From the NCBI RefSeq assembly GCF_037042905.1, contig NC_087250.1, forward strand, positions 18,478,001-18,538,000: a DNA stretch of 60,000 nt. The letters are read 5' to 3'. This stretch comes from Lytechinus pictus (Eukaryota). A program made the position numbers and the translations under genes. Of the stretch, positions 1-60,000 are shown one piece after another. Below the pieces are notes generated by a model. It was given only the letters and a program-made list of their open reading frames with translations, was not told where the DNA came from and made no database searches. Position 1 is the stretch's first letter. Each line of letters opens with the position of its first letter.

Positions 1-445
1 GAACTCTCATAAACATTCTGTGCTTTTAAAGTGGGTTCCCTTTTATCATTTATGTATTTCACTTTTTGCTTTACATTGTAAATTTGTCAGCATTGTCAAG
101 TCGTTATTCATTTTTATCATCTCATTTGAAAGCAAATCTACATCATTTAAAATTGATTCTAGCTGTAATAAATAAGCCACAGCTCAATGAAGAATCAATA
201 AAATGATAACACATGCAAAATCCCCTCTACATATCCATGTATCGACAATCTATACAGTTGAGGTACTAGAAAAAAGAGCAAGTACAAAAAAGGAAGGAAT
301 GAGGAAATATGATAATACGAAATGAAAAACTCAAAGCGATAAAAAAATATTGTATTTGTACATTTATTTCATAAAATAGGGTTAACATGCATGTAGCAGA
401 AATGTTAGTAAATATTCTGGTTTCATATATAATCTGTGATTTGTG

Positions 446-720
446 GACATGTCGTGGTCTAGTGGTTCTCCTGCCTTTCAAACAGAGGGTCGTGGGTTTG
501 AATCCTAGCCATGGCGTGTTTTCCTGGCTTCAGCAAGAAATTTATCCACACTGTGCTGCACTCGACCCAGGTGAGGTGAATGGGTGCCCAGCAGGATAAA
601 TTCCTTGAATGCTTCAACGCCTACATGTACATGCCAGCACAGCTAAAGCCGGGGTAATGATAGTAACGCTTTGTATACTCAGGCAAATAGCACTTTATAA
701 ATCCAGCTATTATTATTATT
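446..720 (+). mobile_element. tRNA-derived SINE
   Basis: A-box-like TGGTCTAGTGG, B-box-like GGTTTGAATCC, core gcactcgacccaggtgaggtgaatgggt, (TAT)n tail. Confidence 0.8.
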
Positions 721-1059
721 CAATGGGTGAATGTAAACCATGGACGATCCAATAAACTAGAGGGCTGCTGTGAAACTGGCCTATATTTTGGCAGAGGATG
801 CAGCTTTTGTCTTTGCCTTTATGAGTCTGATACTCTTATGCAAAACATCAGCCATAGTCTAATGAGAAAGACTAGATGCACAATGGCTATGTAACAAAAA
901 ACCTGGAGAGAATCCTAGTCGAGACACAAACGATGAGAACGCGAGACCTACTTTACATCTATATCAGCCGTATTGCTGACGTTTCACGTAACAACATCAG
1001 TCTCCTACAGGCAAAGACAAAATGTCCAGATTACATGCTACTGTTGAATATGAGAAGTA

Positions 1060-1308
1060 GAGGTGTTGTGGCTCAGTCTCCTGACTCTGAACCACAGGGT
1101 CGGGGGTTCAATTCCCATCACAGCACTTGTGTCCTTTGGCAAGGCGTTTATGTACATTTGCCACTCTCCACCCATGTGTAGTAGATGGGTACCTGGTAGG
1201 AAGGTACCCCTTGAATGTCTGATCAGGGTAGCCATGCTAAAGCAGTGGTAATAGTATACAGCGTTGTTTGTATTAAAGCGCTATATAATTGTTGCATATT
1301 ATTATTAT
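1060..1308 (+). mobile_element. tRNA-derived SINE
   Basis: TGGCTCAG, GGTTCAATTCCC, gtcctttggcaaggc core, aaagcgctatata...(TAT)n tail. Confidence 0.78.
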
Positions 1309-1408
1309 ATGAAATAATGTTATGTTAATATGAAAGTTAAGAAGTATGGATGGGTACTGGCAACCAATGTCATTCACACATAGAAAGTCTGCTTAAATGT
1401 TAGTATAC

Positions 1409-1492
1409 CTGAATGTTATTTTTCTCTGGTTTAAGAGTTACGGGGTTCGTTGGGGTCAATTCCATTCCGGGAAGGAGGTCGAACAGGCGTGG
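1409..1492 (-). CDS. A1CF: A1CF-like coding exon 5 (PRLFDLLPGMELTPTNPVTLKPEKNNIQ); not in the ORF track
   Basis: Long pyrimidine tract + CCAG| acceptor, CAG|GTATAC donor, 84 nt in phase 0. The peptide resembles the vertebrate A1CF LYDILPGMELTPMNPVTLKP motif before the C-terminal dsRBD-like domain. Later exons lie outside the window. Confidence 0.85.
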
Positions 1493-2309
1493 CTGGAGTC
1501 GAAGGGACAGTTAGAGGAACAAAAGTACAGGAATAAACAAAGGAAAATACCAGAACATGTTAGTCCAAATTGTAGTATTATAGTCATAAATACGTATAAA
1601 TATATTATGAAATTGATTAGACAATATTAAGAGAGAAATAAATACAAAACACAACTGCCTGTAGGCAGGATACCCATATCAAGTTATTACAATGTTTCAT
1701 GAAATTGCTATGAATTGAGGTGGCAAGAGTTTTATGATGAAGTCTTGGAATTTGATAAGCTCATAGAAATTTGTAATCAACTTGTTGATAACAAGTACTT
1801 TTTCCTTGACAGAGCCTATAACCACGTGCAAAAACTGATCCTCATACATCTTGCATTTTGTACATATGAAATATTAAAGGAAAGAAGTTAATTTTTGTTT
1901 TTTCTTTTTGATAAAATTGTTTTAAAAGCCTTCTGCTTTAGTTCAATTGAATAAGGTAGTCAATGAATAATATTAACCATGCTTCAAAAACATATGGTTA
2001 ATAAACAACATGATAAAAAAAAACAAAAAACATTAATATTCAAAAGTAAAACTTCTCATGTTAGTGATTCAAAAAACAAATTCAACTGGGTTTATATCTT
2101 TACGAAATTATGATTTTGAAACAAATTTGATTAAATAAATCACTTTGTCCTAAAAAAATAGCGAGTGATCAGGGGCTAATTTCTACAACTGACTGCATTG
2201 ATTACTGTGTACATGTATGATCATTTATAAAAATCAGCCCATAAACAATCACTATTTTAATAAAGCTTTATGTTTACCAGCCCAAGGACAGAACCTACAG
2301 CAGACATAC

Positions 2310-2466
2310 CTCTTGTGGCTTCCTGTCATATCGGTTGTAGCCCCGTCCCATGCCATAGCTTCTCGTTCCACCGGCACCTCGCATACCGCCCCCACGGCCT
2401 CTTGGGGCACCTCGGATCGGTGAGCGTTGCATCATACCGCCGCCACCCCTTCCAGCCATACCCATC
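2310..2466 (-). CDS. A1CF: A1CF-like coding exon 4 (RG/RGG-rich region)
   Basis: TTTTCATAG|G acceptor matches phase 2. Encodes MGMAGRGGGG...RGRGGGMRGAGG...DRKPQE. GAG|GTATGT donor, 157 nt. Confidence 0.88.
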
Positions 2467-2611
2467 CTATGAAAAGAAAATGTCAAATCCAGGGGTTCTA
2501 GAAAATCATATGGACTTTAATACTTTGCCTCATTCTTTCTTACCAAATGACAATATGGAAAGAAAAACCTTGATGTCTGGATTCTTTAGCAATTGTTAAA
2601 CACAAGACCTG

Positions 2612-2759
2612 GGGCCCGTTTCATAAAACTTGTTATGATATTAAATTTGCAATAACAGTTTAAAGCTCCTGAAATCCTTAAGATTTGATTGGCTGATGGC
2701 AATTTTTTAAAAAGAAATTGGGCGTTTGTTGTTATTTCAAGTCTTCATGAAATGGGACC
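2612..2759. mobile_element. PIF/Harbinger-like MITE
   Basis: TIR gggcccgtttcataaaac / cttcatgaaatgggacc, 3-bp TSD CTG. Confidence 0.7.
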
Positions 2760-3236
2760 CTGGCCTTTTTGAATTAGGACACAAAGATTATTTCAAAAGT
2801 GGAAGTCAACAACAAGCAACTCTTGTTCTACAATCCTTTTTTCTTCATCTTTTGATATTGTATTTTTTTTCAGGAAGGGAAAGGAATACCTTATTAAGGA
2901 TTCTCATTCAAAGTAATTTGTGTTTCATTACTCTTTCATGAGGTACATGTGGATTGTCTGAGGGATTTTAGCTTTTTCTGCAATTAACCTCGGACAGAGC
3001 TCAGTTTAAGAAAATCTGACCATTGATAACACAGGCAAAAATTCGGAACAAAACCATTTCTTACCAATCCTATGGTACCATTTCAATAACTTATAACAAT
3101 GTCTTACATTAAAACTGTGACTGATTTGAAGTTTTTGTGAAACAGGTCCCTGAAGCAATGAGTGCTATATTGTCAATCGTCAATACAACAGGGCTAGTTT
3201 CACAAAAACTTCAAATCTTTTTTACTTATAACTTAC

Positions 3237-3423
3237 ATAGGTGGCATTCCGGTAGGGTTGCTGTAACCTGGGTAGTAGGAGGGGCTTGTCTGTTGTTGGT
3301 CGTAACCATAGAGACCCTGCTGGACGTAGCCCCGCCCTGAACCTCGGGTGTAGCGTACATAATTGCCTTTGTCAACAGGCTTGGCGAGAACAACCTCGAT
3401 CTTAGCACCATCTAGAAGGGCAT
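3237..3423 (-). CDS. A1CF: A1CF-like coding exon 3 (end of RRM3 DALLDGAKIEVVLAKP + Y/G-rich linker)
   Basis: TTTACAG|AT acceptor matches phase 1. AT|GTAAGT donor (phase 2), 187 nt. IEVxLAKP motif present. Confidence 0.9.
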
Positions 3424-3954
3424 CTGTAAATAAATATGGATATTGATTAAAATTCAAAATATTTCGTAAAGCAGATTTTGCAAAGACTGAGTGAATTTCA
3501 ATAGCCTTTTTTCATGGAAAAATATTCGGGTATGCAATGTGGAGAAATAAATGTGGGCTTATGAATAAATTAACATGGCATCGGTAATATCAACCACACA
3601 ACTTAGCTAACAATATTGTTACTTCTCACTCTTCGAAAGGATTCAACCAAGTTAATTATCTCGCATATTTTTCCCAATTAATTTCAATTATCTGATTGAA
3701 ACAGATACTACTATTGTTCAAAATTTGAAGAATACTGTCAAAGTAAACTACAAACAAATCTGGTCATGGAATTATAAAACCCGAGATTCCAACAGTGGTT
3801 TGAATAAGGCTCTAGAGACTTTCACAAAGCCCCTTGTCAGTGATTCTTAATGACAAATAACCTCACAGCCAATCACATGCAAGTACTTCAGTAGCTTACA
3901 ACATATATCACACACACTGACACAAGTACTTTCATGAAATCCCCCGTTACTTAC

Positions 3955-4129
3955 CGTCCATAGCATTCATTGCATTGAGGGCATCTTCCCTGGAGAAGAA
4001 ATGGATGAAGGCAAAATCTCTGAGTTTCTTCACTCTCTCCACGCTTCCTTCCTTGAACTTGTTGAACTCTTTGGCGATGGTTTCTTCTGTTGTGTGCAGC
4101 ATAAGGTTCCTCACGTATAAGATTTTGAC
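3955..4129 (-). CDS. A1CF: A1CF-like coding exon 2 (RRM3: [16 protein letters not shown]...[13 protein letters not shown]...AMNAMD)
   Basis: CAG|GTC acceptor (phase 0) continues [12 protein letters not shown] as in the family. G|GTAAGT donor (phase 1), 175 nt. Confidence 0.93.
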
Positions 4130-4500
4130 CTGCATAGGGATAAGCAAAAAATAAGCATATACAGCATAAGGTTTTTCATGTATAAGATTTTGACCTGCAT
4201 ATTATGTATGAAGCAAAAGGTAAATGTATATAGCATAATATTTTTCATGTATAAGATTTTGACCTGCATAGGGATAATCAAAAATAAACATATACAGCAT
4301 AAGGTTTTTCATGTAATAAGATTTTGACTTGCATAGGTACAAGGAAAAAGTAAACATATACAGCATAAGGTTTTTCATATATAAGATTTTGACCTGCATA
4401 TATGTAAAAGCAAAAGATAAATGCATACAGCATAAGGTTTTTCATGTATAAGATTTTGACCTGCAAAGGTACGAGAAAAAAAAAACAAATAAAGATAAAC
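4130..4500 (-). repeat. Tandem array (~65-69 bp unit) of duplicated exon-2 splice acceptor plus first ~35 nt of the exon
   Basis: Five extra copies of ...TGCAG|GTCAAAATCTTATACATGAAAAACCTTATGCTG starting at 4194, 4263, 4328 (CAG mutated to CAA), 4393 and 4460. Confidence 0.92.
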
Positions 4501-4504
4501 ATTG

Positions 4505-4628
4505 GACAGGATAGGATAAAAACATTGAAGGGACAGATTTAAATCTGATCAATTTTTTTTTATCCACGGCCGTCCTAGAACTTATTGAACTCTTTGGCAT
4601 TAATGGTTTCTTCTGTTGTGTGCAGCAT
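4505..4628 (-). pseudogene. Degenerate pseudo-exon copy of A1CF-like exon 2
   Basis: cttattgaactctttggcattaatggtttcttctgttgtgtgcagcat (4580-4628) closely matches 4058-4102. Weaker similarity extends toward 4505. Confidence 0.75.
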
Positions 4629-5616
4629 GAGACATGGCAGGTATGGTAAACCCCAATCACGTTTTGTCCATGGCCATCATTAGAAAATCAACTATGGAAA
4701 TGGTTTTAATGATTTGTTGTGTAATGAAGAAAATATTTCCCAGGTGTAAGAATTAATATGTACAGGTATAAGAAAAACATAAACAAATTATGAACTTTTG
4801 ACAGGATTGGATATTAAAATAAATTCAATTCCTGTTCATATTTGTTCTCCATTCATTGCCACCTTAAACTTTCTGACGTTTCTGTGCAGCAAAGAATGTG
4901 CATGATTTTTATCTTCATACCTGTACATGCAGGTACATGTACAGTAAATAAAGACAGGGAAAAAATACATCAACCTGTATGCAAAAATAATACTATGTAT
5001 AAAGAGGGAATGTAGGTACATGTACGGTAAATAAAGACAGGGAAAAATATATCAACCTGTATGCAATACTATGTATAAAGTAGGAAAAGGTAAAATGTGA
5101 AAATTCCTATCAAGTGGGAATTCAAATGATAAATATTTTCCAATGTTTATATAATCAACTCCTCACTCTTATTGGCAGGGTTCCTTTAATAGGACAAAAA
5201 TTATAAAACAATTATAAGGTAAATTCTAGGGTTGGGGATACAAGTATACAAGTCTCTTGCAATATTGTATTAGATAGACAGCATGAATTGAAATGAATCA
5301 TTTTAAAAGTCACTTTGGGGAGAAATCTTGAGTAAAATATGGGGAGACAAAAAGAGGCGTGTACCCCGCTAATTCTCCAACACTTCATACATGTACGAGG
5401 GCAATTCATTTACTATGTACAATGTTGTACAAGTACAAGTAGTTAAGCATACAATGAGTTTCAGAGTTCAAATACGTTGATTCATATCTCTCGTATTACA
5501 GAATAAGACAAACCAAACATATACCTTGGTTTGCGCAAGATACAACACTCTGATAAATATAGGTCAAAGAGCAAAACTAGCCTTGCATCAAGCAAACATC
5601 AATTTAATGGTAGTGT

Positions 5617-5878
5617 GGGAGGCACGATATCTCAGTTGGTAGAGCGGGGTTTTCAGATTCCGGTGCCCTGGGTTAAATGATTCCCACTTGGTATGCTAGT
5701 GCCCATAAAGGCATTAATCCTCATTACCAGGTCCCTTGGAGAGGACCTTAAGCTGTTGGTCCTCTGGTTGCTTGCTTACAACCGGGGTAATAATATCCAA
5801 GTCCTTTGGAAGTGCATAGAGACGTTATTCATAATGTGTTATGCGCTATACAAGAACTGACTATTAATATTATTATTA
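5617..5878 (+). mobile_element. tRNA-derived SINE (same family as 43770-43925)
   Basis: ctcagttggtagagc A-box, degenerate B-box, ggagaggaccttaagctgttggtcc core, (ATT)n tail. Confidence 0.75.
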
Positions 5879-7866
5879 CAACCATTCATGCTTTTTTTAA
5901 TAGCAATCACGTAAAAAAATCACTACCATTTACCCAAATTCAAGGTGGCCATTTTGTAATTTCTGAAGAAGTTACTTACCAAAAATTACCAAATGTTGCA
6001 GTTATGATGACGATGGTGAATTGCATTTGCACAGTGCAGGGTTTTTTTTCAGGGGCTACTTTTCACAAAACTCTCATTTACATTATCCATAAGCTTTAAC
6101 TCTGCAGTGACTCTCTTTTATTTTTCGTGGGTCTTTTTGAGCATTTTGGGGTGAAATCATTATGAGCCCCCATGCACTTGTTCCCTAATTTAATGTCACT
6201 ACCTGTGAAAAATATTCAAGATCTATGTTATGGATTTTTTTTGGAGATGGATAGGATAACTTTAATAGCTTTATACTTTAATACCCTTCAATACAATCAT
6301 CATCAATTTTGAAAAAAAGAAATCTTCATTAAACATAGAGTAGGCCTACTCCTTGGACAGAAAAATCTGTCTGTTCCTCAGGAGCTTTTTTATATTTCCA
6401 ACATGGAGGGATGTCGTGAAGCCAGACAAAGTCTCAGCGGAACATATCCCAACCGAATTTTTTTTTTTTGTCTAGTCTACTCCTTGACATTATAAGTGTT
6501 TATACCAAACAGCCAATGCCCCCACCCTCCCCCTCCTCTTGAGAAAAAAAACGAACCCCCCTAATTCATAACCTAAGAATAAAAATAATGCAGTAAAAGC
6601 CTTGCAACAAGGCCACACCAAGGGCCCCTACTGTTGAACCAATGTTAATCATTAACCATTAGGCAAACACAGAAGCTGCAGTTGTCTATCTGAAAATAAT
6701 GCCATATCTGCATAAATTTGAACCTTCATGTTTCCATGGCCCCCAGTTCAAGAATTATCTTTCGTTTTCCTAAAGGCCGTACATGTATTAACCATATTGA
6801 CTGTATACACCCATCTTCATGTATTTGGCTTCACAAACTTAATACAGAACCATATATTTTGTGGTTGATATATACATACATGTATATACTCAATTTACAA
6901 TGTAAGCCCTACTTTTTCAAATCTGAGGACAATTAAAAAGGTCAAATTGTATTAGTCACAAAACTTCAAGGAAGAGAAGTGGGTGCTAGTTCGTTTATTG
7001 GCAATAAAATTAGTTCTTTTAGGATGATGAGTATATCAGGCCACATTTAATACTGGTAACTTTTATAATCTAATTAAATTATTGTAACCATCTAGTCTGC
7101 TGTGCAAACCCTTCACTCGAGTAAAGAGTCTGAATTGCAGCCTACTCGTGTACTGAAGGCCCCCTCGCTCATGTGGTAGTCTTTGCGTGGAGACACACTT
7201 GTTGATCAAAGTTTCAATCAGGGTCTGTGCCTGCAGACGAGTAACCATCAGTCTCTTTTGATTTGTTACAAATAATTTGTTTAGAAAATTTGAAATGTTT
7301 CAGCTAACTCAACTGCTAGTCCTACATGTAGTTCACAGTTCTTCAAATAGTAAAAAAATTGTTCTTCAAATAGTAAAAAAAAAAATTAATATTAAAAACA
7401 CCGGAACCAAGACTACACCATTCTAACAAGATAAATTTATGATAGGACATATCAGTTCATATTTTTTGTGCATCAGGGTGTGAACAAGCTATCATATCAT
7501 CACCTTCATTTAAAGTACAATCCATAGAGGTAAGTATTTGTATTGATATCTTTACCTCAATGAACATTGCACTCCTTGAGAAAAGAATAACCGTTCGCTA
7601 TGATCTGTTCTGACTTCTGAAAGTCATTTTCAATAGTTCAGAGAAAAAAAATGAAATGGGGGCAGGGGCGAATTTGCCCCTGAAATGACACAAGAGCCCC
7701 AAAAACTTCCATATAGGGTCTAATGCAAATTGTAATGTAGCAAGTGAGCTCAGAAAGAAGCCCTGGAAAGGATTTTTATATTAATTTTTCTCCTGCAATG
7801 GCTACTAATACTTTGTCATATATGTACACACTATAGGTTGTATGCAGCTGAGTTCATTAAATGCAA

Positions 7867-7980
7867 TCTATCCTCAATGACATCTATTCAACTATAAACA
7901 TCATACACATCAAAAAGTTAATTCTATCCTCAATGACATCTATTCAACTATAAACATCATACACATCAAAAAGTTAATTC
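7867..7980. repeat. Near-perfect 57-bp tandem duplication
   Basis: tctatcctcaatgacatctattcaactataaacatcatacacatcaaaaagttaatt occurs twice in tandem. Confidence 0.9.
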
Positions 7981-9080
7981 CTTGGCTGCTTTTATTATAC
8001 CGATATGCATATTCTATGTATAAATTATCAGAAAAGTCTTTGGGATAGAAAATTGAGCAATTTATCAAATCAAGTGAACAAAAATAGGGTACTTTTATCC
8101 CTTTAAATCCTGCAAATATCGCATAACAATAGGTCTCAGATGTTTGATTTGGTGGAAGCAAATTACTTCTATTCAGAGAATCGGATAGGTTTACAACTAG
8201 TCTATCCATCAGCGAGCCAGTCGTGCGTGAAAAACTACAAATGTATCGAAGTCACTGATCATTTAACACCCCAGACCCTACCTTGGCCACATTATGCTAT
8301 GGTCCGAAATACCTTTACAAATGCTGTACGAATGATTTCATACCATTTTGATTACTATGTTCATGTATAAAATTGTTCGTACAGCGATTGTGAAGATATT
8401 TGTGACCATAGCAGCACTTAGAAATTTGCAATCAATTGCAAAATGACATCACAATGATCAATCAAGACCCTTGTAGTACATCTACATTTCCAGCCAAAAA
8501 ATTATGTTTTACTTTCGAAGGTTATTCCAATTGCCTACATGTATATCTGCAACACTGGATATAATCATTGCAAAGAATGGAGGAATTTGGGGGCTCATTT
8601 TCAAGTTCCCATGGCTCTTTTTTGCGCATTTTGGGGGTGAAACAGCCTGGGGGCCCCTGTGTAATTTTTCCTTGGTACATGTACACATGTACGGTGTAAA
8701 AGAGGGCTAAATTCAAGTCCATGGATGCCTTATTAATTGGCCTATTAAGTGACTATTTCACTGGCCTAGGATATTTTCTTACCCTTTTTAAATAATTCGC
8801 ATCTATGGTACGTGCCCTTTTCATATTGGTTAGCCCCTGAGAATATCTAATTTAATAGTCTCTCACATTTTCATCAAATAGTACTGTACAGGAACATGTA
8901 ATACAACTTTTCTCCAAATTGTTAACAAGGAAAAAATACACAGGGCTGGGGGAGTGGGGGCAAATTAGCCCCCAAAGCACTCAAATGAACCCTGGAAACT
9001 ATTAACAAGGAACCCTGACGATCCCCATTCATTGTAATGTTAAAGCTTAACCAATACTGCAGATTCAGGTAGTAAGTTAA

Positions 9081-11340
9081 ACAAGTGGAACGCCTCTGGC
9101 AGTCTCGCCTGCATTACGCGATTTAATATAGCAGCAGTGCTAACTTTGAAAACTACTATAAAATAATCATTCACAAAAACACCATTCATATAATGACATA
9201 ATACCACGTTCATTGACCATAAATGACATTTGAACGGTGACTTAAGACTTGTCAACTACACCCATATCCACATTTCATTCACTCTATCTATAAACTTTCA
9301 AAGTTATGATGGCAATTCAACAATTACCCCAACATGGCCTAAGTTTATTGACCTTAACTGACCTTTGACCTGGGTTTTGTGACCTGAAACTCACAGGGGA
9401 TGTTCAGTGATACTTGATTACTCTTATATGGAGTTTTATGAACTAGATCCATAAACTTTCAGAGTTAGGATGGTAATTCAACAAATACCCCCAACACGGC
9501 CAAAGTTCATTGACCTTTAATGACCTTTGACCATGGTCATGTGACCTGAAACTAGTACAGGATGTTCAGTGATACTTGATTACTCGTATGTCCAAGTTTT
9601 ATGAACTAGATCCGTAAACTTTCAGATTTAGGACGGTAATTTAACAAATACCCCCAACTTGGCCAAAGTTCATTGACCCTAAATGACCTTTGACCTTGGT
9701 CATGTGACCTGAAACTCAGGCAGGATGTTCACTAATACTTGATTAACTTAATGTCCAGTCAGACCGCAGGTCCCTATGCTAATGAGCAAAAAGGCCAGAT
9801 TCATCCAAATCATCTCGTGGCTGAATCCTCCTCCTTGCAAAATCTCGTGATTCGTGAGATTTTCTTTCTCTAAGCATTTACCTGTTTTAACCTCAAGTTA
9901 AATGAAATATTATTGCACCATCAGATAGAGTAAACGTTACTCTTTCATATTGGTTATTTATTTTGTATACAATATTTTGTTAAATAAGTAAATTTCTGGC
10001 CTGAAAATGTGCCTCAAAACTGAAATTTCTTCCTCTGTTTTCTTTTGCAAATTGTGCAAAACTTTTTATTTTGAGCCTCAATGACATTTATATCAACATA
10101 AAGCTGAACTTCTGTACTTTCTCACAATGCCACTCTTGATATGCAGCACCTTTTAATCGGGTCAAGATCACACTTTTCCCACCAAGGTACAAGACGAGAT
10201 TTCTGAAATTTTGTACTTGCATGAAATCCAGAGTTCTGATTGGCTGGATAAGATTCACAGAACAACAGGCGCGGGGTATTTGAGGAGATTACCACATGGG
10301 AAGTGTGACCTTCCCACGAACCCAGGCACTGGAACCGTTGGAATTTGCCAGTGTGCGGTCTCTTTGACCAATCAGAGTGCAGTATTCTTGTTTTCAAGCT
10401 GCTTTATGTATTTGGCAAATGAAAAGTGTGATCTTGACCCAATTAAACCAATTCTTATTTTGAAACCTATATCATTTCAAAGCATACATATTCAGCTTTA
10501 TCATGATATAAAAATCATTTGGGCTCAAACAAAAATAAAGTGTGAAAATAGCAGCTTTTGTCAGGTGAAAATATTTATTTTGTAGCATATTTTAGATCAA
10601 AATTTTAACCTATATTACAAAATCTTTGAATAAATCCAAACACATGACCTAAAAGAATGATTCTTCTTCTTTACAATGGTACCAAATTCATGAAATTTGA
10701 TGCACAATTAGAGCAGCAATGACCGAATGAAAAGAGGTGTTTTGGTCCGCATCAAGCTCATTAAATATGCAAAACATCTCAAGTCATGAATATCACTTGG
10801 ATGAAAGAAGCCACTTTCTTGGGACCTGCAGTCTGACTGATGTCCAAGTTTCATGAACTAGATCCATAAATTTTCAAAGTTATGATAGTAATTCAACAAA
10901 TAACCCAACTTGACCAAAGTTCATTGACGCTAAATGACCTTTGACCTTGTTCATGTGACCTGAAACTCAAGCAGGATGTTCACTAATACTTGATTAACCT
11001 TATGTTCAAGTTTCATGAACTAGGTCCATATACTTTTTAAGTTATGATATCATTTCAAAAACTTAACCTTCGGTTAAGATTTTGAAAATAATTCTCCCAA
11101 CATGGTCAAAGTTCATTGACCCTAAATGACCTTTGACCTTGATCATGTGACCTGAAACTTAGGCAGGATGTTTAGTAATACTTGATGAACCTTATGTTTA
11201 AGTTTCATGAACTAGGTTCATATACTTTCTAAGTTATGATGTAATTTCAAAAACTTAACCTCGGGTTAAGATTTGATGTTGACGCCGCCGCCGTCGGAAA
11301 AGCGGCGCCTATAGTCTCGCTCTGCTATGCAGGCGAGACA
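9081..11340. mobile_element. Helentron/HINE (DINE-1-like) non-autonomous rolling-circle element with internal ~160-bp tandem repeats
   Basis: Sub-terminal IRs gtctcgcctgcat (9102-9114) / atgcaggcgagac (11327-11339), terminal hairpin gtctcgc...gcgagac, (GCC)n near the end, A-run flanks without TSD, repeated tgacctttgacc...gtgacctgaaact units. Confidence 0.75.
9756..10839. mobile_element. Non-autonomous DNA transposon with 19-bp TIR and 5-bp TSD, nested in the HINE
   Basis: TIR cagtcagaccgcaggtccc / gggacctgcagtctgactg. TSD ATGTC at 9751-9755 and 10840-10844 splits one HINE repeat unit. Confidence 0.88.
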
Positions 11341-14300
11341 AAAAGTAGCCCCCCTCCCCCAAATTTTTTTTTTGCCTGATTAACTATTTGTAATTAATTC
11401 TGAATCTTTATGTAAAGAACCCCTTTAATATACATGTAGGCCTTCAACTTCAGTTTGATATTCATTTCCACATCCTGCAAATACCATATATCAGCATAAA
11501 TGCCATTCTCATGCATACTAGCAACAGAACTCTTCCCACAAACATAAAATGATGAAAGTGCTATAAAGTTTCATGTACAATAAACTTGTGTAGTTGGATA
11601 AAAATTATGCAAAGTCATAATGAAAACCCGGGCAAAATCCTACAAGCACTGTGCTAAAAATACACTTGATTGATGGGAATACAAATATGGAATTCAACCA
11701 TTTATCAATAAAGGATCTTCTATAAAGCTTTATGCCAATGTAAACCTCAAACCACTTGTAATTTTGATCATTTATTGCTAATTCAAAGATGAGCAGTTCC
11801 TTCCCATTCCTGAAAAGACTATAAGCCCACTCTTTTCATAAAATAGATCAGTGTTCAATCTGTATTGATGAGAAGTTTAGACTCTTGAATTTTGGGGAGT
11901 AAAATAATGTATTTTCACTAGTCATGGACCAAAAAATACCTGTCTTTGAAAAATGAAATACTATGTATTGTAGCTTTTTCTGTACTTCTCAGAGTAGAAA
12001 TCACTTCTTTGAGATTGAAAACCACCCTGTACATGTATTGGTCCTCCAAATATAGGGAGATGGAAAATAAATATTCATTTAAAGTGATTTAATAGTTAAC
12101 ATTGGTTTGACTTTTAAAAAATCTGAGCTAGAAGGTCACACTTGTCACCTGTGTCTGTGATATGTTACAAAAATGAAGCCAAGAAAAAATTGCGTTCGAA
12201 AATAATTATTTAGTGCTTCAAAAATTGAAATATAAAGTGACCGAAAACACCATCTTAATTTCATCACATATACTTATGTGTACTATTTAGGCGTCTATAA
12301 GACGCCTATTTACAAAATCGGGGTTTGCCTTGTAGTTTTAGCTTTTCATTCTCAATAATGGTTGTTTTCAGGGTTTATTAGTTCTAATACATGCACTTGT
12401 ACACATGTTTCATCTTGGTTTGAGAATTTTTTTAATCGGTTGCTCACAAAGTTAAACACTACCTTTAAAAACCACCCTGTACATGTATTACCTGGAGGTC
12501 CTCCAAATATAGGGAGTAGGAAAATAAATATTCAATTGATTGACTTGTAACTTAATATTTGTATTTGTAATATTGTATTTTATTATGCTGTGGAAGAAAT
12601 TGTTCATACCAAATTGACATGTACATGTAGCTCTACTTCTCATAGATTGAAAATAACACTAGTTTTAACAGAACCTAGAGGTCTTTCAAATGAAGGGAAA
12701 TTATAAAATACATGTATTTTTGTAAAGTAATCAGAACAATTGCAATTTAATTGGATTTTAATACAGATAAATTATGCTATGCCTTGGAGTATATCTTCTC
12801 TACATGTACTATTCTGACCAGGGAGGGCATCTCGAAGGGCCTTGTACATGTGGAAAAGACGATACAGAAATATGAAGCATTTGAATGGGAATCAGAGTCT
12901 TCTGCATGTAAAGATCATGGTAATTCACTGTGAATGTGACCACGTGCGTCTTTTTTTAGCTAAGTAATCGTCCACGTTGGCATAAAAGCAACAGCGCAAT
13001 AGAAGGCAATGCTTTCCCCTCCTAGGTAAATTTACACAGCAATGTGGATATTGACCCCGATCCTACCTCCACGTCTTTTGAAGAAGAGCAAATATATCAA
13101 ACAAATATAGGCCTTCAAGGATCGCTTCAATGTGTGTTATAGTTAGCAATGGGGTGAATGTAGAACTGTAGTAGAAAAGCAATACTGCAACAAATGAACA
13201 ATGTAGTTGATAATATACAGAGGATGAAATGTACAATTACAAGTATAAGGGTGTGAATAATTACAATTTAACATACGGGAGTGTGAATAATTTGATGTCA
13301 TGTTTGGTTAAAAAACTGACCCTATTTTGGTTGTAAAGTCAACCCCTTTCCAATGCCTATATCAGGCATATGAAGTTGTATCAAATTCAGTTTCATTTAA
13401 AATGCTTTTTGTCATTTAAAATGTGTTACTTCATGGAATATACTTCCATTTTAAATATTAATAAACTAATGAATAGGCCTATCAAAAATACCATTGCCTC
13501 AGTAACAGTTCAGAGTTAGGGTCCAAATCTAATGGAGATTCAATATCCCTTCCGTAGTTTGAAGGGATTCCTTATTTCACACAAAAATTCTTAAAATCCT
13601 TTCATTTTGGTTAATTTGCTTTAGTTCTGCGATAAAAAAAATTATAAAAGAAAAACCTCTTTCCACACCCCAAAATGGGACTTTTCAATATTACATGTAG
13701 TTGATCCTTGTCATTTTCAGAATTGATGACATGTCCATACTGTACATTCCAATAAATGGGAACAAGGAATTTCCTGAAATAACATTCTTTAAAAATATTT
13801 CCTATTTAATACTACAGTTGCACATTTATCACATAAATAGGAACACACAGGTTAAAATGGCAATTTTCTTTTCCCAAAAATGCATCCAGAAATGTTGCTA
13901 TTTTAAACGAACACTTGGCAGGTACATATATGTATTAAATTCATTCAGGTCTAACAATGTTTGAAATTTGGGTATAACTGAAAAAAAAAATATCTTGACT
14001 ATCATAGAAAATATTATATTTTTGTCTAATAAGTCACTATACATTGTAAGTCTGACGTGTAGAGCTGAAGTTTGCAGATGATTTCCAAATATAACACTTT
14101 GCTAGTTTCACAATTCTGCCTCACACTGTGGAGCTGGGAGTACACCCCTGCTCAAACAATAATATGAAATCACATGTTATATCATGACCAGTAGGATGGG
14201 AAGGTCCCTGGTCAAAACAAGGAGGTTAAAATAGCCATGGACGGACCTCCATGATTTATAAATCATGATACCACTCATGTCTCAATTACAAGCACCATTG

Positions 14301-14511
14301 TCACATCAATATACACATGTACATCAGCACATGCTTAATCTCCCCGTGTTTAGTCCCTGTTAAATCAGGCATGAGACCCCTCTACTCAATCACTCAATTA
14401 CCCCCATTGACAGTTACAGGGCTTTATTACACCAATGGGATTTAAGTTAATCCCTCCCAATCACCTCCCTGAGGGGATTGTCTGGGATGTAAAGTGATAC
14501 CCCCTCTTTAT

Positions 14512-15230
14512 CTCTGGTGTATAATTGGATTGAAAGTGATAAAGTTAGAAGAGAGTGACCTGAAGGAAAGGTCATTAAGGACAACTTTTTTATGTAATGT
14601 TCATTGTTGGCAAAATAAACTTTCTTCTGTTTATGTTTAGGGCTTGATACATGTATGTACTTAACTTTGTCAGCCTGTTGTTTGTAAATAAAACCAGATT
14701 TAATCAAACATAGACAAATTATTCTGTTTATTAATAAAGTAGTTTCTTGCAGGGAGACAGACAGCCAATTAAACTAGCCCCTGGTGAAAAGAATAGTTTC
14801 TCTCAGTGTGTACACAGTGTGGAAAACAAAATGCACACACGAGGGACTAAAAAAATAAATAAATTAAAAAAAAATAATAATAAAAACGTCTGGTGTATAA
14901 TTGGGTTGAAAGTGATAAAGTGAGAATAGTGTGACCTGAAAGAAAGGTCAAATAAAAAGGACAACTTTTTATGTAATGTTGGCAAAATAAACTTTCTTCT
15001 GATTATGTTTAGGGGTTTAAAACGTTATATGATGCCTGCAATTTGTATCTTGTAAAAACAGATGAAAACAGAAACAAAACATTCTCCTTTTTAGAAATAG
15101 AGAAGTTTCATGCAGGGAGAGGAGGGAGACGCCCAACTAAAGTCTAGCCCCTGTTGGAAATAGTTTCTCTCAGTGTGTTCACATAATGCGTTCACAGTGT
15201 TGAACACAAAGTGTACACAGAAAGGACTAA
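14512..15230. repeat. Diverged ~377-bp tandem duplication
   Basis: tctggtgtataattgg.ttgaaagtgataaagt...gtgacctgaa at ~14512 and ~14889, with shared downstream ctagcccc...aatagtttctctcagtgtgt. Confidence 0.8.
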
Positions 15231-15338
15231 AATAGGGTAGGCCTACAAAAAAATGAAACATACAGGGTGCTACATACATTTTATAAGAACTTGCACGATT
15301 GCCCGGGGCAAGTATAAAGTTAGAGTCGGGCAAGTGTT

Positions 15339-16082
15339 ATGAAGTGTCAGAAAGCTGTTGAAAAGACGATGGAGAGAGAAAGAGCAAAGATGAATGAAGA
15401 TATTGATAAAAGAATAGGAAAGCTTACGGAACTTATAGAGCAGAAATTAGGCTGCCTGCATGATCTAGAAGTCTTAATCGACAATAAGCTCAAGCAACTT
15501 CATGATGTTCAACTTTCTTTGGAGAGTGACAAAGATCGAGTCTGTGAGCTGACCCGTGACCTTGATGAACTCCAACAGTATTCTCGCCGCAACAACATTC
15601 GTATCTTTGGGCTTCCAGAAAAACCTGACGAAGACACTGATCATCTTGTGTGTAGTGTAGCTGAAAGGATTGGTATACATATCTCACCGCAGGATATAGA
15701 CCGTTCCCATCGTATAGGGAAGAAACTCACTCATGGATATGAATCTTCATCAACAGATAAAGTGCAAAGAAATTCCTACGCCGGTGCTGCTAGCAACACC
15801 CAGGAGAAGCCAATTCCACCCCGCCCAGTCATTGTTAAGTTTATCTCTTACAAATCCAAACTGGCTTTTATTAAGAATCGACGTAAATTAAAGGGATCTA
15901 AAGTAGTAGTATCAGAGGACCTGACGAAAAGGAACGCCAATTTGCTATCACAAACAGCTCGCAATGAAAAAGTACGCTCGGCCTGGACAATGGATGGAAG
16001 AATATTTGCCTTAATCAAAACAACAAATGGCAAAGAAATACATAAACTCATTACATCTCACACCGCTCTGTCAAACCTGTAG
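15339..16082 (+). CDS. LINE ORF1 protein (coiled-coil + L1-type RRM/CTD)
   Basis: LQQYSRRNNIRIFGLPE, DIDRSHRIGK, PRPVIVKF and VSEDLT motifs. Confidence 0.88.
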   Translation: MKCQKAVEKTMERERAKMNEDIDKRIGKLTELIEQKLGCLHDLEVLIDNKLKQLHDVQLSLESDKDRVCELTRDLDELQQYSRRNNIRIFGLPEKPDEDTDHLVCSVAERIGIHISPQDIDRSHRIGKKLTHGYESSSTDKVQRNSYAGAASNTQEKPIPPRPVIVKFISYKSKLAFIKNRRKLKGSKVVVSEDLTKRNANLLSQTARNEKVRSAWTMDGRIFALIKTTNGKEIHKLITSHTALSNL

Positions 16083-16249
16083 TCACAGGATTTTGCAATT
16101 TTGTAGTCCCAATTCGCTGACACTACCGGGTAATCAATGTTCTGCATCTGAAGGTTATTTTTACCTTGAACCACTGCATCCATGTACTGTTTGCAGATTT
16201 ATGTTTTGAGGTTTGATATTTAATGATAATTTTGTATACATACATGTTT

Positions 16250-17560
16250 ATACTTATATCCATATGTATCAATCCACATCTAGTACCATTATATCAATAT
16301 TTTTGTACAGGCTGTGTGACATTGATCCAGTACATGTACATTCTTGTACCGGTAACTGTTTGTTTGTACTTTAACATGCCTTTGAGCTGCATGTATGATA
16401 CTTATTGGTAGTATTATGTTTACATCTACATCAATATCAACTTGCATATCAACACCAATAACATCCATGAACATCAATAACTACATCGACATGTATATCG
16501 ATATTTTAAGTCTGAGGTTATATTTATTGAGTGTACTGAACTTACATATATCTACATCAACATGTATAATAACAACAACTGTACATCAATACCTACATCT
16601 ATCTACGGTATATCAATATTTTTGCATCCAGTACATGTACATCTTTCTAGATTGGTTGTTTGTGCTTTACGCCGTTGGTAGCACTGTATTTACATTTGTA
16701 CATCAATATCTACATATATATCAACACCAACATGAACATCAATAACTATAACTACATCTATCAATATCATTACTTAATACATATGTCTGACCTTGATCCA
16801 ATACACTTTTGCATTGTTTGCTTAAGTACTCATATGCCTTTGAGGTATGTTATTTATTGACTGTATTGTATTTACATTAATCTACATCAATAGCTACATG
16901 TATATCAACACCAATACCCATGTACATCTACATCTATCAATACTTTGCATGTAAAGGGTGTTTGACCTTGATCAAGTACATCCTTGTATTGTTTGTTTGT
17001 TCTTGATGACTTGATTGCATTTTACTTACATTTATCTACATCAATTTATCAACACCAATATTTACGTACATCAATATCGATATCTTCAATATTTTCTTAA
17101 GTTTAAAGGCTGTTCTACAGTGTAACTTGAATCAGTACATCCTTGTAATGTTTGTTTGTACTGTACATGCTTTTGAGGTGTTATATTTATTGATGGTATT
17201 GGGTTTACATTTATCAACATCAATAATTACATAGATGTATTTCAGCACTAATATCCGTGCACATCAATATTCACATATACATGTAAATATCAATATTTCT
17301 TGCATTGACATGTAATGCATGATTAACCTTGACGAGGTACATGTACATTGTTTATGTGCTTGTACTTCCATGTATGCCTTTTGAGGTATGAAATTTACTT
17401 ATAGTATTGCATTTACATTTATCGACATTAATATCTCTGCATACTAATATCAACACCAACATCCATGTACATCAACATCTATATCAATATTCTTGCACAA
17501 TATATTAAAAGGCTGTTTGACCTTGATCCATTACATCCTTGTATTTAATTGTACAATATG
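16250..17560 (+). repeat. Degenerate 160-200-bp tandem repeats in the LINE inter-ORF spacer
   Basis: Recurring gaccttgatc / tgcctttgaggt / atatcaacacca motifs (e.g. ~16318, 16789, 16965, 17125, 17326, 17519). Confidence 0.75.
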
Positions 17561-17884
17561 CCTTACATATTTCAGTGTATCTTAAAAGTATAGACATCCA
17601 AGAATATTACTGCGTTATTCCAAGCTGTGTGTGTTATTTCCAGAAGATAGGTCTTATTAATAGCTCCCTTTTTTTAACTATGTATTTTGCAGATTCTAGT
17701 CATTATATTTGAAAAGACACATTGTTATAATTCCTATTTTCCATGTTATATTCCTTATAATTCTGCATTTGTTTGTTTGTTTTTATTTGTTATCTTTAAC
17801 TGTTGTTGCTCCCCTCTTAGGTGTTATTCAATTTATTTTTTTTTTTCTTCTTTCTTTGACTTCCATTTACGTACCTACATTTAC

Positions 17885-20800
17885 ATGTCTAGCCGTACAT
17901 CATGTTGTACTTGTGAAATTATATGTGACCGAAACCATAGTCAAGCTGACTCATATGATTTTATATGTTCCATTTGCAATGGAAAACTCCTTCCTTTTAA
18001 CCATATTATTGAAGATGATGAGTTTTTATGGGCACTACAACAGTTTTTTCATATGAATAAGAGTATTCCATATGCTAATGTTCAAAATCTTAAAATCAAT
18101 CCTTTTGTAATGCATAACAACCTCAAAGACGTTCATTATTCTCTCAATCTAAATGCACAATCTGTAGAAGATATCTCACAGGATGAGACATTTCATTTCC
18201 CAACAAATCCATGTTCATATTATCTTCCTGATGATTTTTGTAATAAATATAATAACTCTGACGATAGACTATCTCTATTACACTTAAATGCAAGGAGTCT
18301 CTGCTCAAATTTTAGTAAACTTGAGGAGTTACTGACTTCCCTTGATTTTTCATTTTCTGTGATAGGAATATCAGAAACATGGCTGAATTCTTTCATGTTA
18401 ACGTCTATTTATAATATATCTAATTACTCATTTGTTCACACATGTCGAGATTCCAAGACTGGTGGGGGTGTTGCCTTGTATATTTCCGAAAACGTTGAAT
18501 TCCTTGAAAGACCAGATCTGACTGTAAATAATTTATTTCTTCAAACTGTTTTTATTGAAATTGTCAATGTTAACTCTAAGAATATAATTGTTGGGAATGT
18601 CTATAGACCTCCCAATACAGAAATTGACTTGTTTTTACATGATATGGATTCTCTGCTTATTAAAATACACAATGAAAAAAAAATACTATACTTAATGGGA
18701 GATTACAATATCAATTTGTTAAATACTGATAGACACACTAAAAGCAAAGAGTTTGCTGATAATATGTTCTCATACAATTTATTCCCAGTAATCACCAAGC
18801 CTACACGCATATCATATAAATCTGCTACTATAATAGATAATATTTTTACAAATGCAATCCAATTTGAATATGATAGTGGGCTACTATATTCTGACATTTC
18901 AGATCATTTCCCAATATTTTATGTTGCAAAAAAGTTTAATAATATTTCGATTTCAAGGGAACCCTGCCTGAAGAGAATGATAAATGATGATGGGATCGAT
19001 TGCTTAAAAAAGAAATTGAGCTGTCTAGACTGGAAACCAATCTATGCATCCAACGATGTCAACCATGCCTATGATCTGTTTTACTCAATTTTTTATGATG
19101 CTTATAATGAATGTCTTCCTACTGTTAACAGTAAAAAAAACAAAACACGATTTCACAAACCTTGGATTTCTTCTGGCATCTTGAAATCTATAAACAAAAA
19201 AAATATCCTATATAAAAATTTTCACAGATACTCTGGACCAGAAAAGATTAAAAAAAGGAAAGAAGAAAAATACAAAAGCTATAAAAACTGTTTGGTAAAA
19301 GTAATTCGGTTTGCAAAAAGAGAATATTATAATAAAAAATTTAACACCTTAAGAGGTAACATGAAGAAAACATGGCAAGAAATTAATAACATATTGGGGA
19401 AAAAAGCTCAAATTTCTCTACCAACCAAAATGTTTTACAATAATGAATCTTTTGATACCAATCAAATGAAATCTAATTATTTCAACAGATATTTTGCAAA
19501 TTTGGGCAAAAATCTTGCTCAAGTCATCCCTGACCCCCACACAGAGTTCATGTCTTTTTTAGGAGACAACAATATTCATTCAATGTTTTTTAAACCAACC
19601 AATATAAATGAAATACTAAAGATCTGCTCCTCCTTGAAATCAACGTTTTCCTGTGGCTCTGATGATATTATCCCATCTATTGTGAAAAAATGTATTTATC
19701 AATGTGTCCATCCACTGTGCCATATATATAATATGTCTCTTGAATATGGTGAAGTTCCTAATGCATTTAAAATAGCTAAAATTGTTCCAATTTTCAAAAA
19801 GGGTGATCGTAAAGACATTGTTAACTATAGACCAATTTCTGTTTTACCCATCTTCTCAAAGATACTAGAAAAAATTGTTTTTGAACGTTTGTACAGCTTT
19901 TTGAATCATAACAATATATTAATCTCACAACAATTTGGTTTTCGTAAAAGATATTCAACATACATGCCAATATTTCACATGTATGATCGTATAATGCAAG
20001 AAATAGATAAGGGTAATCTCACCATTGGTATATTTTTGGATCTCTCGAAAGCATTTGACACCGTTGACCATGACATACTTCTTAAAAAAATGAAACATTA
20101 TGGGATAAGAGGTCTCGCTCTTGATTGGTTTGATAATTATTTATCAAATCGCATGCAGTATGTTGTGGTCAACGGTGTCAAGTCAACTTTCAGTCATGTA
20201 TCACACGGCGTTCCGCAAGGGTCTGTCCTCGGCCCCTTGCTTTTCCTTTTGTATATCAATGACCTTGTAAATTGTTCCTCAATTCTTAATTTCATACTCT
20301 TTGCTGATGATACCAGTATTACTCTTTCTCAAAAAAATATTATTCCTCTCATTAACACCATAAACATTGAACTTCGTAAAGTCGTTGTCTGGCTTCAATG
20401 CAATAAACTTTCACTGAACCTTGAAAAAACTAAATTTATACTATTTAAAACACAAACTAAAAAAATTGGTAATGACATTCCTCCAGTTATTATGGATGGC
20501 AAGATTATTTCCCAGGTATCAAATATAAATTTTTTAGGTATCAAGATCAATGAATTTCTATCCTGGAAACCTCATATTGATGAATTATGCACTCGTTTAT
20601 CAAAAAGTACTGGTGTCCTCCGCAAACTGAAGTTTATTTTACCCAGACATGTATTAATTTCACTTTATAATACTTTGGTTTTACCCCATCTCACTTATTG
20701 CTGTATGCTATGGGGTAATGGATTCAAAACACATTTACATAGATTATTTCTTATTCAAAAAAGGTTAATCAGAACAGTTTGTAATGCACATTTCAATAGT

Positions 20801-21145
20801 CACACAAACAAGTTATTTCTTGATTGTAAAATATTGAAAATTTCTGACTTGGTTCTTATGTATACTTATATATTTATGTACAATTACCATTCAAATCTCT
20901 TGCCAAATATTTTTGATAATCTCTTCAACACAAATGCCTCTTTCCATTCATACTTTACGCGTCATTCAGCAGATCTTCACCAATATCTTCCAAAAACTAA
21001 AATTACCCAAAATTCTCTACGTTGTAGAGGAATTAAGCTGTGGAATGATTTAAATAATGATATTAAACAAAGTAAAACCATAAATAAGTTTAAAATACTC
21101 TTGAAAGTTGAATTTTTTGCTCAGTATAAAAACTCCTGCCAATAG
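17885..21145 (+). CDS. LINE ORF2: Cys-rich N-terminus, AP endonuclease, reverse transcriptase (1086 aa from first ATG)
   Basis: HLNARSL, ISETWL, GGGVALY, YRPP, GDYNIN, SDHFP (APE); YRPISVL, FLDLSKAFDTV, GVPQGSVLGP, FADDT (RT). Uninterrupted; the open frame extends up to 17687. Confidence 0.95.
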   Translation: MSSRTSCCTCEIICDRNHSQADSYDFICSICNGKLLPFNHIIEDDEFLWALQQFFHMNKSIPYANVQNLKINPFVMHNNLKDVHYSLNLNAQSVEDISQDETFHFPTNPCSYYLPDDFCNKYNNSDDRLSLLHLNARSLCSNFSKLEELLTSLDFSFSVIGISETWLNSFMLTSIYNISNYSFVHTCRDSKTGGGVALYISENVEFLERPDLTVNNLFLQTVFIEIVNVNSKNIIVGNVYRPPNTEIDLFLHDMDSLLIKIHNEKKILYLMGDYNINLLNTDRHTKSKEFADNMFSYNLFPVITKPTRISYKSATIIDNIFTNAIQFEYDSGLLYSDISDHFPIFYVAKKFNNISISREPCLKRMINDDGIDCLKKKLSCLDWKPIYASNDVNHAYDLFYSIFYDAYNECLPTVNSKKNKTRFHKPWISSGILKSINKKNILYKNFHRYSGPEKIKKRKEEKYKSYKNCLVKVIRFAKREYYNKKFNTLRGNMKKTWQEINNILGKKAQISLPTKMFYNNESFDTNQMKSNYFNRYFANLGKNLAQVIPDPHTEFMSFLGDNNIHSMFFKPTNINEILKICSSLKSTFSCGSDDIIPSIVKKCIYQCVHPLCHIYNMSLEYGEVPNAFKIAKIVPIFKKGDRKDIVNYRPISVLPIFSKILEKIVFERLYSFLNHNNILISQQFGFRKRYSTYMPIFHMYDRIMQEIDKGNLTIGIFLDLSKAFDTVDHDILLKKMKHYGIRGLALDWFDNYLSNRMQYVVVNGVKSTFSHVSHGVPQGSVLGPLLFLLYINDLVNCSSILNFILFADDTSITLSQKNIIPLINTINIELRKVVVWLQCNKLSLNLEKTKFILFKTQTKKIGNDIPPVIMDGKIISQVSNINFLGIKINEFLSWKPHIDELCTRLSKSTGVLRKLKFILPRHVLISLYNTLVLPHLTYCCMLWGNGFKTHLHRLFLIQKRLIRTVCNAHFNSHTNKLFLDCKILKISDLVLMYTYIFMYNYHSNLLPNIFDNLFNTNASFHSYFTRHSADLHQYLPKTKITQNSLRCRGIKLWNDLNNDIKQSKTINKFKILLKVEFFAQYKNSCQ

Positions 21146-24100
21146 CACACTGTAGGTCACTATTATTTATAATTATTACTTCTAGTTTGCTTGTTTGTTT
21201 ATTTCCCCTATGTTTAATAGCCCATTGTTTTTTGTTTTTTTTTAAATTGTATTTCAATGTTATTTGTTGTTCACTCTTTATGTACATGTATGTATTATAT
21301 TAATTTGTATTTGATTGTACCATGGTGGTGCCCCACTCACAAGTTTTTTTTAATGAAAACTTCTAGGGGCTCCCAATCCCATGTTTTTACCTAATTTGTA
21401 TATACCTGTATTTTTATGATTGATTGATTGAAATAAATTTTGAATTGAAATTTGAAATTGAATTGAAGTAAAGACCAAAACTACTTGCCCGAATTGGGCA
21501 AGCAAAAATTCTCACAGTAGAATGATCAAAATTAGGGTCGATATGATATGATATTGACCCTAATTTTGGTCATGACAGGCAGATCAGTTCATGTCAAAAG
21601 AGAGAAAAAAGGTAAAAATAACCGCAAAACTTTATTTTGAAGAGGTAAAACTTTTTTTCAAGGTTTTTTCGGGCCAGTGAAATAGATTTTGGGGCAAGTA
21701 TATTCCAACTATTTGAAAATGTACTTGCCCGACTGGTCAAGTGCTTCTAAAAAGTTATGAAGCACCCTGGAAACATACAGTACATGTTCAAGGTTTTTTT
21801 TTTAAAGTTTCATGCTCCTGGAAAAGCCTTCATTCAAAATGTGACCAATTATCAAAATGCATAACATCTTGGACAAATCCACAATTGCTTCCAAGTTTCA
21901 AAGAGCTATTAATACCCAGGGTTATTTTTTTGTGTTTGTTATCAACTAGAATGGTTTCTCATTAACTTTTCCAGACTCTTATCAGTTTATTCAAAGATTA
22001 TAGCTCCATGATGCTAACCACTGCTAAAGTACATGTATGTACAATTAATGCACATTTGTGTACTTAAAATATTAAGTCTGAGACCCACTCTAATACTGTG
22101 AGCAGTAGGCCTATAATGATATTATCTTTTAATAGTTTCAGCATTCAGCAAAGATAAATACATTATTTCTACAATCAATATTTAAAGAATTTGTCCTCCA
22201 TTAGATGGTTTTTTTAAATGCATTTTATGAAGCAATCCTCTCCACTGAATGGTAATAATTTTAACAGTAAAAAAAATATGGTCACTTGCCAATAGAGCTG
22301 TACAATGAACAAACTATTTAAACACTCAATTGTTTTTCTTTTTCTTTGAAATGGGTGTCTACAAACACTGCATCCGTTTAGGCCTATAGTTCTACGAACA
22401 ATGAATCTCATTTATTTTAGAAATGGTAATCGTTTCCAATTTTGACATCAAAATCAAAGGAGATGAATCATGTCATTTATAAACAGATAAAGAAGTATTT
22501 TTCTGTAAACATAACACACCAACATCATACTCATTATTTTCTTTTTCTTTCAAATTGGCAGCTGGTTTTAATGCCTATTGAAACTTTACTCCTTGTTAAA
22601 AACAAACAAACAAAACAGCAGTAGCTCATATAAGTGGACTATTATTGAGAAAAAAGGACTATTCATCTCCAAAACATAACATGTCAACATGAAAACCATT
22701 GTTTTCTTTGGGAAGGTTTCAACCCTAGTAGTGAACCAACACACTCTTTTTGTTTATGTTTTTTAGAGTAAAACAAAAAAAGTTAATAATTAATCTTTTC
22801 TTTTTAAATAAAAGAAATCAAAGTCATGCGTATGCAGAAAAACACACATTTTTTTACCCCAACATATCACATTAGAACTATTCTTTACATTCTTTTTTTT
22901 GTAATCTTCATTGGATTTCCTAATAGTAGCTTTATCATTTTTTTAAATTCAGCTCTGTATGCCTCTGGCAAATCCTTGATCCATCTATTTGATTCAAGTT
23001 TGTCAAGAGGTTCATACATGTATATCAATGGAAGGGGGCGTGTCTACTAGGGTTTTGTAGTTGCAGCCATTTAAAGGGACATTTTTTACCATATTTTGAA
23101 TTGTTTAATATTCTGTAGACTTTGTCAGGGTTTGCATAGAGAACCAGACCCATACACCAATAAGAAAATTTTAAATTTAGATCTGAGAACTGATTTCCAT
23201 CATTCATAACATACATGTACAGCTCTTAATTGAAATACATTTTCAGCCTAAAAAGATACAGTACACTACGGTATGAACATGATATCAATTGCATGTATAA
23301 AGGCCTTTAAAGGGCAAATTTGTGGATGTAGTGTAGTATCATATCATATTGAATGAAGCCACACCCCCCCCCCCATAAAAAAACCACAATAAAAAAATTG
23401 TCATCATCTCCCACAAGAAGTATGAGAAAGAGGAAAGAGGGAGGGGTGCAGGCAGGCAAAAAAAATATATTTTCATGGTCTACTTTCACATCCTTCTGCC
23501 TAAATCTGCAACATTAAATGAAATAACATTTAATTGGATCTGAGATTTCCAAGGGCTCTTTTTTAAATTTCCAAGGCTATTTTGAGTATTATGTTTGGGG
23601 GCAAATCGCCCGAGCTCATGTGTAATTTTACTTATTCCAAGGATGTACATGATCTAGGAAGGCAGCATTTAAATGTATAGACTTCGTCTTTAATAGGTTG
23701 TATGCCTATTCAACTTTGCCCATACACATCACTATTTAAACACCATTAAACTGATTGATATCTCAATCAGTCTGGAAGACAGACTATCACTTCTCACGTG
23801 TATGCCAATGAGCAATCAGCTAGGAGAAGTCAATTGTGCGTTGGTGTGGGAGGTGAAAAACCCAAGTGCTAACAATCCAGGTTTACACCACGCTTGCATC
23901 AAGCCTGGCCGGCGGGATGACTCAGGACATTTCACAAACCCCTCTTTTTTCCTTCAAATCTACTTTATGAATGAAAAATCTATTTTAAGCATTTAGTCAT
24001 CACTACTCCTCGCATGTGTATTTACAATGTAGATTCTGAATTTAAAGAAGACTAAACAGGGGAAATATTGTTGAGAGAGACTACATGAAGGTCAATAGAG

Positions 24101-27100
24101 TGTGTCGTATAAAAAGAGAAATATTCATTAACAAGAATAATGAATACTGGTATTTCAATGCTTTTTTTTTAAGTTCCAAGTTTATTTTAAATTCTACTTT
24201 ATAGCAATTACTTAACAGCTTTACACAGTAGACAAAATATGAAGATTAACAATACAAAACATGCAAAATCGTTAGAGTGGAATTGTGTATTTTTTCATAT
24301 CTCTTCAAGTACAAGTACTAAGGAAATGGAGGGATTCACTAAAAAAAGGGAAAATGTGTACTATGTGCTAACATTTTTACCCTTTCCCCTCTCTTTCTCA
24401 ATAAATATAGGAAAACATGTCATGTAGGTCTATCATGAATCAATGTATTTTCTTGGAGAGCATTATGAAGGGAACTTAATCACCAAAATGTGATGATTTG
24501 AATACATGTTGGACTAATACCCAGTACTGATAACAGGAAAAGTCTAAAGCAAAAGTGGTAAAAAAATGCATAACATAAAATACAAAAACTTCTCAATTTG
24601 ATATCATGAGCATTATGCATTTCCACTCATAATCGCCCCACCCCCACCCCAATTTTTTATAAAGGAAATAATTTGGCAAAACTGAAGTTTGTGGGTCAAA
24701 TAAAACTGGCATATTGCCATTTGTTGTAGTAAATTACACCAAATTTCTTGCACAGCATGCATGAAGTCAGATTTCACATGCTTTACACATAATGAACTTT
24801 TTTTAGCCTTGATACTCTCAAGTAATTGTTACTGATCTCATATTTGGGTCCAGATAAATAGAGCATGAAATTGGCCTATTGAACTGCACATGAACTATTC
24901 ACCACATGCAAGTAGAGTGTACTACTTTTACAGTGAAATAATAAACAAGGAGAAAGAAAGGGAAAAGGAGAGTAAAGGAAAAGGAGAGAGAAAGGGGAAT
25001 TAAAATATGAAACAGAGGGTGGGGTAGGGATAGTGTGTGGATATTGTATGCAGACCCACATACATGTACAAAAGTGCTATTAACTCCTCAATAATTTAAG
25101 GGAATATTTCACTAATCAGTATTAATTGAGATCAATGAACAATATTTTGGAAAGTGAATTATTCAATCACATATTAGATTGTGATTATTATAACCACAAT
25201 GATCATAACAATTTATAATGGTCATTTTTATGATTAGGATAATGACAAAATATTATATTCAGGAAGGAAAGAGAATAACAAACAAAATGTTATTTTTTTG
25301 AAAAGCCAAGTTCATTTGGACTGTTGCAAGAAACTTGCAATCAATTGTTAGTCAATTTCTATAACCAAATCAATCTCTATAACCAAATCAATCACAAGTC
25401 TTGTAATTGATTGCAAATTTGTAACTGATTGCTGGTCTGTTTCTTGCTTCATTTTGGTAAATTGATTGATTTGCTTTTTTAGACCTAGTTAAAATTGGTC
25501 TATCACTTGTAAGTTTGTGACTTGCATTTGCAATTGATTGCAAAGAACTTGCAACACACACTTTAGGCAACAAAAATTGTGATTCAGAAATTACCAACTG
25601 GATAAACAAAAGCTGGTTTCGAATTGCATTTGTATCAAACTTGGATGTTGTTTATGAAGAAATCTGATTAAATTGAGAATGATTGCGGTAGACCTACCAC
25701 TATGGCTCTGTTTTAACACAGACTTATTAACAATTAGATTCAAAGTTGACACAAGTCATAGAAGATTGTGGAGTCTTTGGATTAAAGGAATAAAATGGCA
25801 AAAAACATTTGGGAGACTTATTCTTCAAAATAAGCAAGCTCTTTAATGTTCAGGTTTCAAGTTGAGGCATAACTTCAAACAATTATAACAAACATTTTTT
25901 TTTATGGGGTAGCGGTAGGGGTATTTGAAGTAGTAGGTACATATTCTATAGAATCATTTACTAGTATGACAAAGAAGCTGATTACATTATTGTCCCCACC
26001 TCCCGATCTTAATACCTGAACTGGAGGGGGAAAAAAGAAAACAAAAAGCCACTGCCCAGAGGACAGAGAATAAACCTCCATATAAATACCACAAAGTCAA
26101 CTTGGCCAATCTTTTTGATGAAACGGTCTGGATTAGGGTTTAAAAGTTAGGCAACAGAAACCCGTTAAAGAATAGAGGTGATGTTTGCCGAGTGGGGTCG
26201 AAACCTTGGCATAAACAAACACAAGCGCCGGAGATAATGGCGCGAGAACACACGAGGTTGCGCTGCAAAAGCCGCTTCATCAAACGAGGCGTCGGCGGCA
26301 GCGGCAGCAGTAGATCTCCCGGCGGCCCAGCCGCCGACGAAAAGAGATCTTCCGAAAGCGCTGGTCACGCCACGTCGTGAGTTAAAGCGCTCGCACCTCT
26401 TGCCAGGCAATTACACATTAAACTTTTCAGGTCTCGAGTCTTAAGAATTAGAGGTCTTTCGCAAAAATCTAAATAATGAATTCTTTTAAGAAAAAAACAA
26501 CAACAATAACAAACTTCAACAACAATTTTTGTTTCAAACACAACCATACCATATAAAAGCTAGATATTACCACATCTCACTCAGACCTCAGTAACAAGTC
26601 AATACAAGAACGTTTGGTCCTGCCTTGACCTTGGCCTATCTTTGACTTTGGAAGTTTGACAGCAACATTAACATGAAAAAGAAGACTGATTTTTACATAG
26701 GCCCCTACACTTTTATTTTTTTTCATTTGATATTGTTATTTATTATAAAATAAAAATATTTCTAGGAACATAGACAATATCTTTTTTATCAATATTGCTC
26801 TTGATTAGATCTAGATCTATTAAGTCTATAACCTATTATTTAGACAAAATTAGAAATCTAGATCTAAATCATACATACAAATTTACAATGAATAATCAAT
26901 CAATATCACTCAGGTCTGGAAAATAAGTCTCTCTTACTTCACATGGAAAATCAGTATTCCAGTAAAAGTACACTTGGCTATTGTTTAATACTAATATATA
27001 ATACTAATGTTACTGTTTAATACTAATACTTTAGACTTAGTTTAGGCCCAACATTAGTCGAATAGGCTTTCAACTTTCAACTCAACTTCTAAAGTCTCAA

Positions 27101-27260
27101 CCTTAGTTAGTTTTAGGTTCGGTATTTTCTTTTTTTTTACTGACATAGACTAGGGCCTACGACTCAGAGGTCTTGCAAATTTTTCAAATGTTAGATCTAT
27201 CTGAATTAAGTCCCAAGTCTAACCTTAAGTTAGTATTTTATGAAAAAAAAAGGAACTCAC

Positions 27261-27953
27261 CGATCTCATGACGTCTTCATCGACATCTTGCTCTGGCTCG
27301 GCCCAGTCTACCATAATCTGATGTCCCCAGAGTTGAATTCGTCCAGGGATGAGCTTGCGTCGAGCCATGGCTGCAGCACGATGATTCTCGTATTCGACGA
27401 AGGCAAATCCACGATTTTTCGCCTTGTCGTTGACGGATGGGTATACGATAACGTCGACGACTTGCTCCGTCACTTTAGCCATCTCGGCAAGGATTTCTTC
27501 TTGTTTCTTGTTCTTGGGGATGCCGCCAACGAACAACCGGCAATTGTCGACAGATGGGCAAACTCCCAAATATCGCCCCTTTCGGATCTCATAATTGTTG
27601 AGCTGTTTCACCGCTTTCTTTCCATCTTCTCGATTGGTGTACATCACGAAAGCATATCCGCGATTGCTGCCGCTAAAGTCCATCATCAAACGTAATTCGT
27701 AGATTTTTCCAATTTTCATGAAGACGGGAACAAGTTCATCCTCGAATAAATCTCGGGGGATTTTTCCAACGAAGACTTCGCAACCCCGGCTTGGTTGCGT
27801 GCCTTCCCAGCCCGGGGGAGGTCCTCCATATTTACGCTGCCCATTCTCCTGAACGATGTGGTAGCCGGTGCGCTCCATCAAAGTCAGGAGAGCTGCCTCG
27901 TTTCGAGCACCAGAAATTCCCTCGGGGTTTGACTTATTTGGTGATCCTTCCAT
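27261..27953 (-). CDS. A1CF: A1CF-like RNA-binding protein, coding exon 1 (RRM1 + RRM2)
   Basis: ORF with [52 protein letters not shown] and [15 protein letters not shown], typical of the hnRNP-R/Q-A1CF-RBM46/47 family. Ends at ...ATG AGA TCG|GTGAGT donor (phase 0). Confidence 0.93.
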
Positions 27954-28129
27954 CTTCTTCTAATCTCGCTACGAAAAATCACAATTACAAGAGTTGAGTT
28001 GATTGTGATTTGAAATCTAGCCGGGATGATTATGGCTGAAATTGTGATGATCACTGGATTTTGATCCCCAATCAATTAGTGCTGATCCGATATCGCGGCG
28101 ATTTCTTATCAATTTTGAGAGCTAGCAAA

Positions 28130-28190
28130 GCGCGCGCGCAGAACAAACAAAACGTCGGCTGCTACTCGCTATTTAAAATATAGCTCCCAG
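28130..28190 (-). promoter_or_regulatory. Putative core promoter of the A1CF-like gene
   Basis: Minus strand reads CTATATTTTAAATAGCGAG (TATA-like) about 220 nt upstream of the ATG, next to a CpG-rich (GC)n stretch. An upstream non-coding exon cannot be excluded. Confidence 0.4.
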
Positions 28191-28200
28191 ACAGTACCAG

Positions 28201-28937
28201 GGGCCCGTAACACAAAGCTTAGCAATGATCGTAGAAACACCTTTCTACGATTGATTCAATTGACTACAGTACACAATCAATCGTAATAATCAAGCGTACA
28301 ATTTATCGTTAAAGGTCAAGTCCACCTCAGAAAAATGTTGATTTGAATCAATAGAGAAAAATCAGACGAGCACAATGCTGAAAATTTCATCAAAATCGGA
28401 TGTAAAATAAGAAAGTTATGACATTTCAAAGTTTCGCTTATTTTTAACAAAATAGTTATATGAACGAGCCAGTTACATCCAAATGAGAGAGTCGATGACA
28501 TCACTCACTCACTATTTCTTTTGTTTTTTATTGTTTGAATTATACAATATTTCAATTTTTACGGATTTGACGATTAGGACCTCCTTGCCTGAAGCACAAA
28601 ATGTTAAAATAATGGAATTCCACGTGTTCAGGGAGGAATGAAACTTCATTTCACATGACAATGACGAGAAAATCAAAATATTTCATATTTCATATAATAA
28701 AAAACAAAAGAAATAGTGAGTGAGTGACATCATCGACTCTCTCATTTGGATGTAACTGGCTCGTTCACAGAACTATTTTGTTAGAAATAAGCTAAACTTT
28801 AAAATGTCATAACTTTCTTATTTTACATCCGATTTTGATGAAATTTTCAGTGTTATGCTGGTTGAATTTTTCTCTTTTTATTCAAATCACGTTTTTGTTG
28901 GGGTGGACTTGTCCTTTAACCTTTGTGTTACGGGACC
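28201..28937. mobile_element. Harbinger-like MITE containing a nested Kolobok-like MITE
   Basis: TIR gggcccgtaacacaaag / ctttgtgttacgggacc, TSD CAG. Confidence 0.8.
28313..28915. mobile_element. Kolobok-like MITE (TTAA TSD)
   Basis: ttaa|aggtcaagtccacc ... ggtggacttgtcct|ttaa with long imperfect inverted arms. Confidence 0.85.
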
Positions 28938-29636
28938 CAGGTCGAAGAAAATAAATGTCGAAACGTCTTCTTCCTTCAACTCTTTATTCACATAGTGACT
29001 TTATTCTCTCATCCATTTCATAATTCTCATCTCCTCCTTCCTTCCTCTTCCTCCTCTTTCTTCTTCTTCTTTTACTTCTTCTTCTTCTTCAACTTCTTTT
29101 TAAAACTCTTCTTTATTGACCACTTTTGTTTTCCCTTCCATATTTTTTCTCATTGCATGTCTGCCCCTACAGGGAAAGCGCGGGGGGGGGGGGGGTTCAG
29201 CCCCCCATATTTTCCAGACCCGTGTTAAAAAACGTAAAAATGATTATGATTGTGATTTTCTGCATGGTCAGCCCCCCCCCTTAAAAAATCGTTCCACGGC
29301 CCCTATGCATTAACCCTCTTCTCTTTCTATTCCCCATGTCTGCTTTCAACTTGTTTCTCATCCCTTCTTTTGTTTTCCATTTTCAAAGATGTGTTTTTGG
29401 TTCGGATTTAGATAAACCTAGATTTAGACATATATCAAATCAACAATTCTAAATGTTCATGTTTTCCCCACTTTATATAAAACTGCTTTATTTTCTCATG
29501 TTCATTCTTTAGTGTATGCGCTACAGCACGAACACTGAAACAGGGTCTATTTTTTTCTCCTGATATTAAAATATTGAGCGCTGATGTTTTTAAGTGCATC
29601 AATGGAAATATCTTTCCCAATTCTGACATGTGTTCA

Positions 29637-30230
29637 AGGACAAGTCCACCCCAACAAAAAGTTGATTTGAATAAAAAGATAAAATTCCAACAAGCATAAC
29701 ACTGAAAATTTCATCAAAATCGGATGTAAAATAAGAAAGTTATGACATTTTAAAGTTTCGCTTAATTTCACAAAACAGAAATTATATGCACATCTTGGCT
29801 GGTATGCTAATGAGGATATTATGACGTCATCCACTCACTATTTCTTTTGTATTTTATTATACGAAATGTGAAATATTCTAATTTTCTCCTCATTGTCAAG
29901 TGATACAACGATTAATTCTTCCCTGAACATGTCGAATTAGCGTTGTTTAATACCATATGGCTCAGTCAAGTTGGTCCTTATTGTCAAATCTATAAAAAAT
30001 GAAATATTGTATAATTGAAACAATTAAAAACAAAAGAAATAGTGAGTGATGGACATCATCGACTGACTCGCCTAGTTGTGCATATCACTATTTTGTGAAT
30101 AATGAGCGAAACTTTAAAATGTCATAACTTTCTTATTTTACATCCGATTTTGATGACATTTTAAACACTATGCTAGTTTGATTTTTCTCTATTTATTCAA
30201 GTCAGTATTTTCCTGGGGTGGACTTGACCT
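29637..30230. mobile_element. Kolobok-like MITE, same family
   Basis: aggacaagtccacccc ... ggggtggacttgacct|ttaa. Confidence 0.85.
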
Positions 30231-32413
30231 TTAACTTGGAGAAGACCGTCACGCGAAATTATTGAAAATATATTAAACCCCCGGGATTAAACCACAGCGA
30301 GTTAAAACCACAGCGTTGGATACACTATATAGTATGAGTAAAACCTTGCGAGATCAAAGAATGACGCCAAAAGCCTATAGCCACGTGGGTGTAAACATTA
30401 TGGAAAAGAGGACACGCCCCCTAACCATGCTAACTCAAGTGCAGAAACTGACACGGCTCGCTCGCTCTTTCTTTCTTTCATTCTTTCTTTCCTTCCTTCC
30501 TTCTTCCTTTCTTTCTTTCTTTCTTTCCCACTCCCATTCTTTTTTTCCTTTCTTTCTTTCTTCAATTTCTTCCATTTCTTTCTTGCCTTCCTTCCTTTTT
30601 TTTTCAAGTTTTTTTTATTCCCTCTCTCCCCCTCTCTCTTTCCGCCTCTCTTTCCCTATTTTTGAACGCAGATGGTGAATGAAGATAACGAAGAAACTGG
30701 GATGAAGAAATAAAAAGGTAGACAAAGAAAACTCAACAGGAATCAAAAGTGTTATAAGTAAGACAGAAGAAGACTGGAGAAAAAAGAAAGAAAATGGATG
30801 AGAATAATAAAGAACAGAAGACGAACAACATTAAGGTCGAATCAGTTTTTGAAAATGAAGAAAAAAAATGCAAACTGATAAAGATCAAAGGGTCCCCCTT
30901 GACCTTTCAGCAGAGATTATAGTTCGAATCCCAAGCAGTGATTTAATAGATTTATGATTAACCAGAATGTTTACCAAACAGGCCTCCTTATCATTGTTTT
31001 GAATGGAATTTGTTCTTTCATGATCATTTTCTTACCGAAGGGCAATCCACAATTCACTGCAAAAACACCGATGTTGACTTGACACCAGGGTGAGCCCGGT
31101 ATCAATACTTATGGTAAATCAATGACACCGGAGTTTTTGCAGTGTACGACTATACCAGTTTACAACGTTGTACAGAATAATAGACGATCCGACAAGAAAG
31201 GAATCATAGTTTAATCAGAAGAGACAAAAAGCAATGTTTGATTTGCCATCGAAGAGATGGATAATTTTGTAAAGTAAATTCGCCACAAGTTGTGAATTAA
31301 TTACCCCAACCATTACAACACGGTATATAATTATTATGTGCCTATAACACCTCCGGTTTTATGCATTATAAATCTTTAAAGATTGATTACTAAAGGGGGA
31401 TTAACCCCGGCTATATGTTGGTTTTATATAATAAACATGAAAAAAGAGAGGAGAAAAATACTTGTGACAGTTTGATGAAAATCATCAAAGAATAAGTGAG
31501 TAATTGTTGAAAATGTTAAATGTTTTGTTTGCTAAGCTTTATTTTTTTAATATTGCTTTTAGTCACAATAACTCTGATCTGTCTTAATAAGCTGAAAATA
31601 TTGTAATTTTACCTCGATTATGACTTTATTATTTAATAAAATATACAAATATTCTTTTAAATGTTAAATTCGTGACGTCATAATTATATCATGCAAATAT
31701 AAATTCAATTTTTAGCGGAACATTAAAGCATGGACCTGGGAAGCAGTGGTGCTGGGGTAGTATTTATTTTCTATGGGCAGCGTTCCGTGAAATTATGTGG
31801 TAGGTGAGACAAAATAAATAAATATGACCAAGAGGACCTACATTTTGCAGGGGCCGCGGAACCGGGGGGGGGGCTGGGGGGCTTCAGCCCCCCCCCCCCA
31901 CTTTTTTCCAAAACCGTGTACAAAAACGCAAAAATGACCATACGATTGTGATTTTCTGCATGGTCATGCAGCCCCCCCCCCTCTTTTGGCTCAGCCCCCC
32001 AACCCCCCCACTTTGAAAACCGTTCCGCGGCCCCTGTTTTGTATTGAAACTTTTTTACTTGTCAAATTTACATCGGCACCCCTGCAAAAATCGTTTCCAG
32101 GGCCTGGAATAAAGGTATTTTTCTTATATACATAGAAGGGGTATGAAATGACGTGTGGTTGTGTCTTATGGTATATAATTCCCCACACTCATTAATATCG
32201 CTTCCATTTTTTTTAAAAGGAAAACGCATATTTTGTAGTTTATATCACATGACGTCTGGAGGCATGCAGTGCCCTGGGAACGATTTTTATAACAGGGGTG
32301 CTGGTTTAACTTTGGGAAGGAAAAAAAAGGGAGGGAGAATACGTTTTCACTACAAAATTAAGGTGATTTTGTTACATTTCTGCTATATATTTAGCATATA
32401 AAATATACCTATA

Positions 32414-33394
32414 CAGTGGGTATCAAAAAAAAGTTTACACTTTGAAAAAGCCCTGGGAATTAAAAAATATACAACATGTGGGTAATTTTTTCACATATAA
32501 TCTTAGGTTTGTGTCTCATCTATCCAATGAAAGTTTTGACAGAATGTTACACTTGAGTGAGCACTGTCCATTTTTGTAAAGCTCGCAGAAATCTGTTTGC
32601 GCAGAAATGCTCGTTTTCACGCTGTGTCAAGGGGAAAGGGCGAAATCAAAGTTACCCTGCGAAACATTTCTCATACATTTCCCTTGCACTTTTAGTCAAT
32701 TGAAATAAAACAGATACATTCAAGCATTTTGTAACAATTTTCCCACCAAAATTGAAATTTCAACACTCAGTAAGCACAACCTTTACCCTTTTTGTGCCAG
32801 CTGAATCTGAGGACATAACTAAATCTGAACAAAAGTTTATATCAGACATCTCCAGCATTTATTCACTAAGTTTTTATCATTTAAAGTGGGCTTACATTTC
32901 ATTTTTTTATTTAATATTTGTTTCTCCACACCTTTTCCAAGTTTGACAATGATTAACATAATGAAAATCAAGCCTAAGCCATTTCATGTAAATCACGGCT
33001 CAGTGTAAAGCAAATATCGTCACGATGGCCTCGGTGTGTGGGGGAGTGGGGTGGGGCGCAATGCACTGTTCGAAGTGTTTTTGGGCAAGGAAACTAGTTA
33101 AAAAGGTAAAAGATATCTTCAAATCAATTTTATTAGCTAAATTCAATGTGTTCTTCATGATTAAGGTCTACTTTTATTCGCATAACTATTTCAAAGTTCT
33201 GCGCAAATCATTTTTCACTAATTTTTCAAAAGTAAGGGGTGCTCACTCAAGCGGAAATATTTTTCGACAGTTATATCGTCATTTGCTTTAATGGATCTGT
33301 ACCAATGTTAAAATGTGGAAAAATCTTCAGGATATTACAGATGTATAATTTTACAGGATTTTTTCTAAGTGTAAACTTTTTTTGATACGCACTG
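32414..33394. mobile_element. Tc1/mariner-like non-autonomous element
   Basis: TA|cagtgggtatcaaaaaaaagtttacactt ... aagtgtaaactttttttgatacgcactg|TA. Confidence 0.85.
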
Positions 33395-34130
33395 TATATC
33401 AGATTTTCAGGGGGTGCTGCCTATGGTAATAACACCTCCGCACCCCCGTTTAAACAAGTGTTTAAAATCTTAAACAACGAAGTTTAAAATTCTAATATTT
33501 AATTATCAGTAATTTAAGCATGGTTGTTTAAGATTCTAAACACTTGTTTAAACTGTTTAAACAACTACTGTGCGATTCACATATAAACAGCGTTGTTCAA
33601 ATTATTTTTAACAGTGTTCGCGCTGGCATCATGAGATATGTATCTTTTTCATGAGTCACTGCAAACAGTCCTTATAACAGGTCCTTTTTCAAAACAGAAT
33701 ATTAAAAGGTTCAGCTCGCGTTTTGCGCTCGCATTAATTTCTGAATTAGATACCCATCCTCTTCATGATCAAAAACACCTCAGAAAGTTCAATTTTCCGG
33801 ACAAAGCACATTGAAATTTTCAACAATTTTAGTGGGTTTTTTTTAACCCTGTTATAAGGGCTTATCGAGATATACAAGTATCTTGTTTCAGGCCCTATAT
33901 GGGAATAATCAAAGCTACAGAAGTAACCGTTTGTGAATACCCTTCAAAAAAAGAAAAACAACAATAAAAATCAACTTTTAGCGGCCGATTTGGGGAAAAT
34001 GTGGATGAAAACCTCCCCCCCCCCCTTGGCGAAAGCTGGATCCGCCCCTGTGTTTATTACACGAACTATACCATGCATATAGGGTATAGGATTAAACAAC
34101 AAAGTTATAGATTCTAGATATTTAATTTAA

Positions 34131-34352
34131 CCGGTCATGTTGGCTCAGTGGTAGAGCGTCCGCCTCATGAACGGGAGGTCGTGGGTTCGATCCTCGGCCG
34201 AGTCATACCAAAGACTTATAAAATGGGACCTTCTGCCTTCTTGCTTGGCGCTCAGCATTTAGACAGGTTATGCAGGGCCCGCTGGAAGAGCAGTCTTATG
34301 ATTGAAATGGCTACCCTGGGTGAATAAAACGTTATTATTATATTATTATTAT
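34131..34352 (+). mobile_element. tRNA-derived SINE
   Basis: TGGCTCAGTGGTAGAGC A-box, GGTTCGATCC B-box, non-tRNA body gtcataccaaagac..., (TTA)n tail. Confidence 0.82.
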
Positions 34353-34477
34353 TCTCCAATAAGTATGGTTGAGTTAAAAAAGTTTATATCGTATAGTGAA
34401 CAGCATTGTATTAATATTTTAACAGCGTTTTTACCATGTTTGAGTGATCAAGTTTCGTACCTCTCTGCCGCCCAAAG

Positions 34478-36977
34478 CAGTGGCGTACCTGGCATATTTC
34501 GTCAGAGGGGGGGGGGGGGGGAGCAAGCGACAAGGATGAGCAAGGTGGGGGGGGGGGGGGTAGTAGGTATGGACGTATAGGCACATTTTTTCAAGGGAGG
34601 GGGGGGGGGCTGATAATCATTGCCCAAATATCAACTTCACAGTTTTTAATTTTCGAGATTTTTTACATGATTTGAAACGTGCAGAAATTATACATTCGGT
34701 CATAAAATTACCAATACACGAGGATATTTGTGCACCTTGTAGTCCTCGTTGTCCTGCATTTTGCAGCCCACCCCCCCCCCCCCCCATTCACGTTTGGATG
34801 CATGTGTAGGTCTGGAAGTGGCACTGAATGTGGGAAATGCTACCTAGGGCTTGCCCAATAAAACAGTTGGGATCTTGCTACTACTGATATTTGCTATCGG
34901 GCGATTGCACTTTATTGTCGAAATCAATTCTTTTTTGTATATCATTCCAGAAATGAAATGTATTGGATCGTGATCGATATATTTCTAATCAAGTGGTAAT
35001 TGCAATATTTATATTAATTATACTTCTTTTATTCCTCTTTGAAGGTGTTTACATTATGTTCCCGCCCAATTCTGCTCATTTGGAGACGTTATAAAAGAGG
35101 TATTTGACACTGAAATCTATTGTATTCATGTATTTATTTGCTTTTGTTTTATTTCCATATACAGTTAAAACAAAAATAAATGCATCCATTCACTAAAAAA
35201 AAAAAATATGAACGTGAAAATATATGCGACAGTAACACGATATATCACTAGATATGGGGAAAATCACTCACTCACTGGCAGGAATGTCAAAAGGTTTAGG
35301 GAATTGAAATTGAAAAATAATAATTGCGAGCGCGAAGCGCGAGTTGAATTTCTTCCTAAAAATTTAGACCTAAATCGATACATTTTGTGCACTTAATTAT
35401 GAACAGGATGGGTATCTTCCTTAATAAATTATGCGAGCGCGAGCTTAAAATTTTGATATTCCTAACTGGACACTAGACATTCTAATAAGCAGTTTTACAG
35501 CATGGGTATCTAGTATTGCGGGTGCGAAGCGCGAGCTAAAACTTTTGATATTCCGACTTAAGAACTGGATATTCTAAGCACTTTTAGTAACCATGAACAA
35601 ATTGGTTTCTAACTGAATAATTAATTGATGCGAGCGCGAAGAGCGAGCTGAAAATGTGAGATATCCCCCCCCCCCCTGAAAAATGGACATTCTAAGCACC
35701 CTTTTTTCTTACTTTGAACAAGATGGTAGTTAAAAACAATTAATTGGTGTGAGCGCGAGCTGATAATTTTTGATATTTCGACCTGAAAACTTTACATTTT
35801 AAGCATTTCATTTAATTTTGAACAGGATGGAATTTTATGCTAGTGCGCAGCAAAGCTCGAGCTGAATTTTTTGATATTCCGACCTAACATTCTAAGAACC
35901 TGATATTCTAAGCAATTTTTGTAACCGTGAACCAAATAATTGGTTTCTAATGATATATTTTTGATATTTTATATTCTGACCTGAAAACCGGACATTCTAA
36001 GCACTTCATTTAACTATGAACAGGATGGATATACCTAAACAGTTATAAGTGAGCACAAAGCGCGAGCAGAATCGGCCTAAGAATTGGATATTATAAGCAC
36101 TTTTTGTAACCGTGAACAAATTGGTTTCTAACTAATAAATTGACCTGAATTTTTTTCGATATTTCAACCTGAAAGTATATAGGTATATCCAACTAAAAAA
36201 TTGACGCGAGCGCCATTTTTTATTCTTATGATTATATTACCTAAAAGTTGTTCTCTGCTCTTTTCCTGTCCCTGGTCAGCCCAGTCCGTCCTCACCAGTG
36301 GCGTACCTAAGATTTTCCACAGAGGGGGCAAAATCGGCCGCCAAAAAATTTGACAAGCAAAAAAAAAAAAAAAAAAAAAGGTCTTCAATACAAAAATAAA
36401 GGTTTTCGTACCAGATAAAAAATTGAAAATTGACAAGCAAAAAAAAAAAAAAAAAAAAAAAAAGGTCTTCAATACAAAAATAAAAGTTTTCGTACCAGAA
36501 AAAAATTTGACAAGCAAAAAAAAAAAAAAAAAAAGGTCTTCAACCTCGTCAGGGGGGGGGGGCAATAAAGGTCTTCAAGCTCGTCAGGGGGGCAGAGTGC
36601 CCCCCCCCTGCCCCCCCCCCGTAGGTACGCTAGTGGTCCTCACTATCGGTACGGAGAGCTCTAAAAGTCGCATTGCGTAAAATCACAATTTACCGATAAA
36701 AGTGTACAGTTTAATTGACATTTACCGACAAAGATTGTGAAACTAAAAAACCGAATCAGAGTGGAACAGCACCTTGTGCCCGACAGTTTATCATTTTATC
36801 CGACAATCTGCAGTCCAGTTTTTGTTTTCCCCTTTCTCTTAAACTTTTTCTTTTTTTTTCCTTACCCCCTTTTTTCTCTATCCTTTTTCCTCTTGTCTTT
36901 TTTCGCTTCCCTTTTTTTGCTTGTGACTCGTCAGGGGGGCAGTCTGCCCCCTGCCCTCCCCCTTAGTTTCGCTAGTG
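34478..36977. mobile_element. Older hAT-like element with internal gcgagcgcgaagcgcgagc tandem units
   Basis: cagtggcgtac ... gtttcgctagtg ends, degenerate 8-bp TSD (gcccaaag/caccaaag), repeat array ~35327-36210. Confidence 0.6.
36296..36635. mobile_element. Young hAT-like MITE
   Basis: cagtggcgtaccta / taggtacgctagtg, perfect 8-bp TSD GTCCTCAC, three internal ttgacaagc(A)n-ggtcttcaa repeats. Confidence 0.88.
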
Positions 36978-37196
36978 CACCAAAGCGTCTACCGGCATAA
37001 TTATTTTCAGTTTAATTCACTTGTTCTGTCAGTGGACAAGTTTTTTCTCCTCTCACTTTTTTTTAATAGATTACTTCGACAATATTGTCATATACGAAAA
37101 ATAAATGTTTGTAAACATGATGCACAATATTTTGAACATCCGTCACACTTTGAAATCACCTTTCTATTATACGTTTCAAGTACGATGATGCCTTCC

Positions 37197-37643
37197 CCCG
37201 GGGGGGGGGGGGCAGTCAAATATATTGCTGTATACACAGGCGTGACCAAAAAACGCATTTACAGGGGTGTTTTTTCAGTTTTGGACGCGGTCGATCCGCG
37301 CGCTTGGACTCGTTCAGGGTATCAAAAACACCGATTTTCAAGAAAAAGGGTGGTTTTGAAAGACTGGTCAATGGTCAATCGCGGGGTCAAACATATTTTA
37401 AGGTATTTTTTCCCCCAAAGCTTTTTTTATAAGACTAGCCAAACGTGTTAAGGGTATGTTTTTTCCCCAAAACTTTTTCCCCGAGGTCATACTTTGGCGA
37501 CATCTTGTTAAGGGGCCAAAATGTGTAAATAAAGCCCGCGAAAAACTTGTTTAGGGGGGTATTTTGCACACAGAGAAAAACTCGTTTGGAAATTTCTTGG
37601 TCACGCGTGTGTACAGAAATATATTTGACTGCCCCCCCCCGGG
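37197..37643. mobile_element. MITE with CCCGGG-(G)n termini
   Basis: gcagtcaaatatattgctgtatacacaggcgtgacc is inverted to ggtcacgcgtgtgtacagaaatatatttgactgc. Confidence 0.8.
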
Positions 37644-38502
37644 GCCTTTCCCCGGTTCTTTTTATTGCCTCTACATCTTACTTAGTTTATAATTTGGTAA
37701 ACATTTGAATTAGATTTGAACAGCGTTGATCTACCAAATTATCTAATTTTGATTCGGAAAAAAAAAAATTAAGGGTCTTGGTTCATCCTTTCACGCACGG
37801 GGGATGTGTTAACCGGTTGAAAATTCACCTTGTACTCTTACATGATTTAAATTTAATCAGGACTGTTTGGCAGTAAGTACTCTCCAGGCCTTACAGGAAG
37901 AAATTCTAAATGGGCGGGGGATTCAGGAGTCCCATTTTCTTTGTTTCGTTTTTTCTTTCTTTTTTTTTTTTTTTTTGGGGGGGGGGGTGCATGTGTTAAT
38001 CATGGACAAAAAACTTGTCATAATAATATTCCCATCTATTTTTGTTTTGTTTGTTTAATCTTATGTACTTATAGGCGAGCGGCGAGAGGCCAAAATTTGG
38101 GACTTTAATCCCCCCGACTGGATCAAAGCAAAAACATGCATCAATTTGAAGGAAATTTTCTGAATATTTTAGAACTGAGAATTAAAAGTGTCGCAGAGTG
38201 TAGCTTCACCATGGAAACCAGCCTTGAATAGGCCACGCCCATTTTTGTGATAAATGCAAAGCAGTAACTTATTTTTTGTATTTGTTAATCAATTACACTA
38301 ATTTATATATAAATATAGACTTAACAAGGATAAAATCACTACAGATTGAATGATATGATAACGCCTAGCAACCAAATAAATCTTTCATACATATTTGATT
38401 TCAAAACTGTTGCCTAGCAACATTATTTTCCCTAGCAACCATATTCACTTTTCAATATTCTCTCTTCTTTTACCAGATTAATTCATTTTATCATATTTTT
38501 AA

Positions 38503-39291
38503 GTTTTAATTTATAAAAACTGATGAAGAAAGTAAATTTTGATGAAAAAAATGAATAAAAGAGGAAGACTAGGATGTATAATGCATTTATGATCATGAAA
38601 AATTACATTATTGCCATGTTTGATTAACCCCTGCATGTGACGGATATCACTGTTTGTGTGTATTTACGACTATATACGCAGCAGTATGGTCTACTATTAT
38701 TTAATGGATTTTATTGTATTGTTATAAATCATTCTTAGTTACCCTGCTGTGTCATGTTATAATCTAAATAATTGAGTATTCATAAATTTTCATGTTACAT
38801 ATGGAAACCATTGTGTTGCCTAGCAACAGCATTTTCCCTAGCAACCATCACTTTTTGGCGATATTTAAAGCCTGTAACCTCCCAAAAATTCTAAAAAAAG
38901 TTTTTAATTTATAAAAACTGATGAAGAAAGTGAATTATGATGAAAAAATGAATAAAAGAGGAAGACTAGGATGTACAATGCATTTATGATCACGAAAAAT
39001 TACATTATTGCCATGTTTGATTAACCCCTGCATGTGACGGATATCACTGTTTGTGTGTATTTACGACTATACGCAGCAGTATGGTTTATTATTATTTAAT
39101 GGATTTTATTGTATTGTTATAAATCATTCTTAGTTACCCTGCTGTGTAATGTTATCTGTTCTAATCTAAATAATTGAGTATTCATAGATATTTATGTTAC
39201 CTATGGAAACCATTGTGTTGCCTAGCAACAGCATTTTCCCTAGCAACCATCACTTTTTGGCGTTATCTAAAGCCTGTAATCTCCCCAAAAT
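38503..39291. repeat. ~398-bp near-identical tandem duplication inside the Academ-like left arm
   Basis: ttttaatttataaaaactgatgaagaaagt... starts at ~38503 and ~38900. Confidence 0.9.
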
Positions 39292-40099
39292 TCCCTTTTT
39301 TGCCCTCAAAGTGCATCTTATACTATTTATCGTGGTGATGGCAATTAATTTCAGTCATCTGGCCAGGCAGTCGGCATATTGAGAGAGGGGTGGTTGTATG
39401 CAGAACATTTTTCCTTGGGGTGGCAAGACGACTAAAAAATCTCCAAGAAACAAAGCGAGGGAGCGAAGTGACTGAGTTTGGCAAGGGGGGCTTCATAGTA
39501 AATTGTAGGATATCATACATACTTTTGGTTTGGTGAATTTTGTGAAAATTTTCAGTTTAAAAATGTGACTTTTCACTTCGTACGGAAATGGGAGAGAAAA
39601 ATAGGTATTATGAACAATATCATTTAGTCTTTTATTTGGAACATTTTATTATTTAACATTTTAGGAAGGGTAATACGTATCTAATACCAACCAATAAGTC
39701 TTATAAAGTGTCCGCAAACATGGGAAACGAAATTATTTATCAGTATGGCAAATATAATTCCTAAACTGTAGTGATTGTGAACTCAAATGCTAATTACTGC
39801 CTGGGTTACCTACTAAAATGTGTAAATCACAATGATCTATCAAAAGTTCTGTCTGCGATTTTGGCAATTTTCCTGTGTTGTTGCAATTTGTTTTCATTTT
39901 AATTATACCAATGCATGGGCAATGGGGCAGTTAACACAATAGTCTATTTGTAGATCTTCAAGCAGGATTGCTGGTTTATCTGGACAACTCGGTGAAAAAG
40001 GCTTTTCAATGATCACCTGCCGTGATTTAAACACAGATCAAGAGATCCTCAGTATGTCGTACATATATCAAGTAGACAACAAAAATTACTCGAATCAGA

Positions 40100-42660
40100 G
40101 CTTGTTGCTCTCTAGAACCGGTTAGTCCCTTTACATTCTATATGGGCATTACTGATTCCAGCAGTTACTTAGCAGGTCAAATATCTGTTTAAGCAGAATT
40201 AATTAGGAGTACATGGAGTATAGGCCCTATTATTGTCTCATCAAGCTAAAGGGCAAAGTCTTAACCATTATAAAACTAATGAGTATTTCTTTAAGTTCTT
40301 TCTGTGAACCTCCTAACCAATCTTTCTCCCTTCCTCGAGAAGCCCTCTCCGATCAAGCAAATGTAATCATTGGGGATTTCAACAGTCACAGCATTATCTG
40401 GGGATATGGAGAAACCAATGAGATGGAGAACTTGTGGAAAACTTGTCAGATGCAAATCAGATTGCATCATTCCCAAAAATGTGAGAAGGTTGTGCTTGAC
40501 CATCTCCTGCACACTCAACATCAACCTATTGGGCTGAAGGTAAATGCAGCCAGCACAGTTCTCTTTCACAGACGTTTCACCCTGAAGAAAGCAATCTGGG
40601 AGAAGTTTGTCATAGATCCGGATACCTATCCAAAGGATCTCCCAGCACTCCCTACTCATTATAATACATGTAGAAAGCTGAAATCACAACAGAAGAATGT
40701 TCCACGAGAATGCCGTACAAACTATTCTCCGGGCTTGACGGATGACGAAGCTGCTGTACAATAAATATTTCAGGAGCTTTGAGAATTACCCATTTGGTGC
40801 CAATACACTTGAATACGGGGAAAATTGACAACTGCCATTCTGGATTGTAAAAAAGAAAGTGACAGTAATTTAATAAATCAATGGATGTGACTCACAACAG
40901 CAGAAGCCGGGGAAAGCAATTCGGATCCTTAAAAACGACTATGCGAGCCTCAAACTATACCCATAGTGACCACCGACCAAGTGGCCCACTATCTTCTTGT
41001 GTACAGTCAAGGTAACCCTATATAACCGAAGGGCCAACCTCCCTAAAACTTCAGAGATAGCCTCCCAACTATAGAGTCATTTGAATACACAAGACCATTC
41101 AGCATGAACGTCTTGTCTGCTTGTGCTATGCTATCAAAGAAAATAATGAAGAGCAACAAGGCACCTGGATTAGATATGATATCCTCTGTGAGCAGATCAC
41201 ACTTCTTGGACCTATTGCAGCCCAAGGGATGCTGACATGTTAAAACACAATGGCAAGAGTAAATTGAGGGTTGTTGCCTAACTCGAGCCAGGCAAAGACC
41301 CAATCAGCCAAAAGAGTTACAGAACAATCTCTCTACTTTATCACACATATATGCCCTTTGAAAGGCTCCTGCTTAACCGCATTGCTCCCTTTGTGACCAA
41401 GTTCCTCATTCCAGTAGGCAAGATTCAGGCCAGGAAAGTCCTTTACTTATCAAGTACTGAATTTGACTCAGTACATCAGGTGGTTTGAGGAAGGTCTGAA
41501 AACTGGATCAGCCTTTGTTGACTTCTCTGCAGCTTATGAAACAGTTAATCATAGGGAAGGCCTACTTACGAGGAAAGTCATTGTGATGACAAAGGACGTC
41601 AAGTTGACAAAGCTAATTCAGCACATGCCCTCAAACCGGTTGTTTGTGAATTTCAATGGTTCCAGCAGCAAATGTTGGAGGCAGAAAAATGGTCTCCCCA
41701 AAGAAGTGTCCTAGCCCAACTCCTCTTTAACATCTTCACAAACTACCAACTAATCCACCCAAACACCAAGAGCTACCTATGCTGATGAACTGTGCATTGC
41801 CTCACAGAAGCAGTCTTTTAAAGAGGTGGAAAAAAACATTCAGTGATGCTCTGGCATATCTGACCGGAAACTGATGGTCAGATGGTGTTGAAAGTGAATG
41901 AAACACACCAGCAATCCTGCCTACCTTGATGTCACTCTTGCGTACAAAGACCATGTTGCCAAGACAAAGGCAAAAGCTGGAGAAAGGATCAACATCAATA
42001 AGAGGCTTGCTAACACAATATGGGAAGCAGATGCCAAATCATCCGTTCAACAGCTCTGCTGTATGCTACAAGTTTAACCCAGTCCTAAATGCTGCTTGCA
42101 GCGCAATTTTCAGTTGCCTGCTACCAAAAAGATTTGATGATCTTTACCTATTGTGTGGCACAGTTCCCCACACATAGAGGTATCAGCACGGGTGGAAAAA
42201 CAAGCCAAAAAGATGTCCTTCTTCTTCCACTCATTAACTATGAACCTGCAAAAAAAAGACTCGAATCAAGACAGTTTCCTTCACTTGCCTGAATCCCTTG
42301 ATTGCTATGCACACAGTCAAAGGATCCCCCTATGGTCAAACCACCTCCAGTCTGTGACGCAAAAGCTTTCCATGTGACCTAGCGAATCACACCCCCAAGT
42401 TCAAGTGACAAATGGCCATCTTTGTCTGGAACAAGGAGGTGCAAAGTCCTCAATATGCAGTTCGGGGCTACAGCGGGGATGCAGACACTATATACGACTG
42501 AAAGGAGGATCAGACAGTGCATCACCTTTTGGTCTCCTCCCCCCCCCCTGTCCTACGTACCAGAGCTGTGCTCTGCCAAAGTTCTGGAGTCGTTCAACCC
42601 AAAAGCCAGATCTTGCTTGTACCCTCTACTACACAGGACTTGTGTAGTGACCCAAGAAGA
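40100..42660 (+). pseudogene. Decayed single-ORF LINE, I-group (Ingi/Vingi-like)
   Basis: Fragments IIGDFNSHSIIWGY (APE), AFVDFSAAYETVNH, WRQKNGLP, YADELC and RLANTIW across frameshifts and stops. Confidence 0.8.
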
Positions 42661-43029
42661 TGTGCACAGAGCAAATATTACCCTTTAAAATCTTTCAGTA
42701 TCATATGATCAAATTGGAGCCTAGGTGTGCAGGAGTTTGTCTCTCTAAAAAGTGGCTTTTAAGAGGGGTATATAGATATGGGGTAAGATTGTAAGCATCG
42801 AAAAACTTTGCTATTCCAATGGCAAATTGTTATTTTCACCTTAAAACACTAACAATCAGAATATAGGCACCGTTTTCAGAAAAATTTTAGCCTAACCGAC
42901 AACCCCATTAGGAACCAATTAAGTCCCTGCCTCCTCCCCCATCCAACAACCCATGAGCAAATAATCATTTTTTCCGAAATGTCAGATTACCATAAATAGG
43001 TGTCTTCTACCAGTCAGATAATTAATGAC

Positions 43030-43650
43030 ACACTTCTTCTTTATAGGTCATTAAAAATGTCATGTCCTGTTAATGGTACAAGATCTACATGTAGCTTTCC
43101 TGTGAAACGTGGCAAAGGCATTAGCAGTTCATAGCTCCGGTAGGAGGGGGCAGACACAAAAGTGTTGTATCCTATGATCATCCTAACAGTTGCAGGTAGT
43201 TTCTCCACTCATATTGTAGACCCATAGGCTATTCAAAGAAGATCAGGTAGGCCGTTCTTCACTTGGACCTGGAAAGTGATGTACTAAGTCCATAGGTGAG
43301 ATAGGTGTGCATCACAGACTGGAGATTGTTCGACCAGAGGGTAACGCTTTCATGCGTGCAGAGTCATCAAGGGATTCTGTTGAGTGGAGAAACTGTGTCT
43401 GGATTTGAGTATTTTGGAGAGGTTCATGGTTGACGAGTGGAAAACTATCTACTTGATTGTTTTTTTTTCTTTCTTCCGTGCTGATGACTTATCTTCTTAC
43501 GTATGGTGGGGCAATAATACAGAGTAGGTAAAGATTACTTACTTCCGTTATTCGCTAACAGCCAGTGATGGCTCTGCATGCTCTATTCAAGACTTGGGGT
43601 CAATATTTAGCACCAAGGGCTGTGCACCCAGCAGTGGTTGTCTCTATTCA
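43030..43650 (-). pseudogene. 3' fragment of a second, diverged copy of the same LINE family, inverted
   Basis: Reverse complement matches ~42075-42660 (atctttaccta, atcagcacgg, ttccactc...aactatgaacct, acc.gagct.tg, agatcttg...aagaaga). Confidence 0.7.
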
Positions 43651-43769
43651 GCAGATGTGTGCAAACGTCATGACATATTACATAATGACACTATGACATA
43701 TAAAACATCTCCCAATTTAGGAAGCCGTTCTATCCTTAATGGTTTCCTTGTCCTTTTCTTGGCCCAATC

Positions 43770-43925
43770 AGGAATGATAGCTCAGTCGGTAGAGAGGGGG
43801 TTTCGGATTCCAGTGACCTGGATTTGATTCCCATTTTGTGCGTTAGTGCTCTTTTGTAAGGCGCATCCTCATTACCAGGTCTTGGAGAGGACATTAATCT
43901 GTCGGTCCTCTTGTTGCTCTCTTAG
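43770..43925 (+). mobile_element. tRNA-derived SINE (family of 5617-5878)
   Basis: gatagctcagtcggtagag...ttcggattcc...atcctcattaccaggtc...ggagaggacattaa. Confidence 0.75.
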
Positions 43926-44639
43926 CAATCAGGTAAATAACAACCATTTTAAGGCTTAAGATCCCAAGTTTCCATGCTTTCATCCCTCTGATTTCTTGAC
44001 AGTTATCAGATTGAAAGTGACATCATAAGTTCCCTGTGATTAAACTTCTGATACTTATTAATAAGTTTCAACAGAAACCTGTCGAACTCACAGCTTTGAC
44101 ATCTTTGGGCTACAGCCTCCACACAGACACAACCTTGGAATTTGGACATGCATGTGTGATTAGGTATTATTTGACAAGACAGATCCATTTGTTAACCATT
44201 CCATATTCACTTGAGGAAAGTGATCTGAATATGCAGCCAAAAGCCTCTGCCAATGAATTAATTGAGTATAGGAGGTCCCTGAAATTGAAAAAATTATCTG
44301 TACAATCCTTAGGTGAAGACCCACTTTATGATCACAGTTTTAATCAGGTACTGTGCCTGAAGACTAGTTTTGTCCATTATATTATATCATCAATGCTATA
44401 CCTACTGTAGCTAACTAACAAAAATATGTTATAACATACCTTGTAACATACCTTGTTTTGGGCGTAAAGTTTTACCTATAAAACTTGTTTGCCCCTCTCC
44501 TTCCAATTTCTTGAAGTCAGTAAAGTGGAAGATAGACTGGTACTGGTTATATGGCGATGTGTGGTTTCAGCAGGTAAAGGTATTAATGAGAGCATGGGCA
44601 GGTATAAAATTGGTCAGTGTTAAATTTTTCCTTTTTGGG

Positions 44640-45850
44640 CTCCCATGTTTTCTCTAAATTTGACTTGAAAGAGTTTATGGAAGTGCTCTTCGATCGATCA
44701 CTACTTGATTTGGCAAGTTATTCCACTCAGATACTACTCGATGTGAGAAAGAATTTTGTCTTTTCCGAGTATTTGCTCTGGGTTTCTCTATCTTATATAT
44801 ATATATGTCCACTAGTTCTGGAGTCTTCATTGAATTTGAAGAATTTTGAAGTCTCAAGATCTTCGGTCCCTTGAATTATTCGGAACACTTGGATAAGATC
44901 TGTTCTGTGACGTCGGTAGGACAAAGAAGGTAACTTTAATTCAGCTAACCTTTCCGGGTAACTCTTGACCTGTAAACTCGGAACTGCTTTTGTAGCTCTT
45001 CTTTGGACTCTCTCGAGTTTTGCCTGATTCTTCCTTAAGTATGGATGCCAAATCTGTGAACAATAACCCAAAGCAGGTCGAACTATGGACTTATAAAGTA
45101 GCTTGAAGTTTTTAGGTTCAAGGAATGAGAAAGATCTCTTGATGATCCCCATCTTCTTATTTCCTGCCTTTGCTATCTGAAATATGTGCTGAGAAAAACT
45201 TAGCTGATCGTCGAAAATGACTCCCAAGTCCTTTTCACTGTGGCTCACTTCGATGGTACGGCCATCCAAACTTAACTTATAGTCATAGTGCAGGTTCATT
45301 CTGCCATTGTGAAGGACTTTACACTTTCCTGTATTGAAGGGAATTTGCCACAAGATTGCCCAACTTTGAATCCTCAGTAAATCAGCTTGAAGGATTTCTC
45401 AGTCTTGATTGTTGTTAACTTCAGCAAATAATTTTGTATCATCAGAAAATAACTTAATAACACTTGCTTGAGAAGTTAGGACATCTGGTAAATCATTTAT
45501 GAAAATCAGGAACAGCTCCGGACCGATAACACTCCCTTGGGGAATTCCACTACTGACTCTAACGGAATTTGAGAAGACTCCATTAACAACCACCCGTTCC
45601 TCTCTGTTCTTTAAGAAGGATCTGATCCAGTTCAAGACACTACCTCTAATCCCATATGAATGAAGCTAAGCAGAAGTCTTCGATGAGGGACGCTATCAAA
45701 TGCTTTTTTGTAGTCCGAATAGAAACAGTCAATTGATTTTCCTTTATCCAAATCTTTTGTCCATTCCTCAATAACTTCCAGAAGTTGAGTAGAACATGAT
45801 TTGCCTTTTCTGAATGTACCCAGCTATGAATCATCCAAACCATATTATTC
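44640..45850 (-). pseudogene. 5'-truncated, frameshifted CR1-clade LINE RT fragment
   Basis: SGIPQGSVIGPELFLIFINDLP, KLFSDDTK, WQIPFNTGKCKVLH, EKDLGV, LERVQRRATK, FSHRVVSEWNNLP. Confidence 0.9.
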
Positions 45851-46057
45851 TCTTTTTATCTTCAACATTTAAATTTCTCTTTGTAGCTGCTCTTTTTTAA
45901 TATGATAAAGCTTAAATACCATGCTCATCGAACTGTTTAGAATTTGTAGACAAGCAATATACAAAAAAGGATAAATTATTTTTTTTTCGGAATAAGAGAA
46001 ATGAAGTGGTATCCTTTAATTTACCATTGCCAGTATGCATGTAGGTATATTATTTAA

Positions 46058-46651
46058 AGGGATGGTCCAGGCAGGAGAAATTTTATATCTCAACAAGTAG
46101 AGTAAAATTCACAAAGCAAAATGCTGAAAATTTCATCAAAATCGAATAACAAATAACAAAGTTATTGAATTTTAAAGATTTGCATTATTCCGGTAAAACA
46201 GTTTTAGGCATGTCTTCATGAATATTCATTAGGTGGGCTGATGATGTCATATCCCCACTTGTTCTTTTGTATTTTATTATATGAAATTAGGTTTATTAAA
46301 AAAATTTCTACCAAGAACTAAAACAATTGGATTGACAACTGATTAAGTTATCTATTGCCGCAACTTATTTCATCATAATGCAGACACATGATTTATGCAT
46401 GTATGAAATAATGAAACATTTATGATTTCATGTAATAACATAAGAAAAAGGAAAGTGGGGATGTGACATCATAAACCCACCTAATGAATATTCATGACGA
46501 CGTGCATATAACTGTTTTAAAAAAATATTAATAAACTTTAAAATTCAATAACTTTTGTTATTTGTTGATTTTGATGAAATTTTCAGCATTTAGCTCTGTG
46601 AATTTTACTCTATTCATTTAGATAGAAACATTTTCACCCTGGACCATCCCA
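46058..46651. mobile_element. Kolobok-like MITE (TTAA TSD)
   Basis: ttaa|agggatggtccagg ... cctggaccatccca|ttaa. Confidence 0.82.
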
Positions 46652-47996
46652 TTAACAAATGGAACTGTACACTTAAAAGTGGATTATTTTCCTCAAGATT
46701 TTTTAAGGTGAAAATATATCATTGCTAAGGTAAATAGTGTTGCTAGGCAATGGAATTGTGTCAGTAGATAATGGTAAACTCCTGAATGATGTTTGCCTAA
46801 CAAGCTATCATATGTTAATTTGCTCAATATTCTTACTCTAAGGAACAACTTCCTCAGCACATTTGACCAAGATGAAGAGTGGTAACATAGCCGTTGCTAG
46901 GGAATACTGTTTCTAGGCAACACATTTGTCTCCATGGAAGCTATAAAATAGTCAGTTTGTTGAATGATTGTTGAAAACAAGGTTGTAGGCATCTATATGA
47001 TAGTTGTGTCGATCAGTATTATTGCTCATAATGGACCATTTTTCCACATATTTGACCATGGAGAAGGGTGTTAATATAGTCGTTGCTATGGAAAATAGTC
47101 GTTGCTAGGCAATTAATTGGTATCCATGGGTAATATTAAATGTTAATTTTGTTGTTGTTCTATTGAAGACGAGATACTGCATGTTAATTGATCAGGTATT
47201 ATTAACTCAATCAACTTTTTTCACCCCAAAATAGTATAAAGTATGTGACTTGTACGTACGTGTATCAATGTAGTCAAAATGAACAATAATATGGCGATTT
47301 GTGCGATGTGAAGGGGTATGTCAGGTAGACCTTAGCAAATTTATTTGTAGTTCGCAATAGTTAAAATGGGGGTTTTCAATTATTTTTATTATTTTTCAAT
47401 AATACTTTACAGAATTTCATTGGTGTAACTTATTTGGTTTAATTTAACCGAGTTAAAAAGTTAAAAGTTAGCTTCGAAATTGAAAAATAAGTGGTTTACT
47501 TAAGTAGCTAAATGGTTGCTAAGGAAAGTTATGTTGCTAGGCAACAATTTCTGAGAAAATGTTCATAAAATTCATGCTAAGTTGTTTTTCAGTAATTCAT
47601 TTAACAATATATAGTGGATCTATCCTTTAAAAATAAAATAAAAAACCTGATAATTTAAATTAATGAGTAATAAATCAATATTCACGATGAATATTCAATA
47701 AGTATTTAAAATGGGCGTGGCTTATTCAAGGCTGGTTTCCATGGTGATGCTACACATTACGTCATTTTTAATGCCCAATTCCGAAAAATTCAGAAAATTT
47801 CCTTTAATTTGATGTATGATTTTGCTTTGATCCAGCCGGGGGGATTAAAGTCAAGAAATAAGCCACTTTTTGGCTTCTGGCCGCTCACCTATTACGGGTA
47901 TGAAACAGCCTCTTGGTCACCACATTTATACGTGAGGACTAAAAACAAAAGTACTTCTTATCTGAATTTAAAGATTATGGAAAGTTGCCATCAAGG

Positions 47997-49131
47997 CACT
48001 GGCGTAAATCCGTGTTGATGGGTGGGGGGGGGGATGACTGAAATATTTTGGCATTTTTTTGCAATCATGTTTTTAGATATGCAAGAAATTGTCATTGATA
48101 TGTCCACAGTGGCGTACCGTGGGTCACGGCATTGGGGAGGGGGGCACCAGCAAAATTTTTGAATCACTAAGTGAGTGCGCGAAGCGCGCTAAGTTGCCAG
48201 TTATACTGACCTAATAGAGACATTTTAAGGACAATGTCATTTAACGGATATGTATCTCACTGATCAAATAATGCGAGCGCGAACGTAATCACGGACAGGA
48301 AATGTTTCATATATAAGAAGACCTTAACATGGGGCAATCACTTTTGAGTCATGACAAAGAAGCATATGTCACTACATAAAACAATGATAACTCAAGTGCT
48401 AGGAAATATATTTGGTTTATATTGACTTGAAAACGGGATGTTTAAGTACAACAGGATTATATATCTCGTTAAACAGACAATGCGAGCACCAGGAACAATA
48501 AAAAAAGACGTAGGCCCTGGGCAAATTATGTTTCATAAAGTTGTAATGTAACATAACATGATTATAATATAATATAACATTATAATGAATAATATTTTCT
48601 TCTTTCCCACTACGTTTCTCTTCCTTTCTCCCTTTTTTCTCCTTTTCCCCCTTTCCCCGTTTTTTTGTCAGCCGATGGGGGGGGGGGGGGGATGTGCCCC
48701 CCATGCCCCCCGTAGTTACGCCACTGTATGTCCATATGGCAAATACCCCTCCAATATTATCATCTTTTTTTACCCCATGATGGTTTAATGGTTTTATTAG
48801 AGATTACATTAAAAAGATTTTGACATTCCATCTTAATCCCTTCCCAAAGAAACAGCGGTTTCTCTTCAATGTTACTTATAATAAGGACATAAGTATTTCG
48901 TTTGGAAATGGTGAAATGGCTCTTTATTTGCATTTTATGATTCAATAATATTGTTTTATTTGTTAAGCGGTATTTTAGGAAGAATTTTCACCAATAAAAC
49001 AATTATCTCTTGTGATTTTTGTTTCATTTCTTTCGTAAAAAGTGGGGGGGGGGGATGTTTATACGGGCCATCCCCCCTCCTCGAAAAGTGGGGGGGGGGG
49101 GGATATATCCCCCCCGGGATTTACGCCAGTG
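47997..49131. mobile_element. hAT-like MITE with nested hAT-like MITE (48107-48726)
   Basis: Outer cactggcgtaaatcc / ggatttacgccagtg with TSD CATCAAGG. Inner cagtggcgta / tacgccactg with TSD TATGTCCA. Confidence 0.88.
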
Positions 49132-49769
49132 CATCAAGGCATAAACGAACAAAGTATAATGATTTCCCAAAGCAAACCGATTCGGAAACTCAGTTACTAC
49201 AGGTCTGCATCCAGTTGCAAAAGAACTACATCTATATACTTTAGTGATATTGGGGGGAAAATGTGCATTTCATGTTGTATGATGCATTTCGACGGTGTCA
49301 ATGACCTCCGTTTCACCCCCTCATCTTTCCTAAATCCAAATGACCTCTCTGATGTATAGTGACAGTTTGACGATAAACATTGTATTGTTCTCTTACGCGA
49401 CCGAGGGAGGGCGGCGTCTTTGAAATGAAATGTACGTCAGCGTCGTCGGCGCGCGCTGAGGATTTCTCGGTAAGGAGCCTTTGTGGAAGAGCGACAGAAA
49501 GCGTGGGAATTTTGACACTTTCAACATGCTTATCATGTTCGGTGGTTATTTACGAGTAAGAAACGATAACATCGGAATTTTTTTTGTTGTTGCTTGAAAT
49601 CAACATGATCGGAATGTTTTTTCTTCATTTTACTTCAGAATGTGGCAAAATTGATATGATAGCCGTGAATTAAAACTGAATGAAAAATGTGTGATAGATA
49701 TGTCCTATTTGACTTGCATATAGGGGTTATTCCCATTTTGGTTTAATCGGAGAACTCATTTTTAAATCT

Positions 49770-50186
49770 TTTCATCATCATCATCATAGCACCACCACCA
49801 TCATCATTATGGCTATCATCATCATCATCATCGCTTTGTCATCATAGCATTATCACCATCTTCACATCATCATAATCACCATCGTCCTCACCACCATTAT
49901 TTTCATCACCATCATTTTATCATCATCACAGGCACCTTCATCTTCACCATTATCACCACAACCACCATCACTAAAATCATTATCATCATCACCATCAACA
50001 TCGTCATCACCATCATCACCAACACCATCATTATCATCAACATCATCAACATAATCATCATGACCATCATCATCACCAACACCATCATCATCACCCATCA
50101 CCAACACCATCATCATCATCAACATCCTCATCACCATCATTATCATCGCCATCATCACCAACACCATCATTATCATCAATATAATC
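49770..50186. repeat. Degenerate (CAT/CAC)n microsatellite, continuing at 56337-56460
   Basis: Direct reading. The tract is split by the foldback element. Confidence 0.9.
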
Positions 50187-50532
50187 GGTTACAGCCCGAT
50201 AGACCGCGGGTCCGATAGACCGCGGGTCCGATAGTCCGCGGGTCCGATAGACCGCGGGTCCGATAGTCCGCGGGTCCGATAGACCGCGGGTCCGATAGAC
50301 CGCGGGTCCGATAGTCCGCGGTGTGTGTAAAATTATGATCAGGATATAGTGAGATCCAATGCCATCAAGAGGTCAAAAGGCCAATGATACGAGTCCATGG
50401 GGTTCTATAACGATGACCCAAAGGACAATCGCCCCTGACATCTACTTCAAGGAAAATATTATCCCCTTTTTTTATCGTCAGGGACTGTTACCCCCGGCCC
50501 CCCCCCCGGAAATTTACCCTCTAGACGCCATA

Positions 50533-51227
50533 CGGAGCCTCTAAAATGCCATCGACTTGACGACATGGCGAGATACTTTATCTTGCCATGTCGACTAAAT
50601 AAGCTTCTTATGTCCGCATGGCGCGATACGTTATCCTGCCAAGTCAGTCCACTTATAAAAAGTTATATGTCAACATGGCGAGATATTTTATCTTGCCAAG
50701 TCGACTTAAATAAGTTACATGTCAACATGGCGATATATCGGGATTTTCGCCGGGACTTGTACACTTCATATCTCGCCATGTGGACATACCGACTTGACAA
50801 GATAGAATATATCGCTATGTCGAAATAATAAGCGTATTAATTACTTAGGCAGCGGAAGCGGGGGGGGACCTTTCCCCCTAAATTTGAGGTGGGGGACGGT
50901 CCCCCTAGATTTTTAGTTGAGAACCTTTTTTTTGCTTGTCAATTTGTTTTTTACGTCCCCCCTATATTGAGGTGGACCCCCCTAAAATCTTGTTGTCCCC
51001 CCCCCTAATTTTGGTTGATAACTTTTTTTTTCTTGTCAAAAAATTTTGGTGGTCCTTCCTATAAATTTTGGTTGATTTGCTTATCAAATTTTTTACCTGT
51101 GTCCATCCCAAAATTTCAGGTGGACCCCCAAAAAATGTTTTGCCTTTCGTCGCCAATGATTAATTAAGACATGGCAAGATAAAGTACCACGCCATGTCGT
51201 CACGTTGATTGCATTTTCAAGGCTCCG
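50533..51227. mobile_element. TA-flanked TIR element with gacatggcgagata repeats; contains hAT-like MITE 50844-51158
   Basis: TA|cggagcc...aaaatgc / gcatttt...ggctccg|TA. The inner element has 8-bp TSD ATTAATTA. Confidence 0.75.
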
Positions 51228-51367
51228 TACTAGGGGTAATTGTCTGGAGGGTAAATTTCCGGGGGGGGGGGGGTATCAGTCCCCGGCGGTAAAAATATGG
51301 GGATAATATTTTCCTTGAAGTAGTTGTCAGGGGGTGATTGCCCTAATTGGGTTATTGTTATAGAACC

Positions 51368-54300
51368 CAGGCGCGGATCCAGGATTTCGTGGGGAGGGAG
51401 GGGGGGCCAAATTTGAACTGATTTTTGGCGCCCATATGTGTACTTTTCGAAAAATGGCGCCCACTCCCTCCCGGCCAGGCTAACTTAAGTGCCTTAAATG
51501 GATTTTGAATTATCTTATAATCACATTAAGAAAAACCAAAGACCACTTTTTCATGTGTTCTTGAAAAAAAAAACCATGAGTATATAATGTAATATCAATG
51601 GGAGCGCGAAGCACGAGCGATCTTCTTTTTTTTTTTTGGGGGGGGGGGGGGGGGGGTTCAATTTGGTTTAACTTCTAACCAGAGTAGGCCCTACTAGAAT
51701 ATTGTGTGAACGGGAGCTGTAGTTTCTGTACTGTTGTGTTAGAATAACCTTCAATAATATTAATGATAACCTCTTGGGAATAATGCAATCCCGAAGCAAT
51801 CGACTAATAATTATCCTCATCAGGGGCGTATTTATTCAGCATGGGTGCACGGGGGGGGGGGGGGGGGGTGGCGAGGGCACCAAGTTAAAAAAATAAATGA
51901 AATGGGGGGGGGGAACGTCAAAGAAAATCTTCATTCTTAAAAACAAATTGAGGTATCTCACAAGGCCTAAATAAATAATGAGAACGCGAAGCGCGATCTG
52001 TTTTTGTTTAAATAGATTTTCCATGTATTATATCCTGAAAGCCTAAGTCAGGGGCGGACCAAGCTTCCGTCAATAGGGCGAGGGGCCATTTTTCACCCAT
52101 ATTTTCCCCGATCGGCCGCTCAAAGTTGATTTTTTTTTCTTTGAAGGGGTTGTCCCAGTGCCGTAACGAGCCAACAATTTCGAGGGGGCTCGATATGGTG
52201 TATCGCATAAAATTAATAAGAAGTTGCCAGTGAGCGAAGCGAGCAAGCAAATATGCTGACATGTTTATTACAAAAATACAAGGTTGTGATAGATTTTGAC
52301 ATAATATTTAGAAAATAATATTATATTTCATCCTAATCCCTTTCCTTTTCTCTCTATTTTTTCTTAGCCTTGATTCTCTCTTCTTTTTTTTTTTTTTTGG
52401 GGGGGGGGGCAAAACACCCATGTCCTAACAGTCATTTCCTAGCTTTACTTTATAAGCAACATAAATGTGTAATAATCTCTTAAGCCCTATGTAATCTAAA
52501 AATGAAATTTTATGTATTTTGTCCTGAAAATTGAACATTTTGGGCAAAGTTTGTGAATCTGAACAGGACGCGTATGTAACTAGATAATTACCACGAGCGC
52601 GAAGCGCGAGCAGAAATGTTAAATATTCGTTCTGGCCTGGTTGAAAAGGGACCTGTTACGGATGTTTTGCAGTTAGCCATTAAGACGATACATATTTCAA
52701 CGATGAAATAATGCGAGTGCGAAGCGCGAGCTGAACATTTTTGATATTCCAACCTAAAAAGATGAGATTTCAAATCCTTAATGGGACATTCGATTCATGT
52801 TTGGCAATCATGAAAAAGGATGGGTATCTTCCTACAATAATGATGCGAGCGCAAAGCGCGAGCAGAAAATTTTTGATATTCTGATTCGAAACTGGATAAT
52901 CTTAAAACGTTTTGAATAAGATCAAGCTTTGTATCCCAAAAACATGCGTGCGCGTGTTTTAGAGTTAGACAGAATCCTGGCAATTTGAATACATTTCATT
53001 TTTCATCATAAAAATCAATAATGCAAGCGCAGAGCCCGAGCTGAAAATATTATTTGAAATTCCGATATGAAAAGGGTCAATTTAAGCACTGTTTACAGCA
53101 CTGTGTATATAGGGAAATTTGATAGCACTATATAAATAATGCGAGCGCGAAGCGCGAGCTGATATTTTATTATTCATTTGACCTAGGATCGAGACATTAA
53201 TTTTTTAGGCCTAAGGACATTTTGTCATAATATAAGAATGATGACTATCATCTATTTCTTTTCCTAAAACTTGTTGCTATTTATTTCTGAAAAAGGGACA
53301 ATTTAGTTATTATGAATTCATACAAATTTTATTTCATATTTATTAATCTGTTAAGCCTAATGAGTGTGTGAAATTTGTTGACAGTGCATGAGGCCTGAAA
53401 ACTGGATATTTTAAGTATTTTTGTAATCATGAATAGGATTCATTGGTTGATATATTTTTAGCAAATAATGCGAGCGCAAATTGAGATCCGGAATTTTTTA
53501 ATGGGGGGATTTAAGTAGTTTGTTATAGAATTAATATACATGTATAGGTATACATAACTCACCTATCAAAATGCGAGCGCACAGCGCTTGCTCATAGGCC
53601 TTTTTTTATTTTTTTACAATCGAGACACCTGAAAAGGTATATTTAGAGAATCTTATATGAAATATAATAAGACAATAGGTAGGCCTACTTGGCAAATAGT
53701 GCGAGCGCACAAAATGTTGCAAATGTTGATTCAAACCATAAAACGGACATTTTCCAGAGCACTTAAAAACATAAATTGGTAAATAAAACAAAATAATGAA
53801 AGATCGATGTCCGAGCTGAATTATGTTTTGTATATTGATATCAAAACTTGATATTTTAAACTACATATCAGCCTATTGAGCAAGATAATCTCATCGAACA
53901 GGCAATGCGCGAGCGCGATGCGCGAGCGAAACTTTAATTTAGTGAGAAAGTCTTCTCCTGACCTTCTTTTATTCACTCGTCTTCCTCCTTTTTTGTTTTG
54001 TCTTCTTTTTTCTCCTTTCTTTCCCCCTTTTTTTCTTTCCCCGTTTTTCACAATTTATTTGCTCTGTCAATAGGGGGGAGGTTGCCCTCGGGCCGCCTCG
54101 ATCCGCCTATGTTAGTAGTTGTTATGATGAACACGATGCATATCTATTAAGAAATGAATGCGACCGCGAAGCGCTTGCTGAAAACTTTTATAATGATGAA
54201 ATGAAAAATACATTTTCAGTTGTCAGGTTAGAATATCAAATATTTTCAGCTTGTGCTTCTCGTTCGCATAAAAAACTATAAGGTCGGGATGCGTATATAA

Positions 54301-56136
54301 CTAAACAATTTATTGATGCCAGCGCGAAGCGCGAGCTCAATTTTTTATATACTGACTTAAGAAGGACTATGGTATAATTCCTATTCTAATTGCTTGTCCT
54401 TTTTCTCTTCCTTTTTTCTGTTTCTTACGCCTTTTTTGCGCCACCATGGGGGGGGGGGGGGGGGGCAAAATCTTTGCCCCCCTGGATCGGCCTATGTATG
54501 TTGACTTGAAAAACACTAACACTTACATGTGGGATTGAAGCAGAGGATGCATACCTAATTAATCAAATATTGCGAGCGCGTAGCGCGAGCTGAATTTTAT
54601 AATAACCCTTTTTTGTGACTCTGAACAGGGTATCTATCTCGCTAAACAGACTTAAAACTCGAAAACATTGTTTTTCTGTTATCGTAAAAACGGGATATTT
54701 TAATTCAGCCGCATTAACTTAAGTTTTTTGGGCAGGACATATATTTCACTATAAACAGGTAATACGAGCAATGATGTGCCCCCGGTCGAAAATGAATTTG
54801 CATGAAGCCCTCTAAGTTCAAGGTCAATTTGGCGCCCTCGGTTGAACATAAACTTTGGCCCCCATGTGAAATATAACTTTGCCCTCGCTCCCCGTCTCTG
54901 AAACATGTATTTGTCGCATTATGGTCAAAATTCAAATTAGCGCTCCCCTAGTTCTAACATCAATTTGGTGCCCCGTTAGATCGAACATCAATTCGGCGCC
55001 CCATAGTTCGAACGTCATTTTGGCGCCACCAAATCGACGTCCAGGGGGGCGTTTCATGAAAGGACTTGTCGGACGTTTTATCCATAGAGATGTATACTAA
55101 TAACGCGTACATCTCTATGGTTTTATCCGACAAGTCCCATTTTATCCGACAGTTACCATAGTAACAGTACCTCTCAGCCAATCAACATCAGAGAAAGATG
55201 TCAGATCTGACAACTTGTCGGATGAAAATGTGGATGAAATACTCCCCTGGTCAACATCCGTTTCCCATCTCCTTTTCTTTCTTTTTTATTTCTCTTATCC
55301 TCATTCCCCTTCCTTCCTTTCTCTTTCTTTCTCTCTTTCTTTCCCCCTCTTCTTTTCCCCCTATCTTTTCTTTCCCCCTTTTCTTCTCTTTTTCTGTCTT
55401 TTCTTTCCCTCTTTTCCTCTCTCTTTTCTCGTTTTTCCCCTCTCCCCCCCCCCCTCTCTCTTTTTTTCTTCTCTTTTCCTCTCTTCCTCTCTCTCTCCCT
55501 TTTCTTATCTTTCTTCCCATCTTCCTCTCTCTTTAAATATTATTCTCTTCCTTCCTCCTTTTTCTTCTTCTTTTCCCCTTTTCCTTACTCTGGTCTTTTA
55601 TTTTCTTTCTTTTCCCTCTTCCACTTTTTTCTCTTTCCCCTTTACTTCTCCCTTTTCTTTTTCTTTCCTTTCCCCCTTTTTTTTTTCTCTTTTAATCTGT
55701 TTTTCTTCCCTCCCTCCCCTTTCTCCCTCTCTCTCTTTCTTCTCTTCTTTTCCCCTCTTCCTCTCTCTCTCTTTTTTCTTATCTTTCTTCCCATCTTCCT
55801 CTCTATTCAAATATTCTTCTCTTCCTTCCTCTTTTTTTCTTCTTTTTCATCCTTTTCCTTTCTTTTCTTTTCTTCTTTTTCCCTCCTCTTTTTTCTTTTT
55901 CTTTCCCCTTTTTTTCTCCCTTTTTTTCATTGTCTTTCCTTTCTCCTTTTTCTTCTCTTTTTTTTCTTCTCTTCCTTTCTCCTTCTTACTCTCTTTTCTA
56001 TTCTCTTCTTTTCCCATCTTCCTCTTTCTTTTTTTATTCTCTCCCTTTTCCCCTCTTCCCCCTCTATTTTGAGCTGGGGGTGGGGGTGAGGCAGTTCCCC
56101 CTCGGCCCCCCCCTGGATCCACACGATCCACACCTG
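51368..56136. mobile_element. 4.8-kb hAT-like composite element
   Basis: caggcgcggatccagg / cctggatccacac...cctg ends, 8-bp TSD ATAGAACC. Internal gcgagcgcgaagcgcgagc arrays, further MITEs and a pyrimidine tract. Confidence 0.8.
55260..56070. repeat. Long polypyrimidine low-complexity tract
   Basis: ~800 bp almost entirely C/T on the + strand. Confidence 0.9.
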
Positions 56137-56651
56137 ATAGAACCCCATGGCCTCGTATCATTTGACCTTTGGACCTCTCGATGACATTTGATATATCTGA
56201 TCATAATTTTACACACACTGCGGACTATCGGACCCGCGGTCTATCGGACCCGCGGACTATCGGACCCGCGGTCTATCGGACCCGCGGTCTAACGGACCCG
56301 CGGTCTATCGGACCCGCGGTCTATCGGGATGTCCCCATATAATCATCATGACCATGACCATCACCATCATCATCACCCATCACCAACACCATCATCATCA
56401 TCAACATCCTCATCACCATCATTATCATCACCAACATCATTTATCACTTGCCATTATCATCAAGATTTAATTTAAAAAAAAATTATTTTCATTTCATGAA
56501 AATTTATTTTACAAAATATGAACAAGTGAATGGATTCATGCTCCTGGCACTGAATTAACAAACAAGATTTTAGCCATGGACAAAAAAAAGTAATACAAAG
56601 GTGATTTATTACACTGACATACAAACCCCACTTTATATTTCATTTCCTTAA

Positions 56652-57255
56652 AGGACAAGTCTACCCCAACAAAGAGTTGATTTGAACAAAAAGAGAAAAA
56701 TCACACAAGCATAACACTGAAAATTTCATAGAAATAGATGTAAAATAAGAAAGTTATGGCATTTTAAAGTTTCGCTTAATTTCACAAAACAATTTTACAT
56801 GCACATACCGGTCAGTACGCAAATGAGGGAACTGATGACATCACTCACTTTTTCTTTTGTATTTTATTATATGAAATATTCAAAATTTCTCCTCATTGCC
56901 CTGTGAAACAAAGTTTTATTTCTCCCTGAACATGTGGAATTACCATTGTTTTACATTATATGGCTCGGTCAAGTTGGTCCTTATTGTCAAATCTGTAAAA
57001 ATTGAAATGTTGTATTGTCCCTATTACCGATATTCAAACAATAAAAAACAAAAGAAATAGTGAGGGACGTCATTGATTCTCTCATTTCCACGTCACTGAG
57101 TTGTGCATATCACTGTTTTGTGAAAAATAAGCGAAACTTTAAAATGTCATAACTTTCTTATTTTACATCTGATTTTCATGAAATTTTCAGCATTATGCTT
57201 GTCTGATTTTTCTCTGTTGATTCAAATCAATATTTTTCTGAGGTGGACTTGACCT
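56652..57255. mobile_element. Kolobok-like MITE, same family as 28313 and 29637
   Basis: ttaa|aggacaagtctacccc ... aggtggacttgacc ttaa. Confidence 0.85.
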
Positions 57256-58667
57256 TAATCCCCCTCTCCTTTTCCCATCTTTCTCCTTTCCTATCTTTCT
57301 CTCTTCTATACTCTTTTGCTCTGCCATATCATGAAAAAAAAGCTTCAACAAGTTTTAAAAAGGAGACCCCTTTCAACCATCAAATGAATTCCAAATGTTA
57401 CTAAATGTCTACTACTTCAAATATCATTCTATATTCACTCTAATCTTAGATGGGGTCCAAAGTGGGGTGGGGGGGATTTACATGTATTACCACATTTCTT
57501 TGAGATTTAAGATTGGGGGGGGGGGGGGGTGGGCTTGCTGGTTTTTTCCAGGACCAAATGCTTAGCAGCCCCTTAACCCATTTTGCCTTCTATCATTTTG
57601 ATAAAAAATGCAACTTGGCCCATGCATGACTTGGTCAAATACTAGCATGGTTTAATTGCTATTTAGTCTAACATCAACTTGATCTATTCATCATCATGAT
57701 CTTTGTCAAATAAGCATTTGGTTAATTAACAGTATTCATTCAATCATATCAACTATAAAGGGGGTGTTGCAAGAAAATATTTGCAATCAATCGTAAATAT
57801 TATGTTGCAATTTTACAACTGGGTACCATCGTACAAAGAGTTGATCCAATCAATCGCAGCTATGGAAAGCCAGCAAAGTCAACATATATAATGCATGTTT
57901 GTTAAAAAAAAATTCTAGATATGAATGTATATCGATAAATTCATTGATTTCTTGACAATTTGGTGTGTTCTCCTTTGTTTACAAAGGACATTTTGCAAAT
58001 TTCCTGTCGAAAAAATTACGACACTAATAGATTTCCATAGAGCTACGATTGATTGGATTGATTGTAACTCTTTGTAAGACGGGGCCCTGAAATTACTTTT
58101 AGCTGTAGCCAATCAGATCACACTCCTTGTTGCAAGAAACAGATTTGAAATCAATCACAAATTTACAATTAATGACAAGACGTATGGTCATTTAAGGGAC
58201 CAAAATTAAACTTGCAATTGATCATAAGTTTCTTGCAATGCCCAATTAGTGGTGTTTATAGACCAGGTGGATATTACACAAAATTGTTATAACTTAAAGA
58301 TAAATACCAGGTAACGATCTCAAAATGAGTTTGAACAGATTCCAATGAAATTACCACCTAAGTGTTGTATATATAAATAAAAAATATGGGCCAAATAACT
58401 CTGGAACAAAACCTACACAAGTTACGACATTAATTTCCTTCAGCAAGAAATTCATCTCCAGTGTGCTGCATAATGTGGCCGTCCCTTTACCTAAAAGTGG
58501 GACTGTCCCTATATAGGTTTAGCTGGCAGGTATATAATAGAATAGTTGGGGTGAGATGAACATAAAGCCACTAAAAGCAGGTGTAGATCAATTGTGACCT
58601 ACCACCCTAAAACCACCAATAAGTCGCCAGGTAAGGTTCTACGTAAATAGCCAAAATAGTAATTTAG

Positions 58668-58702
<35 letters not shown>

Positions 58703-59515
58703 ATCTGAAAGAGCAATTCTTCTTCTTCATACTGTAAAAATTTGAAGTCGTGAAACTGAAAAAAAAGAAAGATACAAGAGTTTCTTGGACACTACTTTTT
58801 CGGACTGCTTGGAAGTTTAACTGAGATTATGCACATCTCGTGCTTGAGTGAACCCCAAACTTCAAACCTTGTTTTCTCCATATTTTTTGAGCTCTTGCTG
58901 AATTTCCTCTGCATTCAATCAAGTACTTGTAATGGTTATTGTTGGTCAATTTTAATATATCATATATCATTTTAAAGCTTAGGAAATGAATTTTCAAGCT
59001 CAATAAAAATCTCAATTTTCATTTGGGTCGACTTATTGTTGGTTTTGGGTACGTAGGTCATAATTGGCAATTTTACCCCCTCCAATAGGAAAAGGGACAG
59101 AGTCACGGGGTGATGACACATATAAGCCAAACGTAAACTGAAGCTGTTGGAGGCAACTCGACTTATGTGTATCACCTCCCTTCTTCGCCGGCTCAGACTG
59201 AGTCCACCTCTGGGTGTGGTTTGAAGGTACCTTCAACGCCAGATCCAGTCCTGCAATTAGATTGCGTACCCCCCCCCCAAGCCGAAATCAGAATAACATT
59301 TTTTTACGTGAAAAGTCGATCAGGTCACACGTGAGTAGGAGAAGTGAAGATGGTTTAAGAGTAGACACACGATTACAGGCCTCAGTCCATGTGTATATCG
59401 GGGGGGATGATGATCTCGAGGCGGCTTCAGTCCACTTTCGGCCTATCACCTAAATTGCAGGCGTGAAGGTGGCTTCAAACCTTGCATCTGAGGTGTAGGT
59501 GTATCAGGGGCCATA

Positions 59516-59826
59516 GGCCCGTATTCTTAAGTCGGTTTAACTTAAACTCAGGTTTAAAGTTGTGGTTTAAGTATGGACAGCCAATTGTTACATAAATCAC
59601 TAACAGTTGAAATATCATAATTCAGCTCATTTGGCCCTCAAATCATTCATAATTGTCTAGGAAGTATGAATAAATCATTGTCTACACCATCGATGAATCA
59701 GGAAAGAGCATAGTAAACATAATAAACATACAACTGAATAAAAAAATTTGATACTTTTAGCTTCCCATACTTAAACCACAACTTTAAACCTGAGTTTCAG
59801 TTAAACCTGACTTCAGAATACGGGCC
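59516..59826. mobile_element. Harbinger-like MITE
   Basis: ggcccgtattct / agaatacgggcc with long inverted arms, 3-bp TSD ATA. Confidence 0.8.
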
Positions 59827-59896
59827 ATAGAGTTCAAGTAGCCGGAGCATGTCTTACAATAGCTAGAGGAGGAATGGTCGGAGGGATATTAAGGCA

Positions 59897-59988
59897 TCAT
59901 TCAAACGCTAAATGAACATTCCTCTCTTGGTCTCTCTTGATGATCTCATACTGTCTGGTAACCTCGTCGACCTTTCGCTGAACAAGAC
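59897..59988 (-). CDS. Possible terminal coding exon of an unidentified neighbouring gene (...LVQRKVDEVTRQYEIIKRDQERNVHLAFE*)
   Basis: TTGATTTCATAG| acceptor, 29 codons of natural-looking helical peptide, then TGA. Upstream exons would be outside the window. Confidence 0.45.
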
Positions 59989-60000
59989 CTATGAAATCAA

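Follow-up and report, generated by a model that had tools for sequence, protein, structure and literature searches.

Five tandem copies of a 3' splice site before the RRM3 exon of an A1CF/RBM47-family gene in Lytechinus pictus: a probable tolerated mirage minisatellite

In an A1CF/RBM47-like gene of Lytechinus pictus, a long intron ends in a series of copies of its own acceptor. This layout raises the question of whether the copies are used as splice sites and serve the gene, or are passed over. The original prediction, made from the sequence alone, had regarded them as decoys that the spliceosome meets before the true site, and possibly as a poison-acceptor rheostat. We analysed the locus in the window, by which we mean the whole stretch of 60,000 nucleotides; all positions are counted from its first letter, and the gene lies on the minus strand.

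By its sequence, the host gene belongs to the A1CF/RBM46/RBM47 family, an assignment made at the level of the family. The protein of the first coding exon is 99% identical to proteins of Lytechinus variegatus and Strongylocentrotus purpuratus, which their source names A1CF-like or RBM46, and vertebrate RBM47 comes next, at about 79% identity. The exons and the long intron are as follows.

27261..27953, minus strand: first coding exon, 231 codons, RRM1 and RRM2 (two stretches with Pfam RRM_1), donor TCG|GTGAGT, phase 0; from tblastn of homologues
4130..27260, minus strand: GT-AG intron of 23,131 nt with the array at its 3' end; junction in spliced contigs
3955..4129, minus strand: true RRM3 exon, 175 nt, donor ACG|GTAAGT; from the joint 3423-3955 and the loose end at 4130
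3237..3423, minus strand: next exon, 187 nt, end of RRM3; from homologue tblastn and spliced contigs
2466-2310, minus strand: coding exon; from homologue comparison and the joined reading frame
1492-1409, minus strand: optional coding exon, 84 nt, in frame; present in some homologous isoforms, absent from others

When joined (27953-27261, 4129-3955, 3423-3237, 2466-2310 and the optional 1492-1409), these exons give 432 codons with no stop. RRM3 begins in the exon at 4129 according to both the PDB match and Pfam, and the best PDB match of this exon is 2cpd, APOBEC-1 stimulating protein (E 5e-22). The length of the intron agrees with the 23 kb given before. The 84-nt exon is isoform-dependent in homologues from urchins and starfish to amphioxus, and conserved alternative splicing of the host gene seems to be located there rather than at the array.

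Directly upstream of the RRM3 exon, five head-to-tail copies of 65–69 nt were found, each consisting of an acceptor and 36 exon bases. The copies of the exon start at 4194, 4263, 4328, 4393 and 4460, i.e., 65, 134, 199, 264 and 331 nt upstream of 4129, at the offsets that had been predicted. TRF reported the array at 4097-4498 with a period of 65, 6.1 copies and a score of 496. Identity between the units is about 80%, and no two are the same.

4425..4500, minus strand: copy 5, acceptor 4460, tract of 17/20 pyrimidines, 36 exon-derived bases; shared with organism B
4358..4424, minus strand: copy 4, CAG acceptor 4393, offset 264, in frame, stop at 4204-4202; in X1 record 7 together with copy 5
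4292..4357, minus strand: copy 3, AG lost, CAA|GTC at 4328, one additional T in the exon half
4228..4291, minus strand: copy 2, CAG acceptor 4263, offset 134
4159..4227, minus strand: copy 1, CAG acceptor 4194, offset 65, weakest tract (12/20)
4130..4158, minus strand: true acceptor with its pyrimidine tract and CAG, a part-unit that closes the array; used in three of three transcript assemblies

Five decoy 3' splice sites had been announced; there are five copies, but only four AG decoys. CAG|GTC is kept in these four, as had been noted, and copy 3 reads CAA|GTC. From -23 to -4, the AG copies have 17, 14, 14 and 12 pyrimidines of 20, the true site has 15, and the other three acceptors of the gene have 13–15. 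The best tract therefore stands at the most upstream copy (4460) and not at the true site, and the tract of copy 5 is likely to be the ancestral one.

The true boundary aligned to its upstream neighbourhood with a score of 146, as compared with 21–30 for the eight other exon boundaries tested, none of which had a nearby copy by this alignment. From this difference, the array is not a chance resemblance. An origin in the assembler, of either the array or the count of five, is very remote. There is no contig across the entire array, and copies 1–3 are without a long piece in organism A, as would be expected of such an artefact. However, the units are distinct from each other, X1 record 7 (4350-4732) contains two acceptors, and X5 has one or two decoys. 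Record 7 is an independent contig with at least two copies, and the array is therefore no assembly artefact.

From the sequence, splicing to any of the four AG copies would produce an exon of 240–506 nt with a premature stop 156–323 nt ahead of the next junction. The NMD rule applies to stops located more than 50–55 nt before a downstream junction. The claim that any use of a decoy yields an unproductive transcript was thus correct in its geometry for every AG copy, and the in-frame site at offset 264 does reach the stop at 4204-4202. The list of frame-shifting offsets needs one correction: offset 199 is unusable as written, having no AG. The G>A change in copy 3 creates AAG|TC one base downstream, at offset 198, which is in frame and runs into the same stop.

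The region 3200-5300 was compared with the contigs of four of the 17 runs listed, X1, X2, X5 and X9. X1 and X2 belong to one study and X9 to another; all three are from organism A and were taken as transcripts from their spliced joints. X5 is a DNA run of organism B. In X1, X2 and X9, the joint 3423-3955 was present and the end of exon 1 was joined to 4129, at depths of 205, 320 and 450, respectively, and the 3' end of the first coding exon appears as a loose end at 4130. The acceptor at 4129 was the only form joined to exon 1 in all three assemblies, as far as contigs report the major form. No decoy junction was found in the X1, X2 and X9 contigs among the matches listed (24 of 88 rows for loose ends, 32 of 214 for pieces). 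The depth in the bin 4123-4193 was fully explained by the listed contigs in all three, which leaves no cover on 4131-4193.

In these assemblies, each 31-mer is present once (Logan preprint), and a surviving decoy junction would therefore split the main contig at +16. Contigs run unbroken across the junction and +16 in X2 (record 9, 2170 nt), X9 (record 24, 3408 nt) and X1 (record 6). X1 retains unspliced intron-2 sequence at a depth of 3.4 against 217 for the spliced form. The argument lies in the junction together with the unbroken contigs, since missing cover over the array alone is no evidence. Short low-depth paths are removable by graph cleaning, and no run was NMD-blocked. These data suggest that decoy use is below a few percent, a value compatible with a small leak, as contigs drop rare forms and NMD depletes them. 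The skipping of the decoys, which had been put forward as the other option, matches the transcript contigs. In the 531-nt intron, a short element at 3820-3910 was matched in each of the four runs by numerous unrelated contigs, at a depth of up to 2741 in X5, and is therefore a common dispersed repeat.

In the rheostat proposal, splicing would move to the decoys under the influence of the encoded protein or of the number of copies, with NMD thereby setting the level of this A1CF/RBM47-family protein. The position of the premature stops suits this proposal, as do decoy tracts that match or beat the real acceptors of the gene, the presence of at least one decoy in organism B, and a copy number that seems variable; NMD would also hide decoy forms from steady-state contigs. 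On the other hand, the decoy junction was absent from all three transcript assemblies, the copy number has not been conserved, one of the copies is without an AG, and the older ones have decayed. Repeats of this class have been reported without aberrant mRNA (PMC3902484, PMC3087553), and our literature search on autoregulation of RBM47 by a poison exon found nothing beyond a review. We regard a rheostat as very unlikely, and the contigs lend it no support. The statement that the spliceosome meets the decoys first assumes scanning of the whole intron, in which 25 YAG sites are preceded by 15 or more pyrimidines in 20 positions.

A different use of the array would be an intron gain in progress, in which copy 2 (4263-4195) serves as a cassette exon, 4194-4130 becomes a new GT-AG intron of 65 nt and 23 residues are added before RRM3; alternatively, decoy use could be repaired by re-splicing. 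The segment 4263-4195 (69 nt) is the sole unit divisible by three, and it is stop-free. The bin 4194-4264, which coincides with this unit, showed a depth of 12.8 in X1 and 7.87 in X9, two different studies, and none in X2, and no listed piece accounts for it. A related route from such a repeat to a new intron was suggested by Ebner et al. (PMC3087553). The pieces on the bin are no longer than 49 and 39 nt, provided that the listing gives the longest, and less than 95% alike by likeness tallies; for these two reasons, they are likelier to be look-alikes from other transcripts. The putative donor, CAG|GTCAAA, has C at +3 and lacks the +5 G, and the donor rebuilt after splicing of exon 1 to a decoy fits four of nine consensus positions, as compared with 6–7 for the five real donors of the gene by a crude count. 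Re-splicing from a decoy is unlikely because of this poor fit. A donor scan inside the units reached at least 5/9 only at the CAG|GT boundaries, at the CAA|GT of copy 3 and at one other site. A break in the main contig, and cover or a joint into 4129, would be expected from a cassette exon, and neither was seen in the contigs. In addition, a span of 25 residues across the junction is the same in all 115 homologues that match the junction pattern, of 120 listed and mostly predicted proteins; the remaining five are P0001, P0027, P0028, P0044 and P0084. An intron gain is therefore, in our estimate, extremely improbable.

Recursive splice sites are similar in having AG|GT within a long intron, as the CAG|GT of four copies does here, and 4460-4130 is formally a GT-AG intron. 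They differ in that the rebuilt donor of the array is weak and no intermediate was seen.

Copy number was compared with the relatives. The window differs from organism A at 16 positions in an intron contig of 585 nt, and from organism B at 24 in 326 and 21 in 255, so that organism B appears to be a relative more distant than organism A. X5 record 22 skips 4149-4425 (275 nt) with five letters between, so that a single decoy remains, some 61 nt before the true acceptor. Two alleles cover the exon start in X5, as records 20 and 21. The contig ends lie at 4144 for record 21 and at 4115 for record 22, and record 20 reaches, at its far end, the equivalent of 4179-4209. Such ends are consistent with branching at +16, where a decoy departs from the true exon, and the depth sums exclude another upstream contig. 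The organism B individual would therefore carry a one-decoy and a two-decoy allele, unless a record was filtered out. Thus, one decoy is common to the window and organism B, and the length differs between the window (five decoys) and the organism B contig (one decoy). The element is not conserved across species in number, as judged from this one relative. A neutral minisatellite had been said to follow if decoy junctions were missing even under NMD block and the array was either absent from relatives or an artefact. The array is real, copies are fewer in the relative but not absent, and decoy junctions were unseen in contigs made without NMD block.

Further upstream, two older relics were found, which were absent from the original prediction.

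4563..4631, minus strand: orphan exon copy of approximately +25 to +98, carrying a stop and an insertion of 3 nt but no acceptor; local alignment score 104, reached by 0 of 266 controls
4736..4846, minus strand: decayed copy of the distal acceptor context, without AG; local alignment score 72, reached by 0 of 266 controls; within X5 record 22

The orphan exon piece was also matched by blastn (87% over 62 nt) and by tblastn, and both relics lie in a region to which a contig of organism B extends. These relics indicate that the boundary was duplicated more than once. A third candidate, at 5067-4887 (score 54), was matched by two of the 266 control windows and was not accepted. The segment 4895-5086 contains a tandem duplication of 82 nt and a stretch of 66 nt, the latter absent in organism B. 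X5 is without 66 nt at 4895-4962 and 76 nt at 5006-5083, showing that this end of the intron generally gains and loses short duplications.

The two halves of the copies have diverged to different extents. Among the copies, four of 36 columns are variable in the exon-derived half and 17 of 29 in the intron half (Fisher p 6e-5, the columns not being independent), and none of 400 column shuffles reached the best split of columns. Pairwise mismatches number 24 in 430 for the exon half and 56 in 218 for the intron half. Five G/C-to-A/T changes against the true exon, at +16, +20, +21, +34 and +36, are common to all copies, which would therefore descend from one stub. The first difference from the exon is at +16 in three AG copies and at +15 in one, and the first 35 nt contain 3–4 G in the copies and 7 in the true exon. 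The contrast between the halves is not predicted by plain neutral drift after one expansion. It could come from fast mutation of the T-rich tracts, from mixed tract sources, from short conversion or from selection.

If selection is the cause, the exon-derived halves may be kept as an intronic splicing element or a platform for RNA-binding proteins, such as a silencer acting in favour of the true site, and not as acceptors. The strength of the contrast would agree with this, as would the five common changes, of which the difference at +16 seems to be shared with organism B, judging from contig ends at 4115 and 4144. On the opposite side, T-rich tracts mutate fast by slippage and their alignment is ambiguous, and the copies may have taken tracts from different sources; the tract of copy 3 is equally distant, by five of 22 positions, from both candidate source tracts. 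A single-copy allele exists in organism B, and the older relics are without such conservation. We consider selected exon halves quite unlikely.

The closest known systems are the mirage minisatellites of amphioxus, reported for BflGb6, BflGb9, Adh3, troponin C and PGBD5 (PMC3087553, PMC3902484). Ebner et al. described the same layout in BflGb6, with six and three units in different haplotypes, 81–100% identity and unaffected splicing (PMC3087553). The mirages of Adh and troponin C are likewise stated to be without effect on splicing in the PGBD5 paper (PMC3902484), and somatic instability is reported for Adh3 (PMC3087553, PMC3902484). The array here is similar in having head-to-tail units that span the boundary of the host intron and exon. 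As in a mirage, the splice signal is kept in many units but not all (four of five), the length is unstable in comparison with a relative, and regular splicing is undisturbed for the major form in contigs. The differences are an echinoderm host, a unit of 65–69 nt as compared with 150–160 in BflGb6 and 10–72 in Adh3, boundaries that are all of the CAG|GT type, and a marked contrast in conservation between exon and intron parts, which is not mentioned in the passages on amphioxus mirages (PMC3087553). No echinoderm mirage was evident in a literature search with supplements and subscription papers outside its reach. The cause of such repeats at exon edges has been called unclear (PMC3087553), and in the model of Rogers, as cited by Ebner et al. 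(PMC3087553), introns arise at proto-splice sites of the form AG|GT.

Two human loci provide further comparisons. CBS 844ins68 is a 68-bp duplication of an intron/exon junction with two acceptors about one unit apart, of which the downstream one is used and gives normal mRNA (PMC2630376, PMC1802585). It has one additional copy instead of five, and skipping at CBS relies on runs of G that separate the two acceptors. Such silencing would not apply to the present units, which are G-poor. The 37-bp VNTR in intron 7 of F7 is, like our array, a polymorphic minisatellite across an exon-intron boundary; its pseudo-sites are functional but silent, and the site adjoining the full exon wins (PMC1557585). 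That VNTR is on the donor side, with pseudo-sites identical to the real site and 50 constructs tested, while the array here is known from the sequence and contigs. RNA structure was also considered as a silencer of the decoys. The predicted unpaired probability at -3..+1 was 0.22 at the true site and 0.11–0.30 at the four AG copies, and folding thus shows no contrast with the true AG. The poison exons of SR and hnRNP genes are in actual use, under regulation and conserved over long evolutionary distances. The array resembles them in its RRM protein host and in the stop that its use would place in NMD position. It differs in having no seen use, and in a number and sequence that turn over between close relatives.

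Taken together, the array is with high probability a tolerated mirage minisatellite, variable in copy number and without function, that is ignored through exon definition. A single duplication of about 61–65 nt across the acceptor would have left the old tract and an exon stub upstream and placed a new tract before the full exon, and the one-copy allele of organism B would be the state expected after this step. The stub would then have taken the five G/C-to-A/T changes, and the number of units would have drifted by slippage or unequal exchange, to one and two in organism B, at least two in X1 and five here. The true site wins most likely because only its AG precedes a full exon with a strong donor, 175 nt away; the decoys precede 36 G-depleted bases followed by AU-rich intron. 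Exon definition would be the mechanism of skipping, although predicted folding gives the true AG no advantage over the copies. Any leak would presumably be removed by NMD, which would lower its cost and hide it. The survival of four of the five AGs and the contrast between the halves stand against a repeat without function.

Because the exon halves are conserved and the contig pieces at 4194-4264 are unexplained, a co-opted mirage is retained as an unlikely reading. Acceptors variable in copy number and coupled to NMD, with a selected exon half, would then tune protein dose, or copy 2 would be a 69-nt in-frame exon. In that case, the A1CF/RBM47-family transcript would be partly diverted in some stages, with allele length setting the dose of the protein. 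Should splicing to the decoys prove to be regulated, or to scale with the number of copies, this would be an NMD switch tuned by repeat length on the gene of an RNA-binding protein, and of real interest. As an ordinary mirage, the locus has modest weight, as an acceptor-side case in an echinoderm, backed by transcripts and accompanied by a relative with a single copy. It is also a natural test of exon definition, with the upstream acceptor of best tract passed over after a 23-kb intron, and the uneven conservation of the halves, if genome-wide, is a measurable clue to the origin of exon-edge repeats.

Several other elements were observed in the window. Antisense in the long intron, 17678-21145 on the plus strand contains a frame of 1155 codons between stops, in which endonuclease and reverse-transcriptase domains are present, apparently an intact LINE-type ORF by its sequence. 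Upstream of it lie a 252-codon frame without a Pfam match (15324-16082) and, between the two, degenerate repeats (16352-17545). The long intron also holds two related tandem arrays, 9264-9757 and 10837-11274, with periods of 163 and 192. An element of about 600 nt, which we take to be MITE-like from its shape, is present in three copies that match themselves in both orientations (28306-28920, 29632-30235 and 56648-57256), two of them just upstream of the host gene.
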